Shown here: positions 1-64,000 of the stretch, in pieces | Position numbering within the stretch: the stretch's first letter is position 1 | Layout: each line of letters begins with the position of its first letter | Origin: Dictyostelium discoideum | Taxonomy: Eukaryota | DNA length: 64,000 nucleotides | Assembly: GCA_000004695.1 (NCBI GenBank) | Contig: CM000152.2 | Coordinates: forward strand, 5,056,001-5,120,000 | Reading direction: 5' to 3' | Notes under the pieces: model-generated | Database searches by the model: none | Told to the model about the DNA's origin: nothing | What the model saw: only the letters and a program-made list of their open reading frames with translations | Made by a program: the position numbers and the translations under genes

Positions 1-30
1 TTAAAATTTTAAAAAAAATAACATTAAAAA

Positions 31-229
31 ATGTCAGACGACGAAAAGAAATTCAGATCAAAGTTATACACAAAAACAGGTGATAAAGGAACATCAGCCT
101 TGTATAATGGTGAAAGACGTCCAAAAAATGATACCTTTTTCCATTCTTTAGGTTCAATAGATGAACTTTCAGCTTGTATTGGTGTTGCGTAAGTATATTT
201 TCAACTTATTTTATTTCATAGGGATAGGT

Positions 230-268
<39 letters not shown>

Positions 269-506
269 AATTTAGATTAGAATACTGTTTAATTGATAAA
301 AATGGATTAGAACCATACTTGGAAAGAATAGTTGGTGTTATGCTTGATATTGGTGCTTGTATTGCAACTCCATTGGATAATTCACAAGAAAAACATATTA
401 AGAAAACTAAATTAGATGATAGAAAATATGTTGAAACTTTAGAAAGATGGATTGATACAATTGATTCTCAATTACCACCATTAAAATTCTTTATTATCCC
501 TGTAGG

Positions 507-561
<55 letters not shown>

Positions 562-821
562 AACAAAAATTTAATTAATAATTTTTAAAGTGTAATGTAG
601 GTTTAGCTAGTTCTCATTTACATGTTGCAAGATCAGTTTGTTGAAGAGCAGAGAGAGAAATTGTTGGTTTAATTAAGTTCTCATTGGTTCCTGAAGTAGT
701 CGGAATTTTTATCAACAGATTAAGTGATTTCCTTTTTGCTGCAGCTCGTTTCGCCGCTATGAAGAGTGGTAAAGATGAAGCTTATTGGACAAGTAAAGGT
801 GTTACTTTTGATGATATTTAA
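31..821 (+). CDS. ATP:cob(I)alamin adenosyltransferase (MMAB/PduO-type), 3 exons: join(31..188,276..501,591..821). There is an in-frame TGA at 642-644.
   Basis: Exon 1 translates [53 protein letters not shown], matching the PduO/MMAB N-terminal motif. GTAAGT donor at 189. Exon 2 ([43 protein letters not shown]...[10 protein letters not shown]) ends at a GTAGGT donor at 502. Exon 3 (..[71 protein letters not shown]) matches the conserved CRRAER / NRLSDYLF region. The exon 2/3 junction could alternatively be 505/601. Confidence 0.75.
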
Positions 822-891
822 ATGTACCATTGTTTTTTTGTAAAAGATAAAAAAATAAAATTAAAAATAAAAACTTTATTAATTAATTACA

Positions 892-922
<31 letters not shown>

Positions 923-1043
923 TTTTTTATTTTATTATTACTATTTTTAATTTTTTTATTTTATTATCACTATTTTTAATTTTTTTTTTTGAAATTAAAA
1001 AAGGGTTAAAATATCCTCCCAAAAATAATTTTCACTTTCCAGG

Positions 1044-1074
<31 letters not shown>

Positions 1075-1158
1075 ATAAAATAAATCATTTAGGACCAGTG
1101 TGCATTTAGAAAGGGAAAAAATAAAAAAAAATAATTTTTCATTTTTTTTTCTGGCTAA

Positions 1159-1199
<41 letters not shown>

Positions 1200-1596
1200 T
1201 TTTAATTTTTATTTTTGTTTCTGTTTGACACTTGACACTTCATATATATCCACCTTTTTTATAATTATTCTTATTATTTAAATTAATTGATAATTCATTT
1301 AATTTATAAATAATTTTTATAATAAAGTCTTTTTCCAATTAATATATATACTCTATAAATGAATAGAATCTTTAATAATAATAATATCACCAACTCATTA
1401 TTAGAATTCTCCAACTTTTTATTTCTTAACAAAGAATAACATTTTATGTTTTCTTTTTTTTTTTTAAAAATTTATTTAAAAGAAAACTAAAAAAACTAAA
1501 TAAATAAATAAACTCAAACAAAATTCAAAACAAACAAAATTCAACACAAACAAATATATTCAAAATAAACAAATAAACAAATAAATAGATAAAATA

Positions 1597-2153
1597 ATGA
1601 AAAAGAAAACAGTATTTTTTTCATTAGCAATTTTATTGGTAATACTTTTTAATCAAATTTTAGAAATAAAAAGTGAAGCTACTACTACTACTAGTTTAAC
1701 CATCAGCACCAGTAATGAAGGTAGTAGTAGTACAAGTAATAAATTTATTGTAAAAGGAGAAGAGAATGAATATGAAAATGAGGGGGGTGAATGTAAAGAT
1801 AATATAGGATGTGGTAGAAATGCAAGTAGATTAATATTATCATTCCTTTTTTTAATTTTACTTTCAATGTTAGTAATCTATGTTCTCACTAGAATAAATA
1901 TTCATTATATACCAGAATCATTAGCAGTAGTAGTATATGGTATAATCATTGGTATAATCATCAAATATTCAAATGTTGATACATTTAAACATTTAGCATC
2001 ATATAATCCAAATGAATTCTTTTTATTCATTTTACCATTAATCATATTTGAAACTGGTTTAACTTTAAATAAAGTAAGTCTATTAATAATAATAGTATGA
2101 TAATAATAATAATAAAAATAATAATAATAATAATAACAATGGTAATTAACACC

Positions 2154-2249
<96 letters not shown>

Positions 2250-3840
2250 TTAGAAAGAATTCTTTAGAAATATAAAATCAATTTTAGTATTAGCAACTAT
2301 TGGTACACTTATAGCATTTTTATTAACAGGATTTGGATTATATTTATTAGGTATTTGGGGAGTTTCACCAAAGATAACATTATTTGAAAGTTTATTAGTA
2401 TCTTCGATATCATCAGCTACAGATCCAGTTGCAACATTAGGTATTTTCAAAGTTTTAGATGTAGATCCAACATTATTTTTAATTGTATTAGGTGAGAGTA
2501 TACTAAATGATGCAGTATCAGTTATATTATATGATTCAGTATTACAATATGATAATATTAAAGAACTTTGGAAACCAGTTTTATTGTTTTTCGGTATTTC
2601 AATTGGTAGTGTCATAATTGGTGTATTAATATCAATCATTTTAACATTATTATTAAAATTTACAACAATTAAATTCACAACAACAACAAATACAACAAAT
2701 ACAACAACAACAGATGCAACATCATCAACATTTAGATTATTTGAAATTATATTTATAATAATTATATCATATTCATCATATATAATTGCAGATTCAATTT
2801 ATTTATCAGGAATATTATCATCATTCTTTTGTGGTATAACATCAAGTCATTATTTATATAAATCATTATCAGATGAAACTAAACAATCAATTTCACAATT
2901 ATTTAGAATGATTGCATTTATTGGTGAAACAATTGTTTTCATTTATATTGGTTTAGTTTTACCAAATTTTAATTTTCAATTTAATATTAAATTATTAGTT
3001 TGGACTTTTTTATTATTATTAATTTCAAGAGCAATTTCAATATTTCCAACATTTTTTATAATTAATAAATTAAATAATAAAAATAAATTAAATAATAATA
3101 AAAATAATAATAATGGTGGTGGTGGTGGTAATATGGTATCAATAGGAATTCAAATTGTAATTTGGGTATCAGGATTAAGAGGTGCAATTTCATTTTCATT
3201 AATGGAAGAAAGTGAAATTCAAGAAAATGTTTCATCAATTGAATCAGCAAATTTATTAAAAACTGATATTTTAATGATTGTTTATTCAACATTATTTATT
3301 TTTGGTTCTTTAACTTATCCAATATTAAAGTTATTGAAAATTAAAACTGATGTTTCATCAACAATTAATAAAGATAGTCAAGATAATGATGATAGTAGTG
3401 TTGATGATAGTAGTGGTGGTAGTGATAGTAATAAATTATTAAAAAATTTTAAACAAAGATCTGGTGCTTTATATAGAGTTTTTAAATATTTAATTTATTT
3501 GGATAATTTCTTATTAAATTTCTTTTCAAATAAAAAAGGTCTTTCACCTCGTATGAAATCTTCAATTTCTTCAAGCTTTAAATGTGATAATGATGATAAG
3601 AATATTGGTGGTGATGGTAATAATAGAAACTCAATTCAATTGGAAACATTTAATAATAGACATTTTAGTTTCAATAAAGATGATGAGGATTACTATGATG
3701 ATAATCAAACTCAAAATGAAAGTAATAGTGGAAGAGAATTATTATTTACAATGGACAGTGAAAATGAAACAACTACATCAACAACAACTGCCCATGATAA
3801 TAAAAATAATAAAAATAATAATAATAATGATGATGAATAG
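1597..3840 (+). CDS. Na+/H+ exchanger (CPA1/NHE family), 2 exons: join(1597..2073,2254..3840)
   Basis: Signal/TM start, then LPLIIFETGLTLNK | KEFFRNIKSILVLATIGTL ... LGESILNDAVSVILYDS ... multiple TM helices, the canonical NHE motifs (LPPIIFESGYSL / FGESLLNDAV). GTAAGT donor at 2074, TTTTAG acceptor ending at 2253, and the frame is kept. The C-terminal tail is N/D/S-rich low complexity. Confidence 0.85.
2101..2250. repeat. (AAT/ATT)n microsatellite inside the NHE intron
   Basis: About 40 near-perfect ATT triplets at 2161-2250, preceded by (ATA)n. Confidence 0.9.
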
Positions 3841-4031
3841 GTCAACATTTAAATAACAAAACAAATTAATAAATAATAACAAAAATAATTAAATTGATAA
3901 AATTTTTATTTTTAAAAACTAATTTTTTTATTTTTTTTTTTTTATTTATTATTTACAATTATAAAAGTACATTCTTTTTTTTTTTTTTTTATATTTTTTT
4001 TTTATATATACACTGGATTAAATTAATAATT

Positions 4032-4301
4032 TTATAAAATTCTATGACAATATTTGCATTTTGTATATTTTTCACCAAGGTTTGCACTTATTAAATTATT
4101 GGATTGTTGTTTTTGTTGCGGAAAATTTGAATTACTTATTAATTGTTTATTTGATGTATTATTTTGTTTCATATTAATTATTGAAGTAATTGAACCTATT
4201 AATTAATTATTATTATAAAAAAAAAAAAAAATTATAAAATATTAATATTAAATTTAAAAGATAATAGATTAATTAATTAAACACTTACTTAAAATTGACA
4301 T
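4032..4301 (-). CDS. Hypothetical small two-exon ORF (~63 aa) on the minus strand: join(4301..4289,4195..4032)
   Basis: ATG TCA ATT TTA A followed by a GTAAGT donor, a ~93-nt AT-rich intron, and an AATAG acceptor. The product reads MSILSSITSIINMKQNNTSNKQLISNSNFPQQKQQSNNLISANLGEKYTKCKYCHRIL*. No recognisable domain, so this is speculative. Confidence 0.2.
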
Positions 4302-4456
4302 ATCTTTAACTTTTTTATTTTTTATTTTTAATTTTTAATAAAAAAAAAATATTTGTATAATAATTATTATTTTTAATTCTTTTTAATTATTTTATTATAA
4401 TAAAAATAAATAAATTAAATTGTTTAAATAGCAGAAAAAAAAATAATAATTAAAAA

Positions 4457-4488
<32 letters not shown>

Positions 4489-4921
4489 ATAATAATTTAA
4501 AAAAAATAATTTTCATTTAAAAAACAAATAAAATTTCAAATTTGGTTATTCTAACTAATTTTTTTGGTGCACCTATTTAGTGTAAATCTTAACTACCTTC
4601 AAAATAATAAAAAAAATGAACTAAACAAACCACCAAATAACCCTAATCATTTTTTTTTTTTTTATAAAAAATAATTTTGTTGTTTTGATCTATTATTATT
4701 ATTAAAAGTGGGGGTGAAAATATTATTTTTTATTTTAGTAATAAAATATTTTTTACTTGTGTGTTTGTGTGATTTGAATGTGATTTGAACTTGTGATTTT
4801 ATGATGTTGATTGTTATTTATACATATTGGTTAAAAAATTTATTGAAACTTGTGAGTTATTTTATATATTTAAACTCCTGATTAAATATGATTTCATCAA
4901 CAAGTAAATAATTATATATCT

Positions 4922-4961
<40 letters not shown>

Positions 4962-5054
4962 ATATTTTACTTTAAAAATTATAATAATTATGTTTATTAT
5001 AATTTTTTTTTTATATAAAAAATTATTTTTAATTTTATTGATTTACTGTTTTTG

Positions 5055-5092
<38 letters not shown>

Positions 5093-5399
5093 GTAAAAAT
5101 ACGAAAATTTCTTTAAATTTTAAGTGATTTTATAATATTTTAAAGTCCGACTGGGTGGAAAAAATTTAGATATTTATAAATTTAGTATTTAATTTTTTCA
5201 TGAATTTAAAGAAAATTTTTTTCATAAACTCGAATTATATGATAGTTCTTATATTTATTTAGTTTCTTCAAAATATGGAATTAAAGGTTGTCATTTAATG
5301 GTAAATATATATTTTTTTATATTTGTTTTAAAAAAAAATTAGATTATTTTATTAAAAATTATTAAAAACAAAAAATAAAATTTTAAAGGATAAATCATT

Positions 5400-6720
<1,321 letters not shown>

Positions 6721-6880
6721 CATTTCCTTTATAAAATGATGAAGATAATGAATAGCTTTTACAACAATAGCAAAATTGTAAATCTTTAATACTTAATTTT
6801 AAAAAATAAAATACAAAGAAAAAAGTATACATAAGTATGACTATAAAAAAAAAAAAATTTATAGATATATAAAATTTTAA

Positions 6881-7279
6881 TTACTCTAAATAATTGTTTA
6901 TAATTGGCTGTTCTGAATTAGACTTAGATTCATATTCATATTCATATTCATATTCAGATTCAGATTCAGAATCAAAATCTGAATTAGATTCTGAATCAAA
7001 TTCTGAATCAGATTTTGAATCAGATTCACTATATTTGATTGTGTCATCTTTAATTAATTCACTTTTTATTAATGAAAGGGTAGATGAAAATATTAAAGAA
7101 CATGATAATGAAGAGTTTGAAGACGATGAAGATGATGAAGATGATGATGATGATTGTGGTGAAGAAGAAGAAAATGGTAAAGAAGTTGTCTTACTATGAC
7201 CTATATTATTAAAAGTACTACAACTATTAAAAATATCTAGACGTGGTCTTTTAATTAAAATAAATAGAAGTACTAGCAT
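6881..7279. other. Low-complexity ORFs on both strands (acidic D/E/S-rich on +, Ser-rich on -). Coding status and strand are ambiguous.
   Basis: + strand 6894..7199 reads ...DSDSESKSELDSESNSESDFESDS...EEFEDDEDDEDDDDDCGEEEENGKEVVLL. - strand 6881..7279 reads Ser-rich ...SESDSKSDSEFDSESNSDFDSESESEYEYEYEYESKSNSEQ. A further open frame on - at 7280-7440 reads SPPKSVFSSGRENVYLPEEYKKKIEKENQENLEILENSMKDASTSIYFN, out of frame with an upstream ATG across an A12 run. Confidence 0.25.
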
Positions 7280-8227
7280 CTTTCATACTATTCTCTAGAA
7301 TCTCTAGATTCTCTTGGTTTTCTTTTTCTATTTTCTTTTTATATTCTTCTGGTAAATAAACATTTTCTCGTCCCGAAGAGAAGACAGATTTAGGTGGTGA
7401 ATTATAATTTGATTTTGAAAAGTAATTTTTTTTTTTTGTAATAAAGACATGATAAAATAATTTGTCTTAAAGGAAAAAAAATAATTATATTAAATTATAA
7501 AATTAATAATTTTATAGATTACAATCTTTGTTTATATAAATAAAAAAAAAAAAAAAAAAGTCTGGAAACTAAAAAAAAAAACCTACATATTTTATTTATT
7601 TGAATAGTGTTATATACTAAAGTGTATTGAAAAAAAACTATTAAAAAAAAAAAAAATCACTTTTATGGACCTTTTTAGGTGTTAGACTAATTTAAAAAAA
7701 AAAAAAAAAAAAAATCACTTTTATTCTGACACCCTTTTTTTAGGTGCTAATTTTCCTAAAAAGGAACGTAAATTTTTTTTTTTTTTTCCTTTTTTTTTAT
7801 CAATCAAATTTCTAAATTGGAAACTATAAGATAAATCTAATAAAAATTTTAAATTTTTTTTATACTATAAATCTCCCCATAAATCATCCATCAACATGCA
7901 AATTATTTAAAAATCCTGCTCAAATTGAAAAAAAAAAAAATAAAAATAAAATAAAATAAAATAAAATAAAATAAAATAAAATGAAATAAATTTACAGATG
8001 TAATAGTTTATAGATTTTTGTTTTTCTTTTTCTTTTTCTTTTTTTTTTTTCATTTTTTTTTTTTTAATTTTGGTAATATAACTTCTCCTCTAATATTTGA
8101 TATACCATCTGTGGTTATTGATATTTTAATAATACACATATTTCAGCCTTTCTATTACAAATATAACCAGCAGGTAAATTATTAAAAATAAATAGTTTTA
8201 TCATCTAAAGTTGTTATTAAATTGGCA

Positions 8228-8285
<58 letters not shown>

Positions 8286-8450
8286 AAGAAAGTGTAATAG
8301 CCAGGATGAAATAAAAAATCTCAAATATTTTCAAAGGAAATAAATACCAAGTTAATATTTTATAAAACACTATTAAATGGGACCAATAGTTATAAGAAGT
8401 TGATTTTTATGTGTGAAAATATTGTGGCAAATAAAAATAAAATGAATTCA

Positions 8451-8500
8451 GCCATAGTAGTATAGTGGGAATATATTTTTCTCGTATAAATTTATTGTGA
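8451..8500 (+). pseudogene. Truncated, diverged copy of the tRNA gene 5' half (A-box region only)
   Basis: gccatagtagtatagtgggaatatatttttctcgtataaatttattg aligns to the 5' part of the intact tRNA at 14744 (gccatagtagtctagtggtaagacatttctctcgtataaaattatacag) with an internal deletion. There is no T-arm or 3' acceptor. Confidence 0.55.
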
Positions 8501-8541
8501 ATAATTAATTACAAAAAAAATGAAAATTTTTACAAATTCGA

Positions 8542-8597
8542 GCCATAGTAGTCTAGTGATAAGACGTTTCTCTCTTATAAAATTATACAGGGAAGAA
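8542..8597 (+). pseudogene. Second truncated copy of the tRNA 5' half, fused to the repeat-module leader
   Basis: gccatagtagtctagtgataagacgtttctctcttataaaattatacagggaagaa is ~90% identical to 14744-14800 and keeps the same upstream context (aaaatgaaaatttttacaaattcgag). After gaagaa it diverges into tgattaattacaaaac instead of the B-box/T-arm. Confidence 0.6.
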
Positions 8598-8625
8598 TGA
8601 TTAATTACAAAACATTTTTTTTGTT

Positions 8626-8869
8626 TTGTTTTTTTTTTTTTTGAAATGGATAACGTCTCCTTGTGATGCAAGATCTCATTTTTTTAATTACAAAACTTTT
8701 TTTTTTTTAATCGTACAACGCAATTATTTTTATTACAAAACTTTTTTTTTTGAATTGGATAACCCAATTAATTTAAATTTTAATTACAAACTTATTTTGG
8801 ATTGGATAACGCAATTATTAGTTATGGTTTTTTATTTTTTTTTTTTGTTGCTCCTTGACTTTAATTACA

Positions 8870-8904
<35 letters not shown>

Positions 8905-9186
8905 AATTGGATAACGCAATTATTAGTTGCTTCTCCTTGAGATGCTAGATCTCATTTTATTTGTAGTTTTTTACAGGGTCTCTAAAAGAGGGGTTAGTTT
9001 ACTTTTTTTTTTTTTTTTTTTTTTTTTATTTTAATTACAAAACTTTTTTTTTGAATTGGATAACGCAATTATTATTTGCTTCTCCTTGAGATGCTAGATC
9101 TCATTTTATTTTATTTTTTTTTTTTTTTTTTACAGGGTCTCTAAAAGAGGGGTTAGTTTACTTTTTTTTTTTTTTTTTTTTTTTGT
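8626..9186. repeat. Tandem array (3-4 copies) of a ~150-bp module, probably retroelement terminal (C-module-like) sequence
   Basis: Imperfect direct repeats, each ending in poly(T): (t)n-gaattggataacgcaattatta..ttgcttctccttgagatgctagatctcatttt..acagggtctctaaaagaggggttagtttac-(t)n. Copies lie near 8640, 8745, 8900 and 9050, and the two copies near 8900-9000 and 9050-9155 are nearly identical. The array sits between the truncated tRNA copies and a TRE 5' fragment. Confidence 0.6.
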
Positions 9187-9477
9187 TTCGAATTTTGAAT
9201 TGTATTATTACTTTTGATTAAAACATCTTTTTTGTCCAAACTTTTTTCTAAATCTTTTTTTATTTTATCGTCTGGTTCGTGATTGATGTTTATGACGTAT
9301 TTGAATTGTTTTTTTTTTAATTGAGTTTTATCCACAATTTCGCTTATTTTTTGTAGGCATTTGTGTTGCTTAATATTTGTGGTGTTGTTTGTGATTTTCA
9401 TTTTATTTTCTTTCTATTTTTTATATTTTTCTTTAAAAAGTTAAAAATCTGGAAATTTTCTGATTAACTTGGGTTCC

Positions 9478-9480
<3 letters not shown>
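9187..9480 (-). mobile_element. 5'-terminal fragment (5' UTR plus first ~70 codons of ORF1) of a second TRE-type retrotransposon copy
   Basis: Minus-strand sequence cctgggaacccaagttaatcagaaaatttccagatttttaac...atgaaaatcacaaacaacaccac is near-identical to the 5' end of the full copy at 14384-14100. ORF 9153..9401(-) begins MKITNNTTNIKQHKCLQKISEIVDKTQLKKKQFKYVININHEPDDKIKKDLEKSLDKKDVLIKSNNT, the same as ORF1 of the full copy, and then breaks off into poly(A) plus repeat-module sequence. Confidence 0.75.
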
Positions 9481-9536
<56 letters not shown>

Positions 9537-12500
9537 TTATTTATAGAAAGTACTGAGTGAATTATTGTATTTTTTGAGATGTTTAGGAAGTTCTATTGCG
9601 TGAAGAGGTGAGTTCCATTGTCTGCTAAATTGTAATAGCTTTAGCGAGATTAGTGAGTCTAATTTATTTTGTTCTTCTGGCCGTTGCTTTGATTTGATTC
9701 TTAATGTTTTGTTTATAACCGCTTGTGTCCTGTCCCATGCAGCTCTTTGTGTTTTAATTAGTTCACGTATGACTTGTTGTCTGTGAATTATTATTTCTTT
9801 TTCATCGTGAATGAGTTTATTTCTTTTGTGCCAGATTTTATCGAATATAATAGCTATTAAATTGGCTACTAGTGCAATTTGTAGATGGTTTAAAATCTTC
9901 ACATTCCAGGTGTGAGTGGTGTGTCCACACTTAGTTAGGGTGTAGTTGAAGATTTCTTGTGTGTTTTTGATGTGGGCTTTGCAGTTGAAGAATATATGTT
10001 CTGAGGTCTCATCTTCCCCACACTGTTGGCATGGCATGTTGTATATTTTTGGTAGTGCTTTCAGTGTGTATCTCCATAATAGATCTCTACCTTTCATGTT
10101 TATTATTTTTTTGATTTCTTTAAATGGAAGGTGTTTGCTATTAATTTTGGTCATTATTTCTTTTTGGCCAGGAGTTGGTATGAATTTGTTGTGTTCAGGA
10201 GATTGAGTTGTCATCATATCTTCGTATATTTTTTTTAATTTTGGGAGGTGTTCGTAGTGTGTTTGTTTATTTTGTGGAGTTTTTAATTGGGTCCATGCTT
10301 GCTTGCATTGCCAGTGTAGTTGTAGTTGATTTTGTTTTGTTGTTGTTTTGTTGTTGTTGTTGTTTTTGAGTTCCTCTTCCCACAGTTTTATATATGAACT
10401 AGGAGTGTTACTTACTCTTTGGTGGAGGTATCTTTCGAATAACCATGCTTTCTGTGCTAGTTCTCTTGTCTTCAGGTTCCATAAGTTTAGGCCACCATTG
10501 ATATAGTTGTTTTGTCTTCTTTGTAGTGAAAGAGAGTTTTTAGATTTTGTGTTGAAAACGAATTTTACGATGTTATTTTCAATACTATTGTGTTGTGGTG
10601 TGGTGTTGATGTAAGTGTGGAACGTTAACTGAGATAGTGCATATGTTTTTGCCATTATGAGTCTGCCCATATAGGTTGATGAAGTTGAGTTCCATGTTAC
10701 TAGTTTAGCTCTGATGTTGTCTGAGATTGTATTGATTTTGGATTTGATACCCTTATTGTTGAAGTCAAAGCCGAGGTACCTTTCGTTTGATTTTATGACG
10801 GTGTATAGCGTTCTGGTGTTCCATTTGAAAGTGATACACGAGCATTTGGTTTGGTTTATTTTTGCGCTGGTTGCTTGGCAAAACTTCTTGATCCATTCAT
10901 TCATGAGGAAATGGTCCATAAAGTTGTATGCTATTGTTGCTGTATCATCGGCGAACTGTAGTATTTTAATGGTTTCTTTGGTTACACCATTGATGCAGCG
11001 GTCATTTATTATAGTAGTTGCCATGCATTCAACCACTAATGCGAAGATAGTGGGAGAGATAGGATCACCTTGTTTGGTTCCTCTTTTTGATGTAAAGCTT
11101 TTAGATAATGAGTTATTGATGTACACTGATGTTTCTGATTCATTGAGTAAGTTCATTATTGTGAGGACCATTTTGAGTGGTAGTTTTAGATGTGCAAGAG
11201 TACGTAGAATGGCGTTATGTGAGATTGAATCGAATGCTTTTTCAAAATCATAAAATGTTATGATTGGTTCCATATCCTCTTTTGTGTTAATCTCTCGTTT
11301 TATTATTTCTATTGTTGAGTTTAAGGTGATGATGTTATCGTGCAGTAGTCTTCTTGGTACGAATCCAGTTTGGAATGGTGAGATTATTTTGTTTAAGAAC
11401 TTCAGGATCCTATTGTTGATTATTTTCGAATAGATTTTGTAATCGACATTTAGAAGTGTTATTGGTCTATAATTATCCAGGTTGTTTGGGTCTCCTTTGT
11501 TTTTATATATAGTAATCAATATCCCTTGTTTGAAGTCCTTTGGGATTGTTGTGTTCCAGAAGTGATTGTATAGTTTTGATATTATTGGTAGAATTTCATT
11601 AATGTGGTTTTTGTAAAATGTTGGAAGGAGTCCATCTTTACCAGGTGCTTTTCCTTCTTGTATTTTTTCAATGCCTAGTCTGATTTCATATCCTTCTATT
11701 GGTTGATTAATTTCGTCCAATATCTTTTGATCAATCCTTTTATTGAATGTTTTTAGGAGTTCGTGGTGAGTGTCTTCGTTGCATTCTCTCTTCTGGTACA
11801 GGTTCTCGTAATATCTTCTTGCTACTTCGAGGATATCCTCGTGTTTTGTTACCAAACAATTGTTGCTTGGATCTAGAATTTGAGGGATTTCATTTGTCTT
11901 TCTTTGGACTTTTAACCTTCTGGTTAAGTATTTTGATGGTGTTTCTTTGTTGTTGATGTGGGTGTTGGTTTGGTTTGCTTGTTTTATTCTTACTTGTTCC
12001 TTTAGAATATTGTTGATCTCTTCTTTAAGGAAGATTGCTCTTGAATCTTTGGCTGTTTCGAGTTTTTCTGCGAGTTCTTTTAGTTTGTTTTTGGTTTTAT
12101 TGCTTTCTCTAATTTCTATATTAATTGACAGTTTCTTTATTTCATCTTTTAGTTTCAACCATTGTTCGCAAATGTTTAATTTGTACCATTTGCTGGTGTT
12201 CTCTTCGAATTTTTTATTGTAGTATTTAATTGTTTTATTAATTTTGAGGCTGGTTGAATTCATTTTGAGAGTTTCTAGGTTTTGTCTCCATAGTCTTTCT
12301 CCTTTCTTTTGTTGCTCGTATTCTGGTATTTTTAATTCAATGATTACCATGTTGTGATCAGATTTTAATTTGATTTCCTTAGTAGTAACTATTGGGTTTA
12401 GATGGAGTATCTTCTTTGAGACAAAGACCCTATCGATGGTTGATTTGTTTCTTGGAAATGTGATTCCATTCTTAATTTCTGTAAATTCGAATTCGTCGAA

Positions 12501-12758
12501 GATTGTTTTAATATATTTGTTAAGGTTATTATCCACTGAACAGTCTACATTGAAGTCTCCGGTTATAATATCGCTGTGTAGTATTTCTTCTGTGAGATTT
12601 TCCTTATACCATTCATGTCTTTCGTTTGACTTTGCTGGGGCATAAATGGTTGTGCATTTGATCTGTGTTTTTGCAATCATCCATTCGGAAGATATAATTC
12701 TTTCGTTTATTGTTTTTGTTGTTGTTTTTATTTGGGTGTTGATGATGATTTGTGACAC
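9537..12758 (-). CDS. Retrotransposon ORF2: apurinic-type endonuclease plus reverse transcriptase polyprotein (1073 aa from the first Met)
   Basis: EEP/APE motifs (ITGDFNVD...SDHNMVIIEL), RT motifs (LLNVDYKIYSKII; FYDFEKAFDSISH; KILQFADDTATIA), and a C-terminal CQQCGEDETSEHIFFNCKAH..HKRNKLIHDE zinc-knuckle-like region. Confidence 0.9.
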   Translation of the reverse strand: MSQIIINTQIKTTTKTINERIISSEWMIAKTQIKCTTIYAPAKSNERHEWYKENLTEEILHSDIITGDFNVDCSVDNNLNKYIKTIFDEFEFTEIKNGITFPRNKSTIDRVFVSKKILHLNPIVTTKEIKLKSDHNMVIIELKIPEYEQQKKGERLWRQNLETLKMNSTSLKINKTIKYYNKKFEENTSKWYKLNICEQWLKLKDEIKKLSINIEIRESNKTKNKLKELAEKLETAKDSRAIFLKEEINNILKEQVRIKQANQTNTHINNKETPSKYLTRRLKVQRKTNEIPQILDPSNNCLVTKHEDILEVARRYYENLYQKRECNEDTHHELLKTFNKRIDQKILDEINQPIEGYEIRLGIEKIQEGKAPGKDGLLPTFYKNHINEILPIISKLYNHFWNTTIPKDFKQGILITIYKNKGDPNNLDNYRPITLLNVDYKIYSKIINNRILKFLNKIISPFQTGFVPRRLLHDNIITLNSTIEIIKREINTKEDMEPIITFYDFEKAFDSISHNAILRTLAHLKLPLKMVLTIMNLLNESETSVYINNSLSKSFTSKRGTKQGDPISPTIFALVVECMATTIINDRCINGVTKETIKILQFADDTATIAYNFMDHFLMNEWIKKFCQATSAKINQTKCSCITFKWNTRTLYTVIKSNERYLGFDFNNKGIKSKINTISDNIRAKLVTWNSTSSTYMGRLIMAKTYALSQLTFHTYINTTPQHNSIENNIVKFVFNTKSKNSLSLQRRQNNYINGGLNLWNLKTRELAQKAWLFERYLHQRVSNTPSSYIKLWEEELKNNNNNKTTTKQNQLQLHWQCKQAWTQLKTPQNKQTHYEHLPKLKKIYEDMMTTQSPEHNKFIPTPGQKEIMTKINSKHLPFKEIKKIINMKGRDLLWRYTLKALPKIYNMPCQQCGEDETSEHIFFNCKAHIKNTQEIFNYTLTKCGHTTHTWNVKILNHLQIALVANLIAIIFDKIWHKRNKLIHDEKEIIIHRQQVIRELIKTQRAAWDRTQAVINKTLRIKSKQRPEEQNKLDSLISLKLLQFSRQWNSPLHAIELPKHLKKYNNSLSTFYK

Positions 12759-12970
12759 CCCTTGTCCTGTTTTATCAATTGGTGCGTGGTGTGTTATTTT
12801 GTTTTTATATTGTTGATTTATTGAGTAAATTTTATTTGTTTTTATATTTGTTTCAGTTAGAAGTGCTGCGTCCAGCTTGTTGTTGTCTAATACGGTGTTT
12901 ATTATGCTGGCAGATTGGATGGTGTTGGATCCTTGGACGTTCCAAACACCTATTCTTATTGTGTTTTTCT

Positions 12971-14305
12971 TTATAGTTTTATTTGGGGTAGATTTTTATC
13001 TACCTTTTGAAGTTTCTGGTTTATTTTGTCTTCTAACTGATCTTTACTTTGTTCGTTGTGTTGTTGGTCTTGTGTGTTTGTGGGGTTTTTTGATTTACTG
13101 ATTTGTTTTAGAATTTCCTTGTTGAAGTTGTCTATATCTTCATCCATTTTTGTTTTTATGCTTTTTTGTCCATATTCACCCAATTTTGGTTTGACTGGTG
13201 TTTTGTTGGTCCTGTTTGTTTTGTCTTGTTGTTTGTTTTTTGGTGTGTTTAACAATTTACTTGGTGAATCGATAATTTTCGATGGTGTACCATAGGTTGG
13301 GCTGAAACTCATGATATGTTTTATTGGAGAGGAGAAGAACCATTGATTTGAAGGGATTGAAAGTGGGAATTCTATTTTTCTTATTGCATCAGTGTTTGGG
13401 CTGGTGAAGTCGAAGATATCATTTACCTCTCTAAGTTTTTCTTCCGTTGTTAGTCTCTTTGTTTCGCCGTGTTGTTTTATTGGTGTATTGTATGGAGATG
13501 GTGGTTCAATAGGTTTTTCTGATTTTGTTTTAATTTCTTGATTTTTTATCGATTGGGTATTGATCTCATTCTCTATTCTTGTTAGTTCATCTACGTTTTC
13601 TAGTGATGCATCTATTACCTTTTGAGCTGTATCATCTAGGGCCATAAATGTTTTATCATTAGATGAGGAGGTGATTGGTGGGATAATGATTGTTCTTTTT
13701 CCTTGTTTTGGTATTTGTTCTGATGTAGATTTTGGTTGTTGTTCATCTGATTGTTTTTTATTTTTGTTTTCTTCTTGATTTTCTGGTAATGAGGTTTGAT
13801 CTCTCCATCCTTTGTTGGAGTGACCAATTAATGTTAGATTGTCTAGTTCAATGATAGTGTCATATTCTTCTACGACTCTTTTCACTGTTTTGATAATTAG
13901 AGTTTCGCCTTTAATTTCAGATTTAATTAGTTTACATCCTTCATTTTCTATTACCCATTCTATTTCTGTGAGTGATTTATACCAATCGAAATCCGTATAC
14001 ATATTTTTTGGTCTTAGAGTGGTTATAAATTGTCCTTTTAATTCTGCATCGAACATATTTACAAAATAGATTACTGTACTAATACTGTCTGTGAGAATTT
14101 TGAATGTATTATTACTTTTGATTAAAACATCTTTTTTGTCCAAACTTTTTTCTAAATCTTTTTTTATTTTATCGTCTGGTTCGTGATTGATGTTTATGAC
14201 GTATTTGAATTGTTTTTTTTTTAATTGAGTTTTATCCACAATTTCGCTTATTTTTTGTAGGCATTTGTGTTGCTTAATATTTGTGGTGTTGTTTGTGATT
14301 TTCAT
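12971..14305 (-). CDS. Retrotransposon ORF1 (444 aa, basic/K-rich, probably a nucleic-acid-binding protein)
   Basis: Intact ORF directly upstream of ORF2 on the same strand. Its N-terminus is duplicated in the neighbouring partial copy, which is typical LINE ORF1 placement. Confidence 0.8.
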   Translation of the reverse strand: MKITNNTTNIKQHKCLQKISEIVDKTQLKKKQFKYVININHEPDDKIKKDLEKSLDKKDVLIKSNNTFKILTDSISTVIYFVNMFDAELKGQFITTLRPKNMYTDFDWYKSLTEIEWVIENEGCKLIKSEIKGETLIIKTVKRVVEEYDTIIELDNLTLIGHSNKGWRDQTSLPENQEENKNKKQSDEQQPKSTSEQIPKQGKRTIIIPPITSSSNDKTFMALDDTAQKVIDASLENVDELTRIENEINTQSIKNQEIKTKSEKPIEPPSPYNTPIKQHGETKRLTTEEKLREVNDIFDFTSPNTDAIRKIEFPLSIPSNQWFFSSPIKHIMSFSPTYGTPSKIIDSPSKLLNTPKNKQQDKTNRTNKTPVKPKLGEYGQKSIKTKMDEDIDNFNKEILKQISKSKNPTNTQDQQHNEQSKDQLEDKINQKLQKVDKNLPQIKL

Positions 14306-14383
14306 TTTATTTTCTTTCTATTTTTTATATTTTTCTTTAAAAAGTTAAAAATCTGGAAATTTTCTGATTAACTTGGTTCCCAT

Positions 14384-14426
<43 letters not shown>

Positions 14427-14427
<1 letters not shown>

Positions 14428-14697
14428 TCTTTTTTATATGAAAAATGAAATAATCAAAAAAAGAGATTGTTGTTGTTGTTTGTTTTTTTTCGATCTGATT
14501 ATTTTTTGCTTTTTTTTGAAAATTTTGCTACGCAAAATTCTCAAAACGAAACAAATAATAAATTACAATAAAGTAAAAAGATGGCTTTTTAAGATAGTTT
14601 ATTTATTTATTTATTTGTTTTTTAAGTCTTTTTTATATGAAAAATGAAATAATCAAAAAAAGAGATTGTTGTTGTTGTTTGTTTTTTTTCGATCTCT
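14427..14697. repeat. Local tandem duplication: a ~75-bp segment repeated 196 bp apart
   Basis: aagtcttttttatatgaaaaatgaaataatcaaaaaaagagattgttgttgttgtttgttttttttcgatct occurs at 14427-14500 and again at 14623-14697, between the retrotransposon 5' end and the tRNA gene. Confidence 0.8.
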
Positions 14698-14743
14698 TAA
14701 ATTACAAAACAAGCATAAAAAATGAAAATTTTTACAAATTAGA

Positions 14744-14829
14744 GCCATAGTAGTCTAGTGGTAAGACATTTCTCTCGTATAAAATTATACAGCGAAGAAG
14801 GATCCCGTGTTCGATTCACGGCTTTGGCA
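14744..14829 (+). tRNA. tRNA gene, probably carrying a 15-nt intron. Anticodon loop CUCGUA gives anticodon CGU (tRNA-Thr?), so the isotype is tentative.
   Basis: Acceptor GCCATAG pairs with CTTTGGC (one T.T mismatch at 5:68). D-arm is GTCT-AGTGGTA-AGAC (A-box TAGTCTAGTGG). T-arm is CCGTG-TTCGATT-CACGG (B-box GTTCGATTC). Discriminator A at 14829 is followed by T6 (a pol III terminator). Anticodon stem TTTCT/AGAAG closes only if 14780-14794 (taaaattatacagcg) is removed as a 37/38 intron. Confidence 0.7.
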
Positions 14830-14879
14830 ACTTTTTTCCAAAAAAAGTTAAATTTATTATTTTTTTTTTTTTTTATAAT

Positions 14880-15300
14880 TTGAAAAAACCAGTCAATACT
14901 ACTGGTTTGCTACTCACTGCCCATTAGCTTCAATATGGAGATAATGGATTCACCAGAATTTGTATTCCTTGGAAACAAGAAGCATGAGAAAAAGAGCACA
15001 TCTAAATTACAGAAATTTAAAAAACCACTCAATTACCATAACGCTACTCACTGCTAATTGAATGGTTTTTTTAATTTCTGTAATTTTGATGTATTCTTTG
15101 TCTCTTTATTATATCTGCATTTCTTTTCCTATGGCCATAGCACATTTGCTGCAGACGAATTCGTTTCTTTTCATAAACAAGCCCAAGTCTCTTTAAATTT
15201 ACCCAATTTTACACTTTTGTCAAGAAAATCCCTATGTTCTAGATGTGGTTCTTTGTATTTCTAGCCTTCTGTTAAAAGTCCACAAAAAACAATGATAGAT
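14880..15300. other. Non-coding, relatively GC-rich block downstream of the tRNA with internal imperfect direct repeats. Possibly a truncated TRE3-type element end or an ncRNA locus.
   Basis: aaaaaaccagtcaatactactggtttgctactcactgcccattagc (14882-14930) resembles aaaaaaccactcaattaccataacgctactcactgctaattg (15018-15060). There is no long ORF, and the composition is unlike the flanking AT-rich spacer. Confidence 0.3.
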
Positions 15301-15586
15301 TTTGAACAGGAATTCCAAATTTGTTTATTTTTTTTTTTCCCAAAATTTTATTATAATAAATAAAAATATTAAATTTTGTTATAATAAATAAGACAATTAT
15401 GTTTTTACCCTTTTTTCTATCGCTTTTATATTTGTTTTCGTCCATCCATTAATACACTTAAAAAAAAATGAAAAAAAAAAAAAATGAAAATAGCATTTAA
15501 AAAAAAAAAAAAAAAAAAATAAATAAAAAAAAAAAAAAAAAATTCATTTTTGTTTTTGAAAAAAAAAATCCAACAAAAGTGGTAGA

Positions 15587-16046
15587 ATGATTGAATGTAC
15601 AGATAAGATAAAAAAAAGGAATAATAATAATAATAATAATAATAATAGTAGTAGTAATAATATAGATAATAAAAGTGAATATGATATAAATTCAAAAGAA
15701 AATTATAATGATATTGATGATGATAATAAAAATAATAATAAAATCTCAAAACCAATTATATTAAAGAAGAAAAGACATCCATTAATAACCACATTAAGAT
15801 ATGTAGCGATATTTTTAATATTTTTCTTATTAACAAGTGAATATCTTGTACAATTTGTACATGTTGAAGCAGTACCATTAAATAAGGGTAAATTTAGTCA
15901 TATAAATTCAAATGTATCAGATCCAAGGGATTACAATGCCCTTAGAATTCAATACTCTACAAATTATCACGAAATTACAAGTGATCATTTATTTAATATG
16001 TTAAATAATAGATCAAGGGATATAACTGTTTCATCTTCAAATGATT

Positions 16047-16102
<56 letters not shown>

Positions 16103-16587
16103 TATGATGAAAATATCATTAATAATGGTATTGACAATAATAAATTAACAAGTGAAGAAAAAGAAAAAGAAAAAGAAAAAGAAAAAGAAAAAGAAAAAGA
16201 AAAAGAAAAAGAAATAAAAGAGAAAAATTTAAAAATTTTTAGAGAATACAATTTAACTGAAGATTATTATACAAATATATTAAACTCAAATACAACTTAC
16301 ATTTTATTTGTATGTAAAAAAAAATATTAAATATTATTATTATTATTAATAATAATAATAATAATCATAAATAAAAAATTAAAAATTAAATATTAATAAT
16401 ATCTAATAATTTTATATTATTTCTATTTTTAGCTTTATCACATGGATTGTCCATTTAGTCAAAGACTATTACCAATTATAGAGACATTATCAAGAACTTA
16501 TCCAAATATTATATTTTTTCAATCAAGAGGATTTACGTATGTTTTTTTTTTTTTTCTTATTATTTATAGTCTTATTATTTTTATAAG

Positions 16588-16618
<31 letters not shown>

Positions 16619-16946
16619 AAACTAACCACACTACACTACACAAAATAGTGTTATTTTAAAATCGCATTTTCATACAAGAACAACACCAACTTTATTCATA
16701 AGAGTTAATGATACATTGGTTAAATATAAGGGTAGAAAAGATTTAGTTTCAATTGGAAAGTGGATTTCAAAAAATTCAAATCAAATACCATTAGAGGTTG
16801 AACCAAATGTAGATATAGAATTATCAAAAGAAATTAGAGTCGATAGAGGTTACCTTTTATACTTTAGTTGTATTTATGTTTCCTTTTTAATCTTTTGTTC
16901 AATTAAACGTTGGTTTAAAAAATATCAAAATTTAAAAACTGATTAA
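15587..16946 (+). CDS. Thioredoxin-like transmembrane protein (TMX-like, CPFS active-site variant), 3 exons: join(15587..16309,16433..16536,16649..16946)
   Basis: N-terminal hydrophobic anchor (YVAIFLIFFLLTSEYLV), N-rich linker and (EK)n repeat, then a thioredoxin-fold signature split over introns: TYILF|LYHMDCPFSQRLLPIIETLSRTYPNIIFF...|...TTPTLFIRVNDTLVKYKGRKDLVSIGKWI, followed by a C-terminal TM (YLLYFSCIYVSFLIFCSI) and a basic tail. GTATGT donors at 16310 and 16537; acceptors TTTTTAG/16432 and AATAG/16648. Confidence 0.6.
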
Positions 16947-17035
16947 TAATTTATTATTATTAATTTAATCATCAAAATTAAAATTAAAATTAAAATCAAA
17001 ATCAAAATCAATAATAATACGGTTATGGTTGCCAT

Positions 17036-17127
<92 letters not shown>

Positions 17128-17130
17128 CTA
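17036..17130. repeat. (ATC/GAT)n microsatellite, ~31 units, intergenic
   Basis: Perfect atc repeats. They give the spurious poly-Met/poly-Asp ORFs on the minus strand (16943..17246). Confidence 0.9.
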
Positions 17131-18320
17131 TTAATGTCATTTAAATTATTAAAATAAATAAAAAAAAATAAAAATAAAAATAAAAATAAAAAATAATACA
17201 AATATGTACAAAATGTCATATATACGTATTTTTTTTTTAATATCACTTTATAATTTTAATTATTGTATTTTAAAAATTAATTAATATTATTTTAATAATT
17301 GTTATTATTATTATTATAATAATAATAATAAAAATAAAAAATAATTTTTTATTTATTTTGAAAAACACACACACAAAAAAAATGGTGAGGGGGGAGAGAG
17401 GGGGAGGGAATTTTTTATTTTTTTTATTATTAATATTAATTTTATTTTTATTTTATATTTTTTATTTTGTTTGATGTTTAAACATGAGGATAAAAGTATA
17501 TTTGAGTGGGTTTGAACTAATCAAAATTTTAATAATAATAATAATTTATAAAAATTACCACCATTGAATGTAATTGAGTGTGTATTATGATTTTTTTTTT
17601 ATTATTTTATTTAAATTACATTGATTTTGAATTTTTACCAACTATGGATTCAAATAATCAACTTTTTACCAATTCAAAATTATAATAACTATTAATAATT
17701 TTTTATTTTTTTTGGTTTGATTCAATTTTTTATTTCAAATAATTAAAATTATAAAAAATCCGATTGATTATTTAATAAAGTCAAAATAAAAATAAAATAA
17801 TAAATAAATAAATAAAAAAAAAAAAAAAAAAAAAAAGCTTTAAATTAAAAAATAGTAATCATTTTTTTTTTTTAAAAAAAGAATAAATAAACAAATATAT
17901 AATTATAAATATTTTAAAAAATGATTTTTAGTAAGTATTAATTAAAAAAAATTAAAAAATATATATTTGGTTAAAACTAATTTTTATTATTTTTTTTTTT
18001 TTATTTTTTTTTTTTAAATTTTAAAAAAAAGGATCTTTGGTAAATTTTGGTAATAGTTCAAATAATTATGAATCATTAAAATCAAATGGTGTATCTAGTC
18101 AATTGTTGGTATTAAAAGAAAATAATATTGGAAACCAACAATCAAATAATAGAATGGCAAATTTTCTTGGTGGAAGTAATAGATATGATAGAATTTGTGA
18201 AGAATAAACTGTGTTGAATTTCTTTTTTATATATAAATATATATTTTGTTTAAAACTTTTAACTTTTTAAAAATAAACTAAAAAAAATAAAAAAAAAAAA
18301 ATTAATAATAAAAAATTTGT

Positions 18321-18325
18321 ATTAA

Positions 18326-18423
<98 letters not shown>
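18321..18423. repeat. (ATT)n microsatellite, ~34 units
   Basis: Perfect att tandem repeat in the spacer upstream of the tubulin gene. Confidence 0.9.
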
Positions 18424-18424
<1 letters not shown>

Positions 18425-18652
18425 TTTTATAAATTTGATGATGTGGGTGGATTGATAAAGATAAAATATGAAAATATTGATTTTTCTTTTTACATATCCC
18501 TTAATTTGGAATTTCTAAAAATAAATGAAAAATAAAAAAAAAAAAAAAAAAATTAAAAAAAAAAAAAAAAAAAAAAAGATTTTATTTTATTTTAATTTTA
18601 TTTTTTTTTTCTATTTCGTGTGTAATTGTTGTGTGGTAAAAAAATTAAATAA

Positions 18653-18693
<41 letters not shown>

Positions 18694-18776
18694 GCGCTGA
18701 TGTTCATTTTTAATTATTTTTTTAAAAAAAAAAAAGTAAAAACATTTATTCCACACATTAAAAATATAAAAATATA

Positions 18777-19711
18777 ATGCGTGAAATTATTTCTATTCAT
18801 ATAGGTCAAGCTGGTATCCAAGGTATTTATTAAAAATATTATTCTTATTATTTATTTATTTTATTAAAAATATTATTATTTATTTATTTTATTAATAATA
18901 ATATTTTAATTTTTTTTTTTTTTTTTCATTTTTTTTTTTTTTTTTATAATTTTTTTTATAGTTGGTAATTCATGTTGGGAACTATATTGTTTGGAACATG
19001 GAATAGATAAAGATGGTACATTTAAAAAAGATTATAAAAGAGGTAATGATGTAAAATATGAAACATTTTTTAGAGAATCATCAACTAAAGATAAAGTTGT
19101 ACCACGTTCTTTATTTATTGATTTAGAACCAACAGTTATTGATGAAATTAGAAGTGGTGATTATAGGGAATTATTTCATCCAAATCAATTAATTAATGGA
19201 AAAGAAGATGCTGCAAATGTAAAAAAAAAATTAAAAAAAAAAAAAAATCACAAAAAAAAAAAATCACAAAAACCATACTTATAAATTTATTTATTTATTT
19301 ATTTATTTACTAATATTTTAATTAAAAAAAAAATAAAAAAATAAAAAAAAATATAAAGAATTATGCAAGAGGACATTATACAGTTGGTAAAGAACTTTTA
19401 GATTTATCATTACAAAGAATTAGAGAATTAACAGATGAATGTGACGGATTACAAGGATTTTTCTTATTCCATAGTGTTGGTGGAGGTTCAGGTTCAGGAT
19501 TTGGTTCATTATTATTGCAAAAATTAGCTTCAGAATATGGTAAAAAATCAAAAATTGATTTTTGTATTTATCCATCACCACAAGTTTCAACAGCTGTAGT
19601 TGAACCATATAATTGTGTACTTTCAACTCATTCTTTATTAGAACATTGTGATGTTACATTTAGTAAGTATAATTAAATATCTCTATTTTATTATTATTTT
19701 ATTAATTTTTT

Positions 19712-19745
<34 letters not shown>

Positions 19746-20633
19746 TACAGTGTTAGATAATGAAGCAATTTATGATGTTTGTAAAAAAAAATTACATATT
19801 GAACGTCCATCATATGCAAATCTTAATAGAATGATAGCACAAGTTATAAGTTCATTAACATCATCACTTCGTTTTCCAGGTCAATTAAATGTTGATATTA
19901 ATGAATTTCAAACCAATTTAGTTCCATTCCCACGTATTCATTTCCTTTTAGCATCATATGCACCATTAATTTCAATAGAGAATGCAAATCATGAACAAGT
20001 TACAGTTAGTGCAATTACAAACTCTGTATTCAGTAATGATAACCTTTTGGCTAAATGTGATCCAAGTTCTGGTAAATATATGTCTTGTTGTCTTTTATAT
20101 CGTGGTAATATGACACCAAATGAAGCTCAAACTGCTGTTGCTGATATTAAAACTCAAAAATCAAAAACTGTTAATTGTATTTATTTTTAAAATTTTTAAA
20201 AAAAAACTCTATATTTATATTTATATTATTATTTATATTTATATTATTATTTATTAATTATAAAAATTTATTTTAATATTAATTTAATATTATTTTATTT
20301 TTAATAGTTACAAGTTGGTCAAAAGGTACAGGTTTTAAATGTGGTATTAATTCATCAATACCAACAGTGGTTCCAGGTGGTGATATGGCAAATATTGAGA
20401 AAGCTGTTTGTTTACTTTCAAATACAACTTCAATTTCACAAATCTTTAATAGATTAAATAGAAAATTTTCATTAATGTTTGAAAAGAGAGCATTTGTTCA
20501 TTGGTATGTTGGTGAAGGTATGGAAGAAGGTGAATTTGCTGAAGCAAGAGATGATCTACTTGCCTTGGAAAAAGATTATGAAAGTTTAGCTGAAGACTTA
20601 GATGATGAACAAGTAGAAGAACAAGAATATTAA
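18777..20633 (+). CDS. Alpha-tubulin (divergent dictyostelid alpha-tubulin, tubA/tubB-like), 5 exons: join(18777..18822,18962..19218,19359..19662,19751..20176,20308..20633)
   Basis: [15 protein letters not shown]|[15 protein letters not shown]...[16 protein letters not shown]|[53 protein letters not shown]...[26 protein letters not shown]|[13 protein letters not shown]...[19 protein letters not shown]...|[25 protein letters not shown]...[33 protein letters not shown]...EEQEY*. Donors gtattt/gtaaaa/gtaagt/gtattt, all acceptors end in AG, and the frames are continuous. The C-terminal tyrosine is typical of alpha-tubulin. Confidence 0.9.
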
Positions 20634-20785
20634 AAAAAATTATTTAAAAAAAATTTTAAACATAAAAAAAAAAAATATAAAATTAATTTGTTTCCAATTT
20701 TAATATTATTATTTTTTTTATTATTATTTTTATTTTATTTTTTATTTTATTTTATTTTTTTTCAATTAATTTTAGTTTTCTTTAT

Positions 20786-21618
20786 TTATAATTTATTTTC
20801 ATTATTATTGTTAATATTATTATTACTTAAAATTTCTTGAATTTGTTTTACTTTTTCAAGAGCTTTTATAAAATCATCAATTTCAGATTTTGAAAGTTCA
20901 TCTTCATTACCAAGTAAAAAGTTTTTACCTTTTTCAAGGAATGGTAAAACCTCTTTTAATTGATTACCAAATTCGATTTGAGTATTTTTTAATTGTTTTA
21001 GTGCTTCACTATCTTGAGAGATTAATGGTGATGATGGTAATGTCATTGATTTATGTTTATTAAGAGTTCTAGCTTGGCCAATTGATATAGTTGGATTGGA
21101 AATAGATAATGATGATGTATTGTTGTTGATTGGTGTAGTTGCAGTTGAGAATAAACTAAATAAATCAGATTCTTTACTATTTGCAAAAATATCTTTAACA
21201 TTCGATTTCACTGGTATTGAAACATGTGAACTATTATTTAATGATGATGATGAAGATGATGGTGATGGTGAAAAATGACTATTATTATTATTATGAGTTA
21301 AAATTGGTGTATGACTTTGTAATGGTGTAGTTGTTGATGATGATGATGATGATGATGATGATAATAATGTTGATGTTGATGTTATATTTGGAGTATTACT
21401 AACATTTGAAGTTGAGGAAATTAATGGAGTTGTTTTATTACTTAATGGATCAATTGGTGTTGTATTTGCTGATGATAATTGTGAAGAATATGGTTGGAAT
21501 GATGAGGTTGTTGATTCAAATGTTGAAGTCTCTGGGAATGGTAATGTATTTGCTTGTGTTGAAGGTGTAGTAATATTATTATTACTATTATTATTGTTAT
21601 TATTAATATTATTATTGC

Positions 21619-21685
<67 letters not shown>

Positions 21686-21927
21686 TGGAATTTGTCTTGA
21701 ACCACTTGATGATAAAGTTGTTGGTGGTTGAGCAGTTTTTACCATACCTGCAATTGAACAATTAGAATCCTTAATTTCCAATGCTTTTTTAATTAACATA
21801 TAAACATCTTCAACTGGTGGATATTTATAAATTCTTTTTAATGCATAAATACTATCACTTTTTAATACTTTTAAAATTTTATATATAAAGTCAATTAACG
21901 TTAGTTATATATATATATAATGATTTT

Positions 21928-21969
<42 letters not shown>

Positions 21970-22461
21970 TTACTTACAATGTTCTCTAATATAAGTTAAC
22001 ATTGAAATACAAAAATAATCAATTAAAATTAAATTTTCACCATAAGCAAAAAGAGCATCCCAAATATTTAAAACATCATCAAAATGAAATTCTCTACCAA
22101 ATAATAAACGAATCCAACGTAGTAAATAAATTTGTGGTTCAATATCTAAGGAATCCAAGTGTTGATAAAGTTCAAAATCTTTTTGTTTTAATAAAATTGA
22201 GTGAATATATTTACATTTTAAAACAACATCATTACATTTTGATGATAATTCCTCTTCTTCATTATCCTGTACACTACTTGATGATGAAGATGCTACTGTT
22301 GGTGAATTACTACCTAATGGTGGTGGTGGTGGTGGTGATGGTGATGATGATGACGAAGGTGGTGGTGGTGAAACTGTTGATGATGAAGATGATGTTATTG
22401 TTGATGATGATGATGATGTTGATGTTGATGATGATACTGTTGTTGCAGCTGCTGTTGTTGT

Positions 22462-22496
<35 letters not shown>

Positions 22497-24139
22497 AAGT
22501 TGTTGTATTATTATTATTTGTATTATTTGAATTATTTGAATTATTAGTTTGTTGAGTTGGTGCAGGAGCATACCAATCTGAAGTAAATTTCATTAACCTT
22601 TCAAAGATAGCAAAAGTATCATGTTCTAAATATTTAATATTATAAATGAAATCAACTAAAGTTGAAGATGAATTTTCATCCAATTTCTTATAGCTACTAT
22701 ACTCTTGATTGTATAAATAAATGATTGGTGCCAATAATTCATGCATACCTTGTCTATAAGAGATGATACCATTGGTTTTTGAATAAACAAATAAAATGGT
22801 TGCCATCATTTCCCTAATAACTGGATTTGAAAAGAAATCATTATCTGGATGAGTTCTCTCTAAATCAATTTTAATAATTTTTTGTGTATCTAAATTTTTA
22901 AAGAATTTATTCCATGGTGACTTTTATTTTTTTGAAAAAAAAAAAAACAAAAAACAAAATTAGTAAAAAAAAAAAAAAAAAAAAAAAAAAGATATTTTTA
23001 TATATATATAAAACATACATCGTCATTTTGAGATAATGGATCATATGTTGAATTTGAATTTCTTGGGTCAAAACAATGTTCTTCTTTTAATTTTTCATAT
23101 CTTTTTCTTTGTTGAGTAATATCTCTTTCCCATTTATCAACTCTATTAATATCTAATCCACCTAAAAATAACTAAAGTTTTTAAAAAAAAAAAAAAAAAA
23201 ATTGTTAATGAGTAAAAAAAAAAAAAAAAAAAAAACAACAAATAATTAATGAATTAAGTTATATACCTTCCAAGCAATACCTCTCAATGGTGAATATTTT
23301 AAAGCACCAGTGAATGCATTCATTTTTAAAATTTCTAAAGGTTTTTTTTCTAATGGAATGGTTGAAAAGAAGATTTTATTGAATTCAGATTGTAGTGGTG
23401 AAATTAAAGGTTCTTCTTGTTTTTCATGAATCTCTTGCTCAATTGTACCAACTGTTGTTGTGGATATAATATGTTCATCTTTTGATGCAGTTGTTACTCC
23501 CATTGAAAAACTATTATTCATATCTTTATTTGTTGTTGTTGTTGTTGTATTTTCATTACTATTACCATTATTATTATTATCAATTTCATTATTATTATTA
23601 TTATTATTATTATTTATTATTGATACAATTGGTGTGAATATTTCATGAACTACATTTTCTTTTTTAATTTGTTCATCTTGGTCACTGTCACTATCATCTA
23701 CTTTTGTATTAATGTTAACTTCTAATGGATTTACTACAATTGGTTCACTATTGATCAATGTGGATGTTGGTGTAGTAGTTGTAGTTGGTACTGCAGTAGT
23801 TGCAGTGGTTGTTGTAGTAGTTGTAACTGTATTTTCTTTAGTTACACTTATTGGTTGAGATGGTATAATTTCTTCTTGTTGTTGTTGTTGTTGTTGTTGT
23901 TGTTGAGTAGAAGTTGATGCTTCAATTGGTATTGGAGGTATTGATGATGAAATTAAAGGACTATTTGCGGCCTCTGTACCAAAAATAGATTCTACTGCTG
24001 CATCAACTTTCTTTTCTTTAGTTGGTATTGTATCAAATATTGATGACATTATATCATTTGATGTTGTGACACTATTTCTTATATTTGGTGTTGTTGTACC
24101 TGAATTTATATCTAAATCTAAAAATCCACTGGTATCCAT
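20786..24139 (-). CDS. TBC-domain Rab GTPase-activating protein, 4 exons: join(24139..23266,23171..23039,22920..21978,21867..20786)
   Basis: N-terminal low-complexity T/Q/N region, then TBC motifs across exons: ...SPLRGIAWK|LFLGGLDINRVDKWERD...LSQNDD|SPWNKFFKNLDTQKIIKIDLERTHPDNDFF (the IxxDxxRT arginine finger) ...YRQGMHELLAPIIYL (the YxQ glutamine finger) ...LRWIRLLFGREFHFDDVLNIWDALF...IREH|LLKSDSIYALKRIYKYPPV.... Donors GTATAT/GTATGT/GTAAGT with AG acceptors. Long poly-N, poly-S and poly-T tracts lie in exons 1, 3 and 4. Confidence 0.8.
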
Positions 24140-24787
24140 TTGTTTTTTTTTTTTTTTTTTGTTTATATAATTGTATGTGTATGTTTTTTTTTATAAATAT
24201 ATATATATATTTTTTGTTTATAAAATTATGTAATTTGTATTAGCTTTTTTTAAAGTGTACAATACTTTAAAAATTAATAGTAAACACTAATACAGTCACT
24301 GAAAAAAAAAATACAAAAAAAAAAAAAAATAGATATTTTTTTGTGTGTGGTTTTTATAAAAAGCAAAAAAAAAAAAATTAAAATAAAATATTTTTTTTTT
24401 TTTTTTTTCTTTTTTTTTTTTTTTTCTTTTTTTTTTAATTTCAATAATTCCAATGAATTCTCCAAAGAGAATGAAAAAAAAACAATAAAGAAAAACAATA
24501 AAAAAATTTAATAAGGTAATTAAATTTAATAATTACCTTTTTGATCATATATTATTAGAAGAAACAACAATTATTCTAATTCAAGTTTTATCATATTTTC
24601 ATTCCAAAATTAAACTAAAACGTTTTCGTTTATTTTTTTTTTAAAATTTTTTTTTAAAATTTTTTTATTTTTTTATTTTAAATTTTATTTTATTTTTTAT
24701 TTATTTTCTTTTTTTTAAAATTTTTTTTTTTTTTTAATTTTTAGATTAATTCCTTATTTGGATTTCAAAGGATGTCCGCGGACAAAT

Positions 24788-24821
<34 letters not shown>

Positions 24822-25134
24822 TTTTTGTTTTGTTTTCCTTCTATGAAATGATAATAATATTTATATATATAAACAGAAAAAAAGATATACCAAATTAAAA
24901 AAAGAATAAAAATAATAAAGTAAATAATAACAATAAAAAAAAAGAAGGAAAAAAAAAATAATTAAGATATAATCTATTAAAAGAAAAAGTTGATTTTTTT
25001 TTTTTAAAAATACTTTATCACTAATTCCAAAAAAAAAATTGTGGGTAAAAATAAAAAATATTTAGATAATGTATTTTTTTAGCATAAAAACAATTTATTA
25101 TTATTATTTTTATTATTATTGTTATTTATTATTT

Positions 25135-25176
<42 letters not shown>

Positions 25177-26373
25177 ATTATTATTATTATTATTTTTATT
25201 TTTAATTTTAGATAATCTATATTTTAAAAAAGAAAAAAAAAATCCTACATATTATTTTCACCACTACCACACATATACATATTATTACAATAGTTGTAAA
25301 TATTTTACTGTTAGTTCCATATTTTTGGTAAATTCGAATTTACACCCACCACTAGAACTGTTTGACATAAAAAAAAAAAAAAAAAAAAAAAATAATAAAA
25401 ATAATAAAAATAATAAAAAAATAAAATAAAAAAAAAAAAAAAAAAAAACAATAACAAAAATAATAATATTAATTATAAAATGTTTTTTTTTTTTAATTTA
25501 AAAAAAGTTAATGAATTTAGGAAAGAATTATAATATTTTTTTTTTATATAAATTTTATATGGGTTTATAAAAGACTGCGTAGGGAGTGTGTAATAAATAT
25601 CTATATTTATAAAAAAATAATAATTTATTTTTACATTAAACTTTTAATGTTAATATATTTTTGTAATTTTAAAATATCCAAACCCCAAAAAAAAAAAAAA
25701 AAAAAAAAAGTAAAAAAATAAAAAATATAGCCTTTAAAAGTATTAATGGGTTTATTATTATTTTATTTATTATTTTTATTTTTTTTTTATATTTTTTAAA
25801 ATCACTATCACCAATCATAAGAATATTATTCGATTTAAAATTCATCGAAAAAAAACAATGTCAATTAAAGCTATTTATTTATTGAAAAATGTATTTTTTA
25901 ATATAAAAAAAAAAAAAAAAACCCTTTTTTAAAAAATTAATTAGGGTTTTTTTTTTTAGTCATTTTTTTTTTTTTTAGTCATTTTTTTTTTTTTTTTTTT
26001 TTATTCACAATTCCTTTGCTTTTTATATTAATTATAAAATTTAAAAATAAAAAGCTCCTTACTTTCGTTTTTTTTTTTTTTTTTTTGTGTATACACTAAA
26101 AATAAAAATATTTTGTCAAACTCTGTTTAAAATAAAAAAAATAAAAAAATTAAACAAAAAAAAAAAAAAAAGAAAAAAAAATATAAAAAAAAAAAAAAAA
26201 AAAAATAAATTCAAAGTGAATAATTCCAATTTTTAAGGTTCATTTTTGATTATTCTTTTCGTTTTATTAAATAATAATAATAATAAAAATAAAAATAATT
26301 AATAATAATATTATTAATAAAAATAAAAAAGATATTTTAAATCAATTACTGTGATAACAAGTATAATCTTTTT

Positions 26374-26406
<33 letters not shown>

Positions 26407-27253
26407 TCAACTTTTATTATTTTTTTTTTAATTTTTTAATTTTTAGCTCATTTATGATTATAAAAATATTTTTATAATATTAATATAATTGTAGCCATTA
26501 AATTGTTTAAAATTTAAATTCAAAAAAAAAACCACCAAACCAAGTAAATGATCCAAATGGTGGTTATTAAAATTAAAAATAATTAAATAATTAAATAAAT
26601 AAACAAATAATAAAAAAAAAAAAAAAAAAAAGAACTAAAGAAAAAAAAAAAGGTATATTTCCCAAATAACAATATTTTTGAAAAAAGAAAAAAAACTGTT
26701 TCTATTTTTTTGTTTTTATTTGTTTGTTTATGTTTGTTTGTTTTAAAAAAAATGAAAATTTGATTAATAATAGATATTTCTTTCTTTCTCGTTCATAAAG
26801 ACACTCAAAACCCCCACAACCACAAAAAACACACATTTTACCATTTATATTATTTAGATATTATTCGACACACTTTAATAAATATAAAAAACGTATTAAT
26901 GTGATGTGTTTTTTTTTTTTTTTGTTTCTTTCATTAAACACTTTATTCATTTATTCATTTATTTATTATTTTTTTTTTATTTTTTTTTTTTGTAAAAACT
27001 AAAAACATCTTTTAAAATTATATAATTTTAATTTTAATTTATTATTATTTTTGTTAATTTTAAATCACAACTTATTAGGCAAATCAATTTAGTGATAAAA
27101 ATAAAAGAAAAAAATAATTATATAATTATAACAATAATTTATTTTTTTTTGGAAATTTTGCAAAGTGATATTATTGGTTTATTTTTTTTTATTTTTTTTT
27201 TTTTTTTAAAAAAATTATTTTTATATCTTTTATCTTTGCCTAAATTAAAAATT

Positions 27254-27304
<51 letters not shown>

Positions 27305-27658
27305 TAGAAGAATTAAATAAAATTATAAAAAAATATTAAAATAAAAAAAAAAAAAAAAAACTTCACATATCCAATTTATTAAAAAAAAAATAATTGGCTG
27401 TATTTTTATAATTATTATTTTTATTATTAATATTAATAATATTATTATTAACAATATTAGTATTTTTGCTTTAGAGTTTTTTTTTTTTTTTTTTCCTTTT
27501 TTTTTTATTTTTATAATTATTATTTTTATTTCTTTTTTTTTTTTATCTTTATTAGTTTAAACTTTTAATTTTATTTTTTCTTTTTTCCAAACATTTTAAA
27601 AAAAAAAAAACCAACATATTAATTAATTTAATTTTATTTTAAAATAAAGTAAATAATA

Positions 27659-27885
27659 ATGGAAAGTAATAAATCATCATCACATGGAGATGTATCAACT
27701 TCTCCATCATTTTTAAATAATCATCATCAATTTAATAATGGTGGTGATATAATCCCAAAAAAGAAAAAAAATAGGATAATGCATGTTGGTTCTTATGAAG
27801 TTGGCAAAACTTTAGGTAATGGTACATTTGGTAAAGTTAAATTAGGTACAAATATTTGTACAAAAGAAAATGTAAATAAATAAAT

Positions 27886-27935
<50 letters not shown>

Positions 27936-30073
27936 TTATTTTATTATTATAAAATAATTTTTAGGTTGCAATTAAATTTATAAAAAATAATAAATTATCA
28001 GGAAAACAAAAAGAAACATGTTTTAGAGAAATTGATATTATGAAATTATTAGATCATCCAAATATAGTGAAATTATTAGATGTTGTTGATAAAAGAGAAG
28101 AAGAAGGTACAACTTATTTAATAGTTGAATATGTATCAGGTGGTGAATTATTTGATTATATAGTTGCACGTGAATATATTAAAGAGAAAGAAGCAAGAAA
28201 ATTTTTTAGACAAATGATATCGGCCATAGAGTATTGTCATGCAAATTTAATAGTTCATAGGGATTTAAAACCCGAGAATTTATTATTAGACTCAAATGGT
28301 GATATTAAAATCTCGGATTTCGGATTGAGTAATAATATTCAACCTGGTAAGCTATTGGAGTCATTTTGTGGCTCACCATTGTATGCAGCACCAGAGATAT
28401 TGAAAGCAGAGAAATATTTAGGACCACCCGTTGACATTTGGAGCTTAGGCGTTATCATGTACGCCGTGCTCTGTGGCAACTTGCCATGGGAGGGCGACTC
28501 GCAGGCAGAGATCTCGTTCAATTCAGTGCATGGTAATTACGAAGATCCCACCCATTTATCGGCAGAGGCAGTTCACATTCTACGAAGAATGATTGTACCA
28601 AATCCAAAAGATAGAGCAACGATTCAAGAACTTAAAAATCATCCATGGACCAATATTGATTATCAAGAGATTCCAAAATCTCATTTACCACCAAGAGATG
28701 CGGTTCATGAGATTAAGGAAGACATTTTCGCTCATTTAATTTCACTTGGTTTTCCAAATACAAAAGAAACTCGTGATATAATATTAAAGAATGAAAATTG
28801 TGGTATTGTAAATGTTTATCATTTACTATTGGATAGATATGCTTCTAAAGAAGTTGAAAATTTAAAATCAAAATTAGAATTACTCTCAAAAAGAAAGAAA
28901 TCTTTCTCTGATAAAAGAAATCCTTCAACAAATTCTTTAGCTTCAATTCCAGAAGATTCAAATGATTTATCTTCTAATAATAATAATAATCAACAACAAC
29001 AAAATTCACCACCTTCTAAAACTAATTCCTCTTCCACTTCTTCATCAAATAGAGAATCAAATAATAATTCTCCTTCTCAAGGTTCAATAAAAGAAATTAG
29101 TTTAGATGAGTTGGATAATCATATAGAACAATTGGATAATGATATTGAAAATTCTGATAATAATAAATCATCTTCACTTACAAGAAGATCTTCTGATCCA
29201 AATAAAGATATTGAAAATTCTTTAAAAGCTCAAGGTTTATTTTCAAGTTATTCTGCACCTGGTGTACCAAATTCTGATCATAATTATGATTTTGAAACTT
29301 ATCAACAACAACAACAATATCAACAACAACTACACCAACAACAACTACAACTACAACAACAATATCAATCACAAATACAATCCGATATATCATTCCCACA
29401 TGATGATGTTGAAATTGAAAGTTATTCAATTCAACAGCAACAACTACAACAACAACAACAACAACAACAAGAACAACACAAAGAAGATAATAATAAACCA
29501 AATACAAATTTAAGAAGAAATTCAATTGCAGTTTCAACATTTATGGAAGATGAACCAAATGAAATGCCAATTAATAATTTGTATAAAATGAATGAACAAA
29601 TTCAACAACAACCAATTATTGGTGGTAGTGGTAATGTAATGAGATCACAATTTAATCAAACATTACCAACAATTGATCAACAACCAGTTATTGAAGCACC
29701 AAAAACGAGAAGAATGAGTTTAGATTCACGTATGTTAAATGGTGATCAACAATCATTGGTTGAAAAGAATCAACATATGGCAAGTCCAAGAACTTCGAAA
29801 GGTATATTTAAATCTTCAACTACCACTACTAAATCACCAGAGAAAACAATTATCGAATTGAAAAGATCTCTCGAAGAAAGTGGTTTATTCACTAAAAAGA
29901 AAGGTCCTTACCTTTTCTTATGTTTTGATGAAGATAACTCTGTTAAATTTCAAATCGAAATCGTTAAAATTTGTAACCTTGATTTAACTGGTATTCAATT
30001 AAAAAGATTAAGTGGCGATACTTGGAAATATAAAGATATTTGTACTGAATTAGTTGAATCAATGAAATTATAA
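27659..30073 (+). CDS. MARK/Par-1-type AMPK-related Ser/Thr kinase with UBA-like and C-terminal KA1 domains, 2 exons: join(27659..27871,27965..30073)
   Basis: Exon 1 carries the glycine loop (LGNGTFGKVKLGTNICTKEN). Exon 2 starts VAIKFI (the conserved Lys) and continues [35 protein letters not shown] and DIWSLGVIMY. The UBA-like stretch is IKEDIFAHLISLGFPNTKETRDIILKNENCGIVNVYHLLLDR, the spacer is Q/N/S-rich, and the KA1 tail reads KGPYLFLCFDEDNSVKFQIEIVKICNLDLTGIQLKRLSGDTWKYKDICTELVESMKL*. GTAAAT donor at 27872, TTTTTAG acceptor at 27964. Probably one of the mrk genes. Confidence 0.88.
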
Positions 30074-30186
30074 GTTTTTTTTTAAAAAAAAAATAAATAG
30101 TAATAAATAATAAAAAAATAATAAATAATAAATAATAATAAATAATAAATAATAATAAATAATAAATAATAATAATAATAAATAAT

Positions 30187-30217
<31 letters not shown>

Positions 30218-31020
30218 ATTAAATAATATTTATATTAATAAATAAAAAAATAATAATACTTAACGATTAATCACCTATGTATTGATATATATAAATAAAA
30301 AATTTTAAAATCTCAAATCATTCTTTTTTAAAAATAATATAATATCACATAAAAAAAAGAGATAAAATTCTTTTTTTTTGAATAATAAAAATTTTTAATA
30401 TTTGATTGGAAACCAATATTTAATTTTTATATTTTTATATTTTTATTTAATATTTTAATTAAAATTTTATTTTATTTTAAAAAAAAATTATAAAAAAATG
30501 TGTGATAAATAATAAAATCTAAAATTTTATTTGTTTAAAAAAAAAATGAAAAATAAAATGAAAATTAAAATATTAAGGTGTCAAATTGTTTTTAATAATA
30601 ATAATTATAAATAATAAGGTATTTAGTCCATTGGTAATCAAAATGTTCCTCCTGAAATGGAGTTCTCATTCCAGCCATAAACGATGACATATTATTTACT
30701 TTGTTTTTTTTTTTTTTTTTTTTTAATTAAATAAATAATCTTTCCATTTTCTTTTCGTTTTTTTTTTTCTTTTCCTTTTTTTTTTTCTTTTCCTTTTTTT
30801 CCTTTTTTTTTTTTTTTTTTTTTTAAAAATTTAATTTTATAAACCTTAATATGAAATAGTATTTTTAACCACATTTGAAAATTATGAATTTTCATTTTTT
30901 CTAAAAATAGTAAAAATTATTTAACCTATTTTTTTTTTTATTAAAATCAATATTTAAAAATAGAATTTTTTATATATACTTCTTAAAGTTACTATAAATA
31001 CCCAAAAAAATCAAATTATT

Positions 31021-31063
<43 letters not shown>

Positions 31064-31098
31064 TTAATTTTATTGTTAAAAAAAAAAAAAAAAAAAAA

Positions 31099-31704
31099 AT
31101 GAAGATATTATACTTTATATTTGTAATAATAATTAATATTTTATTAATTTTGAATCATGTTAAATCAAAATATAATACGTTTATTTTTGAAAATACAGAT
31201 GGCTTTCCGGAGTGTAATAGAGAAGTTCCAATTGATAAATGTACCTTATTTTGTGGTAGACTTTTTGGTGGTCTTTCATATGATAGTGAAAAGTTAATAT
31301 TTTATGAAGGTGAAAATTGTTATACAATGATCCATGGTGAGTTTTTATGTAGTGATACAGAAAGAACTTCTTTTAGAATGGATAATTATTTAGCCGATGA
31401 TGAAAGTTGGTATAAAGCATTTTTCAACTATTTGGTAAATTGTACTTGGGACGAAAAAAATACACCGGAAACACCATCACCAACAGAAAATGCACCAAAT
31501 ACAAGTGGTGGTAGTAGTGAAGGTAATCATTACACTTATAAAAGTAGTAGTAGTAGTAGTGAACATATCAATGATATTCCAACATATTCCCACTCTGGTT
31601 ATGGAAATTATGGGGAAGATCCTCAAAGAAACATTGGTATTTCATTATCAAGTTCTTTAATTTTTATTTCAATTTTATTTTTAATAATTTTTATAAATAA
31701 TTAA
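31099..31704 (+). CDS. Small secreted or GPI-anchored Cys-rich protein (201 aa, single exon)
   Basis: N-terminal signal peptide (MKILYFIFVIIINILLILNHVKS), 8 Cys spread through the mature region, N-glycosylation sequons, an S/T-rich stalk and a C-terminal hydrophobic tail (ISLSSSLIFISILFLIIFINN*) typical of a GPI-attachment signal. Confidence 0.6.
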   Translation: MKILYFIFVIIINILLILNHVKSKYNTFIFENTDGFPECNREVPIDKCTLFCGRLFGGLSYDSEKLIFYEGENCYTMIHGEFLCSDTERTSFRMDNYLADDESWYKAFFNYLVNCTWDEKNTPETPSPTENAPNTSGGSSEGNHYTYKSSSSSSEHINDIPTYSHSGYGNYGEDPQRNIGISLSSSLIFISILFLIIFINN

Positions 31705-31814
31705 TTATTATAAATATCAAATTATAATAAAATTTTAAACAAAAAAAAAAAAAAGAGATAAAAATCTTTTATTATATCTTCGTTTATTTATTAATTTTTT
31801 TTTTTTTCTTTTGT

Positions 31815-31846
<32 letters not shown>

Positions 31847-32115
31847 CTTTTTTTTTTGGGTGGGAAAATATTGCCAATGTCAGTAATTTAATATTAAAAT
31901 TATTAATACTATTTATAACTATTGTCTGATTATTTAAATTCAGCTGTTATTATTTTTTTTTTTTTTTTTGTTTTAAATGTTTGGAAGTCGCCATGAACCA
32001 TTTTTTTAAAAATTTATAAAGGAGTGTATTAATTTGGTTTATGGTTTGTGATTTGTAAATTTTTTTTTTGTTTTTTGTTTTTTTGTTTTTTTGTTTTTGG
32101 ATAATTTTTGGTAGT

Positions 32116-33966
32116 CTACATTGCTTCCAATCTTTTAACGATTTCTTGGAATGAAGGTCTTTGTTGTGGATCTTCAGACCAACATTCAGTGATAAGACGT
32201 GTGAATGGAGCTGATACTTGTGGTGGTACGATTGGTCTTAATTTATGTTGACCAACAGAAATTACAATTTGGAAAGTTGGCATACCTTGATATGGATCTT
32301 CTCTTGTTACAATTTCCCATAAAACAATTGCAAATGAGAAAACATCAGCTTTCTCAGTATATGGGTCATTTCTTAAAACTCTGTTTAAAAAAAATCATAA
32401 TAAATAATAATAATAAAAATAATAAAAATAATATATATTAATATATATTAATAATAATAATAATAAAACCCTTTCTATTATTAATAATAATTATAAAAAA
32501 ACTTACTCTGGTGCAGTCCAACAAGGTGTACCAACAGGTGTCATTGCAGTCTTTTTATCTAAATGTTTCTTAAATCTAGTTGAAAGACCAAAATCTGAAA
32601 TTTTAACTCTATAATGTTCATCAACTAAAAGATTATGACTCTTTAAATCTCTATGAATAACAATTGGATCACAACAATGTAAATAATTCTATTTTTTTTT
32701 TTTTTTTATAAAAAAAATAAAAAAGTATATTAATATTTTAAAAAAAAAAATAAAAAAAAAATTGTGCTATCTAAATTGAATTATTATATATATATATATA
32801 TATATATTACATACCATTCCTTTTGCAATATCTAAAGCCATTGATTTCATTCTTGGCCAATCTAGAGAAATTGAAGGATCATGTAAAATTCTATAGAGAC
32901 TACCTAATGGCATATATTCCATAACTATTAAAATTTCAGGTGGATTATTACAAGTACCTAAAAATTGACAAATATTTGGATGTCTTAATTGACTCATGAT
33001 TGTAGCTTCTTGAGCCAATTCATTTAAAAAGTCTTCATCGTCTTCATTCAATAATTTTGCCTTTTTAATTGCAACAATAATACCTCTCCATGTACCTGTA
33101 AATACTTCTGCACAACTACCTCTACCAATTCTATTTTGAACTACAATCTCTGATATATCAATTGGTTTAATTTCAAATAATGTTTTATAATCTAAAAATA
33201 ATTTAAAAATAAATTAAAAATAAAATTAGTATTATTATTATTATTACTATTACTATTATTATTATTATTATTAAAATTAGATTAAATTCTAAATTACTTA
33301 CCAGTTTTTAATAATGGTGATCTTTCATCATCATTTATACCAATTGGTAAAGCATGTTTACTACCATTTAATCTCTTATTTTTAATTCTTAATCTAATGA
33401 TGAAATAGATACCAACGGCAATGATTAATAAAACAGCGATACCAACACCAACGACGATATAGATAATTTTTTGATAATTTGGACTTGTTGGTTTAACAAA
33501 AGGTATAGAGGCAGCAGTATAAATGAAAAAGGTAGTATTTAAACAAAAACTTGAACCACCATCCTCACTTAATTGAATGGTTACATTGTAATCACTTGGT
33601 GTGGTTGAATTGGATTGAAGCATTGGTGGTACAACACAAGAGGCACAAGTTGAATTAATGTATGTACCCGTTGATATTACCGTACCAAATTTACATTGAA
33701 TTTGTGATGATTGATAAAATTGTTCACCAATAAAATAAACTGTTTCACCACCTGTAGATGGTGCTGTATTTGGTACCACACTATTCACCTTAAATGCAAC
33801 TGGTCCATAAAATATATTTGCTGTTACCTTACCAATACATGCTACATCAGTTTCAAATAAATTAAATATAATTGAATTATTACTACCATATCTAAAAATA
33901 TATAATAAATAAAGAATTAATTAATTTATATTGTACAATTGATATATTGGATAAAAATATATATAT

Positions 33967-34031
<65 letters not shown>

Positions 34032-34879
34032 TATATTATTTACCTATATGATGCTAAACCATTTGGATCAACATCTGGTAATGTACGAGGTGAAAAAGAT
34101 ATTTGACAATTTGGACATTGTGAAGGTGAACTTTTAGAAATGAAAAAGATACCAGCATTTTCTTCACCATTTACCAATGAAAAAACCATACTAGTTGGAG
34201 GTATAACATTGAACATACCAGTAAAAGTTACAACGATCTTATGTACTACAAACAATCCAGTTGGTGGTACAGGATCATGGAAAACATAACCATTTGCCCA
34301 TGCTGATGATGTATTACAAAGGTAATTTTGTGTGAAAACTGATGGACTGTTACATGATTTTGGGTCACAAACCTGTTCTCCACCTGTCATATAACCAGAA
34401 AATGTTAAATTAGATTGAATGGCTGGTGCTGAATCATCACTACTACTTTTTTTATTTTCCTCACTAAATGATGATGATGATGATGATGTTGATACTTGAT
34501 CAGTCCTATCTGCTGCTTTCATCATCATCATCGCTATGTCCATCTCCTCCTTCATCTCCATCTTTTTCTTATTATTCCTCGTTAATAGTTCTTGTTCTAT
34601 CTCTAATTTTGGTTCTAAATCTACTATTGCTACATTATATAATAATTTGTTTTTATTTGTTTTTTTTATTTTTTTTATTTCTTCTTTCCCTTTTTCTAAT
34701 ATTTGAGATGATGATGATGATGATGATGGTGATGGTGATGATGATAATGATAATACTTTATTTTCATTTATTCCATTAATTTTATATGATATTGAATATC
34801 CTGTACAACATATCAATATAAAAAATGAAAATAATATCGCTATTTTATTCATCCGTATATATTTATTTATTATTATCAT
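32116..34879 (-). CDS. Receptor-like TKL protein kinase with signal peptide, IPT/TIG-like ectodomain, single TM and cytoplasmic kinase, 5 exons: join(34879..34044,33891..33312,33181..32815,32688..32507,32380..32116)
   Basis: Exon 1 has the signal peptide ([16 protein letters not shown]) and a Cys-containing ectodomain. Exon 2 has an IPT/TIG-like segment ([23 protein letters not shown]...[23 protein letters not shown]), the TM ([24 protein letters not shown]) and juxtamembrane RLRIKNKR. Exons 3-5 give the kinase: [23 protein letters not shown], ...AKGM|[36 protein letters not shown]...WTAPE|[27 protein letters not shown]...[13 protein letters not shown]. Donors gtaaat/gtaagt/gtatgt/gtaagt; exon phases are consistent. 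Confidence 0.8.
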
Positions 34880-35551
34880 TTTTTTTTTCTTTTTTTTTTT
34901 TTATTTATTTATCTATAATCTATTCTTTTGTTTTTTAAAATTAATTTACTATTACTATTATTTATTATTATTGCTATTATTACAAATACTTTTATTTATT
35001 TCACTATTTTTTTTATTTTTTTTTTTGAAAAAAAAAAAAAAAAAAATTTTAGTAAAAGAAATAGATATATGTTTTTAATAGCAAAAACAACAACTACAAT
35101 AGTACATTGATTTTAATTATTTGTCGTTTCAATTTTATTATTATTATTATTTTTACTATTTTATTTAATTATTATTATTTATTTATTTTAACGAAATAGA
35201 TTTTTTTTCGAAAATTTAAAAAAAAAAAATTTTTAAAAAAAAAAAAAAAAGATTGGAAAAAAAAAAAAAAAAAAAAAAAATAAAAAATCAAAAAAATTAA
35301 AAAAATAAAACAAAATAAAAAAAAACAAAAAAAAAAAAAAAAAAAAAATAATATAACCAAAAAGATATTTTTAATATATTGATAACTCTTAAATTATCGA
35401 TAATTTTTTTTTTCAGTAATTAAATATGTAGATTTTATTATTTTAGTTATTATTATTATTATTTTTTATTATTCTATAAATTAATTTTTTTTAAATTAAA
35501 TTAACACTTTGGTTTATTATTGCCAAACTTTTTTCCCCCAGGCTTTTTTTT

Positions 35552-35601
<50 letters not shown>

Positions 35602-35772
35602 ATATTTTTTTTTAAAGTGGTAATAAGATATTTTAAAAAAAAAAAAACCCCCTTTCATTTTATTAATTAATATCATTATAAAATATCAATAAAAGTAAAA
35701 ATAAAGATGTAAAAATAAAAGTAAAAATAAAAGTAAAAATAAAAATAAAATGGGATTAGTTTTTTTTTATGT

Positions 35773-35807
<35 letters not shown>

Positions 35808-35808
<1 letters not shown>

Positions 35809-37614
35809 TAATCACTATCATCTTTAAAATTTGCCATTGGATCATCAGATCTTTTTCTTTTTAAATTATAAGCTTCCATTTGTTCCTCTGATACATTATA
35901 ATCATCAGCAGATAATGAATTATATTTAATATTTCTTTCATCTTTTTCAACTGATTTCTTATTTTCTTCATCTTGATCTTTTAATGCTTTTTTTAATTTT
36001 TCTTCTTTTTCTTTTCTTTCTTTTTTATCTTTTCTTTTTCCTTCTTTTTTATTATGTTTATCATTATCTTCATTTGATTTATTTAAATGTTGTTCTAATA
36101 ATGAGGTTGTGGTGGTAGTAGTTGTAGTTGTAGTATTATTATCGTCATCATCTTGTTGATTTTCTTGTTGTATATGATGTTGTTGTTGTTGTTGTAATTG
36201 TTTTTCACGTAATAATTTACCTTTTTCACCTGTACAATAAGCATTTTTAATTAATTGTCTGCAACAAGCGAAACCCCATTGACCATTTTCCCAATATGAA
36301 CCCCAAATTGATTTATGATTATTTAAAAATACATCCTCTTCATATTTTGATTTTACAATTTTCTCTTCACCCTTGATTAATTTACCAGAGGAACTGTATT
36401 CGGTGTAAATTTCCGATTGTGGTACTTTATCGATTTCCTCCTGTTTCAAGAGATGTTCTTCACCACCATATTTAGTTAAAAGTTGATTTCTAGTTTGTTG
36501 TTTTAATTGTTCTTTCTTTCTAAGGAAATCGGCATGTAAGAGGGCAGCTTGTGATGGTGCACTAGAGATATCGACATCTTGACCCTTTTCTTGTGCTTCC
36601 CAAGCGAATCTTTGTAAATCTCTAAACTCTTTAGTCTCACCACTTGTACGTGCAAAATTATCACCAGCAAATTTAATATCGTTTGGATTTGCATTAGGTA
36701 ATGGGTTATCTCTCATTGAACGACTCTTTGGTTCGTAGAATGCAGAGTTTACATCTAAATTATACAAATATTTTGCAGTATCTTCACGAATTCTAAGATT
36801 TCTAATTGTGGTTCTTGACTTTTGATCTAATTTTTGTATTGGTGCAACGGTTTCACTATCATATGATCCCTCCTTCTCCTCATTATCCATCAATTCTTTT
36901 GATAATGTTTCATCAACATCAGGTGTCTTTTTATCACCACCACCACCATGTTGTTTAATTAATTCTTGTAGTTTCTTTTTCTTTCTTTCTGTATCTGCTT
37001 TTTCATAGATATCCATCACCTCTTTGTATGAGGATGGGTCGTAACCATTGTATGGATCACGTTTACTATCATAATCCAATTCTAACTTTTGAATGACCTC
37101 ATCTGGTTTTATATCATCATTTGTAAATTTTGCACCCAACTTTCTTGGACGCTCACAACAATCTTTGGTTTTATGAGTCATTGCACCACAATTTTCACAT
37201 GCACCTTTTCTGAATTTGGTTGCTGCTTCACCAGTGGTTGCACCTCTTAAATACCATCCTTTATCCATCTCCTTCTTTGTAACACCACGTTGATGTTTTA
37301 AACTTGGTTTATTTGCATTTAAATACCATGGTGCTTTAAGAATATACTCTGGAATATGTGGATTAATCTCTTTACCCTCTTCATCTAACTCTGCTGGTGC
37401 ATTACCAGCTTTTCTTGCTTCATCTAATTCTTTCTCTTTCTTATACTCATCTCTTGTTTTTCTATGACCTTTTTTTTAAAAGAATAATAATAATGTTAAA
37501 ATCTTTTTTTTAATAATATAAAAAAACAAAAAGAATAAAAAAAAAAAATAATAATTTATTATATTATTATATAATAAATTAATTAAATAAATACTTACTT
37601 ATTGACGATGCCAT
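35808..37614 (-). CDS. slu7: Pre-mRNA splicing factor SLU7 homolog, 2 exons: join(37614..37599,37468..35808)
   Basis: MASSI|SHRKTRDEYKKEKELDEARKAGNAPAELDEEGKEINPHIPEYILKAPWYLNANKPSLKHQRG...FRKGACENCGAMTHKTKDCCERPRK (the SLU7 CX2CX4HX4C zinc knuckle) ...RNLRIREDTAKYLYNLDVNSAFYEPKSRSMRDNP...WGSYWENGQWGFACC...NLKRKRSDDPMANF, collinear with human and yeast SLU7. The tiny first exon ends in a GTAAGT donor, and the acceptor is ...AAAAAAG at 37469. Confidence 0.88.
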
Positions 37615-38299
37615 AATTTTGGGAACTTATAAAAAAAAAAAAAAAAAAAAAAATTTATTTTTTATTTTTTTTTTAAATTTTATTTTTTTTTTATTATTTT
37701 TTATTTTTTTAATTTTTTTTTTTTAATTGACTATTTTTCAACAAATATATATTATTATTATTATTATTATAATTTTCTTCATTTCCTAGGTAATAAAAAA
37801 AGTTAGTGATAAAAATAAAAATAAAAAAAATAAAAAAAAAATAACTCATTTGTGAATTTGGTTCTATTAAATGTCCAAAAAACATGGAGTATCCAATTAT
37901 AGTAAAGAGAAACTTTACAATAATTGTGTTTATTTTTAGAAAATGTTTGGGAATAAGTAATTGATAACTATTAAGTTTTGTTATTTTGGAAATAATCATA
38001 AATAAAATCACAATTAGGATTAAATAAAATCACAATTAGGAATAATCATAAAATATTTTATGTGAAAAGAAGAACTTGGAAAACCCCGGGGTTTAAATTA
38101 TTCATTTTAAAATTACCAAAAAAATAAAAAAATAAAAAAAAAAAAAAAAAATTCAGACGAAATTGGATTTTTATTTAAAATCGAGAAATCTCTTGCAACT
38201 GTTCAAAAAATCCATTTTTGAATTCTAATTTTTTTTTATTTTTTTTTTTTTTTTATTTTTTTTTTTTTTAATTTTATTTTTTACCCCAAAACTTGCATT

Positions 38300-38333
<34 letters not shown>

Positions 38334-38399
38334 ATTTTGTTAATATATATATAAAAAATCTAACTAAAAAAAAAAAAAAAAAAAATAAAAGAGTAGTAG

Positions 38400-39085
38400 A
38401 TGTCAGTAAAAAACAGAAATAATACAAATAAAATGACACCTAATAGATCACCATCAATAACAACAACAATACAACAACCACCAAATTCAAATACAATAGA
38501 CCCAAATGTAATACCATCATCACAAAATAAATTAAAAATAGATTTTAGGGCGATATCAATCTTTTCATTGTTTTTATTTTCAGGTGTAGCAAATACACTA
38601 TTAGTTCAATTAATTTATAATAATATTTCATTTAGTATGTTTTTAAAATCTAAATTAGATTTTTAATTAATAATAGCATAATGGTATATGGGATAATTTA
38701 TTAATTCAAAATTTATTTTATTTTAAGATCCTAAATCAATGTTAACAAACATTTGTATTTTTTTAGGATATGCACTTTTGAGTCTCTTTAAGGATCCAAC
38801 AAAAAATATCAATAATAATAATAATAATACAAATATCAATATCAATAATAATAATATTAATAACACATTAAACGCAACAACATCACCAATCAATTCAACT
38901 ACAATACAATTGGGTACCTCAACAATAAACACTAAAAAACAAAATTTCAATCATATTAAATATATACTATTAGCGTTATTTGATTGTTTAGCCAGTTTAT
39001 TAACCACAATTGGTCAAATTGCTGTTGGAAGTGGTGTATGTAAATAATATTTAGTTTTTTTTTTAAAAAAAAAAAGTTCATACTA

Positions 39086-39131
<46 letters not shown>

Positions 39132-39945
39132 TTATAACTAGTTATTTCAAGTTTTATTTTCATCAAAGATTATTTTTGCGGCAATTTTAACAAGATTTTA
39201 TTTAAAATCATATGTATCACCAAAGAAATGGATATCGATTCTAACCATTTTCTCTGGTTTATGTATTGCAGTTTTTAAAATTTCATCACATTCAGTTCAA
39301 AATAATGATGATACAAATAATTCATGTAAGTTATATTTATATATATTTAAATTATTATAATTTAATTTAATTTTATTAATTAATTTTATTATTATTATTA
39401 AAAAAAAAAAAAAAAAAAAAGATTTATATTTTGGAACATTTTGCGTTTTATTTGCAGCATTTGTATTTTCAGCAAGTCATATTTTTGCAGAATCAGCTAT
39501 AAAGGCATATGATTTAAGACCTTATGCATTTGCAGCAAAATATGGTACTTATAGTGTAATAGTTTGCGTTTTTTATATTTTAACAGTAACATTTTATAAT
39601 AGAAAAGAATGGATTGAAATCCCAATTGAACAAACATCATCAAGTGATATCAAATTGGTATTGTTTTTATTTATGATTTTAATGATCACAAGTGTTGTTA
39701 GATCAAGTAGTATGTACACAGTTTTAGCTGAACATGGTACAGTTTCAATGGGTGTTTTATATGCATTACAATCAATCATTGTTTTCTTTTCAAGTGCTTT
39801 CTTTTTATGTGATCCAAATCATCCAACAAAACAAAATCAATGTTTATCACCTCCAAAATTACTTGGTTCAATCATTGTAATTTTTGGTGTTTTCATGTAT
39901 AATAAAGCAAATAATTTAAAGCAAACTCAACATATAAAAATTTAA
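38400..39945 (+). CDS. Multi-pass membrane transporter of the drug/metabolite-transporter (DMT) superfamily (SLC35-like or CRT-like), 4 exons: join(38400..38634,38728..39035,39142..39325,39422..39945)
   Basis: About 10 predicted TM helices (SIFSLFLFSGVANTLLVQLIY; ILLALFDCLASLLTTIGQIAVGSG; IIFAAILTRFYLKSYVSPKKWISILTIFSGLCIAV; VLFLFMILMITSVVRSS; LLGSIIVIFGVFMYN) and an N-rich loop in exon 2. Donors gtatgt/gtatgt/gtaagt; acceptors ttttaag/actag/aaaaaag. The family assignment is tentative. Confidence 0.6.
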
Positions 39946-40067
39946 AATTAAAATAAAAATAAAATAAAAATAAAATAAAATAAAAATAAAAATAAAATAA
40001 AAATAAAAAAATAGCGTCACAATCACTTCACTAGATATTTTTTTTTTTTATTCCAATAAATATCCAA

Positions 40068-40129
<62 letters not shown>

Positions 40130-40178
40130 AATTTTTTTTTTTTTTAATATTTCAATTTTATCAACAATAATAATAAAA

Positions 40179-40182
40179 ATGG

Positions 40183-40272
<90 letters not shown>

Positions 40273-41381
40273 TATTTTGGAAAATTTGGAAAAATAATTT
40301 ATTAAAAAATAAAATATTTGGGTATATTTCAAATAGATATTTAGTTAAATCAATTAGAGACTTAAATATAACATTTAAATATGAAGAGATAATTAGTTTT
40401 GGATGGATGTTAAAAAACAAACATTTTCAATTATTGTTTGATAAAGTTAGAAATGGTGAATATTTAGTATTTAATGATAAAGTAGAATATGGTAGAATAA
40501 TTGGAAATAATAATAATTACCAATCAATTAAAGGTTTCGAATATTTCAAATATTTTGAAGGATCATGGTTATCGAATAATGAAGAATTCTTAAAGAATTT
40601 ATTTACAAATTATTCAAATTCATTTAAACTCACAACAGATATAATCGATACAACTATAAAATGTTTAGTATTTTATAAATTACCAATGGCTTTAAAAATA
40701 TATTTACAACAAACTTTAAATCAATTTGAAATTTTTCAAAATAAAAGTTATGAATTTATTACAAATAGCAATGGTATTGGTAATAGCATTGGCAATAGCA
40801 TTAATAATAATTATAAAAAAATAAAGTATAGTATTATTGAATATTTTAAATCATCAACTGGTTTTGAATTATTAAAAATTTCAATTTGTAGTAATTCATT
40901 TGAATGTTGTGAAATTGTTTATCAATTTTTACAAACATATTGTAATTATACACCATTAGAAATTACATTGAATATTATAGATTCATTGAAAATCATTATT
41001 ACAGTTGATTCAGATTGTCGATTAAGATGTAAACAAATTGATTTCATCTTTAAAACATTTACAATTAATAAAACAAATTTTAAAATTAAAGGTTTATTCA
41101 ATAGAATTTATTTATTTAATCAACCAATTTCAAAATTATTAAAAATGTGTAAATGTATAATAAAATATAAAGATTATATTAATTTCAATTTCAATGATAT
41201 TAATAATAGATATGATGAAGTTGAAGAACAAAATAGTAATAATAACTCACTTGGATATGGCAGTTTTATAACTAATAATAATAATAATAATAATAATTAT
41301 GAATTATTAAAATTAGAACAAATTAAATCATTTAAAGAATCGTTAAGAAATGAAAATAAATTAGATCAATTTATTTTATGA
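40179..41381 (+). CDS. Hypothetical N-rich protein (400 aa), probably the N-terminal part of a larger frameshift-split gene together with 41422..42987
   Basis: Starts with a 28-residue poly-Asn tract, then non-repetitive Cys-containing sequence (..CSNSFECCEIVYQFLQTYCNYTPLEI..DCRLRCKQIDFIF..). A TGA stop lies 40 bp before the next ORF, in a different frame. Confidence 0.5.
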
Positions 41382-41421
41382 ATTTAGCAATGATTATGAA
41401 AATGTTAGATTAGTTTATAAA

Positions 41422-42987
<1,566 letters not shown>

Positions 42988-43223
42988 AAATATTTCTCAT
43001 TATCTAACTTTAAAATTAAAACTAAAAATAGAATCACCAAAAAATAAAAATAAAAATAAAATTATTAAAATGAAAAAAAAAATAAAAAAAAAACTTTTTT
43101 TTCCCTCCTTTTTTTCATAAAAATTTTTAATGAAAATTTTCATTTAAGTGCTTTTTTTTTTTTTTTTTTTATTTGTAAATTTTAGTGCGATTGTTATTAC
43201 AAATAATAAACATTAACATTTAA

Positions 43224-43358
43224 ATGACTTCGACAACTTTAAAGAGGAAGAAAGGGCAAGAAAATGAAATAAATGAAAATATTAATAATAATGAAAATGA
43301 ATATATTAATAACAATAGCGATAATGATAATGATAATGATAACCTCAATAAAGATTTA

Positions 43359-43416
<58 letters not shown>

Positions 43417-44183
43417 GTAATGAAAATGATAGTAATTATTTCAATAATTTATCAACTAAAACTCAACCTTCTTCAATGATTATTGATAATGAAATTAGTT
43501 CATCACCTCCACAACCTTCTCAACCAATTCTAAAAAGACCACCAACAAGAGAAAGAAAGCAAATACATAAACTATTTTCATTATCCGATGATGATGATGA
43601 TGATAATGATGATGATAATGATGATGATAATGATGATGATAATGATAACGATGATAATAAAGATGAAAAAAAAAAAGAAAAAAAGGAAAAAAAAGAAAAA
43701 AAAGAGAAAAAACCAAAACAAGAGAAAAAACCAAAACAAGAGAAAAAACCAAAACAAGAGAAAAAACCAAAACAAGAAAAAAAGTCAAAACAAATTCAAG
43801 AAGTTCAAGAAATTCAACAACAGCAACAACCACAACAACAACTTGAAAAAGAAGAAAACAAATTGGAAGAAAAAGAAAAAGAAAAAGAAAAAGAAAAAGA
43901 AAAAGAAAAAGAAAAAGAAAAAGAAGAAGAAGGAGAGGAAGAAGATAATAGTAAAAAAAAAAAGAAAAAACAGAAAATTGAACCTGACCAACCAATTAAG
44001 AACTCAATCCCTAAAAAACCACCAACAACTAGTAGTAGAAAATCAAAGAATAAACCGCCAAATAATAATAATAATAATTGTAATATTTTATTAAATTTTT
44101 TAAATCCTACATCAACCACTGCCGCCACCACCACCAACACCACCACCATAGATACAACCAATACAACCAATACAACCAATACA

Positions 44184-44220
<37 letters not shown>

Positions 44221-46620
44221 GTAATAATAGTACACCAAATATAATAGAATCAATGTCATCACCAACATCAGAAGATGATTCAAAACCAATTCACCCATTC
44301 TTTGGAGAACAACAAAAGAAGAAAGAAAGAAAACAGAGAATAGAATCAGTGAAATCAATTAATGATGATCCAATACTATTGGAGAAAACTAAAAATGCAC
44401 CATTACCAGAAATGTTTTTATCTAAAAAAGAAAAAGATGAAATCTATACAGCTGCTCAACAAGAGAGATTTAGATTAGATATTATGAAATCAAATGAAGA
44501 TCATGAAAAAATTTTAGCTGGTAAACCAGTTCATCCTTTCTTTTTTTCACCACCCCCACCTCAATCCTCTTCAACAAATTCAAATTCCTCCTCCTCCTCA
44601 TCTTCTTCAGACACAATACCAACAACATCATCGTCATCATCATCAATAATTATAGATTTAGAAGAAAAGAAATACCAAATTAAAAGATTACTTGAGTTTC
44701 CAGTTGAAGAATCACATATAGGTTGGTATGATATTAACCAAGATGAAAGTATTAAATTATCTTTACCACCTTCAAATAAACAACTTTTAGATAAATTTAA
44801 AAGATCAAATTTAAAAACTTCAACTATTGATTGTAATAGTTTAATCATTCATAATCCAAATCAATTAATACCAAATTTCGATAAAATGTTAACAACAATT
44901 GAACAACAATTTCCTTTCCTATCTTCACAACATAGTTCAATATCTTCTATTAATGACTCACCTTTAAAATCATTATCACAACAATCTTCTGAAATTATTA
45001 TAATTGATAATGATAAAAACAACAACAACGACAACAACGGCAATAACGACAATAATAACAATAACAACGATGAAATTGAAATTAATGAAGATAAATTATT
45101 TGAAAATATATTAAATTATTATAATAGTATAAAGAATGATGATAATGATAATGATAATGATGATGATCAAGATGATGAATTTAATAATGATTCAAATTTT
45201 ATAAGAATAGATAATTTTAAAGATATTAGAGATATTAAATATATTTATAATGAATTTTTAAATAGTTTAAGTAATAGTGGTAGTTTTGGTATTAATAATG
45301 TTCAAGGGAATTTATTATCAAATAGATACTATTCTACAATTGAAAATTTAAATTTATTTAATGAATTAAATCATGAAGTAATAACATTTTTCAATCAATG
45401 GGTTGTAGGTTGGAAAGACAAATTAGAAAAGAAAGCCAACAAATGCAGTACTAGTGGTAAAATTAAAAAATCTTCAAAAAAGACTGAACTTGATGAAATT
45501 TTAAAATCTTCAATACTTATTGTTGGTCCATTTGGTTGTGGTAAGAGTTCATTGGTCAATATAAAATCAAAACAAAATAATTTCACAATCTTAGAAACTA
45601 ATCCATCTTGTAAACGAAGTGGTAAAGCTATCACTGAACTATTAGGTGAAGCAACTCAATCAAAAGCTTTAAACATTTTAAAGAAATCAAATAATGAAAA
45701 TAATCAAAATAATAATAATAATAATGATGATGATACTTCTCAAAACTCATCGCCACAACAACAACAACAACAAACAATAACTTCTATAACTTCAAAAAAA
45801 AGAGGTAGAAAATCAATTTCATCTTTAAATAATAATAATAATAATAATAATAATTGTGAAATTGGTGAAATTAATAAAAATTTAATTCTAATTGAAGAGA
45901 TTGATATTCTATATGAAGAGGATAAAGGTTTCAATAATTCAATTTGTACATTATTAAATAATACCAAAGTACCAATAATTATGATTTGTAATGAATTAAA
46001 TCCATCAATTAGTAATTTAATTCAAGAAAGTGGTATCATTTCATTGTATATGTCAAAACCTACAACTCAATCATTATCATTGTATTGTTGTTTCATTCTC
46101 TTGAAAGAGAAAAAGTACAAACTTCTTTCATCTCAAAATACTTTAAACTCTTTAAATATTCATTCTTTTATCATTAATAATCAAATTGATATTAGAAAAT
46201 CTTTAAATAATTTAGAATTTATAGTTAATCATAAAAATCAACATCATCAAACTATTTACAATTTAACATTCTATATGTTTAATGATTTATTTAAAAAATA
46301 TAATTTTAATTTTTTTAATATTTTATTTAAACTACCAATTAAAAATAAAGATAATCTTGATAACGATAATCATGAAATTATAGTTGAAAAAGAAATAGGT
46401 AAGTTTTTTAATTTAATTGTTATTACTAAAATATAAAAAATACTAATAATATTTATAAAAAAATAATAATAATAATTAGAAAATAGTGAAGAAATAGATG
46501 AATTTGAATTATTTAATGATAAATTCAATTTTGTTAATACTTCATTAGTTGAATTTGATATCAATTTATATTTTAATAATTATTTGGAATATATTAATAA
46601 TAATCAACACAACAACAACA

Positions 46621-46697
<77 letters not shown>

Positions 46698-47045
46698 GAA
46701 TTATTGGAGGATATTTGGGAATTATCAGAAACATTTTCTACAAATGATATTTTATTAAAAAGAAATTATCCTTATGATCCAACATCTGAAACTGTATGTA
46801 TTACAACTAATTTCTTTTTTTTTTTTTTTTTACCTCTTTATTAACTTTTTTGGAAATAATATATAGGGAGAGAATGAAATATTTGAAATTTTAGAGAATT
46901 CACCGACATATATTACACAACCACAATCATTACATTATGATGACTACTCTTATAAAAGCTACTTTCCAAATTCATTAGATTTTAGCATACCAACCTGTAT
47001 TTCCATTCAATCAATTGAAAATTATTTATTAAAACAAAAAGAAAC

Positions 47046-47088
<43 letters not shown>

Positions 47089-47373
47089 TATTCTAAATTT
47101 AATTTATTGAAAATTGAAGACCAATATAAGGTTATAAAGAAAACAACAATTGAAAATTCAATTTATAATGAAATTAAAGATCAATTTTCACTTAAACATG
47201 GTTTCATTGCATCCAGTAAAATGTATGTAGAGTTTACACCATGGCTATCTGATATTTGTTATTCAGAAAAAGTGAGAAAATTAAATAATCCAAAGAGAAG
47301 TAACAGATTTACTCATTATTTAGATTATACCCAAAATCAGATTGATATATTATTAAAATTCCGAATTAAATAA
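43224..47373 (+). CDS. ELG1/ATAD5-like RFC-like-complex large subunit (AAA+ ATPase), 3 exons: join(43224..46398,46480..46793,46867..47373)
   Basis: Long acidic/basic low-complexity N-terminus (D-runs, (KPKQEKK)x4, (EK)n). Walker A is ILIVGPFGCGKSSLVN. Walker B/sensor is NLILIEEIDILYEEDKGFNNSICTLLNNTKVPIIMICNELNPS, which matches ATAD5/Elg1 ILFEEVDVIFDEDSGFLNAIKTFMATTKRPVIL. Exon 1 ends ..VEKEI at a GTAAGT donor. Exon 2 starts at 46480 (ENSEEIDEFELFNDK...KELLEDIWELSETFSTNDILLKRNYPYDPTSET) and ends at a gtatgt donor. Exon 3 runs GENEIFEILENSPTYITQPQ...FTHYLDYTQNQIDILLKFRIK*. Confidence 0.8.
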
Positions 47374-47476
47374 TAATAATAATAACAATAAAAAAACAAA
47401 TAAAAATAGAATACAACATTTTTAATTGCAATATTTTTTTTTTTTTTCTTTTTTATTTATTTATTTTTGTTTATTT

Positions 47477-47513
<37 letters not shown>

Positions 47514-47543
47514 ATTCTATTCTATATTTAATTAAAGTTTCTA

Positions 47544-47576
<33 letters not shown>

Positions 47577-47619
47577 GAAAATTAAGAAAAGAAATAATTA
47601 TTATTATTTATATTTAATT

Positions 47620-49863
<2,244 letters not shown>

Positions 49864-50778
49864 TTCGTTTTTTTTACTTAATTAAAATTTCTATAACAAT
49901 AAATGAAATTAAAAAAAAAAAAAAAAAAAAAAAAATAAAAAAATTCGTGAAAAAAAAAAAAATTCAATTTTTAAAAAAAAAAAAAAACGAAAATTATTTT
50001 CAAGTTTGATGGATGTGTTTTCAAATATTTAATATGCAAAAAAAAAATAAAAAAATAAAAATAAAAAATAAATCCAAAGTTAAAGTTCTATAATTTTTTA
50101 AAATACAACAATACTAAAAAAAATAAAAAAACATAAAAAAAAAAAAAAATAAAAAAAAAACTATAAATCATTTTTCTTTTATTTTTTTATTTTTTTTTAT
50201 TTTTTTATTTTTTTTTTATTTTTTTATTGTTGGATAAAATAATTTAGTAAAGATTAATGAATCATTATATTAATATTAATAAAACTATTAATATTATTTT
50301 TTTTTTTTTTTTGTTGTATAAAAAAAAAAAAAATCCAGTTTTCATTTACGCATTTATGTCTCTTTATAAGCTTTATTTTTTTATTTTTATTTTAATATTT
50401 ATTTTCATTTTATATCTTTTTTTTGAAATTAATTTTTTTAAAGATCTCTTTATCTAAACGCAAAAAAAAAAAAGTTTTTTTATTTTATTATTATTATTTT
50501 TTTTTTTTCAGTTAGAATTGTTTTTTTTTTGTTTTATTTTTAATTTTTAATTTTTATTTTTTTATTTTTTAATAATTTTTATTTTTTACTTATTTTTTTT
50601 TTTTTTGTTTTTTTGGTTTAAATATTGACAGCGTGTTATTTGTGTTTTTTTTTATTTTTATTTTTATTTTTTATTAAAATTATAATTTTATATTTTTTTT
50701 ATAAAATTTTATAAAAAAAAAAACTCTTTGTAGATTTTTTTTTTTTTTAAATTTTCTCCAACCCATTTAATCTCGATC

Positions 50779-50810
<32 letters not shown>

Positions 50811-50918
50811 TTTTTTATTTTTTTTTTTTTTTATTTAACCAAAATTTTTTTATATATTTTTTTTTTTTTTTATAATCATATCAACCTTTTTATTAAAAAA
50901 AATAAAAAGACCAAAACC

Positions 50919-52104
50919 ATGGTTAATAAAAGAGTCGAAAATATCAATAAAAATGAAATAAAATTTAAAGATGAAGAAATTATTAAACAACAATATTTAT
51001 CACCAGACGAAAATGAATTTCAAGTAATATCATCAACTACAACAAAGAATAGAAAGAATAAAGCAATTGTAGAAAAAGAAAAAAATAATAAAGTACATGA
51101 AATCATTATAGATAATACAAATAATACAGTAATCACTAAAACTCCACCACCATCATCACCAAAAGGTAATAATAATAAAAATAATAATAATAACAATAAT
51201 AATAATAATGATAATAATGAACATATTGAAAATAGTAAATCAAAAAAATCAAAAAAATCAACATCAGCAGCAGCAGCAGCAGCAACAACAATAGTAAATA
51301 ATAATAAAAAAGAAATATTAGGATCATTTAACAATAATTTAAAATTTGTTAGGGCAAGTGGCATTTTCATGTTTTTATATTATTTAACAATGATGTATGT
51401 ACGTTATCAACATAGAGGAGCAATTGGATTTGCTGATACATTATGGTTATGTAATTTATCGATTGTATTTGGATTCATTTCGATCGCAGTCAATAAACCA
51501 ATCTTTTTAGGTATCGCTTGCAATTGTACATTAATAGTTCATGCATTATGGGTTGTTGATGTTGTGGCTTGGTTAATCACTGGTTCCTTCCCATTGGGTA
51601 ATGCAGAATATATTAGTTGGCCAACTATCACTTGGGGTGAAATTATCACTACAACTCATCATGCTTGGTTCGTACCATTATCTATGATTTGTCTTCATAG
51701 AAATGGTGGTTATCCTTACGGTGCTTGGTCAGGTTCAATGTTATGTGTAATACCAGTAGTATATTTATCAAAATTATTCCCAAAGATTTTAGTTTTACCT
51801 GATAATTCAACTTTTTATTTAAATATTAGTAAGTTTTTTAGCCATTTATGGTAAAACTGGAAAAAAAAAAAAAAAAAGAAAAAAAAAGATTCTAATTCTA
51901 TTATCATTTTTTATTTTATTAATTTATTTTTAAATAGATATGGCCCACGAATGGTGGAGTGATATGAATGGCTGGCCATTTTCTTTAATTCCAAATGATC
52001 CAGCCCAATATTATTTCTTTTTACTTAGTTTTTCATTAGTATTATTTACAACTGCTCATTTCTTAATGAGATTAGTTTGTTATATCGTACTCAAAAGAAA
52101 CTAA
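50919..52104 (+). CDS. Predicted multi-pass membrane protein of unknown family, 2 exons: join(50919..51828,51938..52104)
   Basis: Hydrophilic N-rich N-terminus, then 6-7 hydrophobic helices (GIFMFLYYLTMMYV; LWLCNLSIVFGFISIAV; IFLGIACNCTLIVHALWVVDVVAWLITG; HHAWFVPLSMICL; MLCVIPVVYL). GTAAGT donor at 51829, AAATAG acceptor at 51937. Exon 2 is NMAHEWWSDMNGWPFSLIPNDPAQYYFFLLSFSLVLFTTAHFLMRLVCYIVLKRN*. Confidence 0.6.
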
Positions 52105-52113
52105 ATGTAGAGT

Positions 52114-52151
<38 letters not shown>

Positions 52152-52422
52152 TAGAATTATATATATATAAAAAAGAAAAAAAAAAAAAAATATAAAATAA
52201 AATAGAAATAAAAATTGTTTTTTTAGTTATTATTGTATCACCATAGATAAATTTTAAATGATTTATCATTAAAAGAAAGAAAAGAAATAAAAATAAAAAA
52301 AATAAAAAGAAATTAAAAACTACTAATAAATAACTAAAAAAAAAAGAGATATATTATTATTTTCTATTTTTATTATTTTTTTTTCTTTTTTTTTTTTTTT
52401 TTTAAAAATATTATACAATTAT

Positions 52423-53952
52423 TTAAACAACTAAATCGGCATATCTTTTATCATTGATTGCAGCTTCCATTAAATCCTTTGGAGTGATGGAAGAGGATTC
52501 ACCAGTTTCAATGACAGCTTTTAAGATTGATGGTGAGAAACCAGAGATTAAACCAACACCTTCAGTTTTTGAAGAGTCAGTAACACCACATTGAGAGTTA
52601 CCATTTACATTCCAGTAAATGAGTTGTGGTGGGACGTAACCAGCATCTTTGTATTGATCAATCATAGCATCATGGTTGGATTTCTTTGAGTATTTTCCAT
52701 CGGCAGTATCAAAAGCCATATCAGAGATTACGAATAATTTCTTTGGCATATCTTCTTGTGGCAATTTATTTTGTTTGGCTTTTTCCAAGATCATCTCGAA
52801 AGCACGGTTAAAGTTTGTTGAACCACCCCAAGGAGCAGCAGCTAAATTTGAAACTTTATCACGTAAAGAATCACCTGTGACCTTGTGGAAAGTTGGTGTT
52901 TCATGGAAAGTGATAACTAAATCTTTGAATGGTGGTGCGACAACTGATGAAATCAAGATACCGAGTGCAATTGAAACTTCCATTGGTGTACCACTCATAC
53001 TACCAGAGACATCACTGAGGACGAGAGCATCCTTGAGGGAACCTAATTTTCTAACTTCTTGTTCCAATACTTTCCATTGCTCTTCGAGGATGTCATCCTT
53101 TGCAATACCTTTGAGATATTCCTTAACGATCTCGTGTGGGAACAATTGTTTAGCGTTTACTTTGGTTTCACCCTTCTTTAAGGATTCGATATATTCAGCG
53201 AATAAACTTGGTTCATGACGTTCGAAAGCTTTACGTTGTAATTTCATACAACGTGATGGTACCTTTGAGTAACTAATTTCATTCCATTGGTTGGCAGACA
53301 TTTTACGTTCTACAACATCGAGATGTTTTCTTAATGGTACTAAATAATTCTTTCTATAGTCTTTCTTGGCGGTGGATTTATTGGCAGAAAGTAAGAGGGC
53401 AATCTTTTTACAGGCTTTTGATGAGGTTGGATCAGAGTGACCTTCAGTTGGTGCCCATTTTGCAGCTAATGAAATCTTGGCCTTCTCTTGATCCTTTGAT
53501 AAACTTTCAACATCTTTTTTCAATTGGGTGGTAATTGACTCCAATGCTAATGGCTCAACGGTGGTACCAATTAATTGGACGACATCTTTCCATGATCCAA
53601 ATTCTGGTACATGTTTAAAGTTTTTCTCAACAGTGCTTGGTGATACACCATTCATCCATACCAAACTTTGTTGGAAAAGGGTACGTTCACCTTTACCACC
53701 ACGACAATCACGTAATTGGAATACTAATTTCAAGGTATCCAATGGTGATACTTCCCAAGATGCTTGTAAAAGTTGATTCAATTCTCCTTGTTCTAAACCA
53801 CGTGCTGACTTGAAGAAAAAGTTAACTCTTGCGTCATCTGTACCTGCTGGTGTATTTACATGTTTTGGGAATACTTTTGCTACTTTAGTTTTCTTGTTTG
53901 GACCATGTTTATATTTTTTACCCAATGATTTTGATGAAGCTGATGATGACAT
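52423..53952 (-). CDS. DUF2828-type protein with a C-terminal von Willebrand factor A (vWA/MIDAS) domain, single exon, 509 aa
   Basis: Starts MSSSASSKSLGKKYKHGP... The MIDAS motif is ALVLSDVSGSMSGTPMEVSIALGIL..., followed by GGSTNFNRAFE. Composition is noticeably less AT-biased than the neighbours, with no homopolymer tracts. The ORF-track start at 54057 is an upstream artefact across a poly(T/A) run; the first sensible ATG is at 53952. Confidence 0.8.
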   Translation of the reverse strand: MSSSASSKSLGKKYKHGPNKKTKVAKVFPKHVNTPAGTDDARVNFFFKSARGLEQGELNQLLQASWEVSPLDTLKLVFQLRDCRGGKGERTLFQQSLVWMNGVSPSTVEKNFKHVPEFGSWKDVVQLIGTTVEPLALESITTQLKKDVESLSKDQEKAKISLAAKWAPTEGHSDPTSSKACKKIALLLSANKSTAKKDYRKNYLVPLRKHLDVVERKMSANQWNEISYSKVPSRCMKLQRKAFERHEPSLFAEYIESLKKGETKVNAKQLFPHEIVKEYLKGIAKDDILEEQWKVLEQEVRKLGSLKDALVLSDVSGSMSGTPMEVSIALGILISSVVAPPFKDLVITFHETPTFHKVTGDSLRDKVSNLAAAPWGGSTNFNRAFEMILEKAKQNKLPQEDMPKKLFVISDMAFDTADGKYSKKSNHDAMIDQYKDAGYVPPQLIYWNVNGNSQCGVTDSSKTEGVGLISGFSPSILKAVIETGESSSITPKDLMEAAINDKRYADLVV

Positions 53953-54360
53953 TTTATAAATTGTTTTTAAAAAAAAAAAAAAAAAAAAAAATTTGTTTGT
54001 GTGTGAAAAAAAAAAAAATAAAATAAAATAATTGAAAAAAAAACTGAAAGATAGCAAATTGAAAAAAAAAAAATTAAAAAAATCTTTAAGTACATTTTTT
54101 TTTTTTTTTCAAATCGGATTAAAAATGAGAAAAAAAATCGAATCAATGGTGGTTCGTTGAATTAATTTTTTTTTGAATTTTTATTTTTATTAATTTTTTA
54201 TTTTTTTTTTTTTATTTATTTTTGTTAAAATTAAAATAATAATTTATAGAGATTGTTTATCTCTTTCTTGTTTATTTTATCAAAATAATAACTTTTTTTT
54301 TTTTTTTTTTTTTTTATTTATTTTCTCAAAATTAATTAATTATCCAAAAAAAGTTATTTG

Positions 54361-54415
<55 letters not shown>

Positions 54416-54613
54416 ACTAAAACACTAAAACACTAAAAAATTGATCTTGTATCCAATTAAAAAGATATCATTTTGAGTTGAACTATTGTATAATAAAAGA
54501 GACAAACACAACATATGTGAAATAATATATTTTATTTTATTTTTTTTTTTTTTTAATATTCAAAAATTTTATAAAAAGAAAAGTTGAAAGTTTAAAAAAA
54601 GAAACCAATTTCA

Positions 54614-55234
54614 TTATAAGCCACAAATTCTATCTGTTTCAGATTTATTAAAAACCAATTCTAAATGAACACGATTTTTCCTGCATTCCCTAGCAAATTT
54701 ATTCAAATGATCTTTTTCTAACAAAATCATAACAAGTTCCAATTTGTTTGGACTGTAATATATTGGTTGATTAAAATAATTTTGGGTTTCAATAATAGAA
54801 TTATATTGATGTTGATTATTATTTCCATTATTGACAATAACTGTTTTTTTAAAAATTTGTTGACATGGTGAATAATAAAATAAAGATTTATGAGTTCCAT
54901 CAACTTCATAATGAACACATCCAATTAATTTAAAATAGAAACATAGACTTAAAAATGCACAAAAAAGGTTCAAAAAATTCATTGTAAACATATTAAATAT
55001 TGGATTAAATTGAAAATCAGATGATGGTTCCCAAAAAAAGAAAGGTTTTTTTAAATGAATCTTTATAAATTAGTGCTTGTACTATTAAACTAGTGGTACA
55101 TGTTATCATTCCAATTATAACAACAATTAATACACCTATTTTATTTCCATATACACTATCAACTGGAGCTAATGAGTTAAAATAAGATGATTCTATACTT
55201 AATCTTCCTTCATCCTTTTTTAAATCATATTCCC

Positions 55235-55295
<61 letters not shown>

Positions 55296-55690
55296 AAAAA
55301 AAAATTATTAAATTTATTAATAAACTAAAGATTAATTTTATTATTTAATTATTTAATTATTTGATTATTTTTTATTAAAATGTATAAAAACTTACACATT
55401 AAAGCTTGTCTGCCAAGGAGAATAAAAAAGTTCAGTCCTATTGTTAGAATAGTAGCCCAAAAACAAGACATATTAATGTTTGAAAATGCAGCAACAGCAA
55501 CACCAAAGATTATATAATCAAAACCATCAAAAACTCCCCTCCAATATATGGCTTGGTCAGGCCAAAACTTTATTTTTCCTATATCATTTGGTTGTTTTTC
55601 ATGTTTTTTTAAATTAACATTATCTTTTTTGTTAATTTCTTTTATAACTGTTTGGCAATGGATACAATGGCAAGAAATATTGTTTTGCAT
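54614..55690 (-). CDS. Multi-pass membrane protein with an N-terminal Cys/His cluster, 2 exons: join(55690..55396,55234..54614), with an apparent frameshift near 55000-55012
   Basis: Exon 1 is MQNNISCHCIHCQTVIKEINKK...FWPDQAIYWRGVFDGFDYIIFGVAVAAFSNINMSCFWATILTIGLNFFILLGRQALM, ending at a GTAAGT donor. Exon 2 is WEYDLKKDEGRLSIESSYFNSLAPVDSVYGNKIGVLIVVIIGMITCTTSLIVQALIYKDSFKK, then a stop (TFLFLGTII*). The continuation ...PFFFWEPSSDFQFNPIFNMFTMNFLNLFCAFLSLCFYFKLIGCVHYEVDGTHKS...ETDRICGL* is in another frame, joined across an A7/T7 homopolymer. Confidence 0.55.
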
Positions 55691-56757
55691 TTCTTTTTTT
55701 TTTATTTATTAATTAAAAGAGAATTATTCAAATAAAATTTCTTTTAAATACACAAGAAAAGTTTTTTTTTTTTTAAAAATAATACAAAAATAATTTAAAA
55801 TTAAATTTTATTAAAAATAAAATTATTTTGAGGTTAGTTTATTAAAGATACTTTTTAAATAGGTTGAAATCAAAGAAAATCACATTTTTTTTAATATGGG
55901 ATTGACTTAAAAAATTAAAAAAACATTGATGAGTTTGATTTTAATTTTTTTTTTAAAAACAAAATCACTCTAAAAATTCCATAAAAATTTTTTTTTTTTT
56001 TCATTAAGGAAATAATCTATTAATCATTAAATTTTAAGTGCTCTAAAAATAAATATTTCCAATAAAAAACAAAAAAAAGAAAATTTTTGATTAAAAATTA
56101 TTAGTGTTTATTAATAGCACAATAAAAAATTTATTTTTGATACAAATTTTTTTTTTTTATTACATAAATGGATAAAGATTGAGTGTTTATGTGGTTTTTT
56201 TATTGGGGTAAAATAATTAAATATCTTAATAATTTAAAAAAAACACAAAAATAAAATTAACCAATTTTTTTAATTAAAAAAATTAAAAATTAAAAATAAA
56301 AAATCTATTAATTTAATTTATTATGTACTTTTTATTATTACTAGTTATTTTAATTATATTCTTTGTATCATTCACTTGTGAAAGTTAAATAATTTGAAAA
56401 ATACTCTGATTCATCGCTTTATTCTTCCTCCAATTCTGGTTCAGTGCCAGATGATATTTAAATAATCTCTCATTCTTGTGTTTAAATCAGGTTTTTCTAT
56501 ACTTGATTCAAATGATATATTATCAATCTCTTTTTCTTCTTTTTCACTGCAACTTTTTTTTTTTTTTTTTTTTTCTTTTTATCTTTAATTTAATAAAGAT
56601 CGCTAAACTTGAAAAATTAGAAAATTCTATATTTCAAATCATATTTATACTCAATTTTCTAATTTTTTTTTTTTTTATATTTTTATATTTTTATATTTAT
56701 TTATTTAATTTAATTTATTTATTTAATATTATATATATGTTAAATTTTTTTAAAAAT

Positions 56758-59700
56758 TTAATTTTTAAAACCACCAACTAAGATTGCTTTACATTGTTTT
56801 GCTCTTTCTAAGAAAAGAGAAGATTCATTTGGAAAACCTCTTTCAATTAAAAAGTTTGCATAAGCGGTTAAACAACGATAATTATTTGAATCAGCTTCAA
56901 GAGAACGAAGGAAATAATCTTCAGCTTTTTCATAACGTTCACAACGAACTAAAAAGTTTGCATAAAAGAAGAGAATGAGGGGACCTTTAGTATCGGCATC
57001 GATAGCACGTAAGAAATAACGATCAGTATTTACCACGACACGATCAGACATTGAAAATCTAACATTGGACATATTTTTACCTTGACTTGCACTAAATTCC
57101 AAAATTTTACACCAAGCTTGAGCACATAGTTGTAAGGTTTCCTTATTGTTTGGATTTGAAATTAATGCCAATTCAAAGAATTTTCTAGCTTTATGTAATA
57201 AATGAATGGCGGTACCAATTGAACGTTCAGTCATTGCTTTAGCATAAAAGAAGGTACCTTCAGCATTTGTAACCAAATCAGTATGTTTAACACGTACACC
57301 AATCTTTTTCAAATCACTAGTATCGAATGGTTGATAATGATTCCAAAGATTTGATTGAGTATCGGCCACTTTTTCAATGGTTTTCTTTCTAAATTTCAAA
57401 TGAGTCATATCTCTGAATCTAGTGAACAATAAATGACGACCAATCACTGGATCATAATTGTTACCCTCTAGTTTCTCATAGAGAATTTCTTGAAGTTTCC
57501 AACCATTTGTACTTGCTTGTTGTTGAGCTTGTTGTTGAGCTTGTTGTTGTTGTTGAGTTTGAGTTGATTGAATAGTTGGTGATGCTGGAGCCAATGGATA
57601 TTGAGTTGATTTTCTAATACCACCATCTTTTGACGATGGTGTTGTCGGATATCCACTACCACTATTATTTAAATTACCATTTCCATTGGTTGTTAAATCT
57701 AAAACATTATCACTACTTGTATTTGTACCTAAACTACCACTACTACCATTCTGTTGTTGTTGTTGTTTATGCATCGTTAAAACCGTTGGAATATTAATAA
57801 TATAGAATTTTGAAGCCAATTCATTCTTTACTGTTACATTCCAAAATTCATTAGTATCGAAATCTGTCAATGTTGAAATACCAAAAACCATATTTAAGAA
57901 TTTAGTTGTCAAATCAATATAAGGTGCTGATAAGGGTTGATTATAACGTTTCATTGCACTTCTTAATCTTCTACGTAAATCATTTTTAAGTACTCTTGCA
58001 ATGGCTTCGATGAGTAGTACAAAGCAAGCATCTCTATCATCCATAATCACCAACATATGACCTATCCAACGCATATTAATACCTTGTCTATGGAATTGTT
58101 CTGGAATATGAACATCACCAGTCAACAAAGTACCATTGTTTAGTGATTCTTTAATCATCCACTTTAGACGAACTGATAGACGTGGAATTAACTCTGTTAA
58201 CAATCTATTGGAAGCTTCTTTTACCTCTTGATTATGAATCAATCTATCTTTATCATTCTTTATAAAACCACTGAATGCATCGGAGCATAATGGTTTTGGA
58301 TGATTCTTTAGGAACTCTGGTCTAAACAATTGGAATAAATGACCACCTGGTACATTTTCATCTGGATAAGTTGGTGGAAAGGTACGAGAGAAATCTATTA
58401 AATAAAATCTACCATCGGTACCGATATGACCTTCGATATCTGTGGCGGAATAAAGTAGAGTGGGTGGAACTGATGTACCACCTAAATGAGGTTTCAAATT
58501 TAACATTTGTGATAATGAATGCATAATTGGTAATGCTTTTTCATTTGCATGAACTGTTTTACCCATATCACTTGAACCATAGACGATAGTTGATTTTTCA
58601 CCACTTGAAATGATTGGTAAGTAGCTCATTGCAATCAAACGGAAACCCATAAAATCTACTAAAGCCATCAAAGGTACACAAAGACCACCGATTGGACAAT
58701 TTAAAGTTGCCATACAACCTTTTAATTCTTGACCACCAACTTTTGCTCCACCCCATTCATCATAAACATTTGAACTTCCAGAGAATTTAAAGAGTACATT
58801 TCTTACAATATATTTATCACCACCTAAATGACCACCAATTGAACGACTTTGAATGGTTTTCTCTTTTAAATAACGTTCTTCAATGATAATTCTACCATAG
58901 GTTTTGACAGTATGTATAAAATCTTGAGAAATATGTAATAAATCTGTACAAATCTCTTGTAAGCGATAAAGATTTGTATCCAATGATGGAAATTCTCTAA
59001 ATCTAAGTACAACTTTTTGAAATCTTTCATTCAAATCTGATTCATCATCTAATTTAGATTCATCATCATCATCTTCTTGTTTATTTTTTCTTTGATTTGT
59101 TGGTGATGATGAATTTGGTGTTAAATTTCTATTGCTATTGCTATTGCTATTATTGGATTGTTTATTTTGTTGAATTTCATATGGATCAATATTATCTGGT
59201 TGTTGTAATAGTTTATCACTACTGTTTGATTTTATATCATCTCTTAATGGTTGAGAAGTTTGTTTATTATTACTACTATTTACACTTGTTATAAAATTAC
59301 TTTCAGCTCTATTTAAAACCCTATCACCACGAGACGGTGATTGAATTGAGAAAGTGGATGTTGATCTATGAATTGTTTGCTGTCTAGATTCTTCATTCTC
59401 TGAATCGTACTCTGATAAATCATCTCTATCATAACCAGAAATAATCGATTCAGTATCATATGGATTTTGATTATTTTGATTTGGTGAATTTGGATTATCT
59501 ACAGCTGAAAATATTGCCATTGAATTTGATGATAATGACATTCCAGTCTTTGCTACACTATTAATATTTAAAAATCCATGTTGTTCACCAACTACACTTG
59601 TATTCATATTAGCTCTATTTAATGTAAAATTATTAACAATTGCTATTGGTTTAGTAGTTCCATTATTATTATTATTATTATTGTTATTATTATTAATATT

Positions 59701-59842
59701 ATTATTAATATTATTATTATTGTTATTATTATTATTTTCATTCATATTATTTAAAAATGCATTTAATTGAGAATTTAATGTTGATGCTGTCACTGTTCGA
59801 GTTAATGTTGGTGGTGGTTCAACAATTGTTACATTGTTATCA

Positions 59843-59907
<65 letters not shown>

Positions 59908-61448
59908 TTTATTATCATCATCATCATTATTATTATTATTTTCATTATTATTAATATTATTAATAATATTATTATTGTTATTATTATTATTGTTGTTTTG
60001 ATTATTACTAATGGTTATATTTGATTGCATTATACCACCTAAAACTACACTATTACCACGATTAATTGGATCTCTTGAAGTTGGAAATGCTTTATTAAAA
60101 CCAATTCCATTCGTATTGTTTATAATATTATTATTATTATTACTATTATTATCAATTGGTTGTATAGTTGTAGAATTAACAATAGAAGAAGGTGTTGGAG
60201 GAGGTGGTTCTCTTGGTAATGCACTTGAATGTCTTAAACTACTTTTAGAAGCAATACTTGGTAATACTTCCAATGTATTACGATGCCAATTTTTTTGTTC
60301 GTCTTCAGAAGGTTGAAAGCCATAGGCCTGATTATAGGCATTGTCATAATCAACCTCTGGTGATGGTGACGATGATATCTTTATTGGTGGTTGTTGTCTG
60401 AGTTGATCTTGTTGAGATTGCGTTGGTGGTGGTGGTGGTACAGGTGTTATAAATGATGGTGTTGATATTATAACTGGTGATCTATTAAGTTGTTGTTGCT
60501 GTTGCTGTTGCTGTTGTTGCTGTAGTTGTTGCTGTAGGTCATATTGATGTTGTTGAGCTTGGGCTTGAGCCAATTGCTGAGCCAATTGTTGAGCCTGAGC
60601 CTGTTGTTGTTGAAGATTTAAAGCATTTACATAGTTATGTAAATTATTTATATTAGTACTACTATTTAAATTGAATGGTTGATTTACAGATAAGGAGGAA
60701 GAGGTTGGAGTTTGTGGTGGTTGTAATTGATTATTGTTATTATTATTATTGCTATTATTATTATTCGTTGATGATACAGTTGATGTTGTGGTTGTGGTTG
60801 TAGTTGTAGTTGTTATGGATATAGTATTTATATTTGTGCTACTACCATCAAGGGTTGGTGAAGTTGAAGTTGTATTTAAACTATTTGCAACTTCATTTGA
60901 ACAAACCCTATAATAATTGATTCTTCCATTTGAATCTTTAAACGGAGGTCTTGATGGGAATGGTACACTAAGAATTTGATGTCTTCTTCTTTTGAAATTT
61001 TCTTCGGTCGTTGTTGGTGTATTACCAATGCTACTACCACTACTACCCATACCATTATTAAAAAACCCACTATCCTTTATACTCGTGGTACCATTGTTAC
61101 CATTATTATTTGGTAAAAATGATGAATTTAAATTTATTGGTAAAATATTTTTTGGTGATGTCACACCTTTTGCATTTTCTTTCTCCTTTTCTTTTTCTCT
61201 TTCTTTTTCTTTCTCTTTCTCTTTTTCTTTTTCTTTTTCTTTTTCTTTATCTTTTTCTTTATCGCCTGAATTTTTTAAATTTTTAAATACACCTTTCTTT
61301 TTAATTGATCCATTACTATCATTTTTATCATTTTTATTGTTACCGCTGTTATTATTATTATTGTTATTCATGTTATTATTATTATTATTACTACTGTTAT
61401 TATCAGTATTGATATTATTATTATTAATATTATTATTACTACTACTAC

Positions 61449-61529
<81 letters not shown>

Positions 61530-61538
61530 TAATGCTAC

Positions 61539-61605
<67 letters not shown>

Positions 61606-61672
61606 GTTGTTATTATTAATGCTATTAGTGTTATTATTATTATTATTACTATTATTATTATTGTTATTGTTA

Positions 61673-61748
<76 letters not shown>

Positions 61749-62171
61749 TATTATTATTATTTATATTGTTACCGCTATTATTACTATTTATACCGCTCGT
61801 ACTATTTTCGTTTATATTAATATTATTATTATTAATAATATTATTATTATTCGTATTATTCGTATTATTATTATTATTTATATTTATATTATTGTTAACA
61901 TTATTATTATTAATGCTATTAGAATTATTAGAATTATTATTTACACTCGAATTACTTGAAGTTAATAGATTACTGCCGCTACTAGTTGATGATACACTAT
62001 TAACACTACTAGCTAAACCACTATTACTATTTACACTCAAGCTATTGCTATCTTGTTCTCTTAAGCCATTACTGCTTAATAGTTGATCCCTATTCGAACC
62101 ACCACTTATACTTCCACTAAATATATAATGATTACTAGAATTTAATGGTTGTAAAGATGGTGATGATGAAC

Positions 62172-62223
<52 letters not shown>

Positions 62224-63163
62224 GCTATTGTTATTATTATTATTATTATTATTATTGCTATTGCTATTACTTGAAGATGAAGAAAAAAATTTATTAAAAA
62301 GACCTTTTTCTTTCTTTTTTGGATCCTTTTCTTTCTCTTTCTCCTTTTCTTTTTCTTTTTCTTTCTCTTTTTCCTTTTCTTTTTCTTTACCTATATTATT
62401 GCTATTGATTAAATTCATACCACTACCACTACCAAAACTACCACTATGATCTCTTTTAGAAGATCTTGCAGATGGTGATGATACTGACATAGTTGTAGTA
62501 CTATTTGTTGATGACGACGATGATGATGTGATTGTTGGTGTTATTGAATTATTACCAACCAAACCAAACTGGTGTGGTGTAATAATCATTTTTGCAATTG
62601 TAAGGAATATTAAATCTATATTTTCATTTCTTAATGCTGAACATTCAATACCAATAAACTTATTTAATAAACAAAAACTTCTAACCATTTCTGGTGGAGT
62701 CTTTTTCTCTAAATCTGATTTACATCCAACAACTAATATAGGTGTATTTACTGGTACATATCTTTTGGCCTCTATTGACCATTTTGATGTTATCTTTTCA
62801 AATGATTCTCTATTTGATGAATCATAAACAATAATTAATCCTTGTGCTCCTCTTAAAAAAAAAAAAAAAAAATTAATTAACATTTTTATAATATTTTTAA
62901 AATAAAAAATTTAAGCTTACTTGTAAAAACTTGATGTTAAATTTGATATTTTCTCTTGCCCAAATGTATCCCCCTATAATTAAAAAATAAAAAAAAAATA
63001 AAAAGTTAAAAAAATGACTTAATTATAGTTATAATTTTATTTTTTTACATACAATTTGAAGTTTATGTGATTTACCAGCAACTTCTACTGATTTAAATTT
63101 CTAAAATAAAAAATTAAATAAAAAAAAAAAAAAAAATAAAGTTAATTTCTTATTTAAAATAAA

Positions 63164-63223
<60 letters not shown>

Positions 63224-63385
63224 TATAATTATAATTATAATTATAATTGTACATACGGCTTCAAGAAGTACAGTTGGTTCATTTGGATTAAAAACACCAT
63301 CAGTGAACCTTAATAATAATGATGTCTTACCAACGCCATTATCACCGATAATCAATATTTTTAAACTTTTGTCTAGTTGTTGCAT
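56758..63385 (-). CDS. Giant multidomain protein: N-terminal Ras/Rab-like small GTPase, ~1000-aa poly-N/S/Q linker, conserved central domain resembling the CLU (clustered-mitochondria) central domain, and C-terminal TPR-like repeats. 4 exons: join(63385..63257,63100..63053,62973..62921,62852..56758).
   Basis: G1 is KILIIGDNGVGKTSLLLRF (exon 1, gtatgt donor). Exon 2 is KFKSVEVAGKSHKLQI. G3 is GDTFGQE (exon 3, donor gtaagc). Exon 4 starts (K)GAQGLIIVYDSSNRESFEKITSKW...VVGCKSDL (G4) ...ECSALRNENID. Conserved central block: ...KYIVRNVLFKFSGSSNVYDEWGGAKVGGQELKGCMATLNCPIGGLCVPLMALVDFMGFRLIAMSYLPI...GSSDMGKTVH...IGTDGRFYLIDFSRTFPPTYPD. The tail has TPR-like helices (FYANFLVRCERYEKAEDYFLRSLEADSNNYRCLTAYANFLIERG). 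The CLU assignment is from memory only. Confidence 0.75.
61380..61790. repeat. Long (ATT/AAT)n tracts encoding poly-Asn within the giant GTPase gene
   Basis: Several runs of 20-40 perfect triplets (61440-61760 and again 59820-59900, 62160-62260), translated as N-runs of 25-45 residues on the minus strand. Confidence 0.9.
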
Positions 63386-64000
63386 TGATTATTAGCTGAT
63401 GTTGGTTAATGAATATTATTTATTTATTTATTTATTTAATTATTTAATTTATTTATTAATTAATTTATTATTACAATTTGTTGGTTTTTTTTTTTTTTTT
63501 TTTTTATTTTTTTTTTATAAACTTATTTTATTATGTATGATAGTATTATTTATTATTGTTGGTGGCTGTTGTTGTTGTTGTTGTTGTTGTTATTGTGGTT
63601 TGTGTGATTATAATGTTTTTTGATAAAAGTAAAAAAAAAAAAAGAGAAAAAAAAAAATAAAAAATAAAAAATAAAAAATAAAATTTATTATTTTTTTTAT
63701 TTAAAAAAATAAAATAAAATTAAAACAATTTTGAATGTGTGTGTGGTTTGGGGGTTGGAAATTACTATATGCTTTCTTTTTTAAGTTTATTTTTTTATTT
63801 TCTTTTTTTGATTATCTTTTTTGAGATAAAGGGATTAATTAAATTATTATTATTACACTTTTAATTTTATAATACTACAATAAAAATTTTATATTTATAT
63901 ATATATAGTGCGGAGTAAGGAATATATTAAATATAATATTAAATAAATTACTAATGAAGTGTGTTATTTTATTATTATTATTATTACTTTGTTTTTATTT

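Follow-up and report, generated by a model that had tools for sequence, protein, structure and literature searches.

What is an in-frame stop codon doing in the middle of an otherwise intact gene? The DNA analysed here (the window) is a stretch of 64,000 nucleotides of chromosome 3 of Dictyostelium discoideum AX4, taken from the 2005 Sanger reference and very AT-rich (about 20% GC). Its first 821 bases contain a plus-strand gene of three exons, DDB_G0281875, for an ATP:cob(I)alamin adenosyltransferase of the MMAB/PduO type, and the third exon carries a TGA at a position where homologs have arginine. The stop might be an error of the reference, a nonsense mutation of the strain, a codon that is recoded, or part of an intron, as the public gene model has it. 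D. discoideum encodes methionine synthase, methylmalonyl-CoA mutase and an adenosylcobalamin-dependent class II ribonucleotide reductase (PMC2667541, PMC3605638), and since it keeps enzymes depending on adenosylcobalamin, an intact adenosyltransferase is expected. No mention of DDB_G0281875 was found in the literature searched. Our analysis suggests that the TGA is not a new biological feature but most probably an artefact of the reference, worsened by an annotation that hides the stop.

The gene could be reconstructed completely. Exon 1 (31..188) opens with the ATG at 31 and includes the motif YTKTGDKG; it is defined by its translation and its PF01923 match, and is identical to the corresponding part of the public AX4 protein XP_640473 and of P0121, a protein present in the annotations of three further D. 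discoideum assemblies. It is followed by intron 1 (189..275; 87 nt, GTAAGT...TAG, 13% GC), exon 2 (276..501, placed by translation), intron 2 (502..590; 89 nt, GTAGGT...AAG, 6% GC) and exon 3 (591..821), which includes NRLSDFLF...DDI and ends at its natural TAA stop (819-821). The exons have a GC content of 27-35%, and their conceptual product is 204 codons long with one in-frame TGA. An earlier note, made from the window alone, had proposed three exons, which held, and an exon 2/3 junction at 505|601, which did not: the orthologs have two more residues there, and GTAGGT is a better donor than GTTTTT. The boundary lies instead at 501|591, with the donor at 502 and the acceptor ending at 590. 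It gives the protein sequence FIIP|CNVGLASS and agrees with all dictyostelid orthologs and with the gene model of strain AX2-214.

The assignment to the MMAB/PduO family, also proposed in that note, is well founded, with a match to PF01923 (Cob_adeno_trans) that covers profile positions 1-171 of 171 and reaches 157.4 bits against a curated cut-off of 24 (E = 4.8e-46). The best matches, which are dictyostelid MMAB proteins with 64-97% identity, support orthology to MMAB of dictyostelids and human, and so does conserved synteny, with a prefoldin gene upstream and a Na/H exchanger gene downstream in the AX2, CR116C/OT3A and D. citrinum loci alike. All residues of the motifs KTGDKG, R-x-x-C-R-R-A-E-R and NRLSD are present except for the first R of CRRAER, which is the stop in the window; the same gene in AX2-214 has them all. 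Among the matches of the homology searches there was only one AX4 MMAB homolog, and judging from these matches the gene appears to be single copy in AX4. Apart from the TGA we found no defect in the gene, and the splice sites are intact.

Direct reading of positions 636-650 (GTT TGT TGA AGA GCA, translated as V C * R A) confirms that the TGA is present at 642-644 as codon 146, in frame with the sole reading frame that yields the C-terminal half of the Cob_adeno_trans domain. In a MAFFT alignment of the 125 homologs from the first homology search, 124 have R in the column at the stop; the other sequence has a gap there and is the AX4 gene model that skips the codon. The earlier view that the stop replaces a conserved arginine, the first R of CRRAER, is thereby upheld by every homolog aligned at this column (124/124). 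The neighbouring columns are nearly invariant as well, with R at -4, C at -1 and R/A/E/R at +1 to +4. When human MMAB (PDB 2idx; residues 11-194, E = 1.5e-46) is aligned with HMMER, the stop likewise falls on the first R of VCRRAER. We take this residue to be Arg190 of the human protein, a site of patient mutations. The structure PDB 7rut has a C at the position aligned with the stop and presumably represents the Arg190 patient variant.

The codon was then compared across genomes. DNA alignment to the window yielded five loci, three from D. discoideum and two from D. citrinum, and position 642 is A in all five, giving AGA (Arg), and T in the AX4 reference only (CAAGATCAGTTTGT[T/A]GAAGAGCAGAGAG; 29-mers covering the position: CAAGATCAGTTTGTTGAAGAGCAGAGAGA, CAAGATCAGTTTGTAGAAGAGCAGAGAGA). 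The TGA is unique to the AX4 reference among these six genomes. CGA or AGA had been named beforehand as the expected codon, and an independent assembly and the dictyostelid orthologs as the places to look for it: AX2-214 and four more distant strains have AGA, and the other strains and species translate the codon as exon with Arg at this column. With AGA in five independent assemblies, the ranking given in the earlier note, a sequencing error before a strain-specific nonsense allele and that before recoding, is supported.

Within the gene, the closest relative differs from the window at this base alone. P0121 is the window's protein with R in place of the stop: 203 of 204 positions are equal, and * versus R at residue 146 is the lone difference. 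At the nucleotide level, locus L004 (GCA_054883475.1, on a chromosome record of 6.43 Mb) matches the gene at 790 of 791 positions, T642 versus A being the sole mismatch, and even the two intronic homopolymer runs of about 40-50 nt have the same lengths. The AX2-214 gene spans 791 nt for 204 amino acids, implying the same exon structure. The expectation that the rest of the gene would be intact thus proved correct, since the window is identical to the AX2-214 copy at every other gene position and its splice sites are undamaged.

The identity of this near-identical strain matters for what follows. According to Holland et al. 2025 (PMC12745789), the three assemblies deposited as D. discoideum are AX2-214, CR116C and OT3A, and AX2 and AX4 share about 99.5% nucleotide identity at the tgrBC locus. 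GCA_054883475.1 must be AX2-214, by elimination rather than from record metadata, because its loci L004, L007 and L010 are 99.5-99.8% identical to the window, whereas identity is about 90-95% in the two remaining assemblies of the species. A reading of GCA_054883475.1 as a wild isolate, based on 8 substitutions in 10 kb, was dropped, since the differences are concentrated in a transposon cluster and one intergenic stretch and the strains of the project are named by Holland et al. (PMC12745789).

The comparison of the AX4 reference with AX2-214 covered 24.3 kb of the window. Positions 1-3900 contain one substitution, T642 itself, and the 9.6 kb of unique sequence from 14.7 to 24.3 kb contain none. 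Both strains derive from the wild isolate NC4, and with AGA in AX2-214 the ancestral laboratory genotype is therefore AGA. The intergenic DNA 3´ of the exchanger gene contains three substitutions and one 1-bp indel, at 4013, 4061, 4877 and 4994. Of these, 4013 and 4061 can be polarised, and at both it is again the AX4 reference that carries the odd base compared to AX2, CR116C and OT3A; around this cluster at 4.0-5.0 kb the reference may be of low quality. The other differences lie within the transposon cluster or are changes in homopolymer length. Nearly all indels between the AX4 reference and AX2-214 in window 800-23300 are poly(A)/poly(T) length changes of 1-14 nt (for example at 891, 1161, 8231, 9522, 16588 and 18654), and these are either assembly noise or real slippage.

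Taken on base rates, T642 is probably a single-base error in the 2005 AX4 reference or a base that is absent from AX4 stocks generally. Saxer et al. 2012 (PMC3466296) listed 1,916 candidate substitutions relative to the AX4 reference, each found in more than one AX4-derived line, which they ascribe either to errors in the reference or to their ancestor clone differing from it; the count pools true reference errors with such between-clone differences. The mutation rate obtained in that study is 2.9e-11 per site per generation. Reference discrepancies should accordingly occur about once per 10-20 kb of callable sequence, and real mutations between laboratory lineages should be rarer by a factor of ten or more. 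Because discrepancies of the reference are common and the mutation rate is as low as about 3e-11, we infer an error, and not a mutation of AX4, as the source of the T. The true codon at 642-644 would then be AGA for Arg146, and the gene product an ordinary, intact MMAB/PduO-type ATP:cob(I)alamin adenosyltransferase of 204 amino acids, which would supply adenosylcobalamin to methylmalonyl-CoA mutase and to the class II ribonucleotide reductase. Automatic gene prediction would have dodged a false stop by inventing an intron of 42 nt, resulting in a protein of 190 amino acids without CRRAER.

A search for peptides of either allele derived from AX4 reads yielded nothing. Exact look-ups in the protein collections found neither the truncated product of 145 amino acids nor the internal-start versions of either allele. 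A 33-aa antisense ORF that overlaps base 642 was likewise not found in these collections by exact look-up in either of its allelic forms. The homology search with the C-terminal 99 amino acids returned distant homologs only, with at most 64% identity, and no D. discoideum fragment.

The strongest competitor of a reference error is that the T is real. It would then be a nonsense allele at Arg146 that arose by an A-to-T transversion in the AX3/AX4 lineage after the split from AX2, which we regard as unlikely. The T is, after all, present in the deposited reference, the remainder of the gene is as undamaged as a very recent event would leave it, and the ancestral state seen in AX2-214 is compatible with a later mutation on the AX3/AX4 branch. 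The zero substitutions between the window and AX2 in the 9.6 kb of unique sequence argue against it, however, as does the mutation rate of about 3e-11 per site per generation, at which true substitutions between AX2 and AX4 are far rarer than discrepancies of the reference. AX3 was isolated after treatment with nitrosoguanidine, which causes mainly G:C to A:T transitions, and this mutagenesis explains an A:T to T:A transversion poorly. With respect to a unitary pseudogene, the reference sequence shows one lesion only and has no other difference from the intact AX2 copy of the gene.

If the T were nevertheless real, the AX4 protein would end after 145 amino acids, without CRRAER and NRLSDFLF, leaving the mutase and the class II ribonucleotide reductase without cofactor; such a truncation is improbable. 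Laboratory strains would tolerate it, since the class I ribonucleotide reductase is the principal reductase and propionate catabolism is dispensable in laboratory media. That AX4 is a natural MMAB null, producing no adenosylcobalamin and with a silent mutase and a silent class II enzyme, is likewise doubtful. The class II ribonucleotide reductase of AX4 has been reported to look non-functional even when adenosylcobalamin was supplied (PMC3605638). This result, which has other explanations as well, fits an MMAB null if the imported cofactor needs to be re-adenosylated, as may be supposed by analogy with the mammalian pathway. A null AX4 would then help to explain the apparent inactivity of the enzyme despite the cofactor supplied (PMC3605638), and AX4 and AX2 would form a ready isogenic pair for the study of B12 metabolism in an amoeba.

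Could the TGA be decoded instead of terminating translation? Either selenocysteine would be inserted with the help of a SECIS element, or read-through would insert Arg, Cys or Trp, both resulting in a full-length enzyme. Dictyostelium has selenocysteine machinery, near-cognate decoding of UGA can insert arginine, and the open frame 3´ of the TGA is perfectly preserved. The preserved frame is, however, trivially explained by a very recent origin of the stop or by the T being an error. A cmscan of window 1-1600 with all Rfam families (E <= 10) revealed no SECIS or other recoding element, the only two matches being chance-level and unrelated, so that the SECIS in the 3´ UTR and the Cys or Sec in orthologs that mark selenoprotein genes are both missing here; none of the aligned homologs has Sec, Cys or a stop at the column (R in 124/124). 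UGA-C is a context prone to read-through and UGA-A is not, and the base following the TGA is A. Programmed read-through goes with a conserved stop and a conserved context, whereas this TGA is not conserved: all five other Dictyostelium loci, the closest relatives and the near-identical strain included, encode AGA. As far as sequence can decide, the AGA codon of AX2 effectively refutes recoding, and we consider it very improbable. Whether the T is an error or real, nothing here speaks for new biology of this kind.

The public AX4 model avoids the stop in another way. The protein XP_640473 (UniProt Q54TB6; P0002), with 190 amino acids, lacks 14 residues including CRRAER and is otherwise equal to the window translation; deleting positions 636-677 on the plus strand from the coding sequence yields it exactly. 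These 42 nt start with GT, end with AG and are divisible by three, but they have an exon-like GC content of 33%, versus 13% and 6% in the real introns, which are twice as long, and they encode the most conserved motif of the family with four nearly invariant residues. Every other strain and species translates this DNA as exon, and the model of no other strain uses this intron. In composition, length, coding content and splicing in orthologs, 636-677 does not behave as a genuine spliceosomal intron, and by these features it is a spurious one, used to avoid the stop. That the annotated model is nonetheless right, with a real intron removed and a functional isoform of 190 amino acids skipping the stop, is scarcely credible for all its matching splice dinucleotides and its exact agreement with the deposited protein.

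Several further features of the window were noted alongside the gene. An (ATT)n microsatellite of about 100 nt at 2150-2255 takes up what appears to be an intron of the Na/H exchanger gene (PF00999, AX2 annotation), and in other strains (ATT)n-like repeat sequence also lies upstream of MMAB. A non-LTR retrotransposon, which we take to be TRE5-A from its appearance, occupies 9500-14700, with ORFs at 9537-12758 and 12971-14305 on the minus strand; ORF1 encodes 444 amino acids and the reverse-transcriptase ORF2 about 1,050. Between its end and a tRNA-Thr(CGT) gene at 14744-14829 lie about 50 bp. Identical copies of its ORF1 are present in at least 10 places in the AX2-214 assembly. AX2-214 is about 2.6 kb longer in the region corresponding to window ~9044-10022 (L010 15247-17829) and has a second copy of the retrotransposon ORF1 there, which reflects either a repeat that the reference has collapsed or a true difference in structure between the laboratory strains. 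The surrounding 10 kb or so (window 5196-15033), containing the retrotransposon and several short predicted genes, are present in AX4 and AX2 and did not align to the orthologous CR116C/OT3A regions (L006, L008). Going by these alignments, this looks like the insertion of a transposon cluster specific to the AX4/AX2 lineage. Exact look-ups of the window ORFs 28040-30073, 43224-46436, 41422-42987 and 56758-62883 gave no match, probably owing to introns in the real genes.

The main value of resolving the stop in favour of a reference error lies in curation. XP_640473 / Q54TB6, with its 190 amino acids, is without CRRAER, whereas the corrected DDB_G0281875 model, with exons at 31-188, 276-501 and 591-821 (window coordinates), has a product of 204 amino acids with Arg146. 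Comparisons of B12 use among eukaryotes and structure predictions that start from Q54TB6 inherit the defect. A loss of adenosylcobalamin-dependent metabolism would follow only if living AX4 cells really carry the T. In that case the most-used Dictyostelium reference strain would be without adenosylcobalamin synthesis and AX2 would have it, which would matter for work on class II ribonucleotide reductase, propionate metabolism and B12 nutrition.

The locus can be set beside three known systems. Eukaryotic selenoprotein genes also have an in-frame UGA in an otherwise intact gene of an organism with selenocysteine machinery; here, in contrast, there is no SECIS, no homologous Sec or Cys, and the UGA is not conserved within the species. 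Human MMAB (PDB 2idx, 6d5k) resembles the dictyostelid gene in the full-length domain, KTGDKG, the (R)RAER of CRRAER and NRLSD(F/Y)LF, and has Arg as the first R of CRRAER where the aligned codon of the AX4 reference is TGA. In the dictyostelid MMAB proteins (window 31-60 and orthologs P0001-P0010), an acidic N-terminus such as MSDDEKK, MSDSEEE or MSEEQET directly abuts the catalytic domain. They are thus without an N-terminal extension before the domain, unlike human MMAB, in which a presequence precedes it. Methylmalonyl-CoA mutase is presumably mitochondrial and the class II reductase presumably cytosolic. The nearest system is the AX2-214 ortholog (P0121; one of KAM9950361.1, KAM9958256.1 and KAM9959430.1), which lies at the same locus between the same flanking genes, has two annotated introns and a product of 204 amino acids, and is identical in 203 of 204 codons, with AGA (Arg) at codon 146 where the AX4 reference has TGA.

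Follow-up and report, generated by a model that had tools for sequence, protein, structure and literature searches.

The locus upstream of the tRNA-Thr(CGU) gene on Dictyostelium discoideum chromosome 3 is best read, with a probability of roughly 0.93, as a stack of TRE5-A (DRE) insertions produced by repeated target-primed reverse transcription (TPRT) at one site. At least six TRE5-A insertions have occurred at a single spot approximately 47 bp upstream of this gene. Five are older 3′ ends, each 5′-truncated and A-tailed, that together occupy positions 8614 to 9030, and the newest is a full-length TRE5-A.1 whose ORFs are intact. The stack is the product of serial target-primed insertion, wherein the youngest TRE5-A lies closest to the tRNA. 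A preliminary description of this DNA had proposed repeated integration at a tRNA landmark, which is borne out by the series of TRE5-A elements bracketed by a 13-mer; the features that it noted are real, although their boundaries were misplaced. The features of the locus are given below, numbered by position in the window, the whole 64,000-nucleotide stretch of DNA that was analysed.

8450–8504, plus strand: U1, the oldest and most decayed partial tRNA-Thr; 5′ part with an A box (TAGTATAGTGG) and no B box
8505–8600, plus strand: U2, the second tandem unit; a 13-mer-like sequence (TTAATTACAAAA), upstream context and tRNA positions 1–60 (8541–8600)
8601–8613: distal copy of the target-site duplication (TSD), TTAATTACAAAAC, the original target sequence
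8614–8683, minus strand: F1, the oldest TRE5-A remnant, from the C-module alignment; TSD copy next to it at 8684–8696
8697–8728, minus strand: F2, (A)12 tail and about 20 nt of C-module 3′ end; TSD copy at 8729–8741
8742–8779, minus strand: F3, (A)10 tail and about 25 nt of C-module 3′ end
8780–8791: TSD copy after F3, TTAATTACAAAC
8792–8860, minus strand: F4, short tail and a rearranged C-module fragment of about 60 nt; TSD copy at 8861–8873
8874–9030, minus strand: F5, (A)30 tail (8874–8903) and a nearly complete C-module of a variant subfamily; TSD copy at 9031–9043
9044–14697, minus strand: full-length TRE5-A.1 of 5.65 kb, with the layout A-A′-B-ORF1-ORF2-B-C-(A)9
9044–9052, minus strand: (A)9 tail of TRE5-A.1
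9053–9189, minus strand: C-module of TRE5-A.1, 137 bp
9190–9480, minus strand: 3′ B-module of TRE5-A.1, 291 bp
9482–9542, minus strand: internal A-run of TRE5-A.1 after ORF2, which reads as a T-run
9537–12758, minus strand: ORF2, from the ORF list, with an RVT_1 domain
12971–14305, minus strand: ORF1, from the ORF list, identical to DDB_G0281943
14095–14385, minus strand: 5′ B-module of TRE5-A.1
14386–14425, minus strand: A-run of TRE5-A.1
14426–14697, minus strand: 1.4 copies of the 199-bp A-module of TRE5-A.1
14698–14710: tRNA-proximal TSD copy, TAAATTACAAAAC, with one substitution
14744–14829, plus strand: intact, intron-containing tRNA-Thr(CGU), the actual integration landmark

From its distal 13-mer onward, the array alternates between element and 13-mer and closes with a 13-mer, 33 bp and the tRNA gene, with the oldest element farthest from the tRNA and the newest nearest to it. 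Every one of the six elements is flanked by the same 13-bp TSD, TTAATTACAAAAC. When at most one mismatch is allowed, this sequence occurs eight times compared with 2.2 expected, and seven of the eight occurrences are at the locus. The locus bears the hallmarks of TPRT, namely a 13-bp TSD at all six elements, tails of 7 to 30 A residues and truncation points that are all different. Published TSDs of TRE5-A are 10 to 16 bp long (PMC9012585).

All that is left in the five old stubs is an A-tail and 20 to 130 nt from the 3′ C-module. F1 combines an A-rich tail (8614–8642) with a 41-nt C-module 3′ fragment carrying a 15-nt internal deletion, and F5 is truncated at the B/C boundary. F4 contains an internal A-rich insertion that the stack model leaves without explanation. 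Three motifs, GAATTGGATAACGCAATTATTA (four matches), CTCCTTGAGATGCTAGATCTCATTTT (three) and ACAGGGTCTCTAAAAGAGGGGTTAGTTTAC (two), none of which is expected by chance, mark the module copies, and outside positions 8650 to 9161 they have no matches elsewhere in the window. The repeated modules had been taken for retroelement termini, and they can now be identified as the 3′-terminal C-module of TRE5-A. Of the earlier proposal that a module of about 150 bp is repeated three to four times, the period holds (149–159 bp), but only two copies are full (8904–9002 and 9053–9161); the remaining four are 20- to 60-bp fragments with just the module 3′ end. The rightmost module of the array is the C-module of the full TRE5-A.1 itself.

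Such repeats might also derive from a single unit of 13-mer, A-tail and C-module that was amplified across positions 8601 to 9043 by unequal crossing-over or slippage and subsequently decayed. The units do lie in tandem and have the 13-mer in common, a potential source of homology for recombination. Furthermore, the window contains 3.56 kb less than a second assembly, between two 979-bp direct repeats, indicating that recombination or collapse happens at this locus; the stack is six layers deep in the window and eight in the other assembly (GCA_054883475.1), whose additional 3.56 kb comprise a TRE5-A.2 and a 5′-truncated TRE5-A.1. However, the C-module alignment reveals that truncation point, tail length and filler bases differ unit by unit among F1 to F5. 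F5 is a different sequence variant from the full-length element next to it: its identity to the neighbouring C-module is 87%, whereas a copy elsewhere (L006, 3343–3423) matches it at 100% over 81 nt. In the second assembly, a variant 13-mer, GTTTTGTAATTTA, is limited to the two junctions nearest the tRNA and the older junctions carry ...TTAA, a pattern of TSD-variant inheritance that fits sequential layering in which the element closest to the tRNA is the youngest. The differing truncations, tails and fillers, the variant status of F5 and the layering of 13-mer variants together argue that F1 to F5 are independent insertion events. Moreover, de novo tandem formation by new insertion has been demonstrated experimentally (PMC5391098). 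Amplification of one unit is thus very improbable compared with serial insertion.

The adjacent TRE element of the preliminary description corresponds to the full-length element at 9044 to 14697, which, judged by its arrangement, is one TRE5-A.1 whose AB-ORF1/ORF2-BC order agrees with the literature. The published TRE5-A structure has an A-module of 200 bp, a B-module of 290 bp and a C-module of 134 to 137 bp (PMC3159450), and the family name given here comes from the match to this architecture and these lengths, not from a labelled consensus. The 5′ and 3′ B-modules are 99% identical (9190–9480 versus 14095–14382). Among TRE5 elements, a 3′ B-module is specific to TRE5-A and is lacking in TRE5-B and TRE5-C (PMC3159450). 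The parent element of the modules became recognizable only after comparison with other genomic copies. Nine other loci, found via ORF1, carry the A region, the B fragment (291 bp) and the C-module seen in the window, arranged in the same order, with B at both the 5′ and 3′ positions and C terminal. The same module order is present at loci L002 and L003, and the window element aligns end to end with L003 1805–7429. TRE5-A.2 keeps just the last 87 nt of C (PMC3159450), and short C copies at other loci span C positions 22 to 109.

This layout removes two components of the original annotation. What had been read as a 5′ TRE fragment capping the array (9190–9480) is the 3′ B-module inside one TRE5-A.1, and the supposed poly(A) of a separate full TRE copy (9482–9542) is the internal A-run that follows ORF2. 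ORF1 equals DDB_G0281943 and falls in a cluster with 16 further copies from D. discoideum, each of them annotated as “hypothetical protein.” ORF2 contains an RVT_1 domain at residues 423 to 664 (Pfam, E = 3e-33); the reverse transcriptase domain alone was detected, and an endonuclease domain gave no Pfam match in ORF2 at E ≤ 0.01. A candidate Cys/His motif, CQQCGEDETSEHIFFNC, is visible by eye near the C-terminus of the ORF2 translation. The ORF2 of TRE5-A is characterized by an APE-type endonuclease, a reverse transcriptase and a zinc finger. An identity as TRE3, TRE5-B or TRE5-C was considered because of an apparent 5′ UTR of about 80 bp and an element length of about 4.8 kb, and was ruled out once the A-module repeats and the 3′ B- and C-modules were recognized within the same 5.65-kb element. 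ORFs at 40 to 46 kb were also considered as a second retroelement and had no Pfam matches.

TRE5-A targeted the intact tRNA gene at 14744 and not the partial copies beyond the array. This gene is the sole Rfam match in the whole window at gathering thresholds. With its first base at 14697 and the tRNA +1 at 14744, TRE5-A.1 begins at −47 on the opposite strand, so that the two are arranged head-to-head with a gap of 46 bp. All 23 tRNA/TRE5-A pairs in the fetched loci are likewise head-to-head, with gaps of 39 to 61 bp, mostly 44 to 48 bp. TRE5-A is known to insert 47 ± 3 bp upstream of tRNA genes, with its 5′ end facing the tRNA 5′ end (PMC3159450, PMC5391098).

The anatomy of the locus and published knowledge of TRE5-A suggest how the stack may have grown. 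On each occasion, the TRE5-A machinery would be positioned by the Pol III factors that occupy the intact tRNA gene. The tRNA-sense strand would be nicked right after TTAATTACAAAAC, at about −34, and cDNA synthesis would be primed on the poly(A) tail of the element. The other strand would then be nicked 13 bp further out, at −47, and the 13-mer would be duplicated because the second nick lies 13 bp from the first; we infer both nick positions from the junctions. The next insertion would reuse the tRNA-proximal 13-mer, since this copy again occupies −47 to −34.

Two partial tRNA copies lie at the far end of the array, and they had correctly been recognized as 5′ portions of the gene at 14744. 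Self-BLAST of the window, whose first output was dominated by poly-T matches, aligns 8512–8601 with 14714–14803 at 92% identity over 90 bp, comprising 30 bp of upstream context and tRNA positions 1 to 60. Within U1, 8450–8495 is 87% identical to 14743–14788 over 46 bp. The first half does not join a T-run as had been stated; it is followed by TTAATTACAAAA and then by the upstream context of the second half.

A divergent D. discoideum strain (L026), in which orthologous sequence was located via a Na/H-exchanger gene, reveals the origin of these copies. A search with the neighbouring ORF (15587–16327) gave no homologues. The L026 locus carries U1, U2 and the tRNA in tandem, yields no matches to the A-, B- or C-module, and retains the 13-mer uninterrupted as TTAATTACCAAAC followed directly by AAGCAT, the same sequence that follows the 13-mer at 14711 in the window. 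Thus, TRE5-A is absent there while both halves are present. D. citrinum has only one tRNA and lacks both halves. It follows that the halves are older, decayed tandem duplicates of the upstream context and most of the tRNA, unrelated to retrotransposition; this duplication took place within the D. discoideum lineage, predates the first TRE5-A insertion and makes up the outer flank of the target site. In L026, U2 extends to about +75 with a mutated B box, from which it follows that the break at +60 in the window reflects a later deletion of 12 to 16 bp.

The same comparison bears on whether the duplicated halves or modules are an assembly artefact. The region is rich in A+T and homopolymers, and the window lacks the 3.56 kb noted above. 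However, the halves and all five small fragments recur base for base in an independent assembly (L003, 10980–11580), and the halves are also found, with substitutions, in the divergent strain. The suspicion that the half copies are assembly duplications is dispelled by these findings, and we give an artefact next to no weight.

It had also been proposed that template switching or 5′ transduction fused the halves with the modules, creating a composite and possibly transcribed unit; a SINE-like nature of such a unit was considered as well. As in tRNA-derived SINEs, a tRNA-like 5′ part does physically adjoin LINE-type 3′ ends. In SINEs, however, both parts share a strand, the tRNA head contains an A box and a B box, and the whole unit can move, whereas here the halves are on the plus strand and the modules on the minus strand, the B box is absent from the halves, and the tRNA parts are immobile flank at an empty site. 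No head with A and B boxes was found on the same strand, 5′ of a LINE tail and poly(A), and both halves occur at the empty site, from which a composite that is mobile or made by the retroelement should be missing. Template switching is contradicted by the halves at the empty L026 site. Their location beyond the poly(A) and TSD ends of the elements, not at element 5′ ends, does not fit 5′ transduction, and the lack of a poly(A) after them does not fit 3′ transduction. The Rfam tRNA model gave no match to the halves even at E ≤ 10 (8300–9300), where the only hits were three chance-level matches (Qrr, DnaX and Mnt IRES). T-runs come after the halves and would act as Pol III terminators. A chimeric transcript is thus without support in the sequence, given the opposite strands, the missing B box, the lack of an Rfam tRNA match and these T-runs, and a composite unit is extremely unlikely.

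The tandem tRNA unit and the 13-bp TSD have the same distal edge, down to the single base, an agreement that the stack model treats as a coincidence. Alternatively, the TRE5-A machinery itself could have made the halves by abortive integration, wherein staggered nicks at −47 and inside the tRNA were filled without cDNA. The outcome would be a clean duplication in tandem, equivalent to an exceptionally long TSD that encloses no insert. The shared boundary is found in both AX4 and L026, a partial tRNA-Val copy at L013 abuts the TSD of the oldest insertion, and partial 5′ tRNA tandem copies recur at genes occupied by TRE5-A (L004, L013 and L024). In opposition, the duplication is also present in the strain free of TRE, and the halves can thus be explained without an insertion; the TSD at L004 lies inside the 39-bp units rather than at a unit boundary; a first-strand nick within the tRNA gene is required, which is not a known TRE5-A site; and the sampled loci were all chosen for the presence of TRE5-A, which biases the association. 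Origin of the halves as a long TSD was rejected for its misfit in geometry and for their existence at the empty site, and abortive integration is rather improbable.

A broader proposal, that tandem partial duplications of the tRNA 5′ region and its upstream context recur among D. discoideum tRNA genes as a feature not described before, is unlikely, if a little less so. Examples are the Thr-CGU gene of the window, Val-CAC at L013, the 39-bp units at three Ser-GCU genes of L004 and fragments at L024, and in two cases the outer edge coincides with the inferred second-strand nick site of TRE5-A. Such duplications could arise by abortive TRE5-A integration or by slippage during replication along the borders of the Pol III pre-initiation complex.

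The stack of TRE5-A insertions is of a kind already known in D. discoideum, ordinary and described before. TRE-TRE tandems at previously occupied tRNA genes have been reported (PMC5391098), and TRE5-A tandems share with this locus the order A-B-ORF1-ORF2-B-C-(A)n, a 137-bp C-module, a 291-bp B-module, a 13-bp TSD, a 5′ end facing the tRNA 5′ end at −47, 5′-truncated copies with filler bases, and the placement of new copies between the tRNA and older ones (PMC3159450, PMC5391098, PMC9012585). Nothing essential differs, but the locus is unusually deep, with four layers cut to 20 to 60 nt. Clusters of Ty3 and Ty1 solo LTRs at yeast tRNA genes similarly reflect repeated integration defined by Pol III, with stacked upstream remnants. 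However, those are LTR elements inserted by integrase whose solo-LTR remnants result from LTR-LTR recombination, whereas the remnants here are 5′-truncated TPRT products with poly(A) tails.

The main value of these findings is a correct annotation: one intact, potentially active TRE5-A.1, five dead 3′ stubs and, adjacent to these, two fragments of tRNA pseudogenes, but no new composite element. The locus offers a clean natural case of a site-specific LINE-like element whose array grows layer by layer as its own target-site duplication is used again, and this array can be dated from the outside in. As the second assembly shows, such arrays vary by kilobases between assemblies or strains, which matters for the mapping of TRE5-A insertions and for users of the reference genome.

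ARAGORN and Rfam call only one tRNA gene in the window, tRNA-Thr(CGU) with an intron, on the + strand (14744–14829). The window also holds a large element, whose minus-strand ORF1 (12974–14305) shows full identity to DDB_G0281943 of D. discoideum AX4. Both ORFs of this element are intact, with ORF1 encoding 444 amino acids and ORF2 spanning 1073 codons that include an RVT_1 domain; an ORF near the element clusters with slu7 (DDB_G0281901), and these matches place the window on D. discoideum chromosome 3. Other genomic copies were fetched via ORF1 and then searched with pieces of the window. Among these copies, the C-module is always the terminal block, each element has two copies of the 291-bp stretch at 9190–9480 (one around the start of ORF1, the other separating ORF2 from the terminal block), and 14426–14697 corresponds to a 199-bp unit found in tandem arrays at the 5′ ends of elements. 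The layout of the window element is exactly that published for TRE5-A.1, AB-ORF1/ORF2-BC, with A of ~200 bp, B of 290 bp, and C of 134–137 bp; duplication of the B-module at 5′ and 3′ is found only in TRE5-A (PMC3159450). Judged by this agreement in module order and length, 9044–14697 appears to be a single full-length minus-strand TRE5-A.1. It can be aligned end to end with 1805–7429 of L003, the same locus in a second assembly. Shorter copies in the fetched loci, comprising B positions 49–269 and C positions 22–109, fit the description of TRE5-A.2, a form with a 72-bp BC deletion and only the final 87 nt of C (PMC3159450).

A preliminary description had read the left end of this element as the last module of an array, followed by a 5′ fragment of a TRE and the poly(A) of a full copy. 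These are instead the C-module of TRE5-A.1 itself, its 3′ B-module, and the A-run (9482–9542) that separates this B-module from ORF2. In the window element the promoter module (the 199-bp A-module) is present in 1.4 copies, whereas some TRE5-A copies in the long-read assembly have 8 to ~22 in tandem at their 5′ ends (L001 6225–7910, L006 3626–7905, and L007 6214–7905, all fetched loci).

The first base of TRE5-A.1 (14697) lies on the opposite strand at −47 from tRNA +1 (14744). Across the fetched loci, all 23 tRNA/TRE5-A pairs are head-to-head, with a gap of 39–61 bp, mostly 44–48; the published spacing is 47 ± 3 bp, with the element 5′ end toward the tRNA 5′ end (PMC3159450, PMC5391098). On either side of the element lie TTAATTACAAAAC (9031–9043) and TAAATTACAAAAC (14698–14710), a 13-bp target-site duplication (TSD) inside the literature range of 10–16 bp (PMC9012585). 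TTAATTACAAAAC is over-represented in the window, and seven of its eight occurrences are at the TRE5-A/tRNA-Thr locus.

To the left of TRE5-A.1 are five older A-tailed C-module remnants, with copies of the same 13-mer between them.

A-tailed C-module remnants, minus strand
8874–9030: F5
8792–8860: F4
8742–8779: F3
8697–8728: F2
8614–8683: F1

The earlier raw observation of tRNA-half matches and module motifs at this locus was largely correct, and the modules are indeed retroelement sequence, namely the TRE5-A C-module. The three module motifs are confined to 8650–9161 within the window, where none is expected by chance. A module repeated three to four times had been proposed; repeats are present, but only two are complete (8904–9002 and 9053–9161) and the others are short fragments. 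Inside F4, ...GGAGCAAC and AACTAATAATTG... are separated by (A)12T(A)6CCAT, a block that could represent two merged events or internal A-run expansion.

Read on the minus strand, all units end in ...GCGTTATCCAATTC(A)n followed by GTTTTGTAATTAA, and their start points vary. A common A-tailed end with a variable start and a TSD is the signature of 5′-truncated non-LTR insertions. We infer that the array was built by serial target-primed reverse transcription. A nick in the tRNA sense strand after the 13-mer would prime cDNA synthesis on the poly(A) tail, and a second nick 13 bp further out would duplicate the 13-mer, whose tRNA-proximal copy would then occupy the preferred position for the next insertion.

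Several features favour such separate insertions over the amplification of a single unit. The units all differ from one another in truncation point, tail, and filler bases, and F5, only 87% identical to its neighbour, matches a copy at a different locus with 100% identity over 81 nt. The mutated TSD GTTTTGTAATTTA is limited in the second assembly to the two tRNA-nearest junctions, and older junctions all read ...TTAA, as expected if new copies always enter beside the tRNA. Moreover, TRE-TRE tandems made by such insertion have been described and produced experimentally (PMC5391098).

This second D. discoideum assembly (GCA_054883475.1, CM142509.1) is 3,560 bp longer at the locus. The surplus consists of a TRE5-A.2 (L003 7473–9992) and a 5′-truncated TRE5-A.1 (L003 about 10015–10975), both with the 13-bp TSD, and a 979-bp ORF2-3′/B/C stretch present once in the window (9044–10022) occurs twice there (L003 6460–7438 and 10020–10998). 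The difference reflects either collapse in the window's assembly or removal by recombination between direct repeats.

Further left, 8512–8601 matches 14714–14803 with 92% identity over 90 bp, and a second, weaker match to the tRNA region spans 8450–8495. These two partial tRNA-Thr copies had been taken as tRNA halves fused to retroelement modules. Under the insertion model, sequence left of the outermost 13-mer (8601) would be the original upstream flank of the target, a prediction that was tested at orthologous loci recovered via the Na/H-exchanger gene 4.6 kb to the left. In a divergent D. discoideum strain, a search for A-, B-, and C-module matches found none, and the tRNA-Thr gene is preceded by both partial copies and an uninterrupted TTAATTACCAAAC-AAGCAT. 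This locus is the empty site, and the fusion is therefore contradicted. The second partial copy there extends to about +75, with a mutated B box (GTTAGATTCA), so the window break after GAAGAA reflects a later 12–16 bp deletion, not an integration breakpoint. At the D. citrinum locus, one tRNA but no halves and no TRE were found. Presence at the TRE-free site and absence in D. citrinum identify the halves as an old tandem duplication of the upstream context and most of the tRNA gene, which predates all TRE5-A insertions at the site.

Assembly duplication as the source of the halves was rejected because an independent assembly contains both with identical sequence. The halves were undetected by the Rfam tRNA model at E ≤ 10. 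Without a B box, and with T-runs following them, they lie on the other strand from the modules; the proposed chimeric transcript, template switching, and transduction find no sequence support. About 170 bp left of the first half, a pure (T)48 followed by (A)8 (8231–8278) could be what remains of a retroelement tail or just an ordinary Dictyostelium homopolymer.

The duplicated tRNA unit and the TSD share the same outer edge. Partial tRNA copies are also seen at other TRE5-A loci. At L013, a partial tRNA-Val(CAC) copy (10546–10670; −15 to +60, 91% identity) directly adjoins the TSD of the oldest TRE insertion there. A tiny C-module stub of its own, GTTATCCAATTC(A)8, lies ~41 bp upstream of it, so this copy may once have served as a functional target. 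L004 carries seven 39-bp tandem units, in which the initial ~18 nt of tRNA-Ser are joined to ~20 bp from upstream of the gene. Such units precede three tRNA-Ser(GCU) genes (9997–10285, 7560–7602, and 11776–11820), and a TRE5-A.2 with TSD GGTGTCATTGAAT is inserted inside the unit array. At L024 (13255–13300), the distal TSD of a TRE5-A.1 is immediately followed on its far side by the T-arm/B-box-like GTGAGTTCGATTCTCAG, which points the other way from the targeted tRNA-Val and may be what is left of a degenerate, divergent tRNA. In this small sample of loci selected for TRE5-A occupancy, the partial copies hint that partial duplications arise repeatedly upstream of tRNA genes. A mechanistic link between TRE5-A and the partial duplications is unlikely. 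The structure at the window locus is of a known type, and the locus lies in a sequenced reference genome.

Follow-up and report, generated by a model that had tools for sequence, protein, structure and literature searches.

The gene on the minus strand at positions 32,116 to 34,879 of the window (the whole stretch of 64,000 nucleotides of Dictyostelium discoideum DNA analysed here) is almost certainly drkC (synonyms rk3 and vsk3), which encodes a type-I single-pass membrane protein. By exact protein look-up, the spliced product is identical over 749 of 749 residues to EAL66509.1 / XP_640488.1 / UniRef100_Q54TA1, entries that carry the database names 'protein tyrosine kinase [Dictyostelium discoideum AX4]' and 'Probable serine/threonine-protein kinase drkC'. 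The amoebozoan origin that an earlier note had proposed for this gene is therefore correct, and where that note advised a comparison with the annotated receptor-type TKL kinases of D. discoideum, the gene proved to be one of them, with a product identical over its full length. Goldberg et al. 2006 (PLoS Genet 2:e38; PMC1420674) described rk3 as a receptor kinase of the TKL/DRK family whose extracellular part carries a TIG domain. The names VSK1-3 for rk1-3 come from Fang et al. 2007 (J Cell Biol 178:411; PMC2064856), whose study dealt with VSK3, and the signal peptide and domain architecture of drkC are also given by Bodinier et al. (PMC7003747). drkC is thus already known, with its architecture published in 2006 (PMC1420674) and its function in 2007 (PMC2064856). 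Papers of 2006-2007 already cover the gene, its architecture, kinase group, topology, localisation and knockout phenotype, and as a finding of a genome scan it carries little weight. The additions made here are minor: a lumenal module that in a low-confidence model bears a likeness to jelly-roll folds, and the faster evolution of the lumenal region.

The published VSK3 is the present gene and not a paralogue, as verified by the agreement of primers, catalytic lysine and deletion end points. All six published VSK3 primer segments (PMC2064856) match the gene exactly and at the expected positions. The 3' 30 nt of primer 1 of Fang et al. match 34850-34879. Four segments fall in exon 3: one delta-K primer at 33145, the primer for K-YFP at 33150, and primer 2, whose halves match at 33066 and 33040. 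The second delta-K primer maps at 32126 in exon 5, where the published primer gaaatcgttaaaagattgga occupies 32126-32145. The lysine of the VAIK motif is K518, the invariant ATP-site lysine altered in the published K518R mutant. With numbering from the ATG at 34879, the published deletion end points, aa 492-740 and aa 1-481, coincide with I491/E741 and F481. The correspondence of DrkC/rk3/VSK3 (Q54TA1) to the present gene hence extends over all 749 residues, K518, the primers and the architecture, and nothing argues against the identification. There is some ambiguity over the start codon: the AX4 model and the cDNA construct of Fang et al. (2007) use the ATG at 34879, while a second ATG (M10, 34850-34852) is the start of KAM9950386.1 (740 aa) in a newer D. 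discoideum annotation, and the orthologues of D. citrinum and D. dimigraforme likewise begin at M10. The signal peptide is retained with either start.

Translation of the minus strand from 32050 to 34950 reveals five long stretches of open frame with canonical splice signals at their ends. The splice model derived from this translation has five exons and an in-frame CDS of 2250 nt, running from 34879, the first base of the ATG, to 32116, the final base of the stop codon, which are the limits the earlier note had set. Its five phase-consistent exons are borne out by the open frame and by four introns (152, 110, 126 and 126 nt) that are all of the GT..AG type. The introns have a GC content of 7% and the exons 31%, within a window that is extremely AT-rich (11-36% GC per kb). 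Such extreme AT-richness is typical for Dictyostelium. Stitching together open reading frames in AT-rich sequence carries a general risk, and nothing else speaks for a gene model that is a reading-frame artefact or a pseudogene. We give this reading practically no credence, and the evidence already refutes it: the introns are canonical at four of four positions and differ sharply in GC content from the exons, the spliced product exactly equals a curated protein, the cloned cDNA rescues the null when expressed (PMC2064856), and the kinase domain has kept 81-100% identity in five other species.

Table 1. Coordinates of drkC features in the window.
Feature	Residues	Position	Strand	Remark
drkC/vsk3 coding region, ATG to stop		32116..34879	-	5 exons, 4 introns
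Exon 1	1-278 + 2 nt	34044..34879	-	Signal peptide, low-complexity Ser/Lys/Glu spacer, most of N-module
Exon 2		33302..33891	-	End of N-module, TIG domain, TM helix, start of juxtamembrane region
Exon 3		32815..33191	-	End of juxtamembrane region, kinase N-lobe up to subdomain VIa
Exon 4		32507..32688	-	Catalytic loop, DFG, activation segment
Exon 5		32116..32380	-	Kinase C-lobe, stop codon (32116-32118)
Signal-peptide region	1-29	34793..34879	-	Hydropathy peak aa 7-32
Conserved unannotated lumenal N-module, ~160 aa	150-312	33792..34432	-	Spans intron 1; conserved in 5 orthologues
IPT/TIG domain	314-397	33537..33788	-	Pfam PF01833
Transmembrane helix	421-444	33396..33467	-	Kyte-Doolittle maximum 2.98, 19-residue windows
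TKL-type kinase domain	492-746	32128..33144	-	Pfam PF07714; spans introns 3 and 4
K518 codon	518	33064-33066	-	
HRDLKSHN motif		32632-32655	-	
DFG motif		32587-32595	-	

A number of other genes and candidate genes are present in the window. Upstream of drkC and in the same orientation, the adjacent gene (35808-37268, minus strand) encodes a Slu7 pre-mRNA splicing factor (PF11708, E 3.1e-91). Downstream of drkC, on the opposite strand, a 677-aa ORF (28040-30073, plus strand) contains a Ser/Thr kinase domain and a C-terminal KA1 domain, the make-up of a MARK-type kinase; its kinase match begins at profile position 52, so that the ORF lacks one or more upstream exons. A 201-aa ORF (31099-31704, plus strand) has an N-terminal signal-like segment, several cysteines and a Ser-rich stretch, and it ends in a hydrophobic tail that looks like a GPI-anchor signal or TM segment; it has no Pfam match. 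The minus strand at 9537-14305 holds a pair of ORFs, the first of 444 aa and the second of 1073 aa with a reverse-transcriptase domain (RVT_1, E 2.9e-33), and the 5' end of this pair faces a tRNA-Thr(CGT) gene (14744-14829, plus strand) ~440 bp away; the region has a GC fraction of 0.26-0.36 and a strong AT skew. This layout looks like that of a Dictyostelium tRNA-gene-targeted non-LTR retroelement of the TRE5 type. Finally, a 2041-aa ORF at 56758-62883 (minus strand) has a CLU 'clustered mitochondria' domain at aa 1283-1505 (E 5.6e-50) and, at its N-terminus, a partial match to Ras-family GTPases (aa 9-100, E 4e-14); this match begins at profile position 68, so that an upstream exon is likely.

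The signal peptide and single transmembrane helix that the earlier note had predicted for the product are both present by hydropathy. The N-terminus has a basic n-region and a 13-residue hydrophobic core followed by TGYS, with small residues preceding the likely cleavage site, and the Kyte-Doolittle profile of the 749-aa protein displays just two peaks (aa 7-32 and aa 417-450), a pattern that fits a cleaved signal peptide and one type-I TM helix. The basic stretch RLRIKNKR lies directly C-terminal of the helix. This assignment is based on hydropathy, on published predictions, with the signal peptide of the drkC product reported in PMC1420674, PMC2064856 and PMC7003747, and on topology determined by protease protection. 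Fluorescence protease-protection experiments place the C-terminal kinase in the cytoplasm (PMC2064856), and the TIG-bearing part therefore faces the lumen. Together with the C-terminal kinase, the signal peptide and single TM helix reproduce the layout of the DRK family.

The IPT/TIG domain adjacent to the membrane matches PF01833 with an E-value of 6.9e-9 over profile positions 3-81 of 84, and its score of 36.0 bits lies well above the gathering threshold of 20.9. When the translation of exon 2, which holds the TIG domain and TM helix, served as query for an exhaustive phmmer search, 1060 proteins were returned at E <= 1e-3. The top matches were giant multi-TIG-repeat proteins with up to 45 matching stretches each, and their dominance makes the TIG assignment robust at the sequence level. 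In structure model comparison the region adopts an Ig-like beta-sandwich that is superposable on solved TIG domains. The IPT/TIG fold that the earlier note had ascribed to the ectodomain is thus upheld for this region, but the domain accounts for only ~85 of roughly 390 extracytoplasmic residues. The same note had called the ectodomain Cys-rich, a description that applies mildly but not strongly, with 10 cysteines in aa 30-420 (2.6%). All 10 fall within a conserved core, aa 150-412, where they make up 3.8% of residues; eight of them (C171, C176, C188, C255, C258, C297, C345 and C364) are kept in every orthologue that covers the site, while C395 is shared by five of six sequences.

The conserved core also takes in the N-module, which follows a low-complexity Ser/Lys/Glu spacer (aa 33-149), precedes the TIG domain and contains six of the conserved cysteines: C171, C176, C188, C297, and the pair C255-P-N-C258 that forms a CPNC motif. 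Searches with this module gave no Pfam and no PDB sequence match, and it is described neither in PMC1420674 or PMC2064856 nor in Pfam. It is an unannotated domain distinct from TIG. Two candidate identities were rejected: a degenerate second TIG domain, to which hhalign assigned a probability of 1.2%, and a zinc ribbon, for which the weak Pfam matches (E 0.003-0.2, one or two members each) merely reflect the CPNC motif and which would be unlikely on the lumenal side. An AlphaFold2 model of the ectodomain, calculated from a six-sequence alignment, is all-beta with low confidence (mean pLDDT 55); a single-sequence model was unusable (mean pLDDT 34). Within the alignment-based model the N-module (pLDDT ~50-65) resembles the beta-jelly-roll of carbohydrate-binding modules, with likeness to CBM15, CBM35/6/36, Cry toxin domain III and the TNF-like lectin PLTL, at a sequence identity of just 6-13% and at Z-scores where jelly-roll matches are generic. 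Given a weak model and generic matches, we regard the jelly-roll likeness as a lead rather than a result.

Orthologues that combine TIG and kinase in this layout come from D. citrinum (87% identity), D. dimigraforme (80%), D. purpureum (68%) and Tieghemostelium lacteum (52%), and an environmental dictyostelid-like sequence (65%) has the layout as well. Below these, the matches cover the kinase only and are to plant EDR1/CTR1-like proteins and Balamuthia kinases. Identity is distributed unevenly along the protein: in the kinase domain it is 97% to D. purpureum and 81% to T. lacteum, falling to 86% and 68% in the juxtamembrane region, 51% and 36% in the TIG domain, and 35% and 26% in the N-module. 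Judged by these identities, the lumenal part is evolving far faster than the almost invariant kinase.

The kinase domain matches PF07714 (PK_Tyr_Ser-Thr) with an E-value of 1.6e-66 and has a complete set of motifs: GRGSCA, VAIK (K518), HRDLKSHN at 613, DFG at 633 and APE at 660. Searching the PDB with this domain showed that the closest identifiable kinases all belong to the TKL group (CTR1, TNNI3K, MAP3K12, ZAK, MLK1/4, TAK1, ILK, Roco4 and RAF), the best solved relative being CTR1 (PDB ID: 3ppz, E 2.1e-63), with TK-group kinases (ABL, Src-Abl ancestor) trailing by 60-80 bits. The complete TKL-type kinase of the earlier note is thus confirmed, in agreement with the placement of this kinase in TKL/DRK by Goldberg et al. 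(2006; PMC1420674) and with their report that Dictyostelium is without TK-group kinases. The same search returned PDB entry 9p9u_A (678 aa), labelled 'Epidermal growth factor receptor', which at E 9.2e-60 stood far above the other TK-group kinases although none of its stretches passed; this chain could be an engineered or chimeric protein or be oddly labelled, and has no bearing on the group assignment. The earlier note's remark on the rarity of transmembrane receptor kinases outside animals and plants has to be softened, as D. discoideum alone has nine single-pass receptor-type TKL kinases (PMC1420674).

Comparison with known systems places DrkC in the DRK family of the TKL group. DrkA and DrkB (rk1/rk2, VSK1/VSK2) share with it a signal peptide, a single TM helix, a closely related C-terminal TKL kinase and localisation to vesicles, VSK2 being placed on late endosomes/lysosomes by unpublished data cited in PMC2064856; they differ in their ectodomains, which according to Goldberg et al. 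2006 (PMC1420674) hold a Dictyostelium-specific 'drk' domain without TIG. MET/RON and plexins, like DrkC, are type-I proteins with membrane-proximal extracytoplasmic IPT/TIG domains, and MET/RON also have a cytoplasmic kinase active on tyrosine. They have three or four TIG domains, however, whereas DrkC has one and is endolysosomal. Sema and PSI domains are absent from DrkC even at a Pfam E-value cut-off of 1, and its kinase is nearest to CTR1, TNNI3K, MLK and TAK1 rather than to the TK group. Membership of the MET/RON family is rejected on these grounds (no Sema or PSI, one TIG, a TKL and not a TK kinase), and the likeness of DrkC to MET/RON and plexins is one of common domain use, not orthology. 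The closest kinase domains outside the dictyostelids are those of the plant Raf-like TKL kinases CTR1/EDR1, with EDR1-like proteins 41-51% identical over the kinase; these are soluble or peripheral proteins without signal peptide, TM helix or TIG, and the relation is confined to the catalytic domain.

The vsk3 mRNA peaks in growing cells, and VSK3-YFP, an over-expressed C-terminal fusion, is found on late endosomes/lysosomes labelled by dextran and neutral red (PMC2064856). In vsk3-null cells phagocytic cups and engulfment are normal, and phagosomes fuse poorly with late endosomes/lysosomes (PMC2064856). Immunoprecipitated VSK3-YFP and the isolated kinase phosphorylated a tyrosine peptide ~60% as well as Src, with no activity in a Ser/Thr assay; in both K518R and the kinase deletion, activity was lost and there was no rescue (PMC2064856). 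The UniProt name 'probable serine/threonine-protein kinase' contrasts with this sole assay, which was tyrosine-specific and performed on immunoprecipitates. A co-precipitating kinase is an unlikely source of the tyrosine activity, given the K518R control.

These observations bear on where the protein would signal. The earlier note described a receptor-like protein with an ectodomain; the region is indeed topologically extracytoplasmic, but at the late endosome/lysosome it faces the vesicle lumen and not the cell exterior. A signal peptide, ectodomain, single TM helix and kinase make up the classic receptor-kinase layout, Goldberg et al. 2006 (PMC1420674) listed the protein among 'receptor kinases', and cycling through the endocytic pathway may bring it transiently to the cell surface, all of which would suit a plasma-membrane receptor kinase whose TIG ectodomain binds an extracellular ligand and signals inward in the manner of metazoan RTKs or plexins. 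VSK3-YFP, though, rims the acidic vesicles labelled by dextran and neutral red and not the plasma membrane, and the defect of the null lies in phagosome-lysosome fusion and not in engulfment or chemotaxis (PMC2064856), which leaves signalling from the plasma membrane very improbable.

The arrangement that we favour is one in which the N-terminal signal peptide would route DrkC into the secretory/endocytic pathway, the segment N-terminal of the TM helix (the low-complexity spacer, the beta-rich module of ~160 aa and a single IPT/TIG domain) would face the vesicle lumen, and the TKL-group kinase lies on the cytoplasmic side, where it could be regulated by lumenal domains that sense the content of the vesicle. 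Ligand-regulated signalling is a property that we infer, and 'receptor-like' therefore refers to architecture. The lumenal region may instead be no sensor at all, serving only in sorting, anchoring or oligomerisation beneath a kinase that is constitutively active on the vesicle surface. Consistent with this, localisation is dictated by determinants outside the kinase domain, and the isolated kinase (K-YFP) is cytosolic and active in vitro, with less activity per protein than the full-length form (PMC2064856); lumenal identity to T. lacteum is only 26-36%, against 81-100% for the kinase across species; and no ligand of VSK3 is known (review PMC3135261). On the other hand, the lumenal core (aa 150-412) retains eight conserved cysteines and ~40 invariant positions across dictyostelid groups, a degree of conservation that exceeds the needs of a mere spacer, and genuine receptors exposed to microbial ligands typically have fast-evolving ectodomains too. 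We consider a purely structural role for the lumenal region a credible but unlikely alternative to lumenal sensing.

The remaining biological interest of VSK3 lies in its ligand and substrates (review PMC3135261) and in its conserved lumenal module. The jelly-roll likeness of the low-confidence model raises the speculative idea, to which we attach a small probability, that the N-module is a glycan-binding domain sensing ingested bacterial or yeast polysaccharide in the phagolysosome lumen, coupled to a cytosolic tyrosine kinase that licenses phagosome-lysosome fusion. If this were true, DrkC would be an amoebal pattern-recognition receptor kinase working within the vesicle, and the rapid evolution of its lumenal part, set against a near-invariant kinase, would represent adaptation to prey. 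A glycan-binding N-module would make VSK3 an early-branching kinase-coupled sensor of phagosome content.

Follow-up and report, generated by a model that had tools for sequence, protein, structure and literature searches.

Locus organization and reading frames

The stretch of Dictyostelium DNA analyzed here (64,000 nt, 22% GC; hereafter, the window) contains two adjacent open reading frames (ORFs) on the forward strand, ORF1 (400 aa, C-terminus KLDQFIL) and ORF2 (521 aa), with 40 nt between the TGA of the first and the ATG of the second (Table 1). ORF2 is at +1 relative to ORF1 (codon starts at 0 for ORF1 and 1 for ORF2, modulo 3), and its frame is open already from 41365 (INLFYEFSNDYENVRLVYK-M...), overlapping the open frame of ORF1 by 17 nt. 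A first-pass annotation had reported the coordinates of both ORFs, the KLDQFIL-TGA end and the opening of the second frame at 41365, and all of these positions were correct when re-checked. Stop codons are expected at 9.1% of codons, and 11 of the 9971 open frames in the window reach at least 400 codons (median, 5 codons). The lengths of ORF1 and ORF2 are far beyond chance; the 19 open codons that precede the ATG of ORF2 are not significant alone (P ~ 0.16).

On one side, the neighbors are a TPT-type transporter gene and, beside it, slu7 (DDB_G0281901), and on the other side a gene of ~1330 aa. The slu7 gene contains introns; its ORF carries the Pfam Slu7 domain, has D. discoideum proteins as its best matches (99% identity), and falls in a cluster with AX4 DDB_G0281901 and proteins from seven further assemblies. 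In the AX2-like annotation, the 1070-aa ORF found downstream belongs to a longer gene of 1331 aa; the ORF weakly matches an AAA-type ATPase (AAA_22, E = 0.009) and contains a GPFGCGKSS Walker-A motif.

Elsewhere in the window there is a non-LTR retrotransposon, whose first ORF (444 aa) and second ORF (with an RVT_1 reverse-transcriptase domain, E = 3e-33) overlap by 25 nt in different frames and are genuine overlapping shifted ORFs. A tRNA-Thr(CGU) gene lies ~430 nt from the 5' end of this element, as is expected for a tRNA-gene-targeted (TRE-type) element.

The GC content of the gene body is 17-25%, versus 0-8% in the upstream intergenic DNA, and at the junction of the two ORFs it is 17-22%, the same as in both ORF bodies. 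A poly-Asn tract from an (AAT)n repeat begins the N-terminal part. The codon log-likelihood, trained on the other long ORFs of the window, is positive in frame 0 until ~41355 and in frame 1 from ~41400.

Table 1 Positions of the features at the locus and in other parts of the window.
Feature	Position	Strand	Evidence or remarks
Non-LTR retrotransposon	9537-14317	-	
Retrotransposon, second ORF (open frame)	9537..12995		RVT_1 domain
Retrotransposon, first ORF	12971..14305		444 aa
tRNA-Thr(CGU) gene	14744-14829	+	
Intron of a gene elsewhere in the window	21904-21970	-	Between open frames 21970..22923 and 20786..21904
Upstream intergenic/promoter region	39946..40178	+	Long A/T homopolymers; GC 0-8%; 67% identity to D. 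citrinum with many gaps
ORF1 as read in the window	40179..41381	+	Stop TGA at 41379-41381
N-terminal gene part (ORF1 to lesion), frame 0	40179..41369	+	Identical to L002; matches homologue N-termini
N-terminal poly-Asn (AAT)n tract	40185-40268		
Lesion, TTT versus two bases elsewhere	41370..41372	+	DNA alignments to six assemblies
Out-of-frame tail of ORF1, I-L-stop	41373..41381	+	Premature TGA, created by the extra T
Apparent 40-nt "spacer", in fact frame-1 coding sequence (FSNDYENVRLVYK)	41382..41421	+	Conserved and gapless; gene-like GC and codon score
C-terminal gene part (ORF2)	41422..42987	+	Orthologues read through the ATG
Internal poly-Asn (AAT)n tract	42330-42510		
Downstream intergenic region, before next gene	42988..43223	+	GC 3-13%; 66% identity to D. 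citrinum, 79 gap positions
Downstream 1070-aa ORF	43224-46436		Part of a 1331-aa gene in AX2-like annotation

A single ORF in six other assemblies

Syntenic loci were retrieved from six other assemblies via the neighboring slu7 gene. At every one of them a single gene, in the same relative orientation, is flanked by the TPT-type transporter and a ~1300-aa gene, and it is one uninterrupted ORF of 882 aa (L001) or 895 aa (L003) in D. discoideum, 935 aa in GCA_054883475.1 (CM142509.1; L002), 939 aa (L004) or 1037 aa (L007) in D. cf. discoideum, and 1052 aa in D. citrinum (L005). Since the gene length equals 3 x (aa + 1) in all six, these genes have no introns, and no internal stops were found in their translations. 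As a check on its own reading, the first-pass annotation had proposed a comparison with orthologous loci in D. purpureum and D. firmibasis; in the six assemblies compared here, the outcome was one continuous intron-less ORF in all six and two genes in none.

The poly-Asn tracts differ greatly among isolates. In L001 and L003 the N-terminal one is down to 2 Asn, compared with 30 in the window and >100 in D. citrinum, and the internal one has 5-6, compared with ~60 in the window; this variation accounts for the range of 882-1052 aa among the orthologues.

The six assemblies very probably represent AX2-214, two wild D. discoideum, two D. cf. discoideum and one D. citrinum. They come from a published set that combined Nanopore and Illumina data and covers the lab strain AX2-214, wild D. 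discoideum, D. citrinum and cryptic sister species (Holland et al. 2025, PMC12745789). Over 21.8 kb (window positions 25748..47629), L002 and the window share 99.6% identity, which fits the 99.5% published for AX4 versus AX2 (PMC12745789), and we infer from this that L002 is D. discoideum AX2-214 and that the window is the 2005 AX4 reference. The 935-aa gene model of L002 has the same neighbors as the gene in the window (the TPT transporter, slu7, a TIG-kinase gene and DDB_G0281897) and the same lengths of both poly-Asn repeats.

In D. purpureum (L006, GL870944.1, 5687-7464), the transporter-slu7-TIG-kinase block is syntenic and a tubulin gene is found at the position of the gene studied here, indicating that at this position the gene is confined to the discoideum/citrinum clade or that it has moved.

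One extra T divides the gene

Between 40179 and 42987, the window and L002 are identical at all 2808 aligned bases, and the sole difference is one T. The TTT at 41370-41372 of the window corresponds to only two bases in each of the six other assemblies, CT in D. citrinum and TT in the remaining five, and the alignment at the lesion is GATCAATTTATTTTATG in the window versus GATCAA-TTATTTTATG in L002. With TT in place of TTT, L002 has one open frame of 935 codons. One extra T, private to the assembly of the window, thus splits the gene.

All six other assemblies encode ...KLDQLFYEFSNDYENVRLVYKMLIPF... across the lesion, with a junction consensus of ...KL(D/N)QL(F/I)YEFSNDYENVRLVYKMLIPF..., and removal of one T from the window gives CAA TTA TTT TAT GAA (QLFYE), as in all orthologues. 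The additional base moves the reading frame by +1, and the shifted frame meets a TGA nine bases later, so that the gene resembles two ORFs 40 nt apart. We also considered that the other six assemblies might instead share a context-specific nanopore homopolymer error. The local sequence takes three forms (CAA-TTA-TTT, CAA-TTA-ATT and CAA-CTA-TTT), all of which preserve the reading frame, and this makes a shared error of this kind implausible.

Conservation and constraint across the junction

The 40-nt "spacer" is gapless and 97.5-100% identical in all six assemblies (100% in D. citrinum), and its single substitution (AGC/AGT) is synonymous in frame 1, whereas the true intergenic flanks have 66-67% identity to D. 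citrinum with many gaps. The dN/dS values of the orthologues, calculated by the Nei-Gojobori method with gap and poly-Asn columns dropped, are 0.34-0.68 before the junction and 0.13-0.56 after it (0.39 and 0.33, respectively, versus D. citrinum). Being below 1 on both sides, they indicate that both halves behave as one moderately constrained coding gene.

The ATG at 41422 is an internal methionine codon of a conserved motif, YKMLIPF, and not a start codon, because the orthologues read straight through it and the paralogues share K-M-V-L-P-F at the same spacing. In distant homologues of 902-980 aa, both halves are collinear and the motifs that flank the junction are equally spaced (LD.F ... 17 residues ... 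KM.LPF).

The sequence comparisons show that a single gene without introns spans 40179..42987 of the window, on D. discoideum chromosome 3; its predicted intact product has 935 aa. The first-pass annotation had proposed a single gene of ~920 aa with a +1 change of frame; the single gene is borne out by the six other assemblies, and the length has to be revised to 935 aa.

A dictyostelid-specific protein family

The first-pass annotation had also described the two ORFs as members of the same family. No similarity was found between ORF1 and ORF2 (BLASTP E = 17), nor does the window contain a paralogue of either one. Rather than being paralogues, the two make up one protein, of which ORF1 is the N-terminal and ORF2 the C-terminal half.

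An exhaustive HMMER search returned mostly poly-Asn noise and a few true family members, namely proteins of 949, 902 and 768 aa from D. purpureum, 806 aa from D. firmibasis and 980 aa from D. discoideum, together with DDB_G0290511 (283 aa). ORF1 matches the N-termini of five homologues of 768-980 aa (P0002, P0003, P0006, P0008 and P0019), and in three of them (P0003, P0006 and P0019) the N-terminus matches ORF1 and the C-terminus matches ORF2, collinear in one polypeptide. Like the window protein, D. purpureum XP_003293714 (949 aa) and XP_003286000 (902 aa), D. discoideum KAM9970409 (980 aa) and D. firmibasis KAK5583055 (806 aa) have an N-terminal module (LFWKIW...WMLKN...LL.DKV.NGE.L.F...LF.NYS) and a C-terminal module (GD.xTLS.LME.FF...GQIKIFKFLYENY) in a single polypeptide of similar length. 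Their identity in the matched modules is only 25-40%, and they are not orthologues but paralogues or distant relatives. The 935-aa protein belongs to an uncharacterized family that is specific to dictyostelids.

No Pfam domain was detected in the intact protein or in the full-length homologues. The first 50-100 residues (LFWKIW.N..L.NKIF...) are shared with the ankyrin-repeat proteins P0009 and P0036. AlphaFold modeling of the N-terminal 370 residues (ORF1, 11 sequences) gave a mean pLDDT of 44.5, too poor for use. A word-indexed homology search with the joined protein, with and without poly-Asn, gave no matches, and exact protein matches were found neither for ORF1 or ORF2 nor for three spliced variants; the collection searched also lacks the orthologues' own products, so the absence of matches says nothing about the AX4 annotation. 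Literature searches with the neighboring DDB_G identifiers yielded nothing, and the dictyBase gene-model papers contain no locus-specific information.

Sequencing error or strain mutation

We consider the extra T to be probably a base-calling or assembly error, presumably of the 2005 Sanger AX4 reference, in which case ordinary translation would give the organism its normal 935-aa protein. Only one assembly has the change, which is absent both from the independent assembly of a near-identical strain and from the outgroups. What counts against an error is that a run of two to three bases is not a classic Sanger error hotspot. Outside long homopolymers, the window and L002 differ at four positions in 21.8 kb (27177, 27251, 35435 and the T at 41370), and in each case it is the window that stands alone, with L002 agreeing with the wild isolates. 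The other three are isolated substitutions, all in non-coding DNA, and are likely reference errors or AX4-private variants.

The density of these window-private differences (~1.8e-4 per base) is similar in order of magnitude to the divergence from the reference that resequenced AX4 lines have in common (PMC3466296; AX4 Illumina data are deposited, e.g., as SRA056497, Saxer et al. 2012). In that work, three AX4-derived lines had 1916 candidate differences in common against the reference, which the authors ascribed to reference errors or stock differences (PMC3466296). The measured mutation rate, 2.9e-11 per site per generation (PMC3466296), is too low to produce such a density over decades of laboratory separation, and most of the differences should therefore be errors of the older assembly.

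The long A/T homopolymers that differ between the window and L002 (25976-40091; e.g., 26376, 27890, 35555, 35775 and 40081) are always longer in the window, by 1-16 bases. Because the differences all run in one direction, they seem to reflect systematic homopolymer compression by the Nanopore-based assembly rather than biology.

The alternative, a true mutation that became fixed in the AX3/AX4 laboratory lineage while the gene stayed intact in AX2 and in wild isolates, is in our judgment unlikely, though far from negligible. It would be a very young, strain-specific allele that leads to a 400-aa truncation, to a null through mRNA decay, or to an N-terminally deleted product from Met 41422. Such an allele would fit the distribution of the insertion, which the window has and which neither the sister lab-strain assembly nor any wild isolate shares, and lab strains do carry private lesions, e.g., the loss of ~9 kb at axeB in AX4 (PMC4374526). 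The dN/dS of 0.3-0.6 among the orthologues signals only moderate constraint, such that a loss could be tolerated; it is also not ~1, and no sign of pseudogene decay was seen in the gene beyond the extra T, with zero other differences from the intact allele. The absence of further differences speaks against a real mutation, as does the density of private differences, which is far above what the mutation rate allows and fits the discrepancy between the reference and resequenced AX4. Of the three options that the first-pass annotation had offered, a sequencing indel is thus favored and a genuine frameshift comes second; the third, programmed +1 frameshifting, is effectively refuted by the evidence below.

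Recoding, splicing and separate genes

Two sites could in principle support programmed +1 ribosomal frameshifting, UUU-A (41370-41373) and UUA-UGA (41376-41381), the 0-frame stop serving as a pause site, and read-through of this kind would give the junction peptide QFFYEFSNDYENVR or QFILEFSNDYENVR. A +1 slip anywhere in 41365-41381 would restore the protein, and a slip at UUU-A would yield QFFYEF, one residue off the QLFYEF of the orthologues. Known programmed frameshift sites are conserved. None of the six orthologues, all single-frame, needs a shift here, and it is because the shift is absent from every orthologue that we regard this mechanism as effectively refuted and its probability as minute. 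The local sequence points the same way: a P-site tRNA on UUA is unable to pair with UAU after a +1 move, the A-site codon after a UUU-A slip is the common AUU and not a rare one, and the 119 nt that follow are no more structured than shuffled sequences (z = 0.06). The presence of the extra T in an otherwise identical allele, in turn, points to a recent event or an error. The first-pass annotation had suggested looking for a slippery motif, and inspection of 41365-41382 revealed no shift-prone tRNA/codon pair; only the 0-frame UGA fits. The window does resemble the antizyme (UCC-UGA-U), bacterial prfB (CUU-UGA-C) and yeast Ty1 (CUU-AGG-C) sites in that the downstream frame is at +1 after a brief overlap, and a 0-frame TGA closes that overlap, as in antizyme and RF2. 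Unlike them, it has no conservation, no shift-prone pair and no stimulatory structure, and it is not a member of this class.

A short spliceosomal intron that joins the two frames is similarly improbable in the extreme. Its donor might be GTTAAG at 41342, paired with an acceptor at 41387, 41408 or 41453, or might lie at 41149 or 41236, and 28 GT..AG combinations of 46-400 nt would leave an open product of 802-920 aa. However, five of the six other assemblies have an A in place of the G of the donor at 41342, the only one near the junction, which means that there is no conserved intron. The orthologues are annotated and translate without an intron there, GC and codon scores are exon-like and positive, respectively, right up to the lesion, and the homologues align gap-free across the region. 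GTTAAG is also atypical when compared with the introns of the neighboring transporter gene, which start with GTATGT or GTAAGT, are ~90-130 nt long and are very AT-rich. The first-pass annotation had held that there was no room for an intron; the argument was incomplete, as an intron could reach into the ORFs, but its conclusion was right. A textbook Dictyostelium intron (GTAAGT...(ATT)n...TTTAAAAG) is present between two open frames elsewhere in the window (Table 1) and provides a local contrast to the junction at 41340-41430.

Two independent genes 40 nt apart, which the first-pass annotation had already thought improbable, can be set aside almost entirely: the ATG of ORF2 does stand in an A-rich context, but the 40 nt lack intergenic-type composition and divergence and are gene-like in GC and conservation, the Met is internal and conserved, and all orthologues and distant family members are single polypeptides. 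It is nevertheless true that the AX4 annotation splits some loci that the AX2 annotation joins (PMC13142454), and that it has ~1000 more predicted proteins than that of AX2-214 (PMC12745789). One such locus is tirD, which has two gene models in AX4 and one in AX2, and which was found by cDNA PCR to produce one mRNA (PMC13142454). Like the window gene, tirD is one real gene that appears as two on AX4 and is betrayed by a conserved "intergenic" stretch; the cause at the window gene is one specific base, whereas the published issue with tirD is the gene model.

Implications for the AX4 reference and gene

The gene itself is an ordinary one, and the finding carries little biological weight. For the annotation, the two ORFs should be merged into one 935-aa model, and a note at 41370-41372 should warn of a probable reference error or strain variant; otherwise, any knockout, tagging or quantification of either "gene" in AX4 work rests on a wrong model. 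More generally, where adjacent ORFs in shifted frames are met on the AX4 reference, a single-base problem is likelier than recoding.

It is a tentative and rather doubtful prospect that the most widely used reference strain carries a private frameshift allele of a gene that is under purifying selection elsewhere. If this were true, the gene would be intact in AX2, wild D. discoideum, the cryptic sister species and D. citrinum, the allele would add to the genetic differences that separate AX2 from AX4 laboratory stocks, and occasional +1 slippage at UUU-A might give traces of a near-normal protein.

Follow-up and report, generated by a model that had tools for sequence, protein, structure and literature searches.

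We describe a gene that joins a Rab-type G domain to a CLU-helical-TPR module in one protein of 2107 amino acids (aa), and whose CLU core retains a set of residues that suggests a functional pocket. The gene lies on the minus strand of a 64,000-nucleotide stretch of the Dictyostelium discoideum AX4 genome (the window). It is very probably comB, which encodes a multidomain signalling protein. We base this identification on a single statement by Sugden et al. (2010; PMC2906285), who attribute a Clu domain to "ComB, a predicted Rab GTPase" and cite Kibler et al. (Dev Biol 259:193, 2003). ComB is from the same organism and differs from our protein in no known respect. Hence the architecture is already known, and the fusion is not undescribed.

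The gene is organized as follows:

63385..56758, minus strand: whole gene, ATG to stop, four exons, 2107 aa; very probably D. discoideum comB
63385-63257, minus strand: exon 1, aa 1-43, with G1/P-loop GDNGVGKT and switch I
63100-63053, minus strand: exon 2, aa 44-59, interswitch strands KFKSVEVAGKSHKLQI, aligned without gaps to orthologues
62973-62921, minus strand: exon 3, aa 60-77, with G3/switch II GDTFGQE
62851-56758, minus strand: exon 4, aa 77-2107 and stop, within a continuous ORF

Translation starts at the ATG at 63385 and ends at the stop codon 56758-56760. The spliced coding sequence (6324 nt) has no internal stops and all introns are GT..AG. In alignments with intact orthologues the exon junctions are free of indels, which supports the gene model. 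Thus the original prediction of a single protein of about 2100 aa was right, including its coordinates. It had also placed the GTPase on three tiny exons. The three short 5' exons exist, but the G domain covers four: G1 is in exon 1, G3 in exon 3, and G4/G5 at the start of the large exon 4. A continuous ORF of 2041 codons (56758..62883) contains G4/G5, CLU and TPR; hence the fusion does not depend on splicing. Two other ORFs of the window are exact matches to the D. discoideum AX4 proteins DDB_G0281943 and slu7 (DDB_G0281901).

The N-terminal domain is a Rab-type G domain with a P-loop, the switch II motif DxxGQ and the guanine-specifying Asp:

62584..63361 (span includes introns), minus strand: Rab-like G domain, aa 9-166, from Pfam Ras, PDB matches and TIGR00231

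It matches Pfam Ras (1.4e-38, 132.5 bits) and TIGR00231 small_GTP (8.8e-22); the Pfam matches to Ras, and to CLU and TPR below, are well above chance level. Among PDB sequences, the 60 best matches are without exception Rab/Ypt/Sec4, with Ypt1 at the top (7.6e-33) and Rab1, Sec4, Rab10, Rab11, Rab18 and Rab2 among the others. All three G motifs predicted earlier are present. G1 follows GxxxxGK[ST] (GDNGVGKT, aa 14-21) and G3 follows DxxGQ (DTFGQE, aa 61-66). Against the Rab consensus WDTAGQE, switch II reads GDTFGQE, with G for W and F for A. The Gln is kept in four of four dictyostelid orthologues, and the Ala is replaced by F, S, L or C. G4 departs from NKxD: in CKSD (GCKSD, aa 119-123) the Asn is a Cys, while Lys and Asp are retained. 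T. lacteum, S. polycarpum and A. subglobosum have this Cys too, which marks it as a trait of the family and rules out an error. G5 is ECSAL. Judging from these motifs, the CKSD and the G ahead of DTFGQE could weaken nucleotide or effector binding.

Pereira-Leal and Seabra reportedly described, in 2000, the motifs RabF1 to RabF5 as IGVDF, KLQIW, RFrsiT, YYRGA and LVYDIT. By eye, on an alignment to Ypt1, their counterparts are LLEAKF (poor), KLQIG (4/5), KISNLT (poor), FYKGA (3/5) and IVYDSS (partial). Hence the G domain is Rab-like, but no standard Rab. The C-terminal Cys prenylation motif of Rabs (CC, CxC or CCxx) is absent from the end of the protein, ...ILVGGFKN, and about 1900 residues lie C-terminal of the G domain.

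A long linker follows:

59065..62535, minus strand: low-complexity linker, aa 183-1339, poly-N/S/T/Q and EK repeats
60889..61020, minus strand: conserved linker island, aa 688-731 (ENFKRRRHQILSVPFPSRPPFKDSNGRINYYRV...), from blastp HSPs

The linker spans about 1160 residues, or about 3.5 kb of DNA, and is thus far longer than the poly-N/S/Q spacer of about 1 kb originally described. Pfam detects no domain in aa 183-1339, including COR, CLU_N and GSKIP. The island is common to three of three dictyostelid orthologues in blastp HSPs.

Beyond the linker lies the CLU domain, with four segments of interest:

58360..59028, minus strand: CLU domain (Pfam PF13236), aa 1352-1574, protein-kinase-like fold
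58813..58836, minus strand: Gly-rich loop GGHLGGDK, aa 1416-1423; GGxxGGxK in the subfamily, missing in canonical CLU
58780..58797, minus strand: strand VLFKFS with K1432, candidate beta3 lysine
58714..58758, minus strand: helix EWGGAKVGGQELKGC with K1447 and E1452, the latter a candidate alphaC glutamate
58372..58449, minus strand: SATDIEGHIGTDGRFYLIDFSRTFPP, aa 1545-1570, candidate catalytic and metal-binding segment

The expected resemblance of a block of about 450 aa to the CLU central domain was confirmed: Pfam CLU matches at full length (1e-50, 173.1 bits against a cut-off of 24, profile positions 1-222 of 225), and the motifs quoted for the block are found at aa 1444-1456 (GGAKVGGQELKGC) and aa 1553-1570 (IGTDGRFYLIDFSRTFPP). 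AF2 models the CLU part with a pLDDT of 91 and the whole CLU-TPR module with 85 (pTM 0.84). The CLU core is predicted to have a bilobal kinase fold; a kinase-like fold has also been published for CLUH (PMC10041065). Past the hinge, its C-lobe contains more beta strands than that of classical kinases. Aligning the CLU profile to PKA, CDK2 and ERK2 with hhalign was uninformative (probability 0.2%), and a Pfam scan of the protein returns no kinase family and no Pkinase match. The suggested link to actin-fragmin kinase, alpha-kinase or PI3K-like folds finds no profile match to those families. In the model, K1432, E1452, D1548 and D1563 can be mapped onto kinase motifs as candidates, by the order of secondary-structure elements only. 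CLU shows no detectable sequence similarity to the minimal protein kinases HopBF1, OspG, RIO and Bud32. Unlike them, it has an additional helical hairpin at its N-terminus and a large helical extension at its C-terminus; any catalytic equivalence is putative.

What appears to be new is a subfamily-wide set of a Gly-rich loop, Lys, Glu, D-x-E-G-H and D-F-S-R that is missing in canonical animal CLU. GGxxGGxK, FKF, E, DxEGH and DFSR are invariant or nearly so, even though the relatives are just 30-45% identical. All 20 key residues are retained in 99 of 127 relatives, and the position of K1432 is a Lys in 124 of the 127. Within SATDIEGHIGTDGRFYLIDFSRTFPP the residues concerned are D1548, E1550, H1552, D1556, Y1560 and D1563-F-S-R1566. 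Canonical animal CLU has no Gly loop and carries S at K1432, F, H or Y at K1447, K at E1550 and I at H1552. One clade of relatives (P0007, P0099 and P0106) has jointly lost the Gly loop, K1423, K1432, E1550/H1552 and D1563. Independently, P0137 has lost most of this set, retaining K1432. Joint decay in at least two independent lineages points to a single functional pocket, as opposed to scattered structural residues. As read from the alignments, conservation and joint loss suggest that this pocket is nucleotide-binding or catalytic.

The remainder of the protein is largely helical:

57754..58245, minus strand: all-helical region after the CLU core, aa 1613-1776, eIF3_p135-like
57559..57735, minus strand: species-specific disordered insert, aa 1783-1841, AF2 pLDDT < 50
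56761..57501, minus strand: C-terminal conserved block, aa 1861-2107, from Pfam TPR_17/TPR_14, AF2 and Foldseek

The helical region is visible in the AF2 model. Its eIF3_p135 match (PF12807) scores 19.8 bits here against a cut-off of 22, which is exceeded in S. polycarpum, in A. subglobosum and in the distant fusions. The C-terminal block, 90.65% identical to T. lacteum (blastp), consists of a small alpha/beta unit and then TPR-like helical repeats (aa ~1935-2106). The TPR-like helices predicted for the end of the protein are borne out by TPR_17 (27.4 bits, cut-off 24.4), by TPR_14 (25.7 bits, cut-off 23.5) and by Foldseek, where the C-terminus reaches a TM of up to 0.89 to consensus TPR proteins (CTPR) and also matches MamA, PEX5 and OGT.

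The same fusion is found elsewhere. An N-terminal Ras and a C-terminal CLU-TPR occur together in three further dictyostelids: T. lacteum (KYQ93681.1, annotated 'Rab GTPase domain-containing protein'), S. polycarpum and A. subglobosum. Four more distant, unrelated environmental or transcriptome sequences are also Ras+CLU, so the idea of a lineage-specific fusion does not hold. Protist CLU-TPR modules carry many different N-terminal targeting or sensor domains: C2 (five times), DEP, PH and SAM (twice each), and RCC1, Mob1, SPRY and globin (once each). The best 150 relatives that we scanned all belong to the short CLU-TPR subfamily, and none is recognizably canonical CLU.

The CLU-helical-TPR module of this protein recurs in CluA/CLUH, in the CldA/CldB proteins of Dictyostelium and in the conoid proteins CGP/PCR10 of Toxoplasma. 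By description, CldA and CldB share with ComB the Clu domain and long simple-sequence spacers. CldA (SH2+Clu+TPR) also has C-terminal TPRs, with an SH2 domain where ComB has its Rab-like domain, whereas CldB has no other recognized domain. Both act as adaptors in signalling: they bind LrrB, itself an adaptor, and influence gene expression at the growth stage; cldA- and LrrB loss have a gene-expression defect in common (PMC2906285). Canonical CLU proteins (CluA, Clu1/TIF31, Clueless, CLUH and FRIENDLY) have a kinase-like CLU, an eIF3_p135-type helical region and C-terminal TPRs in matching order, and share D1476, R1481, D1556, Y1560, D1563 and R1566 with ComB. In contrast to ComB, they start with CLU_N and GSKIP and have no GTPase and no Gly-rich loop. 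Toxoplasma gondii CGP (TGME49_240380, 4956 aa) and PCR10 (TGME49_298010, 2322 aa; both PDB 9ya0) are much larger, have no GTPase domain, and make up the core structure of the preconoidal P2 ring. Identity is only 16-18%, and sequence profiles detect their helical part only.

Three other readings of the protein have little to recommend them. The GTPase exons could be a separate small upstream Rab gene, wrongly fused to a CLU-TPR gene: the three short 5' exons, whose introns are AT-rich, were pieced together by eye from genomic sequence, and the exact 2107-aa protein is absent from a collection of 15 billion proteins. This we consider next to impossible. Ras profile positions 71-160, with G4 and G5, are matched within exon 4, in the uninterrupted ORF that carries CLU and TPR; a stand-alone gene of exons 1-3 would give a truncated, non-functional GTPase; and the indel-free junctions argue against it as well, as do the three dictyostelid orthologues and four distant proteins in which Ras is N-terminal and CLU C-terminal. 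Scarcely more credible is a ROCO-type protein (Roc GTPase, COR and kinase) in disguise. Pfam Roc does match the G domain (5.7e-23), and a GTPase stands in cis with a kinase-like fold, as in LRRK2, where small GTPase, kinase-fold and repeat domains also share one polypeptide. Yet Ras outscores Roc by 132 to 82 bits, the closest structures are Rabs, the 1160-aa linker has no COR, and the kinase-like domain is CLU and no eukaryotic protein kinase. ROCO/LRRK2 is thus a functional analogy for intramolecular GTPase control. It is also very improbable that the protein is a divergent CluA/CLUH orthologue acting in mitochondrial distribution or mRNA binding, even with CLU, a weak eIF3_p135 match and TPR in matching order. 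Pfam finds neither CLU_N (PF15044) nor GSKIP/DUF727 (PF05303) in aa 1-182 or aa 78-1339, the CLU cores differ systematically at key positions, and the closest relatives are all of the short subfamily. D. discoideum has a separate cluA, and the related lrrB- mutant shows no mitochondrial clustering (PMC2906285).

More serious, and a possibility that we rate somewhat below an even chance, is that the CLU-TPR module is a non-catalytic scaffold that only binds proteins or RNA, with the Rab-like domain merely targeting it. The conserved polar residues would then maintain structure or a non-nucleotide ligand site. There is ample precedent for such a role: it has been proposed for CLUH/Clueless, CLUH being described as binding mRNA (PMC4210445), and CGP and PCR10, the nearest relatives with solved structures, are structural parts of the Toxoplasma preconoidal ring (PMC12819142). 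A scaffold does not readily account for the subfamily motifs that CLUH is without, nor for pocket residues that are near-invariant at such low identity and decay together.

We give about even odds to a different proposal: a Rab-like GTP/GDP switch acts on a CLU-TPR module whose CLU core binds nucleotide and is probably atypical kinase-like. The disordered linker tethers the G domain in cis to the compact module. As a GTP/GDP switch, the G domain may position the output module or gate it, the latter comparable to the control of the kinase by Roc in ROCO proteins. Nucleotide binding is proposed because the subfamily keeps a kinase-like fold together with the Gly-rich loop, Lys, Glu, D-x-E-G-H and D-F-S-R; the activity would probably be phosphoryl- or nucleotidyl-transfer. 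The TPRs would recruit partners or substrates, and canonical CLU/CLUH would be a degenerate, non-catalytic branch.

A broader conjecture, which we hold only tentatively and think unlikely on balance, is that ComB/Cld-type CLU, far from being a dead kinase fold, is the catalytically competent ancestral form of the CLU family. Protists at large would then possess atypical kinase-like or nucleotidyl-transferase-like enzymes built from a variable input domain, CLU and TPR. If this is true, ComB/Cld-type CLU would have given rise, as pseudo-enzymes, to canonical CLU/CLUH and the Toxoplasma conoid proteins. ComB itself would be an enzyme under the cis control of a Rab-like GTPase, and would have arrived independently in evolution at a logic comparable to that of Roc and kinase in LRRK2.

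The gene at 56758-63385 matches the published description of ComB, a predicted Rab GTPase with a Clu domain (Sugden et al. 2010, PMC2906285). Two Clu-domain proteins were defined in the same study, CldA, which combines SH2, Clu and TPR, and CldB (PMC2906285). We found no sign of a second gene that fits the ComB description, and the gene is very probably comB. Going by the title of a 2003 paper by Kibler et al., ComB reportedly comes from a screen for intercellular-communication mutants. Literature searches yielded no usable comB gene ID or phenotype. Both the gene and its Rab and Clu architecture are already known from the literature and the genome annotation. Hence the "distinctive" signalling protein of the original prediction is not new: the gene is already annotated in a model organism and its architecture has been mentioned before, so that no new kind of system is added.

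The gene lies on the minus strand and is dominated by an open reading frame of 2041 codons (62883 to 56758). Three short exons precede this frame on its 5' side, with canonical GT..AG introns. Joining 63385-63257, 63100-63053, 62973-62921 and 62851-56758 gives a coding sequence of 6324 nt, which encodes 2107 amino acids (predicted: ~2100) without an internal stop. Aligned to intact orthologues, the spliced N-terminus is free of indels at every exon junction. An exact look-up in a collection of 15 billion proteins found neither the 2107-aa model nor the 2041-aa product. A word-indexed homologue search of the collection reached at most 44% identity, although it contains the T. lacteum protein (82%).

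The protein contains all the motifs on which the prediction was based, and the fusion of GTPase, CLU and TPR holds. Because the latter half of the G domain shares one uninterrupted reading frame with CLU and TPR, the fusion cannot be an artefact of splicing or annotation. Two more details have to be corrected. The GTPase domain is spread over four exons instead of three tiny ones, with G4 and G5 in the big exon, and the spacer behind it measures about 1160 residues (about 3.5 kb) instead of ~1 kb.

Intron 1 consists mostly of an (ATT)n/(ATAATT)n microsatellite (window 63160-63245). The 5' flank (63520-63700) is almost pure A/T homopolymer runs, which are typical of Dictyostelium intergenic DNA. 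A plus-strand ORF of 364 aa, rich in Leu and Phe homopolymers (60992-62086), is not a gene; it is the poly-Asn linker tract (AAT/AAC repeats) read antisense. The other features of the window are as follows.

Other genes and elements in the window (coordinates, strand, description)
2584-3840, plus: Na+/H+ exchanger fragment, near the window start
9537-14305, minus: non-LTR retrotransposon, just upstream of the tRNA-Thr(CGU) gene
14744-14829, plus: tRNA-Thr(CGU) gene
21970-22809, minus: RabGAP-TBC ORF (domain 6.8e-23)
28040-30073, plus: protein kinase ORF with a C-terminal KA1 domain (MARK/Par-1 type)
35808-37268, minus: gene for the pre-mRNA splicing factor Slu7
52423-54057, minus: DUF2828 + DUF7788 protein, just downstream of the ComB-like gene

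The retrotransposon contains a 1073-aa ORF with a reverse-transcriptase domain (9537-12758) and a 444-aa ORF (12971-14305). The latter matches DDB_G0281943 exactly and shares a >=90% identity cluster with DDB_G0293690, labelled TRE5-A ORF1 in a published paper. Together with the tRNA gene, the element forms the classic tRNA-targeted TRE5 arrangement. Two of the gene models are incomplete. The kinase ORF aligns to its profile only from position 52 onwards, so it lacks one or more exons on the upstream side. The Slu7 product clusters with DDB_G0281901 (Q54TA0, 558 aa) of D. discoideum AX4, which identifies the window as AX4 DNA; this annotated protein is longer than the ORF, so at least one more 5' exon exists. 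The RabGAP-TBC ORF is located about 35 kb from the Rab-like gene, a nearness that is probably coincidental.

Pfam searches support the predicted succession of small GTPase, CLU and TPR. Ras matches at aa 9-166 (1.4e-38), with Roc and Arf scoring well below it. CLU (PF13236) matches at aa 1352-1574 with 1e-50 and 173 bits, covering profile positions 1-222 of 225. TPR_17 and TPR_14 are above their cut-offs close to the C-terminus, and eIF3_p135 is sub-threshold. Between aa 78 and 1339 (1262 residues) Pfam detects only the C-terminal half of Ras, and neither COR, CLU_N nor GSKIP. Membership of the ROCO family is rejected for want of a COR domain. Orthology to canonical CluA is rejected as well, given the missing CLU_N and GSKIP and differing core residues. 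The suggested AFK, alpha-kinase and PI3K-like affinities gave zero profile matches and are also dropped.

A full HMMER scan with the C-terminal CLU-helical-TPR module (aa 1340-2107) retrieved 4177 relatives. The top matches are orthologues with 74-82% identity. Three of these, all from other dictyostelids, carry the same N-terminal G domain.

Dictyostelid orthologues with an N-terminal G domain
Tieghemostelium lacteum: KYQ93681.1, 1723 aa, 82% identity, annotated "Rab GTPase domain-containing protein"
Synstelium polycarpum: 1402 aa
Acytostelium subglobosum: 1543 aa

All three show Ras + CLU (+ eIF3_p135/TPR) in Pfam. The low-complexity linker cannot be aligned among the orthologues apart from a short island at aa 688-731 (window 60889-61020), ENFKRRRHQILSVPFPSRPPFKDSNGRINYYRV, which all three other dictyostelids share and which could serve in docking or regulation. 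Another island (aa 913-950) is common to T. lacteum only.

The same Pfam combination occurs in four much more distant proteins, one from a marine transcriptome cluster (P0207), two from a single JGI sample (P0120 and P0182) and one from an ENA metagenome (P0012). Some of them have a decayed G3 motif. JGI sample 3300082556 contains one eukaryote with two separate Ras+CLU genes (L002:1715-1945 + L002:2001-5360, and L003:276-4625). For one of the two, residues 1-76 of the Ras domain had been annotated as a gene of their own directly upstream, a hint that the G domain is interrupted by an intron there too. Among 40 other long relatives, Pfam places the module behind C2 (5), DEP (2), PH (2), SAM (2), RCC1, Mob1, SPRY and globin domains. 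The Rab-like fusion thus exemplifies a general pattern in which a constant CLU-TPR module follows a variable domain for input or targeting.

Which class of GTPase is attached in ComB? The best 60 PDB sequence matches of the G domain are all Rab/Ypt (Ypt1 with 7.6e-33, then Rab1, Sec4, Rab10, Rab11, Rab18 and Rab2). The domain is therefore Rab-type; Roc and Rag, the other classes considered originally, are rejected. The P-loop (GDNGVGKT), switch II with the catalytic Gln (DTFGQE) and G5 (ECSAL) are intact. G4 reads CKSD instead of NKxD (window 62569-62583, aa 119-123), and this change from Asn to Cys is conserved, with CKSD or CKCD in all four dictyostelid orthologues. The residue before DTxGQE (window 62971-62973, aa 60) has changed from Trp to Gly in D. 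discoideum only. Rab-family motifs are kept only in part. A prenylation tail is missing because the G domain is N-terminal and the protein ends in GGFKN. From these sequence features we read the domain as a Rab-like nucleotide switch that would be unable to anchor to membranes by the usual route.

The CLU domain was compared across 127 members of the subfamily, with only 30-45% identity among them. Despite this divergence, the following residues (numbered as in the ComB-like protein) are invariant or nearly so: GGxxGGxK (aa 1416-1423), K1447 and E1452 in the helix after an F-K-F motif, D1476 and R1481, D1548-x-E1550-G-H1552, D1556 and Y1560, and D1563-F-S-R1566. The Lys of F-K-F, K1432, is present in 124/127 members. 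All 20 key positions are kept in 99/127 sequences, and the protein of the window retains every one. By secondary-structure order in the predicted model, we infer that they match the Gly-rich loop, beta3 Lys, alphaC Glu, catalytic segment and DFG motif of kinases.

Canonical CLU(H) differs. In real animal sequences, found via a CLUH segment and 60-94% identical to it, D1476, R1481, D1556, Y1560, D1563 and R1566 are shared with the subfamily, whereas the Gly loop is missing, K1432 is replaced by Ser, K1447 by F/H/Y, E1550 by Lys and H1552 by Ile. Losses also occur within the subfamily. One clade (P0007, P0099 and P0106) has jointly lost the Gly loop, K1423, K1432, E1550/H1552 and D1563. P0137 has independently lost the Gly loop with K1423, E1550 and D1563, and retains K1432. 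D1476 and R1481 co-vary as a pair of their own. Joint decay is what one expects for residues of a single functional pocket, and these four natural "pseudo" versions are useful controls for activity assays. The contrast between motif-bearing CLU (ComB/Cld type) and degenerate canonical CLU appears to be new to the literature.

Structure prediction points to a kinase-like fold. AlphaFold2 models aa 1340-1776 with a mean pLDDT of 91 (40-sequence alignment) and the 768-aa C-terminal module with a pLDDT of 85 and a pTM of 0.84, where only a species-specific insert (aa 1783-1841) is disordered. In Foldseek, the whole module, like the CLU model, matches CGP/PCR10, conoid proteins of Toxoplasma gondii, and then TPR proteins over the last ~160 residues. 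For the CLU model, the structures that come after CGP/PCR10 are almost all protein kinases (HopBF1 7.8, PR-1G kinase 7.5, PknB 7.2, OspG 7.1, RIO, Bud32, JAK, aminoglycoside kinases and alpha-kinases). This agrees with the classification of the human CLUH central domain as protein-kinase-like and closest to HopBF1, detectable by structure only and altered in its catalytic residues (Schaeffer et al. 2023, PMC10041065). Profiles did not recover the likeness. Pfam finds no kinase family in the ComB-like protein. A PDB profile search is dominated by TPR proteins, reaches CGP and PCR10 via the helical part only and returns zero kinases; hhalign of the CLU core profile against PKA, CDK2 and ERK2 sequences gives a probability of 0.2%, too low to guide a residue mapping.

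The Rab-type G domain, whose phosphate- and Mg-binding motifs are intact, lies in cis with a compact CLU-helical-TPR module of kinase-like fold, an arrangement conserved across Dictyostelia. We propose that the G domain acts as a switch, either localising or gating the module, a coupling analogous to, not homologous with, that of Roc and kinase in ROCO proteins. The module would bind nucleotide through the conserved candidate pocket and may perform an atypical transfer reaction, while the TPRs would recruit partners. By analogy with CldA and CldB, the output is likely signalling that affects developmental gene expression. A purely scaffolding role of the CLU-TPR module is a serious rival to nucleotide binding: the nearest relatives with a solved structure are structural proteins, and for CLUH an mRNA-binding function has been described.

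Ever since the discovery of cluA in 1997, it has been unclear what the CLU domain does at the molecular level. The value of our finding lies in what the comparison reveals about this domain: it shows that the non-canonical CLU-TPR subfamily carries a coherent, apparently co-evolving set of putative kinase-type residues that has been lost in CLUH. If these residues form a working nucleotide site, then ComB, CldA and CldB would be a tractable entry to ancestral CLU biochemistry and would provide context for what CLUH/Clueless does in mitochondrial biogenesis. With ComB there would then also be a second, independent case of a small GTPase coupled in cis with a kinase-fold domain. The contrast between motif-bearing and degenerate CLU makes the biochemical role of the domain directly testable.
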